Shown: piece by piece, positions 1-64,000 of the stretch
Numbering within the stretch: the first letter of the stretch is position 1
How the letters are laid out: every line of letters begins with the position of its first letter
Assembly (NCBI GenBank): GCA_040285855.1
Contig: JAUFOQ010000013.1
Coordinates: 1,054,001 to 1,118,000 of the forward strand
Length of the DNA: 64,000 nt
DNA from: Eukaryota sp. GEM-RC1
Taxonomy: Eukaryota
Direction: 5' to 3'
Position numbers and translations under genes: made by a program
The notes under the pieces: model-generated
Told to the model about the DNA's origin: nothing
The model's input: the letters and a program-made list of their open reading frames with translations, nothing else
Databases searched by the model: none

Positions 1-39
1 GCAGTACACTACTTGGGATCTGCTTAAAAAATGATATTA

Positions 40-226
40 CTGTTTTTTATATTGTGTCCGTATTTGGGTTTGATTAATAAAATCTGCATTGACGCAAAAC
101 GATTTTCAGAACTGTCAACATTACATAGCAATATAATGTCCAATCCAATAATGCAATCTTCGTTTAGGCTGTAGTCTAATGCAATTACAATGTATTTCAC
201 AGTATTGATCATAAACCCCGTTTTTT
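40..226 (+). mobile_element. Possible 3' remnant of an RLE-type non-LTR retrotransposon
   Basis: Ends in GATCATAAACCCCGTTTTTT (207-226), identical to 49021-49040 and similar to CATAAATCCGTTTTTTTT ending the RLE fragment at ~25366-25383. Weak FYIVSVFG motif upstream. Confidence 0.3.
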
Positions 227-286
227 GATAAAATGAATAAACTAATTTAAAGTTCTAGCATAAAACGCAATATGCAGGTGAATAAG

Positions 287-553
287 TTACATTGAACGAC
301 TACTGTTCTTTAACTTCTCAAAAAAGGCCTTTGCACTACCCTGCTTCAGTTCTTTAGGTTCCTTGGAAACAACTTTTCGACGAGCGGTCCTTTCCTCTGC
401 AGACACTGGTTCCTTAATCACAGTAACTCTTTCAACAGGCTCACAATCAATGATTTCACGGGCGATTGGTTCAATAAACACCTTTTCCTTCTGCTTCCAA
501 TGGACCCATGGCATGTTCTTCGTAGTGGTAGTGGATTGTAGGTTCCTGTTCAT
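287..553 (-). CDS. Short hypothetical charged protein
   Basis: 88-aa ATG ORF sharing an ERxxxIxEPVSxEExTAxR motif with the divergent ORF at 651-947. Confidence 0.25.
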   Translation of the reverse strand: MNRNLQSTTTTKNMPWVHWKQKEKVFIEPIAREIIDCEPVERVTVIKEPVSAEERTARRKVVSKEPKELKQGSAKAFFEKLKNSSRSM

Positions 554-650
554 ATTCTTGTTTGTCAGTGTTCTCGGACATTAGTGGAGGAGGGTTAGTA
601 AAAGAAGATCTCTTGAGATTGAAAAGCTAACTTCGCACATTTCAACATTG

Positions 651-947
651 ATGGATAAATACTGTGTTAAAGAGATAAGAGAATGGAAGGATGAGCCTGA
701 TGAAGAGGAAATCTCAGAGTTTCGAAGGCGACAACCAGAATCATCTCAGAAAACTGAAGAAGTTGAGACTGGAGTTTGTACCGAGACAGAAAGAATCATC
801 TATGAACCAGTAATGAAGGAGCGAAAGATTAGTCAACAAATGGAACGATCGGTCTGTATACGAGAGCCAGTTAGTGAAGAAGAGGTGACTGCTGGAAGAG
901 AAGAATTGCAACTGGAAGAACAGGACGTAGACACAGAGTCTTCATGA
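651..947 (+). CDS. Short hypothetical acidic protein
   Basis: Glu-rich ORF. ERSVCIREPVSEEEVTAGR resembles ERVTVIKEPVSAEERTARR in the 287-553 ORF. Confidence 0.25.
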   Translation: MDKYCVKEIREWKDEPDEEEISEFRRRQPESSQKTEEVETGVCTETERIIYEPVMKERKISQQMERSVCIREPVSEEEVTAGREELQLEEQDVDTESS

Positions 948-1463
948 CACAGATAAAGTTCATGTCAAAAAAGTGTTATAGATACAGCAAATCTCAAGAA
1001 GGAATCTTACATGAAACATATGAGAAGAACACTAAATGGTGTTGTATAGAGGATGATATTGCTGGATTCTGAAAAATCAAATCCGATTGGGCAATTGCTC
1101 CATTCGTCAACTAAGAGTTTTTGTTGACAGTATTTCCTTCTTTGTATGAATGTATCATTCAGTTATCGTATTATTAGAACAATTGGAACACTGAGAGCTC
1201 GAACAAATTCAACATGACAGGTCTTTAAACGGGAAACTTCATTCACTGGAGTTAAGTAGATTACCCCCAATGTGTAAGTTCAGAGTAGAAACGAACAATT
1301 ATGACACATCGGTCGTCATAACGTCATGAGTCTGTCTTGACAAAATTGAATGACCCATCAAATTGTATTGGATCGTTTTTTGCATTCATTTGAGTTTAGG
1401 CAGTAAGCTCTCATGATTAAGTTTTGAATTGATTCTAGAATAATTTAAGGACACTAATTTCCT

Positions 1464-1685
1464 ATGTCTTCCAAATCCAAGAAAAAGCAAGATACGTTGG
1501 ATCTATGTGTTCTTCCTGTCGCCACACTGCGGCGATATCAACAATTCTTTGCTCTCAAATCAAATGTAGGTCGTCGAGAACTTGGTACGATGGTTACACG
1601 ACATTTCAACGCCTTCCCAGTGGAAGAAGGCTCAGCTGTACGGAATTTCATAGAGTATGTTCGTGAACAGGCAGACGAAGATTAG
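1464..1685 (+). CDS. SAP30: SAP30-like Sin3-binding domain protein (HDAC complex subunit)
   Basis: DLCVLPVATLRRYQQFFALK...ELGTMVTRHFNAFPVEEGSAVRNFIEYVR matches the SAP30 Sin3-binding pattern (L..LxRY..F.L....L...V.RHF....E..V..F). Confidence 0.7.
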   Translation: MSSKSKKKQDTLDLCVLPVATLRRYQQFFALKSNVGRRELGTMVTRHFNAFPVEEGSAVRNFIEYVREQADED

Positions 1686-1826
1686 TTGCTTTCCACTGTA
1701 CCGTCTGTATCCTTCTTCGAACAACTGTGTTTTGTTATACTTCAACCTACAATTATTTTTGCGTATGTAGATCGTCAATGTGTTCAATCTCTCCTGGTCT
1801 TTCTTATAAACCAGATATCTCTTCAA

Positions 1827-4808
1827 ATGAACCCTCTCCCAAATATCCACCTTGACACAGACCTATCACATCACATCTGTTTTTCTAGAAAGTTCAATCT
1901 GTTGTGTACATGTTCGTCATCTGGAAATCTCATCACTCATAAAATATCTCCTACTTCTACTCGTTTACACTGTTCTTTTCCTGTATATCTTCCCAAGAAT
2001 GCATTGGTCGTAGATATCAGCTCTACCATCGATTCATTTGTTATCCTCTCATCTAAAAGTCTCCATGTCTATTCATTTGGTCTGTTTCCTCAATCTGAAT
2101 TACGTTTCAGTTCCATCCCACACCTCAAACAACTAGGCCAAGCCAAATCTCTCTCCTCATCCCATCACTTCCACTCCGTTCTATTCTCTCGTGGAGTTGG
2201 TCTGTTCCGAGATGCCACCTCGATATCACTTCTCCAAGACTCCTCCATATCAGCAACGCTTCTTCAAGACAACACTCTATTTCTAGGTAAGTCTAATGGA
2301 ACTCTGATGCTTTGGGATACTATCACGTGGACACGGCAATCTTCTTATCAAGTTTCCACGTTTCCTATTCTAGCTTTATCTTCACTTTCTTATACTCTTG
2401 CAGTGGTTGTTGACCACTCACGTGATCCAACTGAACCAAATATTTTAATTTTTGATTCCAGGAATCTTTCCAAATCTTTGGCTGAGTTCTCGTATCCGTA
2501 TGCAGAAGGTGTGTGTATTTCTAATAATTCAATTTTTGTAGTTAGATCTGATTGTTCATATTCTACTATTAATCTGCAGGACAAATGCATTTCAGAACCA
2601 ATGACGTCACCGTATCTATCAAAAAAGATTGATTGGAGGCAACGAGTCACTGATTTTGATTTATATAGTGGTAATTTTGGTATTGTGGACAATAGTGGCA
2701 TTGTTCAATTGTTCTCTAATTTCGACGAGTGTCTGCCAGAGTTTCCCACAGTTATTAACCCTCTGAAACAGGAAGGTCAACTCCATCTTGATTACGTTTT
2801 TGACTGTGATCCTATAGCCACGTCAGCACCTTCCCATTGGCCCGATGATGTATTTTCACCTGGCCCTCCTATTGTGTCTGTTGAGCTACCAAGACTTCAG
2901 GGTCAGATTGCTGATGTGATCAGTCGGTCGAAAAACAATCGTATTATTTTTGATTCCTTTGATAACGTCGTTGGCAAGATCGATTTGAAAGGATTCAATC
3001 TTGCTGGAAAGTCAGTTCTTAAATTCTTACAAACTCATCCGGCTCCAACTGCCTCTTCCGACAGTAATAAAATCCCACCAAAGTTCCGACAACATTTCAA
3101 AAGTTTCGAACATTTAGAATTCAACTGGAGTGCGTTCAATTCTACTGCAATTTCTTCATTAGAGACTGACCAACCTCTTTCTGAAGCCCTTTTGTTAGTA
3201 TATCTCTTCTATTTCAATGACAAAATTCGATTACGCCTTGATCAACATCACTGTGAGAGCTCCAACTGTATTGCTTGTGAGTTGTCGTTTGTTTTTGAAA
3301 GTATTGATCGTAATTCTAAGTGTTTTGCTAGTAGTGTTGCTTCTTGTTTTTCACATTATAGGGGCAATATCACGTGTTGTCGTAATTTTTTGAATTGTGT
3401 TGTTAATTTGAATTTTCCAGTGTTGTCTGATCTTTTTTTGAATGAAACTCCCATTGGAAGTATTTTGAGTTTTATTGTGTGTTTTCTTCTTGACCAGGAT
3501 CAGATTACTGATTGCTATGAGCTCTTCTCAGCTGATTTTACTTTGATTTTGAACCAAATGTCAGTACCACTTAATTGGTTTGTCTCTCATTTTGAACAAC
3601 AGTTTCTTAAGTTAGGACAATCTTTTCTAAACGGAAAAAAGTCATTTTTGATTGATTTTAGTTCGTGCAAGTGGAGAGTGCATTCAATGAAAGTTCAAAT
3701 CCCTTTGTTTTTAAATTTTGATAAGTTTGGAAGACTTTCGGCTGCTGAAACACATTTGTCAAACGACATCCAGTTACGAGCAGCAATCTTTAGTATAAAT
3801 TCTGAAAACATTGTTGGATATTTTAAAATCTCTTCCAGGTTTTCAAATTTTGATCACGAAAATGATTGGTTGTTTGTTAATGAATATCGCATTAATACTG
3901 TGAATTCTGAAGAAGTCGTCAAAGTTCTTTCATGGAAACTACCGGTCTTTTTAGTTTATTCCTGTAGTTCAACGACATTTGTCCAATCTGCCCCCTTAAT
4001 CAAAGATTCGTGTTATGTTGACGTTTTTGAACGTTTTTCTGATCCCCTATCTTACTCTCTCAATACACTTCCCCACCAAGTATCTCAAGTCGTTAGCTTT
4101 GATTTTCCCAGACTATTTCCTATCGGAGTTAGACAGTATCCTCTGATTGCAATTGATTGTGAGTATGTCGAATTATTTCAAAATTTTCACAGTTCATTCC
4201 GTCCCAAATTAGGTGTTGGGCGTGTCAGTGTCGTTCATGTCGTTGATGACGAACACTTTCCTACTTTGATTGATGATTGGACCCTCGTTAATGAACCAGT
4301 TAAAGATTACGTCACTCGATATTCTGGATTGACTGCTGAATTACTCAGTCCGAATCTGACTACAACATATCTGACGGATTTTAAAAATACATTTATCAAA
4401 CTCAAATATTTTATTGATTGTGGTTTTACCTTTGTTGGCCATGGAATTAAGAAAGATTTTCACATTTTAAATATTGACGTTCCCGTTTCCCAAATTTTTG
4501 ATACAGTTGAACTATACCGTCTTGAAGGAAAACGTTCTTTGTCACTAAAGTTTTTGGCAATGTGCCTCTTAGGTGAAAAGATTCAAGTTTCAACTCACGA
4601 TTCGATAATTGATGCTGTTATTTCTGCCAAGTTGTTCAAAAAATTCCAATTATTGAAAGCAAATAATGAATTGGATAGTGTGTTAAGGTGGCTGTATGAA
4701 ATTGGTGAAATAATTCAGTGGGGTAGACAGGGTTTTTCAAGAGACTCTGTTCAAAAGTATGTTGAGCGAGGATTCTTTCCTCATCTTTTGAATAAATATA
4801 GCATTTAG
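1827..4808 (+). CDS. PAN2: PAN2 deadenylase catalytic subunit (WD40 + inactive UCH + DEDD exonuclease)
   Basis: N-terminal WD-like region; FNWSAFNST...LET and HCESSNCIACELSFVF (UCH-like); C-terminal IAIDCEYV, GRVSVV, EPVKDYVTRYSGLT, FVGHGIKKDF, THDSIIDA. First in-frame ATG at 1827. Confidence 0.9.
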   Translation: MNPLPNIHLDTDLSHHICFSRKFNLLCTCSSSGNLITHKISPTSTRLHCSFPVYLPKNALVVDISSTIDSFVILSSKSLHVYSFGLFPQSELRFSSIPHLKQLGQAKSLSSSHHFHSVLFSRGVGLFRDATSISLLQDSSISATLLQDNTLFLGKSNGTLMLWDTITWTRQSSYQVSTFPILALSSLSYTLAVVVDHSRDPTEPNILIFDSRNLSKSLAEFSYPYAEGVCISNNSIFVVRSDCSYSTINLQDKCISEPMTSPYLSKKIDWRQRVTDFDLYSGNFGIVDNSGIVQLFSNFDECLPEFPTVINPLKQEGQLHLDYVFDCDPIATSAPSHWPDDVFSPGPPIVSVELPRLQGQIADVISRSKNNRIIFDSFDNVVGKIDLKGFNLAGKSVLKFLQTHPAPTASSDSNKIPPKFRQHFKSFEHLEFNWSAFNSTAISSLETDQPLSEALLLVYLFYFNDKIRLRLDQHHCESSNCIACELSFVFESIDRNSKCFASSVASCFSHYRGNITCCRNFLNCVVNLNFPVLSDLFLNETPIGSILSFIVCFLLDQDQITDCYELFSADFTLILNQMSVPLNWFVSHFEQQFLKLGQSFLNGKKSFLIDFSSCKWRVHSMKVQIPLFLNFDKFGRLSAAETHLSNDIQLRAAIFSINSENIVGYFKISSRFSNFDHENDWLFVNEYRINTVNSEEVVKVLSWKLPVFLVYSCSSTTFVQSAPLIKDSCYVDVFERFSDPLSYSLNTLPHQVSQVVSFDFPRLFPIGVRQYPLIAIDCEYVELFQNFHSSFRPKLGVGRVSVVHVVDDEHFPTLIDDWTLVNEPVKDYVTRYSGLTAELLSPNLTTTYLTDFKNTFIKLKYFIDCGFTFVGHGIKKDFHILNIDVPVSQIFDTVELYRLEGKRSLSLKFLAMCLLGEKIQVSTHDSIIDAVISAKLFKKFQLLKANNELDSVLRWLYEIGEIIQWGRQGFSRDSVQKYVERGFFPHLLNKYSI

Positions 4809-5195
4809 TGTAAATTTATTTGTTGTATATTCTAAGCTAGTGTCTTCTAAAACTATAGCTTCCTATTGAATTGTACTGGACTAATACTTAATCGGTTTTG
4901 ATTAATTTTAAACATTGTTTACAATCACACTTTTCTTGATAAATGAGAGTCGATATCTCCAGTATCTACATTAATATAGAGTTTTGTGGCATTTGAAGTA
5001 TGTTCGTGCTGCTTTCCAAAACAAACTGCAAAATGGAAACTCATCAACAAAAAGTGAGCGCTGGTAGCATGGAAGTAAGCGTGAATAATTAGTGTGCAAC
5101 ATTCGATTCAAATAAAATCTGAGAAGTATTGTACGTGTATCACCAACCATCCGATATACAAAATAGTTTCGATTCAGGCGAGTTTAATCTGTTCA

Positions 5196-7218
5196 ATGGG
5201 AGAGGGCATTGCGGACATCTTTCAAACAAAATTGTATGATAGGGTAGACATTGGTGACGAAGAGAAACTAAAACCGTTTCATTTTCCGGCAATGCAAAAC
5301 CTTGCTAATTGGGTTGCAAATGCTTCCTCAAGGCCTTTGTTAGCCACCTACCAATCAGTTGTTCATAATTACACTTCTTCTGAACCTCTTGACGACAGTG
5401 AGTTGTTCTCACTTCTTTCCGTGTTCCGTGACTCTCCAAGTGATTCAGGTTCTGTTGAATTCGATGTTCATGACCTAGATCTCTCGGATCTTCATGCTTA
5501 TCCAACCGTGGCTGTCTCGTTCTGCTCCCATCCAGAACTTCACCCACCTCATAACGAAGTCTCTCTTCAGAAAAGATCATCATCATCATCTACTTCCTCT
5601 GTTTCTTCAATTGGTCTAAAACCACCAGCCAAGCTAACAAGACCTTCTTTCAATTACTCACATGATGACGTTGATGACTCCAATAGTCCTTCAGCTGATC
5701 AAACTGTGACATTTCAACCTCCTTCTGCTTCTGAAAACTCAATTATCCCAGATGCATACGACTCCTTTCTATCTGATGCCAAGACTATCAAGAAAAAGAA
5801 ACCCCAACGATCTTCATATGCCAGATCTCTACGTAATTATGGTCTTAATCTTGGAAGAAGTTCTATCAATTCAGAAGATTGTTCTGAAGGTGAAGAGAAA
5901 GTAGAAGAAACTCCTGTTCTATTACCTCCACCTCGACGTCCACTTCTTTCGAAATTCAAGTCACCCTTGATTAAACCTGGTAACCCTAATAATTTAAATA
6001 TTAGAAAGAAATCGGATGTTTTAAACCAATCAGAAACTCCTCATGAACAGCAAGTAATTCCACCATCAAACTCGTCAAGACCAAGGATACTCCCAGCAGT
6101 TAATGCTGCTTTACCAGGGTTGTCCACACCCAAGATTCATAATAAAATGAAGAATTCTCCGAATCAAATTCAATCTGAAGTGAGTTCTGACCCTCATGAA
6201 TCAAGATCAACCAAGTTAGTCAACAAGAATCCAGGCGACGGCGACGTTGATTCTGAAACAGAAAAGATGCGCAATGCCCTCGATGGTGCTATTATAAGAG
6301 AGAAACCAAATGTTTCCTGGGAAGAAGTTGCGGGTCTAGAACAAGCCAAACAAGCTTTACGTGAAGCTGTCATCTTTCCCATGCGTTTCCCCCATCTCTT
6401 CGTCGGCAAAAGATCTCCTTGGAAAGGGATCTTGCTGTACGGTCCCCCAGGTACTGGTAAATCGCACTTGGCGAAGGCGGTTGCCACTGAAGTAGATTCC
6501 ACTTTCTTCTCTGTCTCTTCAAGTGACTTGTTGTCCAAGTGGCAGGGGGGAATCTGAAAAGCTTGTGCGTGAGTTGTTTAAATTGGCCAGAGAGAACAAA
6601 CCTTCTATAGTATTTATTGATGAAATAGATTCTCTTTGTAGTGCTCGAAATGACAAGGAGTCTGAAGATACTCGTAGAATCAAAACAGAGATTCTTGTTC
6701 AAATGCAGGGAGTTGGAAACGTGACTGATGGCGTACTCATTCTGGGTGCGACTAATATTCCATGGAATTTAGACTCTGCTGTGCGAAGACGGTTTGAAAA
6801 GAGAATTTATATACCATTACCTGAAGTTCATGCAAGAGCTGCAATGTTTAAGATTCATATAGGCAAAACACCACATACATTAATAGATGATGATTTTCAA
6901 GAACTCGGCGCTTTAACAGATGGATTTTCTGGCTCCGATGTTAATGTTCTAGTTCGGGATGCTCTTTATGAACCTGTCAGAGCATTACAGTCTTCAGAAT
7001 TTTTTAAAATGTATGGTGATGTTTATATTCCATGTTCGTCTACTGATAATGGAGCAATGAAAATGTCCTTAATGGACATTGATCCGTCGAAAGTCGGTGT
7101 TCCTCCCTTAACTCGAAAACACTTCAATGACTGTTTAAATAGGGTTAAACCGTCAGTTTCAGAACAAGACATTGAAATGCACATTGAATTTACTAATAAC
7201 TTTGGATTGCAAGACTGA
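5196..7218 (+). CDS. VPS4: Vps4 AAA+ ATPase (one apparent extra G at 6545-6550)
   Basis: [77 protein letters not shown] and a Vps4_C tail. Removing one G from the G6 run joins the two ORFs. Confidence 0.9.
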
Positions 7219-7429
7219 TAACTTGTCAGAATTGACCCATGACCGCCATAACGGCCATGCGTCCGGCCATATACCACCGGCACTGGAAACTTTGGCTATA
7301 GTACAAGACGGGGAGTTTATTTAGCTGATAGTCGAACAACTGAAATTGTTTCTTGATTGATTGCCGACGGGGGCCGTGACATCCTCTTATGCTGAGAGAT
7401 TCTGTTTCTAGTATGTTTATCTGACTTCT

Positions 7430-7996
7430 TTATCCTTCTTTTGGAAAATCTTTATGTGAGACTTTTGGAGATTGAAATGGATGAACTTGTGTCACTGAAT
7501 CCGTTTCATCATCATAAATGTATTCATCTAAATGGCGAATTCTCTGTGTTAGAAATGACTTTGTTTTTGGTATGGAGGAGGTTGGTCTTTTCGGTTTTCT
7601 AGATGCAGATGAATGTCTATTTCGTATTATAGGAGCATCGACATTAGAATAAAGCTGGCTTAATTCCACACACGACTGCTTAACCGAAAGTGGTGTAGGA
7701 ACAGAGGAAACATTAAGATGGACATGAGGTTCAATTTGTGGCTTGTCATATATGTCCCTGTGTGTCATAGTAGCGCTGGGAGGAGCAGTTGAGCGAAAGA
7801 TTGACTTGTTGAAGGAGAAGCAATTAGTGTTAGAGTGAGTGAAAGTGTATCTCGGAAGAGTTGATGCTGATTGGGGTATTTTGGTTCGGCAAACAGAACG
7901 AAGTAATCGTGGGTAGTCATCTAAGAAGCCATTAGGAGAAAAACAGCGATTAGCATTACACAAACTAGAAGGTGCTGATATAGGACGTTGTGTCAT
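7430..7996 (-). CDS. Hypothetical Ser/Pro-rich protein
   Basis: ~188-aa ATG ORF filling the gap between VPS4 and the tRNA; no recognisable domain. Confidence 0.4.
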   Translation of the reverse strand: MTQRPISAPSSLCNANRCFSPNGFLDDYPRLLRSVCRTKIPQSASTLPRYTFTHSNTNCFSFNKSIFRSTAPPSATMTHRDIYDKPQIEPHVHLNVSSVPTPLSVKQSCVELSQLYSNVDAPIIRNRHSSASRKPKRPTSSIPKTKSFLTQRIRHLDEYIYDDETDSVTQVHPFQSPKVSHKDFPKEG

Positions 7997-8121
7997 GTGA
8001 CAGTTCTTGTGCAACTAGACCTAGAAGTATTAATAGTTTGTGTACAAAAAATTTCGAGGGAACTTTACTTTACACCTCTGATAACAGCAAAAAACCCAGA
8101 CATTGTTGAAAAAGACATTGT

Positions 8122-8193
8122 GGAGTCGTAGCTCAGTGGTAGAGCAGCTGATTGCAGATCAGCCGGTCCTGTGTTCGAATCACGGCGACTCCT
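8122..8193 (+). tRNA. trnC-GCA: tRNA-Cys (GCA)
   Basis: Acceptor stem GGAGTCG/CGACTCC, D-arm GCTC-AGTGGTA-GAGC, anticodon arm GCTGA-TTGCAGA-TCAGC, T-arm CTGTG-TTCGAAT-CACGG, T discriminator, then a T run (Pol III terminator-like). Confidence 0.95.
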
Positions 8194-8776
8194 TTTAACA
8201 ATCTTTCTTTTGCTGTACTGGTATTTCATACTTCACCCGGGTCTATTGTCTAAACGCCAAAAGATCTGTACATACACTGTATATAAGAGTATTTTGTTTG
8301 ATGTAGTTTTCTCTGATTTCAACATCATGTACAAAATTTGATTTATAAGTAAGATTTATTAGTAATTGCTTCAATTTATGCCAACGACTGTGACATTGCC
8401 AGTGACAGTGGTTACCATAATCAGTGTAGCTCTTTTTCCCAAATGTCTACGACAACTTTCTGAAAACCGTGAAAAGCAAGTAAGGGAATTATTATGCCCG
8501 TTACATGTCCGCAATTGCCTAAAGGAGCCTGATATGCTTGTTTACAGGGGGACATTTCAGATGGTGACAGTTGTTTCTACAATAGAACCATTCAGAGAAA
8601 GACACGTTCTTTATTCTCCCAGAGACAAACTAGAACATCAACAGGAAGAGACATGTACAGTTGTTATACAAAGAAAAAGGAGGAAGGGGGAATGACCAAA
8701 TGACCATGACGTGCGTTACCAATTTTCGTCACGTTCCCAGTGCTTGGTATACATCTGTGTTGATCCCGATCGATAA

Positions 8777-11700
8777 ATGAGTAACCTTTCCCATTCGACC
8801 TCAGGGTTTGGTGCTTCAAATAATATTACGCGACGTCAACATTGGATTAAGAGTGCCTTTTCTGGAGTATCACTTTTACACCAGACTGTCAAGACTCATT
8901 TTAATTTCTGGTCTTATGTGTTGCTCCTTGTCCAAACTATCCAAGTCCTGGGTTTTGTTCTCCGAGAAACTAGTTTCCACCCCATATTTGATCTCCAACC
9001 TGTCCTGAAGTTCTTAAGTCTTCCCATTTATAGTTCTTGGATCTATGCTTTCCGGCCTGCAATACTAATTCCATTGTTTGCTTTTCTATTGCTATTGACC
9101 TGTATTTTTGTCGTTGTTGTTATCTGGAACTCCTCTAATTCTCACATAAACACTGCACTCACAATCTCTCTCCGTGTTGTTCTTGAAGTGGTCATCACCA
9201 TTCTCTACATTCCAATCATGTCCTTCTTCCTCTCCTTCATTCCGTGTGGACGCTCTTTTGATCCCACTGGCATCACTTTCACAGAAGGAGTCTCTACTAA
9301 CTGCTTCTCCTCTATGTCTCTCTTCTACCGATCAGTTGGACTACTGGGCGCTGTGATGTTGTTCTGTCTTGCTCTTGCTTGGATCGTCTTCTATGATGAC
9401 TCACCACTTTCTAAGAGAAGTTTTGCTCGATCTCATAACCGGTTCTACTTTTGGTATTTGATATCTTTTACTTGTCTTTTGGTGATATTCTTCATTTTTC
9501 ATTCTAGATTCTGGCTATTTAGAGTTTCCTATTTGTTGGTCCCCCTCTTTCTCTCTTACAAACTCTACTCTTACTTACCTTTCTACAAAAGAGCGGCAAA
9601 CTCTCTACAAATGTCGTTGTTGGGTATTTGGATTGGCACTGCTATTGGATTTATGATCAACTCTTTAATTAATAATCCTTCTAATGAAAAGGTATTTAAT
9701 TTGTTATTATATTTTCCTTTATTTGTTATTTTTGGCGGGGTTTGGTATGTTATCATGAAGAGACGAATTTTTAAAATCTATACCACTGTATATTCCATTA
9801 ATGAAGAATTAATTGAAAAAGGTTTAATTGTTGATGGTGCTCCGGGCGATGAACTTGATGGTTATGATTTCTCTCCACATTTTTCAAAAATTCCTCAAAG
9901 TTTTTACTATTTTGACCTACTGTCACGTGCTTTCCAACCAAAACCTTTGAAAAGTGAGCTCATTCTAACAGTTAAATCACTTTATTCTTTTGGAGAACGA
10001 TTGTTTTCTGAAGATGTAATGTTTCTATGTTTAAAGTTTTTGTTTGAAATTAACCTGGTTCGAGATCCAATTGCTGCTACAGTTACTCTTAGTACTATTA
10101 AAACACTTGACGCTGACTTCAAACCAGACGAATCTCTTATGATTTCTCGAGGAATTCAGCAACTTGAAGCCCTCAGAAGACAACAATCAACTGGTCATGA
10201 CGTCGACACTTCCTCTTTCCTCCATTTTCAACGGCAACAACGTCACTTGGCTGACCTTCATCGTGATTGTCTTGATGGATTATACGCTTTTGGACTGTAC
10301 TTACCAAGCCTAAAGTTGACCTATCATTGCTACCTTCAATTCTTGCAAAAGTTCACAAGAGTAAAAATTCTATTGCTTTAAATTTCACTAAATTACTTCA
10401 TCAACATGGAGATCAACAATCACTACTTGTTTCTTATGCTTCTTTTGTTAGAGAAGTTGAATGTGATGAAGAACGTGCTGCTGTACTAGAAGAACAAGCT
10501 CAGTTGCTTTCCGCTAGTGACAAGAGTTCAAGTCAAGGAGCAAGTTCTTATTGTGGGTCAGTATCATTATCTAGACCTGGAAAGAAAGAAAAAAAGAAGA
10601 AGTTTGAAGTTTAATGTTGATTCAATGACTACAGCAACTGCTCAAGATTCTCAAAAAGTGCTATTTCTGTCCTCAGATTTTCAGTTATTGTTGCTTTAAT
10701 AATTATGGTCATCATTGCTGCCGCTTCTTATTTTCTTTCTGCTCATGTTTTGTCTTCTGCTTCTGATAGAATTGATCAATTGTACGAACTTACACATGTT
10801 CAATCAGTTTCTGAGTTACTTGGATTGACTGCAGGCCGTGTTTTTTTAAATTTAAATGAACAAAACACTCATAATTTTGCCAATATTTTAATGACAGAAT
10901 CTGAGCATTTAGCTTTTCATTTGAGAAGACTAACTTTATTAGACCCTTTTGATGACGATTACAACGTGCTTCCTTGTCCAAGAACAAACGGCAGATCAAT
11001 TGAACCTCCTTCTAGTGAATTACAAACAGAAATGAGAACTTTACGATTTCCTTTAGTTTTTGTTTATAACTTTATTCCTCCTGTGGAAGAAGCTAGAGTT
11101 CTTTCTGCTTGGACAATGGGTCTTGCACAAGCTTTAGCCAGTAGTAGTGCTGGGAAGTCTCTTGACTCTGGAAATAATTTAAATTTTCAAAATTTGGCCA
11201 GTATTAGAGGAAGTTTGAATGGGTTTTCTAATGCAATTGATTTTATTTATAATTGGTTAGTATCTGGTTCTGATGAGTTTTTCAGCTTTTCCTATTTTAT
11301 TCAAGTTCTTATGAATGTTTTAATTTTACTTGTAACTTTAATTATTGGATATGTTCTATTTGCCAGATCATTTTCTAAAATTATCGACGAACGTACAGCC
11401 ATTTTAAATTTGTTCTTGTATATTCCTCAAAAAGAAATTCAAAAATTGTTACAGGATTCAAAGTTTAATTATATGAGAAAAAAGAAGAAAGTCCAATCCA
11501 AATCAAATCTTTCAATGACTGCAGTATCTGATGACGATTCTGATACCGAAGAGTTGAGATCTAATTCTGTTGAAGTGGAAAAGGATGTTCTATTTGACTT
11601 ACAGGAGTCTGATACATCTGAAAACAAAATCGAAAAACATGTACCACTTTCAATTTTTGTTAATTTTTCAATTATTTGTTTAACTATTCTTGGTCTAATT

Positions 11701-14025
11701 GTTGGAGGTGTTTCCATTTATTTCATGTTCGAAATTGTTGAGGGTAACACTGAGGTGAATTCTTTGTTCCATCTTGCCTTTGATGCAAGAAACACCGCTG
11801 CTGACGTGACCTTGATTGACCGTGACGTGTCGGCTGCTATGCAGTTATTTACTGCCTTTGGTGACGAGCAATTTTTACTTAATTATTTTGATTTAATTTA
11901 TTCCGGGAGAAGACAACGAGATCTAGCAGAATTGCTTTCCCTTGATTTAACTGAAGATCAATTATTATCCATTTCTCAAGTTGGAACTTATGCTAATCTA
12001 TTTAGAAGACTAGAGTTTGTCTCTGGAACATTAATATGCTCTATTTTTGATGTTGATGAGTCTCTTTGCTCAAGATTTAATGATTTTAATTATAACTCTC
12101 AATTAGAAACTAACTATTTCAGAGACAAATTAGCTCATGACGATGTTGTCTGGTATTCTACTTTAGAACAAGACCTTGAGAAATCAGTGGACGATCGTTT
12201 GAATATAGCTAGGAATTCTTTATTTAATTCTCGCTGGTTATCTTCCTTTATGGCTTTACTCAACACAGTTGAAGGTACAAGCACCACCATTGTCGGTTCT
12301 CTTTTCGATTATATTAACGACATTTTTGTCAATGTTCGATCTGATTTTAATATTGTCTGGGTCACCATCATTATTTGCTCAGTCATTATTTTAATTATGG
12401 TTGTTGTTTCGTTTTTGAATCGTAAAAGTTTACGTTTGGCAGGATTTCTATTGTACATTTTTATTTTTGTGTTTGTAGTTCTATTTTCTGCTACTGTTTT
12501 CTTCTCATCCTCTGCTGAGTCTGTTGTTATTAACGATGTTGTATCAGTAGTAGTTGAATCTAGAAATGTTTTCGCCAGGGTAGTGGATCTTGAGTGGCAA
12601 TTCAATTTTGGACGTAGACGCATTGATCTCTTAACGTTTGATGACGTTTTTGAACATTTTGCTTTAGGGCAAAACGCTTATCACATTTTACTTCAACATA
12701 TTGCTGCACTTCAGTCTGGTGAGTTGACGTCTCATCCTGTTTTGGATGACGTTATTGATTCAATCAATCATCAATTAGATTTGATTAATGTCAAGGTGTT
12801 GGACTATGTTAATCGTGTTAATGTTCTTGCTAAATTGGCCACGTATCACCTTCCTGAGTATCAATTGTCAACTTTAGTTAATATTACTTGGGATATTGAC
12901 CAATTACCATTAAATGAACGGAATACTTGGAATTTGCCTCATGGTTATAGTCTTAGTAATTCTGAAACAGATTTAGATAGCGATGTTGAATATTTAAAAA
13001 ATGTTTCTAGGGCTATTCTGACTTCCAAATATTTCTATTCTTTAACTAGAGATATAATTGAATCATTTGCAGACATTCGTCGTTCCGCCACTTATGATCT
13101 AATGAAAGTCGGTGACGTTTTTGATTCGCAAATCACTTTTGAATTGGAATTATCTGTGTATTTAGTCATTGCTGTACTTATCTCTTCAGTAATATTTTGT
13201 TTCTTTATTATATTCTCTGGACTTAAGGAAAAGCCAAAAGCTTCTCATATCAAACAAAAGATTTCTTTCCCTGCAATGGTTAATTATTCGAAACAGTATA
13301 TCTTGTCACTTTCAGTTTTATTTATTCTTTTGTCAATGTTTTATCTTGGTTCACTTATTGGTTTTACCCAGCTCAGACCTTTACCTAGATTAATTCAAGA
13401 TTATGGTCAAAGATCTGCTTTAATTACAAGAACTACCAATGATGTTGTTTCTGCATTTATTGAACCTGAACAGCAGTTGTATTATTTAAATAATGCCCAA
13501 GTTTCTTATTCTAGTCTTTTAAGACTCCATCATTCTTTAGTAGTTAATCATGTTGATGGTGATTCTGAACAGACTAAATTACTTTTTGATAGCAAACTTG
13601 ATGATAATTCTAGGTCTTTCAACGATTTACAAGATAATCATGGGCTTCATAATCTTTTAATTAACTTTGTTAATTCTGCTGAGCTGTTTACTATTCAAGA
13701 TACTTCTCTAGATTATTCAATTTCCAGTCCAGATTTGGCGAATCTATTAGTTGATTATGATACTCTTTCAGAAATGTCTTTGGAGTCTATTGATAACCTT
13801 CACAACTACTCAATTAGTAGAGTTTCTTTCTTTTCAACTTATGTTTTGATCATCTTTATTGCTTTTATTGTAGTTATTTCTATTTCCTACATTTTTGTAT
13901 TTCGTAAAATGTTAAAAGATCTACAAGAAGAAGAATTTATGACTTTAGAGTTTTTAGAAATGATTCCTGAAGATATTCTTTCTCAGGTGGCTGTAATTAG
14001 ACATTTCTTTGCCACAAAAACTTAG
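8777..14025 (+). CDS. TmcB/TmcC-like large polytopic membrane protein (~1750 aa, split by 3 apparent indels)
   Basis: N-terminal multi-TM block, TPR-like LLVSYASFVREVECDEERA, internal ILNLFLYIPQKEI and terminal EEEFMTLEFLEMIPEDIL motifs typical of TmcB-like proteins. Frame breaks at T run 10288-10291 and A runs 10589-10595 and 10653-10657. Confidence 0.7.
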
Positions 14026-15366
14026 ATATTATAATTTAGTGTTTGTTTTATTAGTATTTACTTTCTAATTAATTTGTATATATTGTGACTCATAACGTGG
14101 AGACTTTTCGGGAACAAAAACTGTTTACAACGATGTCAACAACGATTGTAAACAAAATTAATAGTGGCTATTCGATTAAGAAAAAATTTGAAATTGTACA
14201 GTGCTAATAACAATCAACTATTAGGCAAAAGAACAGAGATGTACGTGTAGATCGGTAGACAGACAGAATTTGTTTTCGTTGACATTTGTATAACAGAAAC
14301 AGTGAACAAAAGCTAGATTTCAACATCATTATAGCAATATTCATTGCTATTCAAACTCACAGAAGCTATTGGTTCATAGAAAACACAAAGAGCTAAAACA
14401 GCTTTCGAAATCATTCCATGAATTGTTTTAAAGATTGTAAAGACCATACGATTCAACCAAAACTTATCATCAGACTTATTGTTAGTTCTTTTCTTAACAA
14501 CTTTTTCAAAATCAGAGAGATAAAACAACAGGGCTTTTCACAAATATATTTATCGCAATATATTGCAATAAATACTGTATCAATAATTTATTGATCGTCC
14601 AAAATCAAATACCAATATATTTCAATACATTGAAATACATTGATCTTCATGTTTTGTGATTTTGCAGATCCCATATCAGTAGAATTACTCTCAATTGAGC
14701 AACAACTCTCAAAACATGATCTGTTGTTATCAACAAAAAGAAAACTGAACTGATACTTGACAATGTATAAACGCATAATATTGTTGTCGATTTGTTTTTA
14801 TTTGTCAACCGCAGAACCAAGACACTCAGGATGCTGTAAAGAAAAGAAAGTGCCATGAAAGAGTAAAATAGTAAGATGAACAACGAAAAAAGATCACCAA
14901 TACTGCACCAATTTTTGCCTTAAGAATGTGTTTCAATATAAACAGTTTTCTTTCTACTATAACTTATATACACAAATTCTTGTTGATAGACGCTCCAAAT
15001 ACTTGTGGTTTCAACGCCAATTCATATACTCCTCAAATTCCATTGATCCACTTCTTTCTCTGTTGATATGTATCCATGTTGAACACACACGTAACACGAT
15101 CTAATACGTAACATGCGTGTTCAGAATTTTTGCTGATACGTAACAAGCAAATATCTTTTGTCAATTTGGGTCTGAATCGGGTGAAATAGTACATTTTGCT
15201 ATAAAGATGAAACACGATGTGTCAGAAGTTTGGGCATCAGAAGTCCCCCACACTGTTGTCCAGTACCACAGCAATAGATGTAAAGAAGAAATGAGTAATT
15301 TATTGAGAAGCATTTAATTAGGAACAAATTCTTGAAACGTAAACACGTGTTAAAGCGTCTTAAAAC

Positions 15367-16569
15367 CATAGTTGCGAATCACAAATTTTTGTGATGTGAT
15401 TTTGTGATGTGATTGTTGTGCTATTGAATTTTTAACATTTTACATTACCATGTGTTTATTACTATCATAAACAATGTTAAGTACAAGAATTCGGTTCACC
15501 AACTTATGATATAGAAGTAAATTTAACATCGGAACTGAAGAAGCAACTAATGGACGTTTGATTTTTAAAAAATGAATGTCTTAATATTCCCCATCTATAT
15601 TACACTCCATGGATGAACATAACTATCTTACACCGACAGATTTCCTTGAGGAATTTCCTTTGGGATACGATTGGAGAGTTTTATTACTCAAATGTCGGAT
15701 TTGGAATATTATTGGACCTTACTTCTAAAAACCAGGGGCTGTCAAATTGCATTGACAATTGATTTATCATTAAAAGACGTAACAATCAATAATTGCAATA
15801 ATTGCAATTTATTGAAGCCAATTACCCAATTTGCATAAATATAGTAGAAACTCACAAAAAGCAACTAAATTTGAGGAAATAAGAATGTGGGTGAACACAT
15901 TTTACAGAAACTAATTCTCAATCATCTCGTCTTCCACAGACTCCAGTGTTTATTGCAATTACTGCGAAATGCAACTACTTCCCAAAAATTCTAGCTACAT
16001 TTCAGGAATAAAGACGTATTCATTTGTACGGACTACCCTTCCGAGACGAGGTTATTATAGGCTGAGCAGTGAAGAATGTTAAGCAGAGACGTTTTCTGTC
16101 TTCGCCTATTGGAAAATAAGGGGTAGTAGAAGCAGGCACAGTTGCAAATTTGTGCGCCACAGAAGTTTGACGATTGTAAAGAAAGGCTGATTTGTCAGTC
16201 TTGATATTCTGTATAAAATTTATTCTGTTTTACAATAGAAACGATTCTAGTAATTCTCTCAATATGGACGCTATTAATTGGCAATTAATTGGTAATTCTA
16301 TAAGTGGTACCAATCAATTATTGCAATAATTTATTGGCAATTGGACGTCCAACTCAATTTTGACAGCCCTTTCTTCCACGGCGTGAAATTAAACGTAAGA
16401 ACGAGACGCTTACTGCAGTTGTTACAATTCATTAACTTTTTAAAATCAATTTTGTTCAATCATTTTGATATTGTGATGTTAAATCACCAATATCACAGAA
16501 ATATTGCTTGTGTTGTGATTGTTGTGACTCACAAAATCACAAAGTCAAATTTTGTGATTCGCAACTATG
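15367..16569. mobile_element. Non-autonomous hAT-type DNA transposon
   Basis: Perfect TIR CATAGTTGCGAATCACAAA; 8-bp TSD CTTAAAAC (15359-15366 and 16570-16577); subterminal TGTGA/TCACA repeats. Confidence 0.9.
15733..16370. mobile_element. Nested hAT-like MITE
   Basis: Imperfect TIR GGGCTGTCAAA(A)TTG at both ends and CAATT-rich subtermini; no matching TSD found. Confidence 0.55.
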
Positions 16570-17076
16570 CTTAAAACTAACTTAGAGGTGATTTTTCAGT
16601 GTCTATTATGCCTGTCTTTTAGTAGCCCTTAAGAGTTCTTCCATTATAGCAAAAAAGCTCAACATTTCAATTAGCGTTGCAGATAAACAATCAAGCACGT
16701 TTATCAAATCAATTTGTGGACAGAAAACAGTGTTGTACCATGAATGAATGTATGCCATCCGTCCACAATGTTATGGCATTTCACAGTGTGAAATTCACAC
16801 CATTTACCCATCGACATCGGTACATGGCACTTGAAAAATGCGATATGTTATAACAATGACAAAAACAAATGTTCTAAAAAACGCCTTTCATTTACAATTA
16901 AAAATACAGAAAACCAACGGAGATACCAAAACCTCTACAATATCTCAGCCTCAATTCAAAATTCAATGATCTTGACATGGTTTTTTGCTTTTTCAAGCAG
17001 TTCTCATCTCTGTTATTGTAAACACGTACAAATACACTAAAAAAACGAAATTTATCAAAATTGCGACAATGTCACT

Positions 17077-18545
17077 CTAAACAGTAACAATTAAATTAAA
17101 ACATGCAGTATGAGCTTTCTTATAAGGAGTATTAAAAGGAGTACCAGCCACAACCACAATCTTATCCCCCCTCTTAGCAAACCCACTGTTCAAAGCGTAC
17201 TCTGAAGCAGCATCTGGTAACTCATCAAAGTTAGAAACACCTCCACAATGCACCCCACGTACACCATAGACGATGTTTAACTTTCTCAACACATCAATCG
17301 ATGGAGAGACAGCAACAATGGGAATTCCAGGTCTTGTTCTACTTAATCTACAAGTAGAAAAGCCAGTTTCAGTGAAGTTAATCATGCACTTTGCCCCAAC
17401 TTGTCTAGCCATTTCCTTAGCAGAGAAAGCAACAGCATCAACATCATTAGTTGCACTAATGGTGATACCAGTTCTATTGGCACTTCGATCAATAACAAAT
17501 GCTTCAGCTTCGAGCATGATTGAATCCATGATAGTTACGGCTTCTACTGGAAATTGCCCAGAAGCAGTTTCAGCTGACAACATGACGCAAGATGATTGGT
17601 CAAACACGTGTGATGCCACGTCACCAACCTCAGCCCGGGTAGGACGGGGGTTGGAAACGACACTTCTCCAAACAGTGAGTGGCAATGATAATAGGCTTAC
17701 CAGCTTCACGACACAATCCAATGAGCCTCTTTTGAATCACTGGAACAGAAGCGGCAGGTACCTCGACTCCAAGATCCCCTCTAGCTACCATGATTGCATC
17801 ACTCAAACCAATAATCTCGTCAATATTGTCCAAAGCTTGAGGTTTTTCTATTTTAGAGATAATATGAGGTGCATCATGTTCAGAATTGTTAACACTTCTC
17901 CAATCTTCTATAAAGGCTCTTGCTTCCCTGACATCTTCAGCGTGTTGAACGAAGGAAAGGCAAACGTAGTCGACACCTAACTGCAGGGCACACTTCAAAT
18001 CACGACGATCCTTCTCAGTCATTGCAGAAACTCCTAGTTGGACAGTGGGTAGGTTAACGCCTTTTCTATCACTAAGAGCTCCACCAAGTTTGGATACACA
18101 GACAATCTCAGTATCTGAGACTGACACGACGTCAAGCTTAACCTTTCCATCGTCAATGAGAACGTAGTGGTTGACCTTGGAGTGGGTTAGGAAGGCCTCA
18201 AAGATTTCAGGGTGAGGGGAGTCCAACACGGGTGTTGTCACCTGGACGAAGACAACGAGTGAAAGTAAAGGTTTGACCGGGTTGCAGGGTAACTGGGCCG
18301 TTTTCAAAGGTGCCAATACGGATTTTTGGTCCTTGAAGATCTGCAACAATAGCAGTACTGAGGTAGTCGTCTGTGGACAAAGAGCGAATTAAGTTATATG
18401 CTCTTTCATGGTCTTCATGTGAACCATGGGAGAAATTCAATCTGAAAGCGTTGACACCTTTATCCAATAAGACCTTAATCTTATCAAAAGAAGATGGACC
18501 AACAGTGGCCAGAATTCGAGAAAAACGGAAGGTCTCGAGATTCAT
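17077..18545 (-). CDS. PYK: Pyruvate kinase (two apparent extra bases)
   Basis: ILATVGPSS, FRLNFSHG, DLQGPKIR, KGVNLP, SKIEKPQA, MVARGDLGVE, PRPTRAE, VMLSAETASG. Frame breaks at G run 18216-18219 and TT 17664-17665. Confidence 0.92.
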
Positions 18546-18605
18546 CTGAAAAAAGTAAACCTCCAAACAACATTGCCTCATTTTGACTTTCTTACTAGTA
18601 ATTGA

Positions 18606-19892
18606 ATGATATCTTCCCTACTTCTCCTAAATACTAAAGGTGAAGTTCTTTTGTGGCGACGATACAGAGGTGATGTTAGTCGTTCAGAGGCTGACTTTTT
18701 CCGTACCAAAGTAGTTGCTGCCAAAGAATTTCGTTCTCCTGTCACACAACTAGGATCTTGTACCTTCTTCCATATCCGTGAACAAAACGTCTACTTTGTG
18801 GCAGTCACTCGTTCCAATGTCAACACTGCTTGTGTCTTTGAATACATGCAACAAATGCTCCACACCTTTAAACAATTTGTTGGAGGTAAAATCAACGAAG
18901 AAGCTATCCGTTCCAACTTTGTTCTTCTATACGAACTCCTAGATGAATCTATCGACTTTGGATACCCTCAAAACACTTCCGGTGACATTCTAGAACTCAC
19001 TGTATCACAGAACTGTAAGAAGAAGAAGGTCCAGCCCGAAGATGTTACTGTTCAAGCCACTGGTCAAGTCTCATGGCGACCACTGGGAGTTAAACATCGA
19101 AAGAACCAGATCTACATGGACTTTATCGAGACTGTTAACGTGTTGATGTCTATGGACGGAGAGCTTCTAAACTGTGATATACAGGGGTCGGTGAAAGTCA
19201 AGAGTCAGCTTTCTGGTATGCCAGAGTGTAAACTTGGTCTTAATGATAAGCTTGTAACTTCAGGAGACCGTAGCACTGCCGGCAAACAAGTATCCATTCA
19301 AGATTGGACATTTGCTCAGTGTGTGCGGTTGTCTGATTTAGAGTTGGAGCGTACAGTAAACTTTATTCCTCCCGATGGTGATTTTGAGCTGATGTCGTAT
19401 CGAGTTTCTGATGTTGCTAGACCCCCGTTTGTGTGTAAGGTAGTTGTTAATGAGATTTCACAGGATAAGCTTGATATTATGATGGTCGTCAGATCAACTT
19501 TTGGATCACATCAACATGCTAATAATTTTGAGCTGATGATCCCTGTTCCCCCATCAACGGCCAAAGTGACGTCATCAGTAGGTCAAGGTGGTGGTAAAGC
19601 TGTTTATGATAGTAGCAATGAGTGTATATCTTGGAAAATTAAGAAGTTTCATGGGAAACGCGAGTTTGTCCTCACCTGCCATGTTGAACTTCTCACCACC
19701 GTCGAAGAGTCATCTCAGCTGTCCAGGTGGTCAAGACCTCCAGCTACTTTGAACTTTTCTATTCCAATGTTAGCTGCTTCTGGTATTAAAGTCCAGTTTT
19801 TGAAGGTGATTGAAGCAAGTGGTTACGATAGTATTCGCTGGGTTAGGTATATAACTCAGTCATCTGGTACTTATACGGTAAGGATGCAATAA
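18606..19892 (+). CDS. AP2M1: AP-2 adaptor complex mu subunit
   Basis: MISSLLLLNTKGEVL, NFVLLYELLDESIDFGYPQ, LSGMPECKLGLNDK, FIPPDGDFELMSYR, WSRPP, RWVRYIT. Confidence 0.9.
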   Translation: MISSLLLLNTKGEVLLWRRYRGDVSRSEADFFRTKVVAAKEFRSPVTQLGSCTFFHIREQNVYFVAVTRSNVNTACVFEYMQQMLHTFKQFVGGKINEEAIRSNFVLLYELLDESIDFGYPQNTSGDILELTVSQNCKKKKVQPEDVTVQATGQVSWRPLGVKHRKNQIYMDFIETVNVLMSMDGELLNCDIQGSVKVKSQLSGMPECKLGLNDKLVTSGDRSTAGKQVSIQDWTFAQCVRLSDLELERTVNFIPPDGDFELMSYRVSDVARPPFVCKVVVNEISQDKLDIMMVVRSTFGSHQHANNFELMIPVPPSTAKVTSSVGQGGGKAVYDSSNECISWKIKKFHGKREFVLTCHVELLTTVEESSQLSRWSRPPATLNFSIPMLAASGIKVQFLKVIEASGYDSIRWVRYITQSSGTYTVRMQ

Positions 19893-21046
19893 AGGATTTG
19901 TGTATTTGTCTTTTTGTTTATGTGGACTGATTATGCATTTGATTTTTGAAAACATCGAAACATGGATTAAAGAAATTACGTGCATTATAAAATTTTATGG
20001 TTTTTGATTGAACAAGCACTAATGTGACGTAGTTCTATTCAGAGATTGGAAAACAAACTATCTCCAGTTTTTTCGAAATTAGTATTTGTCCTCTTTGTTG
20101 TCTCTATTTATAGTAGTACTGTATTTGATGAAATGGATTCTTAGTTTATAATTGATTTTGGATCTATGTGTAAGTTATATTTCAGAAACAATTATCACAA
20201 TAGAGTAATTTGCAATTGTTTATTGCCAGTTCGAGAGTATTTTGCGAAATACTTCTGACAGACAAACATGTGTCCATCAACCAAATGGTTTAAAACTACT
20301 TAAACTATTTGTTCTATAGAAACATTACCAAGCCAATGAATTAATGAAGTTCCCCAGATGATAATGTGACCACACGATCCTCAAAATGTTATGATAATCA
20401 ACGATTCTTAAAGAAAACTTTACTAAAAAATTCAGACAAATGCCTTTATGACAAACATATTTACAATAATTACAAAAACTAATCTGCATTTCCTGAAGTC
20501 CTTTTTGAGTATCTCGTCATTTAAAGAAAGGGGACGTTACTCTTGTAGAACCAAAGATCATTGAAGAAAGTCTACATAGATTATGAACACAAATAGATGC
20601 CGATCGTGCACTCGTGGACAGATAACTGACTGACTAGGACTGTAAGAATCTTCAAAATGAGATATGTGTCTAAACTGGTCTTAATCCGGTTTTAATAAAA
20701 AAGTAATTCTTGGATAATAACAATGAGTGTTATTTATAACAACTAAAGTCATGAAACTCTTGCCTAGGCAGCATGTGCGACCAATACAGCGTTAAGAGCA
20801 CTTAAAAAACAGGAACTGGAACGGTCATTGTTAAGCTGTTTCCTGAGAAAAATTCTTTTCGAGAAAGCCACTCAGATAAAACCATGTCATCACAAAGTTG
20901 TATAAGAACTTCGCAGTACTAAGAAAGTATTTATAGATGAAGGTTACAAAAATAGATTATCAAATTAGAAGCAGTGAAAGAGAAGACACGGAAAATTCCT
21001 AGTTAATATTTTATTAGTACATCTAGATGAGAAAAAATTTAATGGA

Positions 21047-21310
21047 AAAATTGAACCTTTACTTGCTGATCTTTCTGATTAGCTAAAAGTTGATAGAAGT
21101 CGTGGTGATTTGATTGGTCCTTGGTTATCTTGTCAGAAAATTTTCATGGATTTCACAACTGTTGATCATTGTAATTCAAGATCAATTTCCAAAATTTTTG
21201 ATTATGATTTTTCTGCTCTTGAAGTGGCTGAAAAGGAAAAAGTACAAAGTACTGCCACTTAATTAACCAATTGAATGTGGACAGGCACAATTCTATTGTG
21301 TTTCAACCGT
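21047..21310 (+). mobile_element. Degenerate RLE endonuclease fragment of a non-LTR retrotransposon
   Basis: Translates KIEPLL..*..RSRGDLIGPWL..IFMDFTTVD..AEKEK/KY..LNVDRHNSIVFQP, homologous to 26716-27288 and 25049-25318; contains a stop and a frameshift. Confidence 0.75.
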
Positions 21311-21908
21311 AATTCAAACAGGACTTCCAATTCTGACTCAACCAAATTCTACTTCGCTCAAGATTTATGACGATTTACCGAAATTCAATAGTATGATTAC
21401 TCATTGTATGACATCAGTGAAAATTGTACCGAAAATTAATTCCCCGATGTGACTAAGCGAAAAATCAGTTTCCGTAATAATCTGAAACCATAAACTAATT
21501 TCTGGAATGTTCGAGTTCCGAAAAATCAATTTCCGAAATTCTCAATTTACGGTATTTCATGGAACCAAACATATAAATTGATTTGCGTGGAAATTAATTT
21601 TTAGACAGCCCTGCATTCAGGTCAAGGTCAGTATTTTGACGTATCAAGGTGAACATAATTTAATTTAATGTCAGTAACATCAATATAGAATTTACGAGAG
21701 AACGCCGTTGAAGAAGCTACATTTATTTAGTACAGTCATGCTCCTCTGTTTTCAAGACCTGCATTTTCAAAGAGTCTGTATTTTGGAAATACAGACTGGA
21801 CATTGGAGAAGATGCTACTACAAGTACAATATATCTTCAGCGTACAGTATAGTTTTTTGACGGTCTACATTTTCTCCAACTCAACTTTCTTTAGAAAAAA
21901 CACATCTT

Positions 21909-22271
21909 ATGACTACTACTCAAATCACTGATCCTCTAGAAAGGGAACGCTTGGAACAAGAGGAGTTCCGCAAAGGTCCCTTTTCTCTTCTTCTTGAATC
22001 TGTCAAAAACCATTCCCAAGTGCTTATCAATCTACGTAACAATCGCAAACTTATTGGACGTGTGCGAGCTTTTGATCGCCACATGAACATGGTCCTCGAG
22101 AGCGTCCAAGAAGTGTGTTTCTTCCTCGTCTCATCCTAGATCTGGACAGAAAACGTTCCTTCTGAAGAGGATAAAAGTAAATCCGTTCCAAAGATCCATG
22201 ATCGTTTTATTTCGAAGATGTTTCTTCGAGGTGATTCGGTAATATTAATTGTTAAGAACATCAATACGTAA
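21909..22271 (+). CDS. SNRPD2: Small nuclear ribonucleoprotein Sm D2 (exons 21909-22112 and 22140-22271)
   Basis: [49 protein letters not shown]...[17 protein letters not shown] after removing a 27-nt GT-AG intron. Confidence 0.93.
22113..22139 (+). other. 27-nt spliceosomal intron
   Basis: GTGTGTTTCTTCCTCGTCTCATCCTAG. Removal restores the Sm D2 VQE-IWTE junction; the unspliced form ends at an in-frame TAG. Confidence 0.85.
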
Positions 22272-22465
22272 GGTTAGCAGGAATCCTTCAAGATCGAGTT
22301 TTTGCTTTGTAGTGTATATTTAGTTATTTTGGTGTCTGTTATCGTTCAGTTCTCGCATTGATTTGTCTTAAGTTGGATACTGGTCTATTGTTTCTTCTAG
22401 ATAACCTCCAATAAACTCATCTTTCTTGTGCAAATCATAATTTGCAAAATCTTCTGATTAGCCAA

Positions 22466-23611
22466 ATGGGCCAAAACTCTTCAAAAACCCCATCATCTGA
22501 TGCTGAAGCTGAAGCCAAAGCCTTCTTTGAGGGTTCCCAAACTATGTCTGAGTTCCAATCCACTCTCATCTCCTACAATGAGATTTGTTCCTTAGACTTT
22601 CTTAAAGGTGATCTTGAACTTCACCCCTTTTTGTCATGTACAGCCTCCTCTGAGTTTTCACCTGAAAGTTTCTCTAATTTTGTGCCTCACCTCTCATTTC
22701 TAACACAAAACTTTTATGAACCTCTATCTCCACCTGAACTCTCTCTCCTCTTTTCTTGTATAGCTAACACACTTCCACACATATCGAAACCCTCTCCTGA
22801 GCTTCTACAACCCATTCTAAACCGTCTTAGTCTCTATCCCGTCCAGAAATCTTACGTCGCCGACTTCTACTTCCTCTATGCAGAAGCCTTTCGATGTCTC
22901 TACAACTACTGCTTTCTTGCTCACTCCCACTCCCTCCTAGAACCTTCCCAAATCCAGTCTATCACGTCTTCTCTTGATCCCTTCTTCTCAGTAGTATCTG
23001 CTCTATCACGTGAACCTCTCAATAGTCTTTTGTCAGTGTCACTGTTTTTACTTTCACAGTACCAATCCTTTAAAACACTTAATTCTTTGTGTAGTGTTGT
23101 TTTGAATGAAAACCCAATGTGTTTAAGTCGAATTGATTTTGTTGAGGCTGTGATTAGTCATGGACTTTCAGGTGTCAAGTGTATTGCTTTGTTGAGTAAT
23201 AATTTCAGTAAGGTCGTTACTAATGTAGTTTTGCACAAGGATAGGAGTCGTGTTTTCAAAATAATTAAAAATTCTAATTTTTGGAAAATTATGGATGATT
23301 TGAAAGTTGTTCTCTTGCCAGATACTCTCGCAATTGTTTTGAAGCTTACTCTTGATTTTGAAGATTTTGATCATTTACCATTCTGCAATTACCTAGATAA
23401 CATCTTTCTTCCAGAGTTACAAAAGCATAAGTCCTTATCATCTTCGATTGAGAGTGCTGTTTACAAAAATTCAGTTTTCTATTATTTAGATGTTGTAACT
23501 TTATTGAAAAATTCAAATTCTAAATTGCTAAAACAGGAAGTTGTTGTAGAAATTTCTCGCTTATTCTGGTGTCTTGCTGATGATTTTCAAACACTACAGT
23601 CTCAACATTAA
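22466..23611 (+). CDS. Hypothetical helical protein, possible N-myristoylation (MGQNSSK)
   Basis: Long ORF, MGxxxSK start, Leu-rich; no domain recognised. Confidence 0.6.
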   Translation: MGQNSSKTPSSDAEAEAKAFFEGSQTMSEFQSTLISYNEICSLDFLKGDLELHPFLSCTASSEFSPESFSNFVPHLSFLTQNFYEPLSPPELSLLFSCIANTLPHISKPSPELLQPILNRLSLYPVQKSYVADFYFLYAEAFRCLYNYCFLAHSHSLLEPSQIQSITSSLDPFFSVVSALSREPLNSLLSVSLFLLSQYQSFKTLNSLCSVVLNENPMCLSRIDFVEAVISHGLSGVKCIALLSNNFSKVVTNVVLHKDRSRVFKIIKNSNFWKIMDDLKVVLLPDTLAIVLKLTLDFEDFDHLPFCNYLDNIFLPELQKHKSLSSSIESAVYKNSVFYYLDVVTLLKNSNSKLLKQEVVVEISRLFWCLADDFQTLQSQH

Positions 23612-23731
23612 GCTAAAGATAAAGTATAAATTGTTTATTTGTTTAATCTTTCAGTATTTACATTTTTTAAAAAGAAATTTGAATTAAAAAAAGAATAAAA
23701 CAAACTCCAACTAAGTCAAATCGAGAAAAAA

Positions 23732-24217
23732 CTATACACAAAAGTAACTTAAAACACGCAAATCATCGCCTTGTGACGATACAAAGTCACTATTTGACTT
23801 GGGAACAAAGGACGGAAGTGCAGTGTATGGATCAATGTGAATGGGTTTTGGTGTGGGATCCACCATTGGAGGAGTAGGAAGAAGGAAAGAAGAAGAGGAT
23901 ACATTGGAAGAGGGTAAGATAGCTTTCTCTCCATTGGACAGTTTAGTCATGTATTTGAAAAAGTCTTGGGGCATTGCATTTCTAACAAAGTACAGAGCAA
24001 CGTTATACAGTTCAGCGTCCAGTTGAACGTTGAGAGATAGGGATTTGGGTCCTTTAGGAGGTTTTGGGACTGCAAGATTGACGATTTCTGTGGCAAACTT
24101 GGAAAAACGACGTTTCAGTGTAGCTGTGGAGATTCCAAAGGCTGAATGGAGCTGTTTTAGAGTGTAGAAGTTTGTCAGTAAGCACAATGCTGCTACTTCT
24201 TCGATATTGTCAAACAT
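23732..24217 (-). CDS. Small HTH (psq/CENP-B-like) DNA-binding protein
   Basis: TLKQLHSAFGISTATLKRR resembles a psq-type HTH. ATG at 24217; the ORF-track N-terminus lies inside a MITE. Confidence 0.4.
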   Translation of the reverse strand: MFDNIEEVAALCLLTNFYTLKQLHSAFGISTATLKRRFSKFATEIVNLAVPKPPKGPKSLSLNVQLDAELYNVALYFVRNAMPQDFFKYMTKLSNGEKAILPSSNVSSSSFLLPTPPMVDPTPKPIHIDPYTALPSFVPKSNSDFVSSQGDDLRVLSYFCV

Positions 24218-24228
24218 GGAAACAAATT

Positions 24229-24843
24229 CAGTGTTACGCCATGACCAAAATATATTTGCCATACGCGTATGGGCGTATGGACGTATGGTAGAATGGCAGA
24301 ATGGCTGACAATGGCCATCATGCCATATCTATCCATATGCAGAATCTTTCCAACATCACTTAACTTCAATTTGTCATCAAATTAGTAAAACAAGTATGCT
24401 CTGTAGAATCGTGTGAAAGAGTTTGAGTACGTACTCATTCATTCACAACAAACGATGAAACAGACTTTTTGAAGTTTTTTCACTTTATAGAACAAAAATA
24501 GTGAGATAAAAACAAAAACAGACTTATAAAGGAGCGCACAAAAAGATGGTTTCTATACAAATCAATGAAACTCAGATCAAAGACATCAAGCAATGGAAGC
24601 AGAGATGGTATCCTGATGGTGCTAATTTTTCCAATGAGATGGACGATGTGGAGGTTTGGTTTTCAATAAAGTATGTGTATCTACATTATGATAAAACCCG
24701 TCATAGAGTATCTGCGTCGAAAAAGTTCAAATAAAGATACATGTAGTCAAAATGTGTATGGCAAAACAGAAAATGCCATACGCGTATGGGCGTATGGACG
24801 TATGGGAGTCCATACGTGTATGGCAAACAATGGCGCAACACTG
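24229..24843. mobile_element. hAT-like MITE with CAGTGTT termini
   Basis: TIR CAGTGTTACGCCAT / ATGGCGCAACACTG; duplicated subterminal block GCCATACGCGTATGGGCGTATGGACGTATGG; flanks AACAAATT and CTAAAATT match only partly. Confidence 0.75.
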
Positions 24844-25048
24844 CTAAAATTCGAGAAACTAAAATGAGCTATTTAATGTTTGACTTTCAAAATGAAAATA
24901 CTGTAAATTGTTTGCCACAAGTATCGTATTTTGACCAGGGGTGAGAAAAAATATATTTACATTGTATTTATTGCAATAAATATCTATTTATTTATGAGGC
25001 AACCTAAATATACAACTAAATACATTATTTGGACATCAAGTTGCTGCA

Positions 25049-25383
25049 TTGAATTCACGAAGACACAATAATATCGTCTTTCAGCCTTTTGCAGTTTCAT
25101 TGTACGGAAATTTCGGTTCTTCTACCAAGGAGTTTTTATATATATTTGAAAATTTGTGTTCAGAACTTGGCAAGAAGTTTAACAGATCGTACTGGAAGAG
25201 TAAATTTGCTTTTTCGATTTTTAGGTCTATGTATAGATATGTTGATTCCATTTTGTCCAAGTTGTTTGGAGGCAACTACTTTTCGGAATTAGGTAGTTCG
25301 TTTGATAATTTGTTTTAATAGTGTTTATCTATTTGTACTTAACTTATTATGTGTTTTTCTCCGCACATAAATCCGTTTTTTTT
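25049..25383 (+). mobile_element. 5'-truncated RLE-type LINE 3' end (SINE-like)
   Basis: Encodes IVFQPFAVSLYGNFG...YWKSKFAFSIF (RLE C-terminus), then a 3' UTR ending CATAAATCCG-T8; near-identical copy at 52055-52384. Confidence 0.8.
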
Positions 25384-26715
25384 ACTAAATACATGTATAC
25401 AAAATGAATAAATATACAAAAGACCAACACGACAATTTTTTGTCGTACGACAAAATATATCATGAGGTCATAAATCTGTGATTGCTGAAGTGCAATCACA
25501 AGTGATTGACAACACTTTCCCACAGCAAAATGGCAGGTAGAATCTCATCTCTGAATGAAGTTAGTGTGTAGAACATCCAAAACAACAGTTGCGAAGAAAC
25601 GTAGTCAGAGATGTATCCCCAAAGAACATCTCCCATGGCAACGTGGAGGAAGTGTTCTGCTTAAACAACTTTTTGGGCTTTGAGATGCCACTAACTAGCT
25701 TGTTATCCAGAAGCATGTGGATTTCGAATTCAGATGTGTTATGGTTACATAGAATGACAGCGAAGTGGTTTATTTGAACTGGACGAAGAAAAGTGCCATA
25801 ACACTCTAGCTATAACCTAGTTTTCTGTTCTTGTCATATGTCTAGCAAGTTCAGGGTCATCATTTCTTCTAGAGCAAGTTCTTCCATTGTGTCATGTTGC
25901 CTCAAAAAGTCCGCAGCTCGTCTTTAGTATCAAACACAAACAAGGGAGGAACAGTTGCTAAGGGGGGACAGACATAAGAAAGACAATTATAGAAGAAGCA
26001 GATTAAAGAACAGGAGGAGATGGAAACTCCAAACGTCATCAAGAATTGTCGTGTTTGTCTTTTGTGCATTTAGTCAGTTTTGTGAATTTATGTTTATTTA
26101 GTTGTATATTTAGGTTGCCTCTTATTTATTTATTGTTCTGTGAGTTACAGACAATATATTTATTGTTGGTCGAAACAATAAACAATATTATTGCAATATA
26201 TTGCAATATATTTAAATACATTGATGTCCTATTTTGTCTGTTTTTACAGTAATACAGTGTGCTATTTTTGAAGAATTATAGTGGAAAGTGATCCATTGGA
26301 GGTTGCTGAGCACGATACAATTCTATCTGAGTCTTCTTTATGTCTGAACATAAGGAAATTGTTACCCACTCCTGTTCAAATCTGTACTTGATACGATTTG
26401 TTCTGCTTAATACGACGGAAATCCAAACTGTTCTGTTGTTGTGCAATTGGAGTTACTCCAAAGAAGTATCTTCAATCAGAGTATTATTCACTACACAATC
26501 TATTGAGCTCCTTTAGGACGATGACGAGTCTGAGTAACATTTGATATATCATAAAAAATGTTAGAGCTGTTCTTGTCTGGTTATTGATACATAGAAACCA
26601 ATTAAAATTAACCAATATTTATTGTTTTCGACAACAATAACAATATATTTATTTCTGTCAAAAACAATAACAATATATTTATTTTTATCGAAAACAATAA
26701 ACAATATATTTATTT

Positions 26716-27288
26716 TTGCAATTTCGATCTGTTCTACATAACGCTGTTCGTGACGTTACTTATGAAATGTTCAAATCCTACAACTATAGTTGTAAAATTG
26801 AACCTCTTCTGAAACATTATAGTGACAATAACGTGTTTGATTCTCGGCGCGGTGACTTAATTGCTCCTTTTCTGGATTCATCTCAAGTTGTGGTTGATTT
26901 TACTACAGTTGACCCTTTTGCAAAAGTCTACCAAGATTCCATACTAAATGATTCGAATGGTCATCTGGAAAAGGCTGAACAGCGAAAGTGTTCAAATTAT
27001 GCGGATGCTTTGCAGAAACTTAATGAAAATCTATATTCTAAGTTTTCTTTTGTTCCATTTGCAATTTCAATTTTTGGCAATATTGGTCCAGCCGGTTTAA
27101 AGTTTTTTAGTGATTTTAGTCTTTTATGTCGTTCTAATGGCAAGGTGTTTAATAGCGCTGTATGGATTAATCGAATTATGTTTGCTCTTTATAGAAGCAT
27201 TCCCAAGTATTTATGTTCCATATATTCGAAGTTGTATAGGGACAATTCTCGAGTTGATGTGGAGAATTTAACTTCTTTCATTTTCTGA
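26716..27288 (+). mobile_element. RLE (restriction-like endonuclease) domain of a CRE-like non-LTR retrotransposon, 5'-truncated
   Basis: LHNAVRD, KIEP, RRGDL, VVDFTTV, AEQRKCSNY, FVPFAISIFG follow the HN / E / RxD / D / K..Y / F.P..G motif order of RLE elements. Confidence 0.85.
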
Positions 27289-28282
27289 ATTAGTATGTAT
27301 TAATTTATTGTTGCAAATAAACTCTTCCTTCATATATTTAAATATATTTTTTCACACCCCTGATTTTGACCAGAACTACATTAGTATATTTGTCGCTTTC
27401 ATCGAAAAAAGTTTTATATAACACATTGTATGGACCCAATTTCAGTTAAAAGCAAAACCTTTACATTTTCTGAATTAGTTGCATTAACTATTTGATACAC
27501 ATAAAGTTTTTTAAGATAACTGTTTTAATCTTCACGGAAAAGATAAATTAAAAAATGACTTTTACTTTAAATTACAAATACAGAATATCAGCAATATTAA
27601 CAAAGGAGATACATGTACTAAGACCTCTACATCATCACAATTTGCCGAAAGATGTGAAAAATCTTGTCCTAACAAGCCAAACGTAAAGAGAAATAGCAAA
27701 AAGATGGAAAACAAATAGATTGTGTCGACGAGAATTCGTCTTGGTAATTGATGCAACATAACGATCTAATTTTTTCCTATCAACATTTTCAAAAACTGAA
27801 TAATTTTCGTCTCAAATTTTATTGACGAAAGTTGAGTTACAAAGATCAACAGTAGTAAAGTCCATAAATATTTCCTGAGAGGGCATCCATAGACCAATCA
27901 AAACTCCTCTACATTAACCTCTTTTGATTGAGTTAGACAAAGTATTGAAAACTGGTTCGATTTTCCCATGAAAACCATTGCTCTTAAACAATTCTAAAGA
28001 TTGATCACGTAAACTGTGGTGTGTGAAGAAAAAAATGAAGTGGAAATTTTCCCTACATCTACAACACAATTCCCCTAGTAAAGAAATGACTTGTAAAAAT
28101 TCAAATTTTACAAGAAAAAGGAGGTCACCAGATCCTCTTGAATTATTTAAGATATTTCAAAACCGTCCACCAAAACAACTAACAGTCCTTAATAAAAATT
28201 CTAGCTATGTAGCAAATACCACATGAATGAGAAAGTAGAGAATTTGATGAGCTATTGTACCTAGATTAATTTAAAAAATAAT

Positions 28283-29591
28283 TCAGAAATAGCAAAAACC
28301 ACGACTCCAAACAAATACTGCAATTACTAGAAAAGAACCATCATGGAAATCCAAAAACTGTTTAAACTGTTGTAAAACAAGTGTAGGATTGTCTTTAGCA
28401 GCAAAATGGCCAGAATTAGAAACAATCAAAAAAGCAAGAAAATCAGACATGTTAATCCAACCTTGATGAATACCATCATAAATGATTGGAACAGCAGAGA
28501 CATTATCCCATTGGTCAAGGCCAGTCAACGAGTTTAAAACTTGTCGCAAGCCAAAACTATTGCACATTAGATCGTACTCCCCCGAATAGATGAAAATTTT
28601 AATTTTCTGTTTTACAATAGACTGTAATATACTTCGATCATCACTACAAGTTGAAGTAGAGAATAAAGACCGACATTTTGAGCTGATTAATGATGAAAGT
28701 CGTTGACCTGACGCATGAAGGTCATTAATGATTGAATTAACGTATGGTACAATCATTGATTCTGGAAATGAATATTTAGAATTTTTAACATGATGAGCTG
28801 AAATATTTAAATTATTTGCAATATTGAGTACTCCATTAACAAAAACTTTAGAAGATGAAGAAATATTTTTAGAAAGGAGATCGAAAACCTCACATTCAAA
28901 ACTTGAAATTTCCCTTGACATGACATTATTTAAAAATCCCATATGACTGTAAAAAGTTCAAAAATGATGATACTTGAACATCACAGGAAATGATTGGATT
29001 TCCAGAAAAAAGTCCATAAATATTAAACTTTTGAGATAATTCCAGTGCTAGACGCGATGTAAATTTGATTCCAAAGGAGCTTCCGCCTAGAATAATTTTT
29101 GAGCTAGAAAACTCAGGAAAACAAGTGATAAATTGGTATAATACATCAACAATAGCTTCAGTAGATCTTGTCAACGATCCATCATTCGAAGTAGAAATCG
29201 ATAAGCCAGTGTCTGCAGGTTGGTCGATGAACAGAATCGGATATTCAGATCCTAAAGAGGAAATCATATGGGGCCGTTGATTTACCAAGTTGAATGGACC
29301 TGTTTCAGAGAAGAGAGCAGAGAAGAGAGAGATACAAGGTCCCCCAGGAAGATATACTATTAGATTGTTTAAGGTGGCAGTAGCAGGAACAGTAAGAAGA
29401 GAAAACACAAGACTATTATTCACTCTAGTATAGAAGGAGTAAGTTGAGATTGAAGAAGTTGAGAGAGGATGGACAAAGGAACGGTGTTTGATGATGTCTG
29501 GTCTTTGGCCAATGTAATCAGTGAGTATGAAGAAATCACAGGAAGCACTGCCAAGCAATAGAGATATGAAGAGAGTGTAAACAAGAAGCAT
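28283..29591 (-). CDS. Serine carboxypeptidase (S10), one apparent indel near 28930-28940
   Basis: Signal peptide; LPGGPC..ETGPF, ILFIDQPADTGLS, GGSSFG (Ser), YSGEYDLMCN (Asp), SGHFAAKDNP (His). Confidence 0.85.
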
Positions 29592-29792
29592 TACTGTACA
29601 TTTAATAGTAAAATAAATTTAAAAACAAAAAACTATTTCTTATAACAAACAGATTTAAAATAAATAACTTACCTCGAGTGAGCACATACTACTGTGAGAG
29701 AAGATGTGAATGACTACTCATTGACTAAAAGAAGTGGTACAAAAAGAAAGCACCACATACATTGTAGATAACTATCCAAGAAGCAGTCAGTT

Positions 29793-30341
29793 TTAGTAAA
29801 TCCACCCTTTAGAAGTGAATTTTTTAGGAGTTGAGGCTATTCGTCGAACCTTGGGCTTGTAGAACCTAGGACTAGGCATTGGAGAACTGGAGCTAAGGGT
29901 GTTTGCTTTGGTGTTTGGAGGAACAGAGGAAGGCCGCAGCGGTGGCTTTGGAGTACGTGGAGGATTGTCTAGAGTCATCGCTGTTGTGAAGCTCTGATGC
30001 AGTGGCCTTGAATGTTGTTGCATTGGACTATATGAGAAAGTGGGTGTGACGGTAAAGTTGGAGTGTGGATTTGATGGTGAAGAGATCCGTGAACGGAGAG
30101 CATTGATTTTCTTATCAATTAATGAATAGTCTGAATTGGATGCTGAAGCTTCGGCGATAAGGTCTTTAAGACAGACCGATGTCATAGCAGGAGGACTGTC
30201 TTCATAAAGAACAGGAGAAATATGTGGAGAAGGAGGAAAGTCGTTGAGAAAAGAAGAATCCTGAGAGTCTATGTGACGGTTTAGAGAGTTATTCAAGTCA
30301 TCAAGCTCCTGTGTCAACTGCTGTAATTCACTAAGGTCCAT
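29793..30341 (-). CDS. Hypothetical Pro/Ser-rich protein with N-terminal coiled coil
   Basis: ~182-aa ORF; no domain recognised. Confidence 0.5.
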   Translation of the reverse strand: MDLSELQQLTQELDDLNNSLNRHIDSQDSSFLNDFPPSPHISPVLYEDSPPAMTSVCLKDLIAEASASNSDYSLIDKKINALRSRISSPSNPHSNFTVTPTFSYSPMQQHSRPLHQSFTTAMTLDNPPRTPKPPLRPSSVPPNTKANTLSSSSPMPSPRFYKPKVRRIASTPKKFTSKGWIY

Positions 30342-30681
30342 CGAAATGGCAGCATCCAATGTTGAGATTGACTGGAAAAAACTAACGTGTCCTGAAAGTG
30401 TTGTAACTTCAAAAACACGTGTCCATCATTGAGCAATTACTTATCGATATTCAGCGAGTGCTACATGTAGTTTGGTGCTTTTGTCTGACTAAAACAAATC
30501 ACTACTTCATTAAACAAGCTGATCGAAACTCCGCTTATTGTAAAGAAAAAAACTGTTTATAGATGAAGGGGGAAAATATATTAGTACATATCAAAATAAA
30601 AGTATATAGAATCTATATGCTTTTATTTTACATATAGGAATTTTCTGTCTATATTATAGACAGAAAATTCATGTTCAACAC

Positions 30682-31544
30682 CAGGAGTGTGAAAACAATA
30701 TTGCTTTTCCAATATTTATTTCCGCTCTTTGAGGTGGAGCAATATTTATTGTTGCACCGGTTAATTATTTCAATATTTCAATATTGTCAATAAACTTCGA
30801 GTTGTTCATTTCGCTGTTTTGCATCACCGTTTGGACTTCTTGTTTCATTGTCATAATGTCTGTCATTTGAGCTCAGCTTGATTGTTTACTGAAGTATAAC
30901 GTGTTCCGAAAAAGTTGGACCGAATAAATCGGTTTTTTGGCACAAATCTCAGCCAAAGCACCAACATTATTTCCCACCATCTTTTTTCGGAGAAAGTTGA
31001 TGTTTTTTTATTTACTATAAAATACCGAAATAAAATGGCGCAATTTCTGAATCTCCTGACAAATACACCAACATTATTTCCCACCATTATTTTGCGGCAC
31101 CATTATTTTTCGGTCCAACATTTTTCGGAACACGTTATTCTTCGTCCATTACATCCCAATTTTGGTGCAACAAATCTTCACTAATTCAACTCAACAGAAC
31201 GACAGAATCCAAGATTCAGTGATGTGATGTCAGATAAAGACAAGAATTGGCCCAAAACAATATTTATTTAGTCAAACTCAGCATAGTTGATCCGAAATTT
31301 TTTTCGAAAAAACACGCAAAAACACCCAAAAGACACATCAAAGACACCGTGTAGACACGCGTGTGAACACCGAAACGGTGTCTTTTAAAAAACACGTGGG
31401 AAATTTCGAACACTGCAATAAATATATTGGTGATCCAATTGTTGACAATAAATTAATAGTATTGTTTACAATGAATAAATACAAAATATATTATAACTTA
31501 TACTAGTACATGTATTTTTTAAAATATATTTTTTAACATCCCTG
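30682..31544. mobile_element. Degenerate hAT-like element (CAGGGGTGTGAAAA family)
   Basis: Ends CAGGAGTGTGAAAACAATATT and AATATATTTTTTAACATCCCTG resemble the TIR of 24936-27362; no TSD match. Confidence 0.45.
30891..31143. mobile_element. MITE with ~35-bp TIR nested in the previous element
   Basis: GAAG(T/A)ATAACGTGTTCCGAAAAA(T)GTTGGACCGAA inverted at both ends; internal direct repeat CACCAACATTATTTCCCACCAT. Confidence 0.75.
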
Positions 31545-31789
31545 GGTATTAGTATCGCATTTGTTTATGTTGATGATAATCTTCACTTTTTATTGTAAAT
31601 AAAAGGCGTTTTTCAAAGAAGACGATAAAATGAAGTCTTTTGTAGGATATTCTACATTCAAAAATGACGGAAATTTTGAAATATCTTATTTCAATTGATG
31701 CTTGTAAATTGCCACTTAAGTTGTCGAATAGGTTCTTTTGGAAAACCAGTATTAAAAACCTAGCAATCGGCCGATAAATCTAGTATAAT

Positions 31790-32704
31790 TTACCCAAGAG
31801 TGAAAAAGGAATGAGCCACCATTCGTTCTTCCAAGGAGTACAAACTCGATACATAAACCTTGGTTACTGTAGAGTTAATCTTCAACGCTTCGGATAAGGC
31901 CATGGCACCTTCATCCTCAAGAAAGTTGTTACTGAGATCAATCTGAGTAATTGTTGAATTAACTTTCAATACATCTGCTAATGCTACAGCTCCTATGGGA
32001 CCAATAGAGTTGGTACTTAAGTCAATATTTGTAATGCTGGAATTGATTTTCAATGCTTCAGCCAAAGCAGTGACACCTTCATCACCAAAAAGATTACCAC
32101 ATAGATTAAGCTCAATAATCGTAGAATTGAACTTCAGAGTTTGAGCCAAAGCTAAGATATTTTCGACAACATTAGATTCTTCAATACCGCTATAAATACT
32201 GTTATGACTGCAGTCAAGAAACTTAAGGCAAGAGAAGGACGAATGACTCATTGAGTTGAGAAAATTAAAATTGTTTAAATAATGTAAATAGTTCTTGTTA
32301 AGTCTCAATCCGGTAACAACATTAGAACGGAAGGGAAGATGCTCAAAATCAGATGATGTGATATTAAGAAAGATCGATTGAACTTCAGCATTGAAGAAAG
32401 AGACAAATGACAATAGCTGGGCAAGGTCAGTGTCATGGACGTAAAAAGAGTTTGATTCAATGAACACTTTGTTCGAAATATGAGTAGTTTTGAAGAAATG
32501 GAGGCTGACAAAACCAACTTTTTGGAACAGACAGAAAAGTTTGAGTCGCATAGACTGTAGATCGTAGTAGTCACCATATGAACGCTTCAACCCTATACCC
32601 GTCATGTGATTGCAGATCTGCACTAATATCGACTCAGGAAAATTGATGGAAGCATATAAAGGAACATCTTGGTAAGATTCTGTGACAGAGTGGTAAGACA
32701 GCAT
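31790..32704 (-). CDS. RNI-like (NLRC3-type) leucine-rich repeat protein
   Basis: 28-aa repeats ALAEALKINSSITNIDLSTNSIGPIGAV and ALADVLKVNSTITQIDLSNNFLEDEGAM. Confidence 0.85.
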   Translation of the reverse strand: MLSYHSVTESYQDVPLYASINFPESILVQICNHMTGIGLKRSYGDYYDLQSMRLKLFCLFQKVGFVSLHFFKTTHISNKVFIESNSFYVHDTDLAQLLSFVSFFNAEVQSIFLNITSSDFEHLPFRSNVVTGLRLNKNYLHYLNNFNFLNSMSHSSFSCLKFLDCSHNSIYSGIEESNVVENILALAQTLKFNSTIIELNLCGNLFGDEGVTALAEALKINSSITNIDLSTNSIGPIGAVALADVLKVNSTITQIDLSNNFLEDEGAMALSEALKINSTVTKVYVSSLYSLEERMVAHSFFTLG

Positions 32705-32802
32705 CTGGTAAAGTTACTACCCTGATGCAGAAGATGAAGACAATGAATTCATTGATGCTGTGAATTTCATTCCAATTGCCCTTTTGAGGAATCACCCTTC
32801 AT

Positions 32803-33416
32803 CAGGCTTCACTAAAGTAGTCCAAAATTCCAAATTAAAGTAAAGTAAAGTAATCTTCTTTACTTTAAGCTTTACTTTACTTCAGCTAAAAAGTTACTTT
32901 AAAGTCAATAAAGTTTGACCTGATCTCAATCCGCTTTTCACAACTTTCTCTCTTCAGTTTTCTTATTCAATTTCCGATCCCATGTACACATGACTTCACT
33001 CAACTCCGAACAACGGATACCAGTGGGTAATGAGTCGAGAGTTATCCAAAACTGAGGAGACACAGCGAATGGTGCATCGGAGATGAACTGGTTTCTGTGT
33101 TTATAGCGGACAATCTCGAACTATCAGATACTGATTGATGCATTGAAGTGACCTGAAGTGACCTGACGTTTGAATAATGGATCTTGGTTGAAAAAGTTTC
33201 TGCAATAAACCACTTTATAGCGTTTTTTTGTTTTGCGTTTTTGTTGAGTATCTATGATAGAACATGTTATACTGGTGTAAGAGAGTTATTTACAGTGCTC
33301 AGAAAGCAAAATAAACAAGTTTGAGGTCTGTTACTTTACTTTTGCAAAACTTTAAAGTAAAGTAAAATAAAGTAAAGTTAAGTCACTTTGGGAATTTATC
33401 ACTTTAGTGAAGCCTG
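32803..33416. mobile_element. hAT-type MITE
   Basis: Perfect 16-bp TIR CAGGCTTCACTAAAGT; 8-bp TSD CCCTTCAT (32795-32802 and 33417-33424); AAAGT/ACTTT subterminal repeats. Confidence 0.93.
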
Positions 33417-33749
33417 CCCTTCATACATTTTCTTGAGCTTAGTTGTATTCTAAAGAGGTTAAATTCAATTAAAATTTTTCTAGTCGAAACTGCTGTAGTA
33501 CATACATGTGGAATTTTTTCGTTTGCTATTTCTGTATTCAGCAGTATTGGTGGAATGACTTGTTTCTTTTTATCTGATTTTGGATCTATGTGTCAGTCTC
33601 AGAATTAGAGATTTAACTTATCAAGTGGGTAAAAGCGTGTTTTTTTTCGTTGTTCCATTCGATGTCTAAGTTCTTTAAATCAATCTATATTTAATTGTAT
33701 TTAAAACTTCAGTTTCTAATTATTAAGAAACCTATTTGAAGCACAAATC

Positions 33750-36700
33750 TCAAACCATAGATGATAATTTCGACTCATCTTCTTCATTAATCAATTCAAT
33801 GTCTTCTACTTCAGAATCTTCCACCACTTCAATTTCTACTTCACTATCAGACAAAACTAAATTGATATCATCTTCCTGAATTGAGCACTCGGAAATTATA
33901 CTGGAGATTAGGGTCCTGTTCCTGATTTGTTGTAATCGTTTTCTTGAAAGCAGTAAGGGTTCTTCACTGACATACAACTTGAAAATTATCGTGAAGAACA
34001 ACAAAAGATTTTGATAGTATGAAGTCAATTTGATTTGAATCACTGCCATGAGCTTCAATAATATTGGTTTAACAAAACAAATGACATCATTTGGTTTTAA
34101 CAATTTGTTTGTTCTTTTGCACAGATATAAATATAAAACAAGGAGTAAACCAACAAAGATTAAAATAATAACAAACCAAAAGAAGAACAAGCTACTACTC
34201 TCTGGAAATACAAACTCAATATGAGTAGAATCTCTAATTTCAATTGTTTGACAGACTATACTTCGTCCTTCACTCGAAGCGCACACTCTGATTGTGCTTG
34301 GGACAGTCTGAAAGAAGATTGGGTGAACTAGGCGATGATGAAGCTTGTTAGCCTCCACTAAAGTACTAGAGATCTCCACATCATTTCCTTGGTGATCAAT
34401 GGCAGAAAAATAAATCGAACATAGATAATCAACATTGACAAGTGAAAGAACTTCCACTTTTGTATCATTTGTATCAAAATTGAAAATAAATGAAGAATTC
34501 AAATGCCCAAAGCTTGAGATATCGATGGTATACTCAGAATTCAAAAACATGACCATTTCGAAAACACCTTCGCTATCAGTGGATAGAAGGAAACGTCATC
34601 ATCAACGTCACCATTGATGATAACCTGTGCACCAGCAACAGTTTCATTGTAGGAATCGAGCACAATTCCAGTGAAGAAAAGATATTCTTTATACTCTAAG
34701 ACCTGGACGGAGAGTGAATCTTCAGTATTGGACGTTGTTTTCAAATCGACAAAGTCTAAGTTGGAGTGTATAACTGGTTGTTCGTATTCGATTAGAATAG
34801 AGCGACTGCTTTCAACAAAAACATTGGAAATTTCATTCTCCGCATCCTCAACAAAATTATGCGAGGAAGTAAAAGCAACGAAGCCACTTAAACTATTCAC
34901 TCTATAACCAAGAGAGAAATAGTGGGGTGGAGACAGTGAGCAAGAAACAATATTCCTATCCCTCGTCCATGAACGAATTAAAGGAGATACTTCAGATTCA
35001 ATGAAAAGACTAGCTTGCCAGAAAACGAATGCTCAAGAGTTTGGACAACAATTTGAGGTATGAACCCATCAGCCCTTACTGCTGCAAAATTAGAACCTGA
35101 CATTGGGCTTCCTTGGAGTCGAACTGTGGGATTAGCAACAGAAGAACGCAGCATCAAATATCCCGGTGTGGACATTGCAAATTCAAGGGAACTCAGATCA
35201 ACCAAACATGAGGAAAATGCAGGTAATGTGATAGATGAGGGTTGGATTGTGAGAATTGGTGTAAAAGAAGCCCAAAACTCATTATGAGAAAAATCATTAC
35301 TCAACGTAAGTGTGAAATGACATGTTTGTAGGGAAAACTCACCTTCAGATGTAAGCACAAACTCCTCATAAGAATTGGTAAAAGCAGTAACTGTTCCTGG
35401 ATCTACGTACAGCCTGTAGCTTATCTTACAACTGAAATCATTGTCTAAGAACGCTAGTTCAGATGTATAGGCTAGAGAAAGAAATAAAGTTTGACCAGAA
35501 GTTAAATGGTACTGTATATGAGGAGGTGGAATAGCTTCAGTTTGACAAGTTCGTTCTAAGAAAGATCGATAATGACAAAAGTAGATAACTAAACCGTCTT
35601 GATAAGTAGGGTTTGAATTAGTTACAGTTAGATAGCCACGTTCAACAGATGAGAAATTGGGAATATCATTAGTAAACGATGAGGAATTAAAGAAGAGTGA
35701 CTGAACATTATCAGGAAACCCAAATGTAACAGTAGATTTGGGAGGAAATTGAAAGGGGAAGAAGCCCCAACCATAGAGGAAGTTGAGAGGAAGAGACAGA
35801 AAATCAGGATTGAAAAGGTATGAAGAACCAACATCTCCTTTTTGAAGAAAGATAATTTGAGTTTGTTGATCATGAACAGCTACTATCGTGGAACCTTCAG
35901 TTACTATGAGACCACCATTGTGAGTCGATCTCTTGTAAGTTTCAATGTTCATCCAAGCTCCAGTAACTAAAACTAGCTGATTTGTAATAGCAGGGAAGAG
36001 AAGAGGATATAGTGGTGCCTTGTAGAACAATCCAGATGAAATCTGTTTGCGACATAGAAGGGAGTGATAGACATATTCACTTTGGAAACAGTCCATGGAT
36101 CGAGTGACAACTAAAGGTGGAAAATATCCAGTTGATGACAAACCGGAAATAGAAATGGATGGAAGTGTTGCATTCACTGTTAGAGTACACGATTCTGATG
36201 TACGAGAGAAAAATCCAAGAAAATCTGAAGACGATGGTACAAGAGTTACCAAACGGGTTCGAGTCCATCCTGAGCCTTCTTCTAAGACAAATGTAGGAAG
36301 CTGAGGAGTTAATATCCCATCCCAAGGAACAATTGTAGAATGAGAGCCTTCGGGACTAGAGGAAGCAGAGGATAGAGCAACAGTTGTGTAGAATTGCACA
36401 ACGCCTAAAACAAACGGTCCCGCAGTGTTGGTGCATCGATATGATAAGGTCACTTGCAGTCGACCATAAGGTGCTTGGGCAGGAAATGAGTATTGGTGTG
36501 ACAAACCAGTTGTAAGAGCGGTAGAAAACTGAGGGAAATCTGTGAGTACAAAGTGATAGTTGACCAGGGGATTACGCACCAAATTGACAATTTCGTATTC
36601 GAAAAACTCGTCAATGGTAGAAATTTGGGGAATAACTTCAACTGTAAAACGGGAATTTGGATCTCGTTCAAACGGAACCAATGGATTTCCAGGATTGAAG

Positions 36701-38160
36701 GTCTCAATCCCACCAGACTGTACTAGAAAAGTGATAAAGTTTGTCTCATCATCCAAAAAGCCAGTCCCATCCTCAGAAATCCAAATCTCATATGATCCAA
36801 CATAATTGTTTCCTCTATGTGTACGCCTGAGAACATCAAACTCAAATAAATCGCCCTGAGTCAAGAATATAGTTCCGGTATCACATACAGGACCGACTTT
36901 ACAGAATTCAGAGGCTTTCAATGGGGTTCTAATGAAGTAGTCGTGAAGTGAAGATGCTGGAGTAGACAGGGTAACTCCAACAAGGAAAGCTTTTGAGTGA
37001 TCAACATCTCGAACTGGAACTTCAGCACATGGATCAATTATCCAATGGTTGTAGACGTTACTGTCCATCAAAGTTATTGAATTGAATGAAACATTCCAAA
37101 ACAGGATCCACTGGACAATGTCAGTAACACTTGCACCAAGGTCAAAACGAAATTCCAGACCAAAGTATCTATCACATTCGGTTTCAAGGGAAAATCTAAA
37201 GTAGGGTTTGTAAGAAAGAGTGAGGTTTGCAAATTCTACAAGTCTGAGACCGGTTTTCAATTCTAAATCAAAACCAATGTCCAAAATGCCAGTTCCCGAT
37301 AATTCGTGGTGTAAATCAGGTACAAGTGAAGCAGTCTCACTATTAGTAGACAGCCCATGTCCCTTTGTCCAGAAAAGTTCACGAACAAACTTCCGATTTA
37401 GTGAAACAACATCAGCAGTGAAGGATAAGTCATCAAGATCCAAGTTCGCAAACACTGTCATGTCCAGGAACAGCTGCATTTGAATAGGAATCTGACCAAC
37501 AAAGATGACATAGTCTTTGGCCAGAACACTAAACAAACGATGTGACCATTCCCTACTTAGCTTCTTCCCAGACAATTCAAAGTTTAACCCAAAGTTGAGT
37601 GTAACTTCGTGGCGGACTCCTATTCGTGTTATGCCATCCAGTTCTGAATAGTCCAATATAATTGATGCTATTGAGTCTATGCCAGCAAAAGGTCCGATTT
37701 CAAGTATCGGTAGTTCATCAAAGCTGTACATTTCATCCGCGTGTTGATTATCGGCATCATAATTGAGTGAGACAGACCAGGGGAACTCTGCTGTGTAGTC
37801 GAGAGATAGATCTGAAAACAGAGAAAGGGGATCCACTTCCGATAAAGTACAATGGTCATTGGTACAAGATGCGCCGTAAATGTCTCCATCACAAACGTAG
37901 AGATGTTCGTTTTCAAGGAAGTGACTCAGGGTCAGATCTGATTTAGAAGCAACATGTATCGGTGCAGTGTTCCTTAGAAACCCTGTAGCTTGGAAAACTC
38001 CTCTGTCATTACTAAAGGAGAGATTGAATGGTCCTGGAGAAATGCTTTTGTCTAGCAGAGCACTCTGCATAAATCCTGGCGCCACTTCCTGTTGTGAAAG
38101 GCATGGACCAACGCAAAAAAACACAACAATAGAGTACAGAATCATACGAGACTCGAACAT
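33750..38160 (-). CDS. Large type I membrane/surface protein (~1470 aa after two single-base corrections)
   Basis: Signal peptide MILYSIVVFFCVGPCLS, beta-rich ectodomain, CnaB/carboxypeptidase-regulatory-like FTGIVLDSYNETVAGAQVIING..STDSEGVF, TM segment FFFWFVIILIFVGLLLVLYLYLC and acidic tail. Three ORFs join by adding one T (coding strand) near 35005 and 34592. Confidence 0.7.
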
Positions 38161-38192
38161 TTGGACCAAATCTTTGTTTGAAATTCTTTTTG

Positions 38193-39359
38193 ATGAACGA
38201 TTCTTCCAATGAGGAGGACGTCCAGTCTGTCTCTCAATATCAGTCGTCGATTTGTGACTCTTCTACAATTAGATCTTCCGTATGGATGAAAGCATTAAGA
38301 ATCTCAATTCGAATACTTTGTACGCTGGTCCTTCTTGCCCTCTTTGTCTGGCTTTTATCTGTTGTCCTTGTTTCTCCTAAAGGTGGATGGTTCTATTGGG
38401 CTTCCCGAAAGCAGAAGCTACTTGTTCATGGCCAAGAGTCTAACGGGAATTTCCACATTTTGGATATTTCACATAATTGTGCAATCATCGGAGAAGTTGT
38501 GGTTGGAAGCAGTGATCATCATCACGTGAAACTTAGATTTTCTTCACATCAAACTGTCATTCATTCCAGTCACACACTGTCCGATATAGGTCTTCTTGGC
38601 TCTTTCTTCTCATCTTACTGGACTTATGATGGAATGTCATCGAAATCTGTATGTTTGATTGATTTCGTAACAAATCCCATACTGTACCCTTCTCTACTCA
38701 CCGTGAATGACACTTTTGCTAAAGAAAAGGTTCGATATTCTGATAATTGCATCAGCTATACAACTGATCATTCGACGGTTTGTCTTAGAAAAGGCGTGTT
38801 GAAAAGTTTTCGCTTGTCAGCATCTCCTTCGGTTGACAATGATATGATACCTGATACAGATTACTCAAAATCATTTGAAAAGCAGAAAATCGTTCCTTCG
38901 GAGATTTTCGATACTCATATCAATCGTTTTTGTTCTAAAGTGATGTCTCAGAAGTTGGTATTCGAAGCGATTGAGCACCGTGATGGTCTACACATTGAGC
39001 GTGCATTTAACCTACGTGATTTCCTTTCGTATGAGTTCAACAATTCTACCCAAATTTATGTTTCTGATTCAAAATCATTTACTGTGGATATTGAAACAGG
39101 AGACTGCTCCGTGAGCACCCTGGACACTCCTGTTTCTTATTTAGTCATTAAAGATCATTGGCTTGCTTTTAGACATACTCAAGAAATTATCCACGACATT
39201 GATTGTGACTGTTTTTCCAATATTGATGATAGGTTGTGTATTGATTCCAAACACGGATATCTGATGGAACTTTGTCAGAAGTCCTCTTGTTCCAGTTTTT
39301 CGAATCACTCTGATATTGATGAGGATGATGGTCGTTTCACGGTTCCTCATGCTTGTTGA
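38193..39359 (+). CDS. Type II membrane protein with Cys-containing luminal domain
   Basis: TM segment ILCTLVLLALFVWLLSVVLV near the N-terminus; long ORF. Confidence 0.65.
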   Translation: MNDSSNEEDVQSVSQYQSSICDSSTIRSSVWMKALRISIRILCTLVLLALFVWLLSVVLVSPKGGWFYWASRKQKLLVHGQESNGNFHILDISHNCAIIGEVVVGSSDHHHVKLRFSSHQTVIHSSHTLSDIGLLGSFFSSYWTYDGMSSKSVCLIDFVTNPILYPSLLTVNDTFAKEKVRYSDNCISYTTDHSTVCLRKGVLKSFRLSASPSVDNDMIPDTDYSKSFEKQKIVPSEIFDTHINRFCSKVMSQKLVFEAIEHRDGLHIERAFNLRDFLSYEFNNSTQIYVSDSKSFTVDIETGDCSVSTLDTPVSYLVIKDHWLAFRHTQEIIHDIDCDCFSNIDDRLCIDSKHGYLMELCQKSSCSSFSNHSDIDEDDGRFTVPHAC

Positions 39360-40228
39360 GCCTAATGAAACACATCTTCATGTAAAGATATTGAATCAAG
39401 CATTGTGAGTTGTTCATTTTGATGTAAGAGAATCAATTTCCAGAAACATTGTACTATGGATTTCAGTAAATTATGTTTGTACTGTTTATCATTTTGTTAG
39501 GATCGAATCGGATAGTTTATATTTATGTTGCACGAAATGAAACGTTAATGGTTCTGTGGAAACCATAAAATGTAATCAAATTGTTGCATAAGTACAGTAT
39601 GTATTTTCGTTGAAAACTATGTTCTGTTTGATGAACTTGAATGGTCCTATTCTAGTATATGATTGTTATCATTATAATGGCAAGTACGTCAAACAGATAA
39701 AGCAAATATATTTTGGATTGTCATCTAACAACTTTATTCAACGTCATTTCTGTGGGGAATGGTGTTTCATATCAACACGTGCAAAATCAGTGCGCACTAA
39801 CTAAAAAAACCATTTAAATAACAGTATTTTCAGTAAAAGAAATTTTAGTTTAGGAATGTTCAGATGCAATAACACACAAATCCAGCTGTCCTGATTCAAA
39901 AACACTCCCCTTGTTTTTTAGTTAATTAATTAGAAACTTGTTTCTAACTGTTTTTTTAACTGGGGGTGTCTTTTCGTGTAGCTGTGATGGGATTCTTTAG
40001 TGATGGGTTATCAATGATATAACTACACTTAGAAACAATCGCAAACGAAGTTCGTGGTTAGCACCACCACTGTTAACACCTAGGAACAATTTTGTAGTGA
40101 GTTTGAAACTGCAAAAATGACTCAAATTCCATCAAATACTATCAGAAGAAAAGACACTGTATGGTTTAGCAGGCATAAATGAACTGACAGACATCAAAAA
40201 TATACAAAAACGGCATATACACAAAAAA

Positions 40229-40828
40229 CTATGACTTGAGTTGGTTAAATCTGGCCAGAAGATCATCTTCAGGAGTTTGCTGAGCAGGAGCGGATGTTGG
40301 TAACATAGTTCCTGGTTGACCTAGTTGATGCGACACTTCTAGCCCATGTTCAGAAACAACTTCGTCAATCAAGGAATCTACTTGGTTCTCAGGAGCAGAT
40401 GAGGCCATGGTGGTTCCCATTGCTTCATTTAAATACTGTTCTTGTACGTCAAGGGTACCAAACTGGTTCTCAAATTCACCCATTACTGCGGCGACCTTTT
40501 CGAGATTCATTGATGACAGAGCCTTGTCAAGATTTCCTACAACCTTAGACATGGTACGAGTGACGCTTCCTACTTGAACTGCGGATTCGAGTCTAGAGGA
40601 TACAGCATCGATACGACTCGCCAGCCGAAGATAGTTCATTTGTTCCGACTTTTTACGAATGGCATTTTGAGCAAAGATGCGGGCGCCTTCAGTATTACCC
40701 TTTTCGATAGCTTTTTTGACTTTAGAGCGTTCAGCTTTCTCAGTCTTTTCTGCTTTTGAAGCCAGTCTGTTCATCTGCTTCACAGTAAACTTGAGCTGAA
40801 AGAGTTGGTTTGAAAGTGCTGAGTTCAT
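40229..40828 (-). CDS. CHMP1: ESCRT-III subunit CHMP1/Did2/Vps46
   Basis: LFQLKFT.KQMNR..KAEK.EKAE..KVKKAIEKGNTEGARIFAQNAIRKK, YLRLASRIDAV, C-terminal MIM1 EDDLLARFNQLK. Confidence 0.93.
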   Translation of the reverse strand: MNSALSNQLFQLKFTVKQMNRLASKAEKTEKAERSKVKKAIEKGNTEGARIFAQNAIRKKSEQMNYLRLASRIDAVSSRLESAVQVGSVTRTMSKVVGNLDKALSSMNLEKVAAVMGEFENQFGTLDVQEQYLNEAMGTTMASSAPENQVDSLIDEVVSEHGLEVSHQLGQPGTMLPTSAPAQQTPEDDLLARFNQLKS

Positions 40829-40899
40829 TGAGATGTGGAGTTGAAAGAATGAAGACCACAACTTTTTCCTGCCACATCTCTAAATCACAAACAACAACA

Positions 40900-41547
40900 A
40901 TGATCAAACTACTTTTACCTCTCCTTTGTCTTTTTGGAATAGCCCTTTCAGCCGTTAAGTGTCCACCTGGTAACTCTGGTCCTGGTGGATGGATGTATGA
41001 TGATCAAAAATGTGAAGATGGAGCCATTTGTGAAGCCAATGAAGCTGTTTGTCTCGCAGGGGATATGGGTGTTGGTGGATGCTTCGACAGTTCTATTTCT
41101 CACTGTATCAAGGGTACTGTCTGTGCTCTTGGCGAGGAAGCTTGTCCAAGAAAGCCTGGTCAAATAGGTGTCTGTTATCGTCCCCACATCAGCTGGTGTC
41201 CAGAAAACAGTAATGGTCTTGTTTGTAGAGTTGATGAACAGTGGTGTCCTAACGATATCAACGGTCCCGGTGGTTGTTATGATCCTGTATACGCTTTCTG
41301 TGACCATGGTGATATCTGTGGCCACTCTCAAGTGCTATGCCCTGCTGGTCCCGGTGGACAAGGTAGATGCATGTTTGCTCATATGGAAGAATGTCATTTA
41401 GGTATGGTCTGCCCAATAGGGAAAATGCCTTGTTTTGCCGGCAAGTTGGGAGTTGGTGGGTGTTATGATCCTAAATTCCAGAAGTGTTTTAATGGTGACG
41501 TGGCATCTGAAGAAACTGAAAATGTTTTATATTCAGATGATCTTTAA
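40900..41547 (+). CDS. Secreted Cys/Gly-rich repeat protein
   Basis: Signal peptide MIKLLLPLLCLFGIALS; ~6 repeats of ~31 aa with pattern C..G..G.GGCYDP....C..G.VC. Confidence 0.8.
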   Translation: MIKLLLPLLCLFGIALSAVKCPPGNSGPGGWMYDDQKCEDGAICEANEAVCLAGDMGVGGCFDSSISHCIKGTVCALGEEACPRKPGQIGVCYRPHISWCPENSNGLVCRVDEQWCPNDINGPGGCYDPVYAFCDHGDICGHSQVLCPAGPGGQGRCMFAHMEECHLGMVCPIGKMPCFAGKLGVGGCYDPKFQKCFNGDVASEETENVLYSDDL

Positions 41548-41710
41548 ATCTCTCTCTAATTTGTATAGACTATTTTAAATATCTTTGGCTATCTTAACAA
41601 GAACCAATGAATGTTGTTTTATAAATCAATCGACACTTTTCTTATTGTGCTGAAACTCGTACAGAAGTGTTTAAAATACAGGAAAAAATCAAAATAATTG
41701 ACTAATAAAT

Positions 41711-42526
41711 CTAACTGATGGCGATGTCAAAGTCCAGTAATTTATCCACTTCTTCCAAGAGTTCATCTGTGATTTCATTTTCCAATAAAAACTTTAATGA
41801 ATCACGTATATCAGCATCAGAAATGATTTCTAATGAAGGACATTGGTCTAATTTGACAGCAATCAATTCCGATGCTAAATCATTAGTTAAAGGTATTCCT
41901 TGAATAATCAATGAACGAACGCCAGTCTTGATAAAATTTAAAATTTCTAGTAGCGATTGCTCAGAGAAATTATTAGCAGAAATATTTAAAGTCAGTGGCT
42001 CAGCATGTAGATTATGATGTCCAAATCTCAAAGATGACTCCCAGAAGAATTCGTCGTATTTTGAAGAAAAACAAGAGAGAAAAGTCTGAAGATATTGTAC
42101 ATCTGAATCATTAAGACCAACATCAATCAAACAAACATAGCATCGCTTGATAGGGAAATTGAAAACGTGTGAAAAGAAGGTTTGCTTTTGGGGGATTTTC
42201 ATGTGTGAAAGCGAGAAGAAATTGAGATTTGGGGAAGCTGCAACGAGTTCGATTAGTTTGAGATAAGCAGCAGCAGGAAGATATATATTAGAGAGAGTTA
42301 ATGAGAGGAGAGAAGAAGATGATCGGACGACATACATCAAAGCATTAAGAAACTTTTTGTACACAGATGAAGATGGGAGAGAGTCTTTAGAGATGGTAGC
42401 CTTCTTTGTTCTACGCTTCAACCCAAATGAGATGTGAAGAGAATCGATAGAAGACACAGAAGCCCGGAGTTGTTTAGTTGTCTGTTCAAGGTCATCAATA
42501 GTAAGTTCATTAATGGCGATGTCCAT
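41711..42526 (-). CDS. Divergent RNI-like/LRR protein
   Basis: LLSLTLSNIYL, LIDVGLNDSDV, LNISANNFSE resemble degenerate LRRs. Confidence 0.5.
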   Translation of the reverse strand: MDIAINELTIDDLEQTTKQLRASVSSIDSLHISFGLKRRTKKATISKDSLPSSSVYKKFLNALMYVVRSSSSLLSLTLSNIYLPAAAYLKLIELVAASPNLNFFSLSHMKIPQKQTFFSHVFNFPIKRCYVCLIDVGLNDSDVQYLQTFLSCFSSKYDEFFWESSLRFGHHNLHAEPLTLNISANNFSEQSLLEILNFIKTGVRSLIIQGIPLTNDLASELIAVKLDQCPSLEIISDADIRDSLKFLLENEITDELLEEVDKLLDFDIAIS

Positions 42527-42967
42527 CAAAGGTACATTAACGATGATCTGATCAAGGATGAAGACTTGTTGTGTGACAGAAAAATGTTATCAAAATCCTC
42601 ACCAATCATCTGCTTAATATTGTAAATAAGTGTTAAGCTTCACAACGTGGACAAAGATTCATTGTTGTTCTATATCGAAATCCACCATTATTTAAAGATC
42701 GTAAATATATTTAGTGAAAACAATATCCGTGCTTTAATCATTGTTATAAGTTCACCCTCGATGAAATGTTTCTTTTCAATACCACACCAAGAACGGGCGG
42801 TAATAGTAGTTTTATTTCCGATAAATACAAAATCAAAAATACAAAATATACATTTAAACAGTGTTCGCAAGTCCAGGGTCTCCATAAATAGATGTGTTTT
42901 GAACAGGAGCAACAATAGCACCTTTAGGAGGACCAGAGTTGGGTGCTTTGGACTCTTCTGGTTTGAA

Positions 42968-43763
42968 TCACATTCCCAATTTGTGTAAAAGATAATGAAA
43001 TACAAACCCAATAACACCAATAGCCAAAAAGAAGATTCCGAGAGGAACAAGCATAGACACAGGACTCTCTCCATCATATGCGATACTTAATTGCTGTATG
43101 TCTATGTTAGATGAAGGACCTTGTAGAATAACTGTCTTGTCACCCAGATTATCTACTTTGCATTCCTTCAAACTAGAGCAAGCTAGTTCGCACTTGTCCA
43201 GATTGTGTGTTTTTAAGTTAAGATCGAAATTGACTCGCGAGTAGAAGTCCTCATAGTCGTAAGTAAATCGAACGTAGTGGACTAAGTTTGCTCTTGCTAT
43301 TACATTACACTTACCCAACACACAATTGAAATTGACATAGCGTCGACGAAACATTCTGTTTTGACCAGTGAAGACTGTGATTTCGAGCCCAGAATCCATC
43401 CACATTGAGTTAAAGTCAAAATCGAGTTCCGAACCAGAGTTTAGATTGAAGCTGTATGTTATAGAGGAAGTATCCTCAAAGTCGATATTGTCAGAGAAAG
43501 CATAACGAACAGTTGAAACATCAGTTAATGGGGTGTTTTTTGGGCAAGATGACATTTCCGCGCCCTCTAGTGATCAAAACCTCTTCATTAAACTCAGAGA
43601 GATCGTAGAGATTAAGAGTACTGCGGGGAATGAGAGGTATTCGATTGGAATCGAGACCGATCGAAAGCAAAATCACACCAATAACACATGAGACAAACAA
43701 AGCACAGAACAGCTTTTGTTTTGTTAACTTGAAGGACAAATTCATGTTTTTGAAGAAGCTCAT
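42968..43763 (-). CDS. Two-TM membrane protein (one apparent extra base near 43536-43541)
   Basis: N-terminal TM LFCALFVSCVIGVILLSIGL and C-terminal TM LVPLGIFFLAIGVIGFVFHYLL; the ORFs join at VILPK|NTPLTD. Confidence 0.6.
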
Positions 43764-44988
43764 GAAGGACCAAACGTGATAAGTAAATAGCGTCAGGTAA
43801 GTGATCCAATCCTCACTCACATTCCTGGTTTCGAAAACATGGTATATAAGACATAATTACTACTCAAAACGACTGTCACACCCTAGCAGCTGCGATCTGA
43901 CCAGTTACTATCGTTACTGTTCTCAATTACAGTCTATATTGAGAACGTATTCACAAATGCTTACAATGAAATTTAGATATAAGTATCTATATGGATGCGG
44001 ACATGGACAACGTAACAGACTGGAAAACATCCATTTAAATATCAACTGATGCAAAATTGTAGTGACTATTTTTCAATTGTCAAAATAGGTTTGTGTTTTG
44101 TGTGTTCCAATCGGTGGCCAAACTTATTAAGTCAAGTATCTACATGTTGTCTTAAAACAGTGATGTCGTGTTTCAGGGAATCTATTTGGATGTTCCTTTT
44201 GTCCATTTCATCGTCAAAATACAAAGCAAATACAGTTCATTAGGGTTAGAGTTCATTGCAATATTGATTACAAGCGTTGTGTGTATAACTATACTAAATT
44301 ACAAAAACTAGAATTTGAAACACAGCGACACAACTGTCAAATCCTACAACAACTTTATTGGGGTCTAGATTGCTTTCTACAATAGGTCTTGTTAAAGCAG
44401 CGAAAACTTTTGAGGGGCCAGTAGATCGTGTTAAAAAAAGAATTCACTACTAGTAAAGATGGTAAAAACGGTTAGGCGAATTTATTTGAAATAAACACAG
44501 CGTATACAAAATACGATTCAATTACATTGTCAATTGTACGCTCAATCAATCAAATTATTTTACCGTTGAATACTTGTTATTTTGTGTGAAAGAAATTGAT
44601 GTAAACTGCGACGGTAAAAAGATCAATCATATAAAATAGTATTGTTCTAAATGCTAGAGGAAATATCTTGTCTATTGTACCTTGTTGTATACAAACGACA
44701 ACAATTGTTATTCTAAAATCAATCCTATTTCATACGTCATTAACTCACCTATGCACACTAAGCACAATTGCTGCTGCAGTATCACTTTCTTTACTGACTG
44801 TTCTAATCACAAGTGCAATTGTAGTTATTTCTATGAGGCCCATAATCAGACCAAACTAAAACAAGCTGACTAACATGGTAAAAGATGAAGAATTTCAGAA
44901 AATTGGACTTCTAACTACACTGGTATGCAATTCGTAAAAATGAGTTCAATATTTGTTTTAATGAGCCATTTTTATTGACAACAACAAT

Positions 44989-45072
44989 TTGTTTTTCAAT
45001 TCACATGATGATAATTTCATTCTTAATCTTGATTTCAAAAATGCGTTTAATTCAGTTAGTCGTAAGTATTTT
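44989..45072 (+). mobile_element. Reverse transcriptase remnant (non-LTR)
   Basis: Translates FILNLDFKNAFNSVSR, the D..NAFNSV.R motif of non-LTR RTs; isolated fragment. Confidence 0.65.
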
Positions 45073-45574
45073 ATCTTAATCACCTCCGTGGTGAAATAGG
45101 AAATCTTTCTCTGAGTTATGATCATCTTGCAGGCATGACTGTCTGGCCGTGAAAAAATCAAAATTTACACTCCAACAAAATTTGAAATGCTCGTTTCCCT
45201 CTCTTTTTTTGACAGTATTGGAATATTGACTTCACAGCTTTTGGTTCAGTTTTATGATTATAGCTCATAAACTCAAATTATGGGTCATTTTCAGAATAAG
45301 AGATTCAATTGCTCAATTTGACAAAAGAGTGAGGTGTTTTAATTGTTGCAACCGACGTTCAACATAACTAGTATTAAACTGAGTGTCTACCAGATAATTT
45401 GAAATTCTTATAGTTGAATCTGGCAATTTCGGTATCTAGAGCTTCAATGATCTGTGTTGTTTTGATTAATTCACAGTAACGTTACCCTTTGATGCCCTTT
45501 AAAGGAATTAACAATCTTTATGATTGAACAAATGCATACTGTAGAAAACTAGGATTTTGAAAGTGTAAAACAAA

Positions 45575-48001
45575 CTAAGGTGGGGATGGATACTGATCGT
45601 AACTTGAGGACAACGCATTCTGGAAGGGCATTGTCATTTTAGCAAAAAATTTAGGATTATTTAACAAGTAACAGTGGGAATGTTCTCGGCCAAATCTAGG
45701 ATTAAGTTGCTGTGCCACGTCATCTTTACAATGAGTATTGCAGCTCACCAACAGTGACAAGGAGAAATAGGGTATCGTTTCGTCTTCAGTTTCAAAAGAG
45801 AAACATTGTCGCATGTTGTTAAAAACTGTTGGAACACACAGACCTTTTACATTTTCGATTTGAACACGAATAGACCCCAACAAGTGTGTGCAATCATCTT
45901 TAATTGGATCGACAATTGTGTTAGAATCAGGATTATAAAATACTGGTATAATGGCATCGACATCATCAATTCCACGGGACATAAGAAACAGAACTCTATT
46001 AACCCAACCAAACATCAAAGCCTTACCAAATTCATCATAATTATTACAAGATTCATCAGGAAAAGGAACTGGATGAAGAGCTGTATCTTCCAATGACTAA
46101 GTGTATACTCACAAGGAACGCTAGCGGAAGAACTGGAATCTTTTAACTCAACGTTTTCACATAAATCTAAAAGCTTGGTGATTAGAAACTGGTTTGAGAA
46201 AGCCCAAAACACTTTCAGGGCTAACTATTAAGGAAGCATTCATTCGTAAAAGAAAGATCAAAAAAGCAGAAACACATGGTTCAATTAACAATCCAAAAAA
46301 TTGCGGAGTAACATGCTTAGAAAGATTAGTGCAAAGATGAAGTTGGAGTAGCTTAGCAAACACAGAGTCATCTTCTTTGGTATGTTCAAATACATAGCTC
46401 CAACAGTAAGCCATAACTAAAGGATCAATCAAAACTAAAGATCCAAAGAAAAACGTATCGTATTCGGACAAAAGTTCCCCAGATTTAAGAATGCTAAACT
46501 GATGTTCAACTGACTCAGCCACTAAATTGGATGCAATACCACCGCTTTGGCCAAGATTGCAATTTAGTGCATTCTTTGGGACCTCATTAAAAGGACCTCT
46601 TGACAACACTGACTTAACTTTAACTCCAATTTCAATTATTACATTATGAACAAAAGAGTTTTCAGAACAACCTAATACAATGAGTTGGAATGCATATGCC
46701 GTCCAAAATGGCTGACAGAAATACATTGTTTCAATGGAGCAACCTCTGAATCTAATAAGTGACATTTGTCTTTAAACAATGATTCAGGATTAACAATAGT
46801 AAAAACATCCAGAAGTGGTGGCCAAGTAGCAACACTGCTAAAACTAATAACGAGATAAGGAGGAGTAGGTTCAAGTCGGTAAAAATCTTTTGAAGAGGTT
46901 CTGATACAAAAGAATTTATGTTCATACTAGTCCCAGTTACTATAATAACTAACCGAACATCACAAGAAAGTAGATTTCGATCAGCATATCGGAGACACTT
47001 ATAATGACTGTGCGATGTATCAGAAACAAATTTCGACAGTAGAGTACCCACTTCGTCCAGAGCAATTACATACTCTTTGTCCTTATCCTGTGACTGAACA
47101 AGTGTCTGAGTTACTGCAGACATGGTGCTGCCTTGCTTGATAGACGGGCAGTCCTTTGAAACAGAACAGATGTGCCATCAATGACTCGTTGAAAAAACTT
47201 GAGCCAATCAAACTTGTCCAAATCAATTGACTTTTGGAAACGATAAATGGTGATTAGTGTAACTGAAAAACACTCATAAAAAACAACAGTCGGAAAAAGT
47301 GTTTTTCGAGAAAAATGCCATTCTTGGATAGGTGGCCACGTATGAACTCTATAATTCCCACTATAACGAGGAAAACAGAAATAGGAATGAATTAATTCAC
47401 CAAGATTACTAAGCAAGAGTCTAGTCTTGCCTAGTCCAGTCGAGTTAATCACAGGTAAGATTGGAGAGTGAAAACGTTCCAAGAAAGCGAACAGCGATGG
47501 GTTCTTCATAACATGTAACAATCCCATGACAGCAGAAGAAAACTTCTCATCTCTATTACCCGCTTGATACCTCTGACCAAGAAGCGGATCACTGGACTGT
47601 ACTTCACTAGATTGGACCCAAGGCCTGGACTTGAAAAGCTTGATGACGTTGGACTGAGGAGACTCGAGTTGGACAAACTCATGGTTGTTAAGGAGATCCT
47701 TAAAGGAATGAAACTTTAACTTTTCCGAATCAAGCACATCCTTGGACAAAAGCAGATCAATAGATTTGTGTAGCAACTGGGAACGCAGATTATTTTCTGA
47801 AAGTTCGAGAAGAGACTGATCTTGTGACCTAATAAGGTCAGCAACCTCTGACGGAACCTCAAACGAAGTCACAGGGCTTATCGGAGGAGGACCTTGAGAA
47901 GGTGTAGTATCAATGGAAGAAGGCGAATAAGAAGAAGAGACACTAGACTCTGCTACTCTTGGTTTTGTATTTGGTGGTTCTGTCTGTTGTGGTGATGACA
48001 T
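45575..48001 (-). CDS. Crinkler-like P-loop NTPase + restriction-endonuclease-fold effector (multiple frame breaks)
   Basis: Walker A VINSTGLGKTRLL, Walker B YVIALDEVG, C-terminal GIDDVDAIIPV...SIRVQIEN resembling the D..IPV...QxK REase motif; spread over 5 overlapping ORFs. Confidence 0.55.
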
Positions 48002-48640
48002 GGGTTGAGACAGGAGTTGACTCTTTGGTCAGTGAAATGTGAAGTCCAACAGTTTCTTCAAGTACCGCTATATTGTGTTTTGCTCTATGTCCCTTCCACG
48101 TAATCATGTACTTATTATAAATTGAGGTCATTATTCCATTACAACATCAGCCTTACCTTCCTTTTGTTCTTCCCTACCAACAGCTTGTATTTCCAGCGTG
48201 GTTACCTTGCAAAAGTACAGGATAATCACACTCACTGAGGGCAGAAATATACCATTGATGCCATCAAAAGGCCAGCCAACCAAAGTGTTTGGTTTTGATA
48301 AATTGTGACTAATGCTTCTTAAAACGGATAATTTTTAGATCAACGATATTGATAAGGAACTCAGCTTGTATTTTCGATTATGCAATAAATATAACTATAA
48401 TCTTTGGATAACGTAAGTCTCTATATCATTTTAAATTCTTGACTCTATTCAAAAAGACGGTTAAGTGTTTTCTAAGAGAATACAAGTTAATTATGTCTTT
48501 GATACTCTTACATGTTTATATTGGATATGTTTGAACAATGAATTTCGGTTACTTGGGCAATGTCAGCGATGCGACAATATTAATTAATTGTTACATCTTT
48601 GATTAAACCATTGGTGACACAAAAACATGTAAAACATGTT

Positions 48641-49042
48641 GAATACGAATTATGCATCTTTGCTGTTTCAATTTATGACCGTTTAGGAAAAAGTGTATTG
48701 GATATATACCGATTGCGGAAAACTTGTAAAGAAAGAGGATGTACAAATGTTTTGATCATATGTTATGGTTGAATCGTATCGTTTTTACAACTTTTACAAC
48801 AAAACGATTCCCCTAATCATCTCCAATGTATTATTAGCAGTGAGTTCCTTTTATGAGGACAAAGCTGTTGTAAGATTTGATAGTGACGGGTGTTGTTTTA
48901 ATGATATCAAATTTTAGCTGTTTGATCTATTACATTTATAATAAATAAAGAATATGGTTTTGAATTGATTTTTGTGTCTGTTAGTTATTAACTTCTGCAA
49001 ATGCATTTATTTCACTGACTGATCATAAACCCCGTTTTTTTT
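48641..49042 (+). mobile_element. Decayed RLE-type LINE 3' end
   Basis: ELCIFAVSIYDRLG (48641-) and LWLNRIVF (48763-) match FVPFAISIFGNIG and VWINRIMF of 26716-27288; ends CATAAACCCCG-T8. Confidence 0.6.
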
Positions 49043-49117
49043 AAGAATATGAATGTGATGAATAAATACCAATAGAACCAGAATTTATGAACATAAATAT
49101 TGAATAAAACAATAAAC

Positions 49118-51727
49118 CTAGAGTTGAGCAAATAACTCAACAATTTTCTTCAAATAACGTTGTCCATCATCACTCACAGCAGTGTTATTATACCCAACAG
49201 CAGCTAACTTCAACCCACAATGACGGAGAGAAACAACCTCCATACCTCTACCAGACACGACTCCAGAACAATTCAAATATTTGACTAATTCTAAATATGC
49301 CTTCGATACAGTACCAAAATGGAAAATGAGTTGTCCATCTTCTAAAAGGGAAACATTAGAGAGATCTTCGCATTTCTTGATCTCAGCAAGGAGAGATTGA
49401 CGAAGGGACAGAGTGTATAAATCAGACATATCTGGAAATCTTGCTCCCCAAGTATCGTCATTGTGACCCCAAAGAGCGGAATCCTGCCAAATGTTGACGT
49501 GATCAGAAACTAACGTGAACATTGCATCAGTCGAGGAAGAGTTAATAACTGGCAACAACACCAAGGTTCGAATGACTTTCAACACGGCAAAAACACGGGT
49601 AATATAACCAGTGGCCTTAATTGGAGTGCCGGCATTACTGTTCAAATCTCCGTGTACAGAAACAATAAACTTACCTTCAGATACTTTACAGACACAACAA
49701 TGAAGGTCATAATCAAGCTCAACAGAAACTCCTTTGAAGGGACAAACTGCAGGACCACTCATCAAACCAATAATCACGTCATCATCACTGATTCCGGCAG
49801 CTTCCTTAATTCTGTTAGCTGCTTGAGTTGCAGGTTCAACAAAAGTCTTGTCGAAACAGAGCTCATGGGGGTTGTAAAGACGTTCCTTACTTTCCCTAGG
49901 GACTTCAAGGCTTGGTTCTAAAGGTGGGATAGGTTCAGCAACACACCTAACAATTGTCTTGTAAGCCTGGAAAGCAGCTTGACGGTGGATAAGAGGGATC
50001 TCTGTATACTTGGGAATTATTCCAGCATCATCAAAAAGACCGATATTAGAGCAAATGAATGCAGCTTTACCACCGAGATTTCTAGCGACTTCAACAAATG
50101 ACACATCGTCAACAGTCACGTAATTGCAATCACTCTGCTCAGCAATATTGAACTCAGATGACGTGGGAATCACAGGAGCAACCATGTTAGCTACGTTAGC
50201 AACAACACCAACCCCAGCCACAGCTTCCTTTGGATTAATTAGATCCGCGGAGAGAGGAAAGTCTGGGTCAAAACCAACAGATCTCAAATAACTAGGGTGA
50301 GCAAGGGGGACTGGAACATGGTTAGAAAGAAGAGAAATGTCTTTGGCTAAAACAAGAGAAGCGCTGGAATTGTTATTGTTTACAACAGATCCGAATTGGA
50401 CAAAGGTTTCAGCTCCAGCTAAACGTAGGATAGTAGTTAATAAGGAAATCTCTACAGATTCTAAACCAAAGAGAACGCTTTCGTGGGAAGGTTTAGTAAA
50501 GGTGAGAATAGCAAAGTTGTTCTTTCCATTGTTGTAGATCTTGAGTAGACATTGAGCAGCGGAATAGGAAAGAGTTGGAATCATGTTACCAATCAAATCA
50601 ACGACTTTCATGGAACTAATCAGATTACACTTTCCTAATAGATGAGAAGCCACAGCATCAGTTACTTCACCATATACATTGGAGACAAAGATAGCATGGT
50701 CAACAGAAGAGCCTAGATTGCCGGCAGCTTGTTGGATCTCTGCAACACCTGGCTGACGTTCTCTTTTGACTGCAATGGGCACGTCATCAGAGAAGGAAAC
50801 ACTGTGAATACATGATTTGAAACCTTCTCTTTCAGGAAGTTGCTCTAGCATGGCGGTCATAAAGGCAGAGACACGTACTGAAGCTTCATTAGCAGCTTCA
50901 ACAACTTCTGCGTGGGCTAGAGGTACGGGACTAATACCAGCAGCCAAATTGGAGATAAGTGAAAGCCCAAAGACTTCTAAACCTACAGCATGAGCAGCAA
51001 TAGCTTCAGGAACAGTAGACATTCCATAAGCACTAGCTCCATGGGCCATTCCACGTCTAACTTCAGCAAATGTTTCATAAGAAGGACCACCAGACCACAT
51101 GTAAGTTCCCTTGAAGAGCTTACGGTCAGTAAAGATCTTGGCTCCGTCTTCAGAGGTAACTTCTTGGACTATGGTATCAGCGAGGTCTAGCAGAGTCTTG
51201 GAGTAGATTTGAGAACCTGAAACAAGGGAAGTACCAAATCGAGGATCACCTAGGACTTCCGATTGACCAGAGAGCTTGGTGGCATTGATGTGATCGGTGA
51301 TGGCCATGATGTCACCAGCTTGCATGCCCTCTGCTGAGCCTCCAGCGGCATTTGTGGCGATGTAGTATCGACAACCACACATGGCAGCTAGACGAGGTAG
51401 GAAGCAAGTAGTGTAACCGGGATAGCCTTCATATGCATGAAAACGGCCAGCAAAACACATGATCTTTTTGCCATTGAATTCAGATGCAAAAACGGCTCCG
51501 ATGTGACCTTCAACACCAGTTGGAGGCATACCGATCTTGTCGTACTTGACAAAAGAAGCGTTCTTCTTCTTAAGATCTTCAGCAAATTGGTTTAAACCAG
51601 AGCCAAGTACAAGAGCAGCGAAGAAACCGTCAGGAGCATCAAGTTCATGCTTGATATTATTAGCGACGTTTTCGATGTATGAAAAGTATTCGTTTGTGGT
51701 TTTAGGAATAAATTGGGAGAAGTCCAT
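49118..51727 (-). CDS. PNP: Purine nucleoside phosphorylase with three tandem PNP-like domains
   Basis: Domain 1: LVLGSGL, GHIG, GRFHAYEGY, TNAAGG, DHIN, GPSYETFAE, GMSTVPE, ISNLAAG, HAEV. Domain 3: DHVN..ALWGHNDDTWGARFPDMSDLY. Domain 2 is degenerate. Confidence 0.88.
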   Translation of the reverse strand: MDFSQFIPKTTNEYFSYIENVANNIKHELDAPDGFFAALVLGSGLNQFAEDLKKKNASFVKYDKIGMPPTGVEGHIGAVFASEFNGKKIMCFAGRFHAYEGYPGYTTCFLPRLAAMCGCRYYIATNAAGGSAEGMQAGDIMAITDHINATKLSGQSEVLGDPRFGTSLVSGSQIYSKTLLDLADTIVQEVTSEDGAKIFTDRKLFKGTYMWSGGPSYETFAEVRRGMAHGASAYGMSTVPEAIAAHAVGLEVFGLSLISNLAAGISPVPLAHAEVVEAANEASVRVSAFMTAMLEQLPEREGFKSCIHSVSFSDDVPIAVKRERQPGVAEIQQAAGNLGSSVDHAIFVSNVYGEVTDAVASHLLGKCNLISSMKVVDLIGNMIPTLSYSAAQCLLKIYNNGKNNFAILTFTKPSHESVLFGLESVEISLLTTILRLAGAETFVQFGSVVNNNNSSASLVLAKDISLLSNHVPVPLAHPSYLRSVGFDPDFPLSADLINPKEAVAGVGVVANVANMVAPVIPTSSEFNIAEQSDCNYVTVDDVSFVEVARNLGGKAAFICSNIGLFDDAGIIPKYTEIPLIHRQAAFQAYKTIVRCVAEPIPPLEPSLEVPRESKERLYNPHELCFDKTFVEPATQAANRIKEAAGISDDDVIIGLMSGPAVCPFKGVSVELDYDLHCCVCKVSEGKFIVSVHGDLNSNAGTPIKATGYITRVFAVLKVIRTLVLLPVINSSSTDAMFTLVSDHVNIWQDSALWGHNDDTWGARFPDMSDLYTLSLRQSLLAEIKKCEDLSNVSLLEDGQLIFHFGTVSKAYLELVKYLNCSGVVSGRGMEVVSLRHCGLKLAAVGYNNTAVSDDGQRYLKKIVELFAQL

Positions 51728-52054
51728 GTGTAGGAGTGAGATGTTGGGTATTCAAAAGTGGCAAATTGATCACTATCAGTTGACTTCTATTGACAATACG
51801 AAGAATTGTCTTGACTTATAATGTCCGTCTTTTAAATCATATTTAAAGCTCAAATAATACTCTACTCATGTATGCAATAAGGGTGAGATATATGGTTGTT
51901 GTAGAGAAGATTCTAAACTGACAATTGCAGGTTCAAATACGATTAATACACGATCAATGTTATAATATGAAAAAGGAATGTACAAAAAATACCCCACTCC
52001 ACGAGTTTCACAGCAATTCAATACTGTACCATAATTGGTGGTAGCACAAACAAC

Positions 52055-52384
52055 AAAAGCGGATTTATGTGCGGAGAAAAACACACAAGAAAACAACAAA
52101 TAAAATAACACTATTAAAACAAATTATCAAACGAACTACCTAATTCCGAAAAGTAGTTGCCTCCAAACAACTTGGACAAAATGGAATCAACATATCTATA
52201 CATAGACCTAAAAAATTAAAAAAGCAAATTTACTCTTCCAGTACGATCTGTTAAACTTCTTGTCAAATTCTGAACACAAATTTTCAAATAAATCTAAAAA
52301 CTCCTTGGTAGAAGAACCCAAATTACAGTATAAAGAAACTGCAAAAGGCTGAAAGACGATATTATTGTGTCTTCGTGAATTCAA
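52055..52384 (-). mobile_element. Second copy of the 25049-25383 LINE 3' fragment
   Basis: Reverse complement nearly identical; same 5' start TTGAATTCACGAAGAC and same CACATAAATCCG end. Confidence 0.85.
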
Positions 52385-52471
52385 AATAATGCCAAACATA
52401 ATCATATACATGTAGATTAAATAAACTCACAGGACACATCACCAATACAAAAGCAAAATACAATATCTACA

Positions 52472-53683
52472 TCACGAATAAATCATAAAGAAATCATCTG
52501 CTTCCTTTTCAGAATCCAAAACAGGCTTAAAGTCCAAAATAATCACGTCATCAAACCCCTCATTCTTGGAAGGTTCTTCAAACTTCTTAAAGAACGTATG
52601 AACAGCTACTGGCGGGACAGACCGTCCACCTTTACATTTCCTTATAGAATTCAAATGAGCACAAACCTGTTTGGAGGCCTTAATGACTACAGAAACAATT
52701 GGAATACCGTGTTGTTTTGCAACTTCAATGAACGGCTCTCTGCTGGAAACAGAAGGACTAGTATTATCCACTACAACAGTCTTCTTTGATTCTACATGAG
52801 TTTCGAGTGTGGACATCACCTTTGCTGGAGTTTTGAGCTGATCACGTGATACTGAGACAAAACCATTGGAGAGAAAAGATCTCGCAACCAGAGATGACTT
52901 ACCAGAAGCTGGTGGGCCTGTAATCACGATTATTTTCTGATCTCTACTTTCAATCAAACTGCCAAGGTCATAATCATTGGACAGATTCCTCTCAAAATGA
53001 TTAGAAGGGTCATAACCAAAGGAAAAACTAGTCGAGACTGGTTCATTCAGAAAGAATTCTTCAGGAGTATAAAACTTCAACCCACAATTCTGAGCAAATG
53101 CTCGATCAGAGGCTGAGAAGTCAGTTTTCTTCTTAGTATCAGGGTCAAACCTTCCTGCTGCGTCACCAACATAGAAAGAGTTCTCCTTGTCAATGTCCAC
53201 GTTGAACTGTTGGGATAGAGAACGTAGCATTGCTGGACAAGGCTTTCTAAACTTGTCAGAGTCTAACGCACAGTACACGGCGAATGGCAGATCCAGAATG
53301 GACAATAGCGAGTCAATTCTGGATTGGAGAGATTGAAGAGTGAGTTTTTTAGAGGAAACCCCGAGTTGATTGGAGAAGATGACGAGAGAGAATCCATCGG
53401 AGTGTAGTTGATTGAGTTTGGTAGGAATGGATGGGTGGAAGAGAAGGAAATCATCAGCGCTTTTAGCAAACTTAGCACCACTTTTTGTATTGATTAAAGT
53501 ACCATCTAAGTCAAAGGAAGCTATTTTAGAGGTGGGAAGCCAATTGTCAGGAAAACGCATAGCGAGTGATCCTTCAACTTTCCATGAATGTGTATCAATT
53601 TTAGACTGTTTTATGTTTAAACCAGCCGAAGTAAGAGAAAGCTTAGACTGTGTTGCTGTACGTTTGCGGTTGCGAGTTTGCAT
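52472..53683 (-). CDS. PNKP: Bifunctional polynucleotide kinase 3'-phosphatase
   Basis: HAD motifs FDLDGTL, FSNQ, RKP, YVGDAAGR, DFSASDR; kinase P-loop GPPASGKS, VVVDNT. Likely ATG at 53683. Confidence 0.93.
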   Translation of the reverse strand: MQTRNRKRTATQSKLSLTSAGLNIKQSKIDTHSWKVEGSLAMRFPDNWLPTSKIASFDLDGTLINTKSGAKFAKSADDFLLFHPSIPTKLNQLHSDGFSLVIFSNQLGVSSKKLTLQSLQSRIDSLLSILDLPFAVYCALDSDKFRKPCPAMLRSLSQQFNVDIDKENSFYVGDAAGRFDPDTKKKTDFSASDRAFAQNCGLKFYTPEEFFLNEPVSTSFSFGYDPSNHFERNLSNDYDLGSLIESRDQKIIVITGPPASGKSSLVARSFLSNGFVSVSRDQLKTPAKVMSTLETHVESKKTVVVDNTSPSVSSREPFIEVAKQHGIPIVSVVIKASKQVCAHLNSIRKCKGGRSVPPVAVHTFFKKFEEPSKNEGFDDVIILDFKPVLDSEKEADDFFMIYS

Positions 53684-53696
53684 AAGATTAAACTGT

Positions 53697-55775
53697 ATGA
53701 TAGAGAAAAAGTCAGCTGATAAAATAGAAAGAGAACGTGTAAGTTCACTGAAGCAATTTTTCAGAAGTTTGTCAACAACCATCACTTTGCATGCCTCATC
53801 TTCCAGCTCGTCTTTTGTTGAAAAGAGGTATGCTCTGCAGGCAGATTCTCCTATAACTCCTCATGATACGAGTCAAATGCATCCTAATCTACCCAAACAA
53901 TCCTCTACAGTTTCTCTATCTCCAAGAACTGTAAGTCCTAAGAAAGTCAGTCCTTCTACAAACATAGCTTCAGAAAATGAAGAAACAGATCGTCCTGTAA
54001 CTCCACCACCCCCAACTACTGACTCTACTGAATCCAAACCTCTCGAAACTCCTGAATATCACCGTGAAGCTGCTCCGCCTACTCCAGTCCCAGAGAAACC
54101 TAAAGATAAGCCTAAAACCCCTCGAGGAAGGAGGAAATCTACTACTAAAGTTAAACCAGACTCCTCACCTTCATCTGTTGTTAACCTTTCTGACTACATT
54201 GTCACAACTACCTTTACCAGATCCCAAGCACGTGCTCTAAGTACAGACAGAGTTCCCTCAGGTCGAGACTCAACCTCAATGGCTGACCTTTTGGATACGT
54301 CTGTTACTAACAACATTCTAACTAGTCTGAAGTATGGGGGTAAGAAGAAGAAGAAAGAAGAAGTCTATTGTACATGTCGACGTCCTTTCTTTGGAGTCAT
54401 GGTTTGCTGCGATGTTTGTGATGAATGGTTTCACATTGAGTGTGTTGGTTTATCAGAGGATGATGCTAACAAGGCAGATGAGTGGGAGTGTAAGATGTGT
54501 TTAAAGAAGAAGGAGATCAAACAGATTGAGGAGATGAAGGAAGAAGAAGAGAGGAGGCGGAAGGAGGAGGCAAAGAGGAAGGAAGATTTGGAGAAGTTGG
54601 GAGATGCCGGCAAACGAAGACGATCTTCACTAGGAGGCCCAGAGGCTAAAACTGACAGAACAGCTTCCTCATCTGATGACGTGGCAGATGAGAAACATCA
54701 CGTGATACTCCCAGTAACTCCAGCTACTGAACCCGTGGTGATATCTCCTCCCAGTGTTGTTGAAGAGACTGTAGAAGAGGAAGAGGAAGTTGTTGTGAAA
54801 GAAGAGGTGATAGAGTTACCAATGTGTACCAACGAATCTTGTTCTAATTCAGTCAAGGTAGATTCGTCGTTTTGTTCAAAGAATTGTGGATATGTATATG
54901 TTCAAAAGACAATGTCGTCGAGTAAGTTTGTTGATGATTCTGGATTTGACTTACCTGCTGTAGTTGAGGAAGTTAAGCCAGTAGAGAAGACAAAAGTTAC
55001 TTCTGTGCCAGTGGTTGATTTAAATAAGGAAGTTCCCACTCAGCCGCAATCAGAAGAGACCAAAATCGAAGGTGATACTGAGCCAGTTAAAGTTGATTCT
55101 AATGAGCAAGTTCCCACTCAATCACAGTTGGAGGAGACCAAAATGGAAGGTGATACTGAGCCAGTTAAAGTTGATTCTAATGAGCAAGTTCCCACTCAAT
55201 CACAGTTGGAGGAGACCAAAATGGAAGGTGATACTGAGCCAGTTAAAGTTGATTCTAATGAGCAAGTTCCCACTCAATCACAGTTGGAGGAGACCAAAAT
55301 GGAAGGTGATACTGAGCCAGTCAAAGTTGATTCTAATGAGCAAGTTTCCACTCAATCACAGTTGGAAGAGACCAAAATGGAAGGTGATACCTCTGAGCCC
55401 ATTCATTCAGAACCACTGTCAAAAGAAGAAATCCAACAACAAGATTCAAATGATATCAACGAAGTAGCTCGAATCCAAGCTGAAATGATTGACCTCGAAA
55501 TCAAGAAAAACCAACTGAACAACCGCAAGATCCACCTCGATTCTCTCATGTACAAGGTAGAAATGCTGCGGAAAGAGGATCCTGATCTGTGTGGAGTAGA
55601 AGTTAGTGATGGTTCAATGTGTATGAAGTCGAATTGTACTGAGCATGCTAGCATTGCGTTCTTAAGAAATGAAGTTGTTTCAGGGTTGGAAAAGGCGGAT
55701 GATGACGTTGCTCAATTGAAGCTATTATCGGAGCAGCTACAGTCGCGGTTATTAACTAGGATTCTAAGGCAATGA
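53697..55775 (+). CDS. PHD finger protein, Spp1/CFP1 (COMPASS)-like
   Basis: PHD YCTCRRP..MVCCDVCDEWFHIECVGL..WECKMC; CTNESC..SSFCSKNCG and C-terminal LCG..C.K..C.EH as in Spp1/CFP1. Start is 53697 or 53877. Confidence 0.75.
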   Translation: MIEKKSADKIERERVSSLKQFFRSLSTTITLHASSSSSSFVEKRYALQADSPITPHDTSQMHPNLPKQSSTVSLSPRTVSPKKVSPSTNIASENEETDRPVTPPPPTTDSTESKPLETPEYHREAAPPTPVPEKPKDKPKTPRGRRKSTTKVKPDSSPSSVVNLSDYIVTTTFTRSQARALSTDRVPSGRDSTSMADLLDTSVTNNILTSLKYGGKKKKKEEVYCTCRRPFFGVMVCCDVCDEWFHIECVGLSEDDANKADEWECKMCLKKKEIKQIEEMKEEEERRRKEEAKRKEDLEKLGDAGKRRRSSLGGPEAKTDRTASSSDDVADEKHHVILPVTPATEPVVISPPSVVEETVEEEEEVVVKEEVIELPMCTNESCSNSVKVDSSFCSKNCGYVYVQKTMSSSKFVDDSGFDLPAVVEEVKPVEKTKVTSVPVVDLNKEVPTQPQSEETKIEGDTEPVKVDSNEQVPTQSQLEETKMEGDTEPVKVDSNEQVPTQSQLEETKMEGDTEPVKVDSNEQVPTQSQLEETKMEGDTEPVKVDSNEQVSTQSQLEETKMEGDTSEPIHSEPLSKEEIQQQDSNDINEVARIQAEMIDLEIKKNQLNNRKIHLDSLMYKVEMLRKEDPDLCGVEVSDGSMCMKSNCTEHASIAFLRNEVVSGLEKADDDVAQLKLLSEQLQSRLLTRILRQ
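55014..55390 (+). repeat. Coding 78-bp tandem repeat, ~4.8 copies
   Basis: Unit QVPTQSQLEETKMEGDTEPVKVDSNE; the Val codon (GTT) recurs at 55032, 55110, 55188, 55266 and 55344. Confidence 0.95.
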
Positions 55776-56100
55776 AGTTTTGGGGAATTTTTGTATTTTA
55801 CTCGCTATAAATAACATTTAGCTGTGTTCTCAAATTTTAAGAATAGAATTTATGTATTGACACAACGAAACTGAATATAAATAAAGACTATTAATCGAAC
55901 TACTCAAATCTGACAAATAGTCATAATTGAACAACTTGGACAATAAGGAAATAACATATCTATATATCAACTTGAAAAGAGAAGTTGGAAGTATAGACCT
56001 CCAACTAATATTTCAAAAACTGTTCATGTAGATTGTTGAAAAATGAAACATAAATAATATTTCAAAAATGGGTGATTTATTTCTATTATGTACATTTCAA

Positions 56101-57381
56101 TCACTCATACACTACTTTAACTCCATTAAGAGAATCCTTAGCAAGGGTCAAAAAGTGACGTAAACACACAGACAACAACGACGAATTATAGAAGTTATCA
56201 GAAGAACCTGAATGATAGGAAACTAGAAACTTGTACAAGAGTCCAGCAGTCTCATCACGAACTTCTTGAGAAATCAAATCTGACAAACAACTTTCTTGAG
56301 GGTCATCATAAACCAATAGACCAGTGAGCTCAGAAATACGTGGCAATGACGTGACTTCTTCTGAAATCAACCATTGATCCCAATCATTCTGTAATAACGT
56401 GCGTGCTAGGAAAAGAGCTTTGTCAACGTTTTTTCGTCTGACTTCTTCTAGAAAAACTTGCATTTTGAGCCTCAAAAGAGCGGCAGATTTGCCATGAACT
56501 CTCATTAACTCCTCATCCTCTGACAACGTGGCAAATGCAAGCTCAGAATTACCCGCCCTAATTGCTGACGTCACCATCGTCCTACAATTAATGAGCTCCA
56601 CTTGATTGCTAATCTGTTTCTCACTATAACCCAAAGCTTGACACATTGACTGGAATGAATCAGGTAGAGATCTCTGATACAGATAGTCCAGCACAAGTAA
56701 AGGTGCAGCAACCATTGAGTTCTTGTGGATAGCTGATGAAGTAGCGAAAAGTTTATCAAAAACAGTGATTTTGCATTGTTCAATAAAACCATCAACATCA
56801 AATTGAAAAGGTCCTGCAAAGTTAACCTTGACTCGTTCATCAGGAGAATGTAAGCCCACAGATGGATAGAATTTGATATCATCTCGTGGCCTGATTGATT
56901 TTGACCCAACTATTCGACCGTTCTTCACGAATATGAGCTTGCCTTCTGATGGAATGAAGCCCATGCCAATTATGTCTCCTTGGGTTGCTTTCTCGTAGAA
57001 GTCGGATCCAGAACCACTTTGAGCAAAGAGACGGCCATCGTCAGCGTGGTAGGCGTATGAGTCTGCATTCCAACCAGGATGTCTGTTGAAGTTGTATACT
57101 TCTGGGATTATGCCAATAGCTACTGCACATATGAGTCCTTTGTTGAGAATTGTTAGTTCAAAGTAGTAAAGAAATGATTGGGACGGTATGGGTTTATCTG
57201 CTCGTAGACAAGCAACATCAGAGCTGGAATCACCTACACCAGTGTAAGTAAAATCAAGACCATCGGCACTCAATGAAGAAAACTGAAGAGCTGAGGAATT
57301 AGAAGAGAGTCGTGTAGGTAGTAAATCTGTAGGACAAGGTTCCAGAGTTAGAAGGGAGTGAATAAGAGTGGGAGAAGACAT
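56101..57381 (-). CDS. RanBP9/10 (Gid1)-like SPRY-LisH-CTLH-CRA protein
   Basis: RADKPIP, YYFELTI, PGWNADSYAYHADDG, GDIIGMG, YPSVGLHSP, VNF..PFQFD; CTLH-like AIRAGN..A and LRLKMQVFLE. Confidence 0.88.
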   Translation of the reverse strand: MSSPTLIHSLLTLEPCPTDLLPTRLSSNSSALQFSSLSADGLDFTYTGVGDSSSDVACLRADKPIPSQSFLYYFELTILNKGLICAVAIGIIPEVYNFNRHPGWNADSYAYHADDGRLFAQSGSGSDFYEKATQGDIIGMGFIPSEGKLIFVKNGRIVGSKSIRPRDDIKFYPSVGLHSPDERVKVNFAGPFQFDVDGFIEQCKITVFDKLFATSSAIHKNSMVAAPLLVLDYLYQRSLPDSFQSMCQALGYSEKQISNQVELINCRTMVTSAIRAGNSELAFATLSEDEELMRVHGKSAALLRLKMQVFLEEVRRKNVDKALFLARTLLQNDWDQWLISEEVTSLPRISELTGLLVYDDPQESCLSDLISQEVRDETAGLLYKFLVSYHSGSSDNFYNSSLLSVCLRHFLTLAKDSLNGVKVVYE

Positions 57382-57746
57382 TTTATTAGGAGCTAAAAAA
57401 GTAAAACCGAACGGTTTGTTGAATCAACAGCTGTCTTATGAGTACTTACTTAAAATGTGAAGAGAAATGATTACTCATATCGATTATGAGATACAACCAG
57501 TATTGATTGAATTGTGAAAAATATTTCGTGCCTAACTCATAGTCTTTTGAGGAACCTGACAAATAGAAATACCAATGTTAATATATGAAACATTATGCTA
57601 TTTTAAAAACAACTACATGTATTAGGTCTGCATTAGTAGTCTATGGTGTCCTAAACAGGTCAAAAGCGAATTATCGAGATTCATACATAGAAATATTTGC
57701 AGTGTTAGTCAGATTAGGGCCTACGGAAAAATATTTGTATTTAAAT

Positions 57747-58369
57747 CAGGCCCTCTCATAAGATAATTTAAAATAATTTGAACATCACAAAGTGCCAAAA
57801 ATCAATGTGAAATAAATATAATTAAAACAAAATAAAACACAAATATAAGCAAAATATTATTATACAAGTCTTAGTTCAAGTCATTGTAAGATAAACCAGT
57901 TCATTGGCTCGTCTAAATGACCTTTTTCTTCTTATGTTTGATCCAATATTGTCATTTCATCGAGACCATGAAGATCGATCAGCATTTTAGTTGCTATAAA
58001 GTTTCTTTCGTTCACTCCTAAAGAATAGGTGGATTGGATGAGAAAACCGCTTCATCAACATCTACTAATCCGTTGTAGGAAATTTTGACAGTTTCATTGA
58101 AATGAGCACAATTTTCGTTAATGTTGATGATTCTGACAGGACCAGTTGGCACGCGTTCATTTTGACTATGATCTAAAAGAGAGTTTTGCACTTAGATTGA
58201 GTATAAAGGACCTCAAGTGTATGGATAAACGAAAGAGATTCTATTTATTTTTATTTATATTTTGTTTTATTTTGTTGTATTTGCATGATCGCCAAAAAGG
58301 CTCAAAAATAAATATAAATAGAAATAAATAGAAATAAATAGAATTTATATTTATTTATGAGGAGCCCTG
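57747..58369. mobile_element. hAT-type MITE nested in 57715-59224
   Basis: Imperfect TIR CAGGCCCTCTCATAA / TTATGAGGAGCCCTG; 8-bp TSD ATTTAAAT (57739-57746 and 58370-58377). Confidence 0.85.
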
Positions 58370-58676
58370 ATTTAAATATTTCAAATAAATAATGATATTT
58401 AATTTATTTTTTCAACTAGAAGATGGGTTTCTCTATTATTTATTTTATGAAAACAGAAAATAAAAAATTACATTGTATTTATATATTCTTTTGTTCTTTC
58501 CCGTAGTTCAGTTGGTACCAAAATAAGAAGCTCCCTCCCAAAGAGATGGCCCTCTACTACTTTCGGAAAATGAATCCCCAGGCAGACGAAGTTCCTGATG
58601 GTAAAGTCGGCTAGAAAATGTAGCCTTTTCCTCAATGTACTGCTTATACTGCTGAAAATGCCATATTCTTCACTCG

Positions 58677-59068
58677 ATGACATTTGAAACTGCTATCGTC
58701 AAAGTTTTGAAGACACAGGAAGTGGAATTAACTACAGCTGAGAAGGATACACTTCTTAAATTTGAAAAAGCGCCTTCTGATATCGCACTGGAGTCAGTAG
58801 ATATCCAATCTGATTTGAACAATTCTGCTCTTCGAAGGCAAAATGCGTCAGGTTATACAGACCTTTCATTCATCCCGGGTACTTCCAATGACTGTGAAAG
58901 ACTGTTTTCAGCTGTACGGCGAACTATTGGTGAACATCGTTTTGGTTTGACTGCTGGCCATTAGAAAAACAACTTTTCCTACACTATAACCGTTCTTTCT
59001 GGAACACTGAAACTTTGAGGAAAGTTATAAGAAACAAAAAGTCAGCAGAAGTAGTCGTTCTATTGTAA
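58677..59068 (+). pseudogene. hAT transposase C-terminal (dimerisation domain) fragment
   Basis: FETAIVKV, FIPGTSNDCERLFS..R..L..H|LEKQLFLHYNRSFW matches the hATC motif. Confidence 0.8.
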
Positions 59069-59232
59069 GAATACATTTGTAAAGTGTCATAATATTTTTG
59101 TCTTAATGGTATAAATAATTTAAATAATTGCAATTATATATTTTCTTCATCTGCAATAACTCATATTTATTTATTCAAGAGAAAGTTTGCCATATTTTAT
59201 TTAAATATCTTTCCGTAGGCCTTGAGTCAGAT

Positions 59233-59446
59233 GTCCAGACGTTAAAAGATTGGCACAGGCAAAACAGTCTTTAAATTCATAGGACACGCATTTTTAGACA
59301 GAATTTTTGACTGTCAATTTACTGTACCTACTGTGAATTTCATTCCAAATGCATAAGGGCATAACCCTTCACATTTTCATGAGATAAACCACAGTTGACA
59401 AAGTCCTCATTCGCAAAGTCTTTTAAGACGAGCTAACTTCATAGAT
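59233..59446 (-). ncRNA. Candidate Fanzor omegaRNA scaffold
   Basis: Non-coding segment directly 3' of the Fanzor stop. It contains a ~97-nt imperfect hairpin (59309-59405) with stacked helices GAC/GTC, TGTCAA/TTGACA, CTGTG/CACAG, AAATG/CATTT and AAGGG/CCCTT. Confidence 0.5.
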
Positions 59447-62329
59447 TCAAGATTCCTGATCTTTCTGGTTTACATGTGAGTCCTTGGGTACATCTTTCTT
59501 AGGCTTATTTGGACAAGTTGTTTTGTTATGTCCAGGTTGAGAACATATACGACACTTGTTAGGACCTCTGACTTTTGTTAGAGGACGCTTTGCTTTACCC
59601 TTACCCTTACTCACAGTCTTTTTCTTAGGAATCTGATCTGTATTCCCGCCATCCACGACAGGTGTTGTTTGAGATTTTGGTCTCTCGAGGATGGCAGGTC
59701 TACCTTGACCTTGAATGGTTCCATTTACAATATTGTAAATATTGATAGCAGAGTTGAAGTCTCTATTCCAGAGGACATGACATTTAGCACATTCAACTAA
59801 GCCCCATGGTGAGACTTTGTTGTTCTTCAATCTTTCTTTCGAAAATGGCAACTGGTCTGTCCATTCTTTTCAAAGTTACGCTCCACAATATTGTCTAATT
59901 GATTGTGTTCCATAATTTCCTTTTTTAATTCTTTCTCTTCCTTCTGTAACTTCTTCTTCCAATGAGGATCTGTGACTTTTATCCTTTCAGGATTGGAACA
60001 GATACCTTCGTCGTTTCTGGAAACACATGCAGAGCAACATTTGCTGGTCTTAAATTCATCAACTAGGAACACTTTAAATCCAAATTTTCTTAATAATTTC
60101 CGAATTGAAGCACCTTTTACAGTAGATGCTTTACCTCTTCTTCGACGAAAAGCAGTGTCGTTCCAGTCTCCATACCCAACAACGACTTCATCTGGGTTTC
60201 CAAACTGGAGAGCAAATCTGTGAAGCATGTTTTTCTCACTTCGTTCCTTTCTTGAATACTGTGTGAGACGATTCCTCCTAAACCACTTTTCTTCGTAAAT
60301 TCCTTCAGTAGTTCTTTGATCAGTAGTGGGTGATCGTAATAAAGAACAGGTAATTTCTTTACCAAGAACAAAATCAGAATACTGAGTCAAATCACAAGAT
60401 CTACTGCCTGGCGAGTTAGAGCCCCATTGATCTAAAATTTGTTGCCCATTTATGTCAATGCGTCTGCCATCTGGAATGTGAATAAATTGAGTAGAATATT
60501 GTTGTAACCGTTCGGATTCAGATAAACGGTGGAGATTGTATCGTCTTATTTTCTTCTCCAGCTTCCTCTTCTTTCTCTTAGCTCTTTTTCTTTCCTTCCT
60601 TGTTTTTTTCTTTTCCATGGAGACTTTTTAATATCGGCATTGCGTTCCCCAGCAGTGTATCTGAATACTTTCCAATTGTCTCGATTTTTCAACTTGACAG
60701 TTGATGGTTTGTCAATAGTAGGTGCGTCTTTCCAATCCTTCAATTCCTTTTTTAATTTTTTCAAGCTTCCTTTTTTCTTTGACGATTTTGGACAAATCTT
60801 TCTTCTTCTGAGATTGGCTGATGTATCGAAACCTTCGATTTTCTTTTCCTCCTTAGATTTTAAAGAAGCACAATACATCAAATCATGCTGATTAGGATCA
60901 ATAGCAACAATTCTTTTTGATTTCAAATTTAAGTTTTGAATTTCTGTGGAACTCAAAGAATCAATGTACCTTTCAGTAGCTGTGTAGTCAACAGCTTTCA
61001 CCTTCTTATGAGGATTTCCTCTCCCATCAAGCAGATCTTTCCGCATCATCATTAAATTACAGCTAACTCCATCTGTAGAAATAGAACTGTATTTGAAGTC
61101 ATGAGACAATGACTTTGGAAGACACTTTGGTTTCAAAACTGAGTGCCAAATATCTTTTCGAACGTCATCAAAGCTACCTTTAATTTCTGATGCATAAACT
61201 TTTTTAAACCATGTAGTATCCAATCTGATATGATTAGGAATCAATGATTTTGTCAGAGGAAAAGGATTATTGGCAGTAACACCAGTACAAGAGTCTTCAA
61301 CAAGACGTTTCAAATACACTGCATGACTTAAGAATTTCAAAGGATCTACTTTTTCAGCATTATAGATTGTTTTCTCCATTTTACCTTCAAAAAAAGTAAA
61401 CAAATAATTAAAAAATAGTAAACTCAGTCTAGAATTGGGATCAGGAAACATTTCAACATCTTGAAAATTAATTTTTGAAATTTCCCCATTAATGATCAAC
61501 TGTCTGACTTCATTAAGCTTTGTACACAACTCTTGTCGTTGATTCTTATCAGTAAGCTTGTTAAGTCTATCTTTTTCAGGGTAACCAAATTAAATACTTG
61601 AAAAACATATTCGTGAAAGTGTTCACTCATGTTATTCTTGTAATTTGTAATAATTTCTGTAGCCATGTAATGCAATATAGGAGATAAACGATGGCTACTG
61701 GGAAACACAATCCTATCAAGTCCAACGGAATCAGCAGCTAGTTCTAAACGAGGAATGTAATGAAACAATAAGTGTTGAGCAAACTGATTTTGAGTTGAGC
61801 CATCATTTGTGTTAGAAATTATGTTTGTTAACGATTCTTGTACAGTCTCAATATGATTCTGATTGTTTACAAGTCTTTCGTCCCTAATCGTCATCATAGA
61901 CAACACTTGTTCCATTGATTTCAACGTAAAAAAATTCTTCCAGTCTGGCAATTCAATTTTGGCAGTTTGAATTTTAGTCCAAAGGTCAGGTTCAGGTTTA
62001 GGTTCATCACTCGCATCTTCAATATTTTCTAATTTAATAGGAGGAGTAGCAGCATGGATAGACTCTGAATGTACATCTGTTTCTTCTTCAGTTGACTCAT
62101 CTGTATCAGAATTCATTTCTTCCTTAACAGTTACATTTGGAACAGTAGCAGGCAGTAACTTCTGAATGTAACCTAAAATACCAGAATGTTGAAAATTATG
62201 AACAAAAAAATGTTTTAAAAAGAGAGTACTACGGACTCGTACTTGATGAGCTCTCTTAACACGAGATTCAATAAATTTAACCTTCACTTTGGATACAACA
62301 TTGTCTAGTCGTTTCTTAACCACTTTCAT
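59447..62329 (-). CDS. Fanzor1-type RNA-guided RuvC endonuclease (~961 aa after three +A corrections)
   Basis: EIITNYKNN..HF, FPL...IPNHIRLDTT, ISTDGVSC, RuvC-I IVAIDPN (D 60897-60899), VVVGYGDW, LVDEFKTSKCCSAC (E 60055-60057), GLVECAKC..WNRDFNSAINI (D 59759-59761), RP..L.R. Breaks at plus-strand T runs 61572-61576, 60603-60609 and 59867-59870. Confidence 0.92.
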
Positions 62330-62729
62330 TGGTGACTTTGAACGTAATGTGAATATGAAGTGCGTCCAAAACTTCATCGTCATAACAGAGAATAGGATGA
62401 TTTTCACTACGTTGGCATTCAGCGACAATACTTTCATAATGTTTGGCAATAATAAAATTCTCAATTTTCCACAGTGAAGGCCAACAACCGGGTGAGCACA
62501 ATTCCTTCTGAATTCGATCGAGAAAAGAGCGTCGTGAACTATTATCTGGCTCAGTGATGACATCTGGAGCAGGATCTGTCAAATGTTCAAAATCATTATC
62601 AATCATTAGATGTTGTAAACATGAACAAACAACCAACCCGTCGAGTTTACCTGACCTAACAAATGGATGTGAATATGTATCATGCCAAACACGACAACAA
62701 CGGTGCCTCCTGATGTTGTGGTACTTCAT
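62316..62729 (-). CDS. Cys/His-rich segment between the 2A peptide and Fanzor (probably part of the same reading unit)
   Basis: 137-aa ORF (HRCCRVWH..SH..CSCLQH). Joins the 2A ORF with one added A at run 62731-62735 and overlaps the Fanzor ATG. Confidence 0.5.
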   Translation of the reverse strand: MKYHNIRRHRCCRVWHDTYSHPFVRSGKLDGLVVCSCLQHLMIDNDFEHLTDPAPDVITEPDNSSRRSFLDRIQKELCSPGCWPSLWKIENFIIAKHYESIVAECQRSENHPILCYDDEVLDALHIHITFKVTNESG

Positions 62730-63055
62730 CTTTTTGTCTTAGATCTTTTAATCTGTTTTCGTAGTGGCTCTTTTCGTATTCGTAGTGGCTGAGTATCATG
62801 TGATAAGGAGGACGAAGCTCTGATTATCTTTGCATCGATCATAGTTGGTCGGGTAGAGGAACCTCGTACAGAACGAGGAGGTCCCGGATTGAGTTCAATA
62901 TCACCATCAACGGAAAGATCACGTATCCACGATGTATTTCCTTCTGTAGAGAGAACACAACACCCCATGTTACAAGACTTCATCTCATCGTCATCATCAA
63001 CTGACCAAGCAGGGGAGAGCGAAATCAGACGACAAGAGGAAGACGTTGTGTCCAT
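62726..63055 (-). CDS. ORF containing the 2A peptide
   Basis: ATG at 63055; a 58-aa leader ends in NPG and continues PPRSVRG...KRSKTK. Confidence 0.55.
   Translation of the reverse strand: MDTTSSSCRLISLSPAWSVDDDDEMKSCNMGCCVLSTEGNTSWIRDLSVDGDIELNPGPPRSVRGSSTRPTMIDAKIIRASSSLSHDTQPLRIRKEPLRKQIKRSKTKR
62879..62929 (-). other. 2A-like StopGo (ribosomal skipping) peptide
   Basis: WIRDLSVDGDIELNPG/P: exact D(V/I)ExNPGP consensus with the upstream W..DL..DG pattern seen in insect-virus 2As. Confidence 0.85.
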
Positions 63056-63420
63056 TGAAGTGACAGAGCAAGCGGCGGTAAGATACCCGGAAGAAGAGAA
63101 GGGAAATGAGCAGAGAGACGCTGAGAAGCAAACAACACCCCATGTTACAAGACTTCATCTCATCGTCATCATCAACTGACCAAGCAGGGGAAAGCGAAAT
63201 CAGACGACAAGAAGAGATTGTGTCCATGGAGGTGTCAGAGCAAGCGGCGGTAAGATACCCGGGAGAAGAGAAGGGAAAGGAGTAGAGAGAAGAGCAGGGA
63301 AAGGAGCAGAGAGAAGCGGAAAGCAAACAACACCCCATGTTACAAGACTTCATCTCATCGTCATCATCAACTGACCAAGCAGGGGAAAGCGAAATCAGAC
63401 GACAAGAGGAAGACATTGTG
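62957..63420. repeat. Tandem repeat, ~2.5 copies of a 175/195-bp unit
   Basis: ACAACACCCCATGTTACAAGACTTCATCTCATCGTCATCATCAACTGACCAAGCAGGGG recurs at 62957, 63132 and 63327. Confidence 0.95.
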
Positions 63421-63709
63421 TGTGAGGTGGTTGAAGTAGAGGAACACATTCTTACAGACAAATGTAATTTGTACTTTGAACAATCTAGACTATCTATAGA
63501 TAGACATGACATGGACGTGAATGGATTTAGATAATCTTATCCAACTACATCGTTGTACATTTGCATGCAAATCAGTGATATCTCTCCCCTTTCTATCTAT
63601 TGAATTAAAAGATCAAGCTGAATATTGTTAACTGGACACTGTATCTTCACTTACTGTAAGATTATGTGTGATATGTTAATAAATGAAGCACTGTATTTAT
63701 TATCATTTA

Positions 63710-64000
63710 TTACAAAGAAGAATGCTGATAATATAAAACATAACCAGTCGATGAAATGTCAGTTAACGCTGTACGTTCATCTACAATTTGCTTTGATACA
63801 TTATTGGTATCATGCAAGAACCAAGAACCATCTACTACCTTTGTATATGTTACACAATGACTGTTAGTTTGAAAACCGTGACAGCAAATGGCAGAGAACA
63901 GTTTGTAAGTGTATAACGGATCATTTGTTCGAGTTACCACACTGTGGTGTCTTTGAAAGGATTTTCGTTCCCAATCACGACCTGTACCAAAAGACTTACT
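63710..64000 (-). CDS. C-terminal part of a USP (peptidase C19)-like domain, runs off the window
   Basis: YKLFSAICCHG..NSHCVTYTK..GSWFLHDTNNV...GYVLYYQ follows the USP His-box layout; the frame is open to base 64000. Confidence 0.65.
   Translation of the reverse strand, partial: SKSFGTGRDWERKSFQRHHSVVTRTNDPLYTYKLFSAICCHGFQTNSHCVTYTKVVDGSWFLHDTNNVSKQIVDERTALTDISSTGYVLYYQHSSL

Follow-up and report, generated by a model that had tools for sequence, protein, structure and literature searches.

A predicted multicopy Fanzor1 nuclease of Eukaryota sp. GEM-RC1, split across four reading frames, and the 2A-like motifs and variable modules of its relatives

Fanzor1 proteins are programmable eukaryotic nucleases, and added natural diversity among them means new TAMs and architectures. 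The closest solved structures to the protein described here are the Fanzor1s SpuFz1 from Spizellomyces punctatus (PDB 8GKH, 9CEU-9CEZ), PpFz1 and GtFz1 (PDB 9CF0-3, 9CER-T). Fanzor1s have been delimited by a split RuvC D-E-D triad, with the glutamate some six residues ahead of the zinc finger (10.1101/2023.08.09.552727), and Fanzors by the motif D-X(125,275)-[TS][TS]-XX-C4 zinc finger-X(5,50)-RD (PMC3627910). As described in PMC10432273, N385 of SpuFz1 coordinates Mg, and the omega-RNA lies past the stop codon, before the right end. Fanzors often carry extra domains (PMC10530073); PpFz1 bears an additional inserted one, FRI, and the descriptions of PpFz1 and GtFz1 in PMC11423790 include no PolB-exonuclease or Ulp1 module.

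The DNA analysed here, hereafter the window, is a stretch of 64,000 nucleotides from Eukaryota sp. GEM-RC1. It is eukaryotic and gene-dense, with genes for an AP complex medium subunit, VPS4, pyruvate kinase, PNKP and a SPRY-CTLH protein. According to PMC11316075, Skoliomonas sp. GEMRC is a metamonad that lives freely and whose genome is 48% repetitive; the assembly, which underlies the named sisters described below, was made from R9.4 nanopore reads with Illumina correction, and the fragmented BUSCO fraction is 9.6% in the predictions compared to 3.0% in the transcriptome. The host of the window, an anaerobic protist, is probably the same organism or one very near to it.

The core protein and its place among Fanzors

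The core is encoded by four overlapping minus-strand ORFs, O1 (61499-62578), O2 (60549-61589), O3 (59830-60627) and O4 (59450-59869), each successive one shifted to the -1 frame and with an A-run at every overlap (Table 1). Read through from ATG 62329, with X placed at the three breaks, they yield a stop-free protein of 961 aa, and the ORFs, runs and frame offsets are all found as the initial annotation had described them. The repair suggested there, a single A added to each run, agrees with the A-runs and the -1 joins at all three breaks; its choice of run at break 2 is not borne out, as none of the four in-frame sisters points to 60603-09. ATG 62329 is likewise doubtful as the protein start, since longer sisters run upstream of it and the residue is internal in them, with Leu or Ile at the equivalent position in some. 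Homology between the window copy and the sisters begins at 62350. Judged by sequence, the 961-aa protein is the nuclease core and not the full-length product of the family, because the sisters carry an upstream 2A-like motif and N-terminal modules.

The core is 90-99.6% identical to seven sisters and keeps 29 of 29 near-invariant residues tested against a 104-row Fanzor alignment, in which 29 of the 33 listed columns were covered. All motifs that had been read as the Fanzor1 series are found, with IDPN at residue 477, VDEF at 757, CCSAC at 765, CAKC at 848 and WNRD at 855, followed by a zinc knuckle at 927; the three catalytic residues (D478, E759 with Cys at +6 and +7, and D858) and both zinc pairs can be located, as had been claimed. 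The protein has the split D-E-D triad and every element of the published Fanzor motif, the first spacer being slightly over the published range, at 283, because of insertions in the core. The DPN at RuvC-I, earlier contrasted with a usual DPG, is present and is not unusual: among 100 representatives of at least 500 aa, 34 read DPN, 34 DPG and 2 otherwise, with 30 unmatched by the pattern. As the founding member SpuFz1 also reads DPN, together with these 34, the residue is no bar to a Fanzor1 assignment.

In profile searches, the separate ORF pieces match PF07282 below threshold only. The sister P0096, which covers all three RuvC parts and shares 619 of 644 residues with the window copy (96%), scores 33.8 against the gathering score of 26.3 for the same family, and finds SpuFz1 (E 8.5e-15) and PpFz1 (3.7e-9) among solved chains using phmmer. 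Its AlphaFold model (mean pLDDT 74.7) retrieves exclusively Fanzor1 in Foldseek at E<=0.001 (7 of 7 matches), Fanzor2 following at 2e-2, and the model of a second relative, P0101, for which Fanzor1 structures are likewise the only ones at E<=0.001, superposes on SpuFz1 with a TM of 0.72 over the target. These fold comparisons, made on P0096 and P0101 as stand-ins for the window protein and its N-terminal REC part, show a fold with enlarged REC/WED that is nearer to Fanzor1 than to Fanzor2, TnpB or Cas12. Sequence and fold therefore both support the assignment earlier proposed for profile and structure comparison, and the protein is almost certainly a Fanzor1. In a quick-method tree of 63 rows, built without named Fanzor references or a Fanzor2 outgroup, P0101 shares a single branch with two of the three subfamilies described below, A and C (SH-aLRT 99).

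SpuFz1 is the best match and resembles the window gene in the DPN / shifted Glu / WNRD site and in being multicopy. Unlike SpuFz1, the window core is approximately 350 aa longer, through a zinc-knuckle tail and insertions of lysine-rich and acidic sequence, the family includes relatives with a 2A motif and Ulp1 or exonuclease modules, and no inverted repeat pair bounding the gene was identified within 55000-64000. The Fanzor1 fold is shared with PpFz1 and GtFz1 (E<=3e-8), and at RuvC-III the window protein keeps the canonical Asp, in contrast to the Asn of GtFz1. Fanzor1-like proteins from metagenomes (P0002 and some 100 representatives of at least 500 aa) are 25-36% identical over the WED, RuvC and zinc regions and, at about 580-820 aa, shorter.

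Table 1. Features of the Fanzor1 locus (window coordinates)
Feature	Position	Strand	Basis
Three imperfect repeats, 175/195-nt spacing, possible leader ORF	62949..63536	-	Upstream of 2A motif
2A-like (StopGo) motif ending DIELNPG-P	62879..62929	-	Core D(V/I)ExNPG-P match at 62879-62902
O0, Cys/His-containing 140-aa frame between 2A motif and core	62351..62738	-	Best coding frame, 4/4 bins 62700-62341
Fanzor1 core coding region, four frames	59447..62350	-	961 aa from ATG 62329
Break 1, A5 run, -1 frame	61572..61576	-	5 sisters read through
RuvC-I motif IVAIDPN, catalytic Asp 478	60891..60911	-	Aligned with SpuFz1 IDPN
Break 2, -1 frame, three candidate A-runs	60603..60629	-	4/21 sisters read through
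RuvC-II shifted Glu and first zinc pair, VDEFKTSKCCSAC	60025..60063	-	PF07282 match below gathering score
Break 3, A4 run, -1 frame	59867..59870	-	12/12 anchor-matching sisters read through
Second zinc pair and RuvC-III, CAKC...WNRD	59759..59791	-	Motif match, SpuFz1 alignment
C-terminal CCHC zinc knuckle, disordered tail	59513..59554	-	PF13696 E 0.0086, below gathering score; pLDDT
Structured 3' flank, candidate omega-RNA scaffold	59233..59446	-	Long hairpin ~59327-59395
Candidate right end 59331 and adjoining candidate guide, weak	59311..59331	-	Exact homology to second locus ends after 59331
hAT remnant	57715..59224	.	19-nt TIR match, 8-bp target duplication; PF05699 E 0.062

A multicopy family and its frame breaks

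Sequence places the gene in a young multicopy family, and counting of genomic copies, recommended in the initial annotation, reveals dozens of predicted fragments that are 90-100% identical. A homology search with O2 and O3 yields one metagenomic and 14 named clusters, 13 of the latter from Eukaryota sp. GEM-RC1 and one from Eukaryota sp. TZLM1-RC. The 90%-clusters hold 18, 8, 26, 14, 13 and 7 predicted proteins, on contigs of 12 different lengths, and the members examined are those listed (15 of 18 and 15 of 26 in two of them). Eukaryotic host genes and clusters of up to 26 named fragments are as expected of a eukaryotic multicopy gene in the setting of a mobile element. Identity to the window copy separates three subfamilies, A (about 90-100%, including the window copy), B (about 50-80%) and C (about 30-45%). 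No relatives of P0096 with DNA context were found in metagenome contigs.

The state of each break was read from 40 rows of subfamily A, a forty-first, P0043, being set aside as the protein of the window itself; the rows are gene predictions chosen by likeness to the fragments and not DNA. Five rows read through break 1, and 21 begin at a Met just after it. Break 2 is reached by 21 sisters, 14 of which stop exactly like the window copy, while four read through and three end otherwise; among the 12 sisters that read through break 3, only P0092 has the same A-run haplotype and local residues. Break 1 is open and break 2 broken in three sisters, three start after break 1 with break 2 open, 11 have both breaks and none has neither. 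Among the sisters listed, each break is read through by some and all three by none. Break 2 spans runs at 60625-29, 60611-14 and 60603-09 (A7): the in-frame sisters imply an extra A in the first (P0088, P0097) or the second (P0095, P0096) and none in the third, and subfamily B retains an S-x-W-K reading there, favouring 60611-14 or later. Breaks at common points are seen in subfamily C too, where P0058 and P0062 leave frame just before RuvC-III.

The initial annotation had attributed the breaks to the error type that splits host genes of the window. Host genes are indeed split at homopolymers; four of their breaks (two in pyruvate kinase, one each in VPS4 and serine carboxypeptidase) are due to an extra base and not to missing As. 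A membrane-protein gene has three breaks by our reading. The window gene and the host genes therefore share the class of error, with a sign that is mostly different. Euplotes-type +1 frameshifting was considered for the host genes and rejected, since conserved residues of pyruvate kinase and VPS4 need the shift before the stop. The Fanzor1 gene has three breaks in 2.9 kb, compared to seven in 28.8 kb of 15 selected host genes, a rate approximately four times as high (Poisson P 0.034), which repeats escaping short-read correction would explain, as would decay.

Upstream modules and the 3' flank

Upstream of the core lies a 2A-like motif that is unique in the six frames of the window, with 3e-5 expected by chance, and is of the same type as in the relatives P0101 and P0180; the activity of such motifs ranges from high to none (PMC3708506, section 14). 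Its frame stops 51 codons on, or continues if the A5 run at 62731-35 is one more break. Between motif and core is O0, likely the N-terminal module of the window copy, which abuts the core at position -7 relative to the proposed start. It has no Pfam match at E<=1, no NCBIfam match at E<=0.1 and no Atlas match; matches in the PDB are weak and not credible (best E 0.01), it is absent from the 245 proteins compared, and it shows no similarity to P0180. A three-periodic coding model derived from 13 host ORFs follows the 2A frame, O0, O1, O2, O3 and O4 in order, with three off-path bins among 39 from 62970 to 59461. A single frame from the 2A motif to the stop would need two further changes, -1 at the A5 run and +1 shortly before 62350, where there is no long run, and we give even chances to 2A motif, O0 and core being one natural frame.

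Several relatives have a different module at this place. PF03104, the PolB exonuclease, scores above its gathering score in P0058, P0066, P0052, P0054, P0057 and P0059, i.e. six of the 11 proteins scanned, and P0058, searched against 1.84 billion representatives, led to P0101, P0180 and P0123, where the domain does so as well. P0101 is an unbroken ORF of 1473 aa that comprises a short leader, DVEANPGP, the exonuclease and a full Fanzor1, without interruption from 2A motif to RuvC-III, and it is the only one of 146 new representatives with both exonuclease and core matches. Its exonuclease is identified by PF03104 (49.4 bits) and by a PDB match to Pol delta (E 4e-4); the AlphaFold model has pLDDT<50 over most of residues 1-318 and is too unreliable there to confirm the exonuclease fold. 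An Atlas search with P0101 gave no usable match, and no relatives of P0101 or O0 were found in viral contigs. P0180 consists of a leader, DIESNPGP, a Ulp1-family protease with His/Asp/Cys motifs (PF02902, 21.9 bits, cut-off 20.7) and a degenerate subfamily-A exonuclease; it ends in the same residues as the window's shifted frame at 62349, hence its DNA runs into the same core. P0123 has a different Ulp1-like segment ahead of the same exonuclease. The acidic motifs, which we take to be Exo I, II and III, are all present in P0101, I and II are present in P0220, and they are degenerate in P0058, P0066, P0180 and P0031. A tblastn search of the whole window with seven sisters, in which 1.65 kb upstream is visible, detects no PolB exonuclease sequence. 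The junction at a domain boundary, combined with the common 2A motif, suggests an exchangeable module, and chance truncation by another element, within the 1.65 kb in view, could also account for this 5' end.

On the other side of the gene, a candidate RNA lies just 3' of the stop, as in SpuFz1. Read on the coding strand, the 214-nt flank folds better than every one of 200 shuffles (z -3.30), with z -2.28 on the other strand, values to be read against the coding stretch 59601-59720 (z -3.06) and 3 of 320 background windows at z<=-4. A diverged second copy of the hairpin sequence, of about 55 nt and split by a 614-nt MITE, is present near 32758-33438, with an alignment score of 61, where 2000 shuffles reach no more than 42 and 420 window segments no more than 38; this copy does not fold (z +0.79), and the two-row alignment is without a compensatory pair. 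Allowing up to three mismatches, the candidate guide is matched nowhere else in the window, and the single Rfam match (E 0.73) is taken as chance. A metagenome locus retrieved with a 20-nt flank pattern has a 22-nt match only and no Fanzor, and was set aside as chance. The hAT remnant, inserted 222 nt after the Fanzor1 stop, was rejected as the carrier transposon: it has its own two ends and its own 8-bp target duplication, and is therefore a separate insertion.

Proposed reading, rivals and wider setting

Based on these comparisons, we propose, with somewhat more confidence than doubt, that the gene is one copy of a multicopy Fanzor1, that its frameshifts are probably long-read errors and that the product is a predicted RNA-guided nuclease from a longer, 2A-bearing frame. 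In such a frame, the ribosome would skip at NPG/P of the 2A motif, releasing a protein of module and Fanzor1, the module being Ulp1 protease plus degenerate exonuclease in the sisters, a motif-intact exonuclease in P0101 and O0 in the window copy. By analogy to SpuFz1 and TnpB, the protein would then load the omega-RNA from the 3' flank, its guide being the 15-20 nt that follow the right end of the element, and cut TAM-flanked empty sites, the repair of which would restore or spread the element; homing of the restorative kind has been shown for TnpB and IscB and is no more than a proposal for Fanzors, as stated in PMC13565253. Trimming of ends would be the part of an active exonuclease, degenerate exonucleases may do no more than bind DNA, and the Ulp1 protease may remove SUMO-type marks. 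That the window copy makes an active nuclease we rate a little below even.

The reading of the breaks as errors rests on sisters that read through every one of them, in mixed combinations, on the lack of an in-frame stop, on host single-copy enzymes with homopolymer indels, and on the nanopore origin and BUSCO fragmentation of the published assembly behind the named sisters; we regard long-read errors at all three breaks as rather likely, and likelier than real decay. Real frameshifts would make the gene a dead or dying copy, passively carried and derived from a master broken at break 2, with a 5' end scrambled by insertion of, or recombination with, another 2A-bearing element. Such decay would account for a break 2 common to 14 of the 21 sisters that reach it, for the lack of a whole sister among those listed, for the replaced 5' module with a hAT remnant beside the 3' flank, and for a break rate above that of the host genes. 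Homopolymers are genuine mutation hot spots too. The shared break 2, and the disagreement of the in-frame sisters on which run is longer, also count against our preferred explanation. The mixed combinations speak against decay, being what independent under-calling of each run would produce, although recurrent slippage with gene conversion is also compatible with them. The gene furthermore contains no nonsense codon and has lost none of the 29 conserved residues, and its 5' junction lies seven codons before the core, at a domain boundary, with a 2A motif upstream as in P0101 and P0180; on balance, we consider decay unlikely.

The state of most sisters at break 2 could alternatively be functional, the slippery-type heptamer A-AAA-AAA in the O2 frame at 60603-09 acting as a programmed -1 ribosomal frameshift that limits nuclease output. 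However, the sequence downstream shows no stimulatory structure (z +0.2 to -1.1), four of the sisters keep the frame, and breaks 1 and 3 are without such a heptamer, leaving this the most improbable of the readings. Another possibility, improbable to a lesser degree, is that the core is intact and made alone from ATG 62329 (or 62563) as a 961-aa Fanzor1, with 2A motif and O0 belonging to an unrelated neighbour. Other Fanzor1 proteins, such as P0002, do start near the same position, and O0 and O1 are in different frames. Yet that Met is internal in the sisters and Leu or Ile in some, the coding signal continues upstream gap-free, with no non-coding room for a promoter, and relatives carry a 2A motif as well. 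A more far-reaching proposal, which we regard as doubtful in its entirety, is that one metamonad lineage of Fanzor1 elements encodes a polyprotein processed at the 2A motif, with an N-terminal slot open to exchange, ancestrally occupied by an active PolB-derived 3'-5' exonuclease trimming the ends of the cut and later by a SUMO-type protease or, in the window copy, O0, and that the window copy is intact, expressed and hidden by assembly errors.

The separate ingredients have parallels elsewhere. An N-terminal 2A-like motif in the long ORF of a mobile element is described for the APE-type non-LTR retrotransposons L1Tc, Ingi, Rex1, L2 and CR1 (PMC3708506), unlike which the product after the 2A motif is here Fanzor1, with no reverse transcriptase or APE endonuclease match in the region. 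DnaQ-like exonucleases are described as accessory domains of LTR retrotransposons (PMC6338049). The PF03104 domain of P0101 is that of proofreading Family B DNA polymerases (Pol delta, archaeal PolB), but is fused to Fanzor1 without a polymerase domain; its acidic residues are lost in the named subfamilies, and the domain is absent from the window copy. No natural fusion of a PolB exonuclease or Ulp1 to a Fanzor appears among the matches listed in the literature searched, nor, in literature mostly without subscription papers, does any combination of Fanzor with 2A-like, metamonad or Skoliomonas. Two supplementary files of PMC10530073 contain 0 entries for DNA_pol_B, exonuclease, Peptidase_C48, Ulp1, Metamonada or Trichomonas; such fusions may nevertheless have been mentioned before, for instance in its domain figure S1B. 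Fanzor1 itself is known; the 2A-like motif with variable add-on domains (a protease, a proofreading-type exonuclease) was not met in the literature searched.

The interest of the locus rests largely on the relatives, above all P0101, rather than on the window copy alone. A natural nuclease-exonuclease fusion would, if true, mirror engineered ones, of which TREX2-SpCas9 is reportedly an example. It would also bear on the use of Fanzors to their elements, as end trimming would bias repair towards deletion or homologous restoration, and the unbroken ORF of P0101 makes it directly testable. With its dozens of copies annotated as nothing more than 'hypothetical' fragments, the family would escape screens that depend on whole ORFs.

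RNA folding and zinc knuckles of the Fanzor1 subfamilies

A strong coding-strand fold (z -3.06) is present in the coding stretch 59601-59720, directly past RuvC-III of the Fanzor1 gene, and this stretch could belong to an RNA scaffold that overlaps the ORF. At the C-terminus, the predicted Fanzor1 relatives P0070 and P0083, both members of the more distant subfamily B, have two zinc knuckles arranged in tandem, compared with one in subfamily A, to which the copy in the window belongs.

Mobile-element pieces and neighbouring genes

In the hAT remnant adjacent to the Fanzor gene, positions 58656-58961 encode a fragment of a dimerisation domain, and two inverted repeats (57738-57772 and 58344-58378) form a nested pair. 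The 3' flank of the Fanzor gene, the sequence between the Fanzor1 stop and the hAT remnant, has a diverged copy that the MITE interrupts, and a folding z of -4.3 was obtained at this element (32801-32920). The dispersed repeat has a weaker third piece at 55876-55978. The 195-aa ORF, which we take to be similar to the restriction-like endonuclease region at the C-terminus of non-LTR retrotransposon proteins, yielded no Pfam match at E<=0.01 and no NCBIfam match at E<=0.1.

The ubiquitin-specific protease end, located upstream of the three imperfect repeats that precede the 2A-like motif, may represent a host gene or element cargo. The PHD-finger gene overlaps the start of the PNKP gene in antisense.

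Features of the window outside the Fanzor gene
Feature	Position	Details
VPS4 AAA ATPase	5196-7218	split by one extra G in G6 run near 6545
Large multi-pass membrane protein gene	8777-14025	three frame changes, apparent split
Pyruvate kinase gene	17077-18581	three pieces; two single extra bases
Dispersed repeat, 336-bp	25049-25383; 52052-52384	mutually inverted; 93% identical
195-aa ORF	26701-27285	
Serine carboxypeptidase (S10)	28283-29591	split by +1 break near 28930
MITE, 614 nt	32803-33416	16-nt TIRs beginning CAGG; 8-bp target duplication
PHD-finger protein	53427-55775	five 78-nt tandem repeats (55014-55403)
hAT remnant	57715-59224	TIRs and 8-bp target duplication
Ubiquitin-specific protease, C-terminal end	63710-64000	same strand as Fanzor gene; PF00443, E 4e-4

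Split host genes

The two extra bases in the pyruvate kinase gene are likely assembly errors. The membrane protein gene is without a Pfam match, and the N-terminus of the VPS4 ATPase is long and of low complexity.

Follow-up and report, generated by a model that had tools for sequence, protein, structure and literature searches.

The Fanzor1 gene in the 64-kb stretch of DNA analysed here (64,000 nucleotides, the window) lies downstream of a 2A/StopGo peptide of an RNA-virus type. The arrangement is best explained if an intact element encodes a leader and 2A, a Cys/His region, an Ulp1-like domain, a PolB-exonuclease-like domain and Fanzor1 as one ORF, and the window holds a copy that has lost about 1.8 kb from within it; we give this reading a probability of about one half.

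In the six-frame translation of the window, WIRDLSVDGDIELNPGP is found on the minus strand at 62929-62879. It contains the only NPGP in all six frames of the 64 kb, and D[VI]ExNPGP is expected there by chance 2.7e-5 times under a base-composition model. Motif 4 of RNA viruses combines WV(R/K)DLTx[acidic]G with D(V/I)ExNPGP, and one peptide of this type gives almost 100% skipping (Li et al., 2026, PMC12846837). The window peptide, WIRDLSVDG-DIELNPG/P, has a core that follows the motif-4 rule (D/G/C/N)(V/I)ExNPGP, and its upstream part, with the G adjoining the core, follows the signature with two conservative changes, Ile for Val and Ser for Thr. The core type, upstream signature and register are those of the viral motif, and 15 of the 17 residues match peptides in two contigs of a viral collection, L013 and L016; unlike the viral examples, this 2A is located in repeated DNA of a cellular genome and its activity is a prediction. 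It falls outside class B, in which Trp is at about position 16 and the centre is of the EEGIE type (Rao, 2025, PMC12338488); its own Trp is at 17 and its centre is DGDIE. Judged by its residues, it is a canonical StopGo sequence. The preliminary description had placed such a peptide about 550 nt upstream of the Fanzor on the same strand, and the Fanzor ATG is indeed at 62329, 550 nt downstream.

Upstream of the 2A, the repeat search, the ORFs and the sister proteins delineate a leader of three tandem units of 175-195 nt each (62949-63421, minus strand), overlooked earlier, in which every unit encodes a Ser/Cys-rich segment with MGCC. The leader is in the 2A frame, which is open apart from one extra base near 63120, an extra-base shift further to the one described below. 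Four sister proteins (P0050, P0051, P0052 and P0053) all begin with this leader unit. Downstream of the 2A, a Ser-rich and then basic stretch (62736-62878, minus) starts with PPRSVRG, the predicted N-terminus of the downstream product, and is followed by the first frame change at an A5 run (62731-62735, minus), on which the open frame past the G/P bond depends in the window copy. The Cys/His-rich region (62352-62729, minus) belongs to no known family and ends in HPILCYDDEVLDALHI at 62399-62352, a sequence that weakly resembles the first motif of Ulp1/C48 proteases. Its ORF (62738-62316) has 140 aa from stop to stop and 137 from its Met, and its stop overlaps the Fanzor ATG with a one-base offset, all as first described. 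The earlier proposal that one added A in the A5 run fuses the 2A ORF to the Cys/His ORF is borne out by P0050, which carries both in a single frame (100/109 and 126/129 residues identical to the window pieces), with the 2A 52-59 residues into the protein and 226 residues counted from the Pro, such that G/P is flanked by open frame on both sides; P0051 is shifted like the window. The Cys/His region has near and distant versions (99% and 73% identity). The ESM Atlas gave no usable match for this ORF or P0050 (model pLDDT 0.34), and a metagenome scan with P0050 yielded no relative.

The Fanzor gene occupies 59447-62350 on the minus strand in four frame pieces, a split overlooked in the preliminary description, with changes at A-runs near 61574, 60605 and 59870. 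The RuvC-I Asp lies in VAIDPNQ (60908-60888, aligned to SpuFz1 at DPN), the RuvC-II Glu in VDEFKTS (60066, aligned to SpuFz1 at DE(F/Y)KTS), RuvC-III NRD at 59770-59747 and a C-terminal CCHC knuckle at 59554-59513, all on the minus strand; the catalytic D-E-D is complete, with the Glu shifted to just before a C4 zinc finger. Among solved structures, SpuFz1 matched both RuvC pieces best (E 4e-8 and 1e-4), and SpuFz1, PpFz1 and GtFz1 were the only Fanzor/TnpB-type matches of this kind. All elements of the Fanzor1 pattern D-X(125,275)-[TS][TS]XX-C4-X(5,50)-RD, given in PMC3627910, occur in order, the first spacer being slightly above range at about 283 residues. By its solved-structure matches, the window protein is closer to Fanzor1 than to Fanzor2 or TnpB. 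With SpuFz1, GtFz1 and PpFz1 (Bao and Jurka, 2013, PMC3627910; Saito, 2023, PMC10432273), it has in common the D-E-D triad, the shifted Glu, the C4 finger, multiple copies and a variable 5' region; it differs in its length of about 960 aa with the CCHC knuckle, and in that its sisters carry, fused ahead of Fanzor, a PolB-exonuclease-like leader of 330-520 aa. Scans of viral contigs with single proteins gave no relative of the Fanzor pieces or of alignment A4.

Downstream of the Fanzor stop, a candidate omega-RNA region (59225-59446, minus) is cut off by a hAT insertion at 59224. The fold of 59450-59225 has a z of -2.86, with 1 of 200 shuffles equally good; Rfam had nothing at this region and otherwise one chance-level match (E 0.76). 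We rejected the hAT as carrier of the Fanzor, as it has its own ends and an 8-bp duplication, and the whole of it is 3' of the gene. Neither terminal inverted repeats nor a transposase were found for the Fanzor in this one copy. The shift at the A-run near 61574 recurs in 12 of 14 close sister models; the close P0022 and all 12 distant models read through this run. Since these read through, and the named sister assembly (GEM-RC1) derives from R9.4 nanopore reads corrected with Illumina data, homopolymer under-calling appears more likely than programmed frameshifting.

The sisters are gene models devoid of DNA context, and residues upstream of the Fanzor are visible in 10 of 32, the upstream sequence of the other 22 being out of view; all 10 (three close, seven distant) have a PolB-exonuclease-like leader. 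A partial match to PF03104 exceeds the gathering score of 23 in P0026 and P0044 (25.3 and 30.7 bits), and PDB alignments of the domain place the ExoII Asp out of register. In these two proteins, which represent two subfamilies, the exonuclease-like domain, a helical segment and Fanzor share one frame, and P0044 has Leu at the position of the Fanzor 'start' Met, which makes this Met internal there. P0026, P0028 and P0029 enter Fanzor via ...DLLDPKKQ-TLRSKSPMK. Like the Cys/His region, Fanzor has near and distant versions (81-98% and 45-72% identity). AlphaFold models of P0026 and P0044 have a mean pLDDT of 35 and 28. The literature searched contained neither a 2A-Fanzor nor an exonuclease-Fanzor architecture.

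The window joins the Cys/His and Fanzor sides in a sharp break, 62352/62350, with a single C at 62351 (minus) that neither flanking family accounts for in protein comparisons and that sets the two sides out of frame. This break, on each side of which the sisters continue differently, had been overlooked. P0048, P0049 and P0050, the three sisters whose sequence includes the end of the Cys/His region, continue with YW(Q/H)DLQDPEK, unlike the window, and the window's junction is absent in either frame from all sister proteins compared. The direct Cys/His-to-Fanzor fusion of the preliminary description therefore does not hold as the design of the family: 3/3 Cys/His sisters and 10/10 visible Fanzor leaders continue otherwise. 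Its broader idea of a 2A polyprotein ending in Fanzor is kept as the leading reading, with a product of about 1,800 aa in place of about 1,150 aa. At the junction there is neither a target-site duplication nor a leftover of either side, and terminal repeats of more than 9 nt were not found. The Cys/His gene's tail was looked for in the window and the exonuclease leader upstream of the Fanzor, and neither was found.

The stretches missing on the two sides appear, weakly, to fall on complementary halves of the Ulp1/C48 profile. The signal was sought after the motifs had been noticed, with three C48 profiles built from loci gathered in this analysis. The best local match of P0049 is the N-terminal C48 motif in all three (shuffles reaching its score: 25/500, 13/1000 and 74/1000), and residues 1-140 of P0026 match the His-containing half (9/500, 85/1000 and 4/1000; hhalign E 6.5e-4, probability 27%). 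P0049, X and P0026 joined gave 5.7 bits on the 27-member profile, with the domain spanning the join and no shuffle of 1000 reaching the score; the joined sequence was weaker on the two smaller profiles (7/500 and 24/1000). The window Cys/His ORF did not beat its shuffles on these profiles (122/500, 123/1000 and 129/1000), hhalign of the N-half, the Cys/His side, gave probabilities below 1%, neither half had a C48 match in Pfam (PF02902), NCBIfam or PDB, and BLASTP found no overlap between P0049 and P0026. In P0026 the His and Asp align to the C48 triad and a Ser stands opposite the catalytic Cys, so that the His-Asp-Cys triad is incomplete. We call the putative domain Ulp1-like only. A ubiquitin hydrolase in the P0049 tail was rejected, as searches gave it no support.

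Under the preferred reading, the intact ORF would comprise the repeat leader and 2A and, past the skip site, the basic stretch, the Cys/His region, the Ulp1/C48-like domain, a low-complexity linker, the PolB-3'-5'-exonuclease-like domain, the helical segment, Fanzor1 and the CCHC knuckle, some 1,800 aa in total. The ribosome would skip at NPG/P, freeing a short Cys-rich leader, and then make a Pro-starting, Fanzor-bearing protein that may bind omega-RNA from the 3' end of the element and cut DNA like other Fanzor1. The accessory domains look degenerate, with Ser for the C48 catalytic Cys and a misaligned ExoII Asp, and their role would be structural or in binding. The deletion in the window copy would have removed about 600 codons (1.8 kb), beginning just within the Ulp1-like domain and ending seven codons ahead of the Met of the Fanzor core; as assembled, the long ORF of this copy would give only leader-2A/Cys-His, and Fanzor translation would require a separate start at 62329. 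Neither simple insertion fits, as the Cys/His tail, the exonuclease leader and a target-site duplication were not found; one internal deletion accounts for the same-strand, near-blunt join. The reading is supported by the near and distant versions of both parts, the exonuclease-like leader in 10/10 visible Fanzor models, the complementary C48 placements of P0049 and P0026, and the described Fanzor1 elements whose 5' parts are swapped, truncated or partly deleted (PMC3627910). Against it, none of the three Cys/His gene models is close to a Fanzor-family model: measured against 33 listed locus tags, the smallest distances are 51, 123 and 174 tags (both lists being incomplete, and one tag inferred from an accession number); three Cys/His models were found versus 32 distinct Fanzor models, no single protein spans the whole architecture, and neither a transposase nor an element end was found.

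The same distances and copy numbers favour another explanation, less probable in our judgement, in which two unrelated multicopy sequences are joined: a 2A-bearing repeat gene, and a 5'-truncated exonuclease-Fanzor that landed in it or was brought alongside by deletion, the 2A being irrelevant to Fanzor expression. It also agrees with the out-of-frame junction, the drop in GC (0.39-0.46 for the 2A/Cys-His part, 0.33-0.38 for Fanzor), the absence of the 2A core from 80 loci of another Fanzor1 clade, and the 5'-truncated copies and variable 5' regions of Fanzor1 described in PMC3627910. However, it requires either insertion and loss of the target remainder or two neighbours and a deletion, the window has neither the target-site duplication nor the leftover, and the complementary C48 placements are left as coincidence. 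A simple Fanzor insertion into the 2A gene was rejected, because neither the Cys/His tail nor a duplication was found.

It is unlikely that the C at 62351 is a sequencing error and that this copy or subfamily makes leader-2A/P-Cys/His-Fanzor directly, in a shortened but functional form. In its favour, the frame is broken by precisely the one base that neither family explains, the Fanzor core is left whole, and the upstream part is hidden in 22 of 32 sister models; but between the 2A and the Fanzor stop the frame otherwise changes four times, each time by an A missing from an A-run, whereas 62351 is an extra base outside any run, and no sister protein has the junction, fused or unfused, the three Cys/His sisters continuing otherwise. 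An assembly mis-join of two repeat families is very improbable: both sides are multicopy, and the frame errors, including the A-run shift common to 12 of 14 close models, are typical of uncorrected long reads, but mis-joins usually need common sequence at the join and none is visible here at the protein level.

Reports of cellular 2A peptides in the literature covered concern non-LTR retrotransposons and a few host genes; Fanzors appear there as single-ORF nucleases or as passengers beside a transposase. In the APE-type elements L1Tc, Ingi, CR1, L2, Rex1 and Crack (Odon, 2013, PMC3708506) the 2A lies about 40-80 aa from the N-terminus, comparable to its place in P0050; here the cargo downstream is an RNA-guided nuclease, and no Pfam match to APE or reverse transcriptase was found among the window ORFs and sister proteins scanned. 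The Fanzor1 elements MCi-2 and CRe-1/2/3 (PMC3627910) likewise keep the 3' Fanzor part constant while the 5' part is swapped, truncated or internally deleted, sometimes ending in a partial gene; many of their copies show target-site duplications and Helitron or Crypton traits, of which none was found in the window. The sections of that paper covered here do not mention 2A, its Table 1 lists no metamonad Fanzor, and the word 'metamonad' is absent from PMC10530073.

Two findings would stand even if the two sequences were unrelated repeats: repeated DNA of a metamonad-like genome carries a motif-4 2A, and one family of Fanzor1 proteins has a fused PolB-exonuclease-like domain. We tentatively propose, at somewhat short of even odds, a metamonad element family in which Fanzor1 is the last domain of a StopGo-split polyprotein of about 1,800 aa with Ulp1-like and PolB-exonuclease-like modules, and in which the MGCC leader may switch the product between membrane-anchored and free forms. 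If true, recoding of the RNA-virus kind would be linked to an RNA-guided DNA nuclease through a Fanzor that ends a StopGo-processed polyprotein, which would also offer natural N-terminal modules whose deletion could reveal the role of Fanzor1 for the element.

The peptide WIRDLSVDGDIELNPGP (62929-62879, minus strand) is a 2A peptide and carries the sole NPGP of the window in a six-frame search; under a base-composition model, the strict 2A core has a chance expectation of 2.7e-5 in the window. Judged from its sequence, the motif is real, and on re-check all coordinates in the preliminary description were correct. It fits motif 4 of Li et al. (PMC12846837), an assayed example of which gave almost 100% skipping, and it does not belong to class B of Rao et al. 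(PMC12338488) because the window Trp sits one position further out. In viral contigs, a pattern scan revealed 18 loci with the same 2A peptide type, and those of contig loci L013 and L016 are identical to the window 2A at 15 of 17 residues. The 2A ORF matched 19 of the 50%-cluster representatives, three of them close sisters of its leader; among the 16 others, 15 hold the full 2A core and four contain RNA-virus polymerase domains. Proteins P0058, P0062, P0064 and P0069 contain two or three motif-4-like 2A peptides each and lack a Pfam family assignment at E 0.001.

The leader upstream of the 2A consists of Ser/Cys-rich tandem repeats, every one with an MGCC (62968, 63143 and 63338, minus), which we take to resemble an N-terminal acylation signal; a start at 62968 would yield a 29-residue leader ending at the predicted skip site. 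The opposite strand of the repeats (62793-63534, plus) is largely open too and would encode acidic repeats. In the sister leader P0052, the 2A and its flanks are cleanly gone through a short deletion that joins CCVL to PTMIDAK. Shortly upstream of the leader, a fragment from the C-terminus of a ubiquitin carboxyl-terminal hydrolase (63710-64000, minus; PF00443, E 4e-4, below cut-off) runs off the window end.

It had been proposed that the 2A ORF and the Cys/His-rich ORF (62738-62316, minus) form one frame across the A-run at 62731-62735. Among 77-245 aa proteins, two cluster representatives matched the Cys/His ORF, and cluster look-up added the gene model P0050, which bears out the proposal: it holds leader, 2A, basic stretch and Cys/His region in a single frame, identical to the window pieces at 100/109 and 126/129 residues. 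Another sister model, P0051, ends at the A-run where the window frame also breaks.

By sequence, the window Fanzor is a real Fanzor1, read in four frame pieces from 62578 to 59447. Both RuvC pieces have SpuFz1 as their best solved-structure match, aligned at DPN and DE(F/Y)KTS, and are followed by a C4 finger, NRD and a C-terminal CCHC knuckle. The three frame changes within the Fanzor, like the one that follows the 2A, each correspond to a base missing at an A-run. The nearest relatives are 32 distinct NCBI models named Eukaryota sp. GEM-RC1, of which 18 form a close group (81-98% identity) and 14 a distant one (45-72%). That name belongs to a free-living metamonad, with an assembly from nanopore reads corrected with Illumina data (10.1101/2023.05.03.539051). 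Of the 14 close models that extend to the A-run near 61574, 12 shift like the window, a single one reads through and the remaining one shifts differently; the distant models read through it (12/12). In the window copy as assembled, the long ORF ends at 62316 and the stretch from 63540 to the Fanzor Met contains 35 ATGs, so that expression of the window Fanzor would require a separate transcript.

The 226-nt sequence that comprises the Fanzor stop and its downstream flank gives a better fold than all but one of 200 shuffled versions, and the omega-RNA of other Fanzor1 loci is reported at the corresponding place (PMC10432273). A non-autonomous hAT-type element (57715-59224), bounded by terminal inverted repeats and flanked by a perfect 8-bp duplication, AGTCAGAT, at 57707-57714 and 59225-59232, was inserted 222 nt past the stop; this insertion may have cut off the right end of the Fanzor element. 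It contains a transposase C-terminal remnant (58656-58964, plus; PF05699, E 0.06) and a nested miniature element (57747-58369) with CAGG ends and a ATTTAAAT duplication. Elsewhere in the window, ORFs of 1134 aa (10621-14025, plus) and 1094 aa (34978-38262, minus) have no Pfam match at E 0.1.

At the second junction, the codon-level match to the Cys/His region ends at 62352 and that to the Fanzor family begins at 62350, such that a single C at 62351 is spare. The three sisters covering the Cys/His end (P0048, P0049 and P0050) read YW(Q/H)DLQDPEK where the window switches to HITFKV. Residues before the Fanzor core are visible in 10 of the 32 models and all 10 end DLLD(P/E)KKQx LR; the rest start at the core Met (7/32) or inside the core (15/32) and are uninformative upstream. 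The longer leaders contain a PolB 3'-5' exonuclease-like domain above the Pfam cut-off; the leader is colinear in the close and distant groups, and in P0026, P0042 and P0044, from two subfamilies, Fanzor1 lies in frame behind it. A direct Cys/His-to-Fanzor fusion is therefore not a family feature, since the Cys/His sisters (3/3) and the visible Fanzor leaders (10/10) continue otherwise. The window's junction was absent in either frame from all fetched proteins, which is weak evidence because the searches were limited to representatives of 609-2000, 198-630 and 77-245 aa and gene callers miss copies. As far as seen, the second junction appears to be a break peculiar to the window copy.

We favor, with a probability of about 0.5, one element internally deleted by about 600 codons, that is, 82 residues of the P0049 tail and 522 of P0026. 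By eye, and judged by family motifs, the end of the Cys/His region and the start of P0026 resemble the two halves of an Ulp1/C48 protease domain. C48 domains were gathered via pattern scans (five confirmed as PF02902) and built into profiles of 8, 4 and 27 sequences. With all three, the best local match of P0049 was the N-terminal motif (HPMLCYNDEVLDAL versus HPGRWYNDNIIDSY of the collected C48 locus L111) and that of P0026 the His half. Shuffles equalled or exceeded the score of P0049 in 25/500, 13/1000 and 74/1000 cases, that of P0026 residues 1-140 in 9/500, 85/1000 and 4/1000, and that of the two joined via X in 7/500, 24/1000 and 0/1000, respectively; with the 27-sequence profile, the best domain of the joined sequence spans the join. 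With the 4-sequence profile, none of the 168 pieces cut from long window ORFs scored as high as P0049. The window's truncated Cys/His ORF scored no better than shuffles against these profiles, hhalign to C48 gave at best 27% probability for the C-half and <1% for the N-half, and family and structure library searches returned no C48 match for either. C48 halves on both sides of the join are thus a consistent, post-hoc and weak signal.

Against that continuity, of the 33 listed Fanzor-family locus tags the closest to the three Cys/His models are 51, 123 and 174 tags away, and a joining of two unrelated repeats is a possible, less probable origin. Had either part been inserted into the other, the remaining target would be expected nearby; for the Cys/His tail, the window offers no convincing match (best E 0.05, elsewhere), for the exonuclease leader it offers none upstream, and no duplication or terminal repeat >9 nt was found around the junction. 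The in-frame Cys/His-Fanzor fusion of the preliminary description, at odds with the sisters' continuations, is improbable, and a mis-assembled junction is the least probable of all.

In a metagenome scan, 27 of 64 parts yielded 599 matching stretches, of which 163 were confirmed as Fanzors and the best 80 kept. These 80 form one clade, 57-86% identical to the protein P0002, which is itself only about 33% identical to the window Fanzor. The suggested search for a 2A upstream of other Fanzors found no 2A core in these best 80 of 163 loci (573 kb), nor did they match the Cys/His region or exonuclease leader. The N-terminus was matched in 64 of the 80 (55 with at least 1 kb upstream), none with >55 open codons before the core. 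The 2A/leader architecture is thus not a general trait of Fanzor1. Full-text literature searches returned nothing for Fanzor together with ribosomal skipping, although supplementary tables could still list the family, or for TnpB together with 2A peptide and NPGP. By title or abstract opening, no relevant paper on Fanzor-Ulp1 appeared, nor a description of a Fanzor-PolB exonuclease fusion among the matches listed; the main text of four 2A surveys mentions neither Fanzor nor TnpB, but their large supplementary tables could differ. Bao and Jurka describe Fanzor1 elements with 5' regions swapped, truncated or partly deleted (PMC3627910), and Odon et al. place the 2A peptides of non-LTR ORF2 40-80 aa from its start (PMC3708506).

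Of the proposed leader-2A-linker-Fanzor polyprotein, the 2A, the Fanzor1 and the first fusion (P0050) stand, but the second junction is no family feature. Polintons encode both PolB and an Ulp1-family protease (PMC11161782) and are a possible, putative source of the PolB and Ulp1-like modules. The putative 2A-Fanzor polyprotein more likely belongs to a longer parent element than to the window copy. In the intact element, the ribosome would be predicted to skip at NPG/P, and skipping would yield a protein with Pro at its N-terminus and an RNA-guided nuclease at its C-terminal end.
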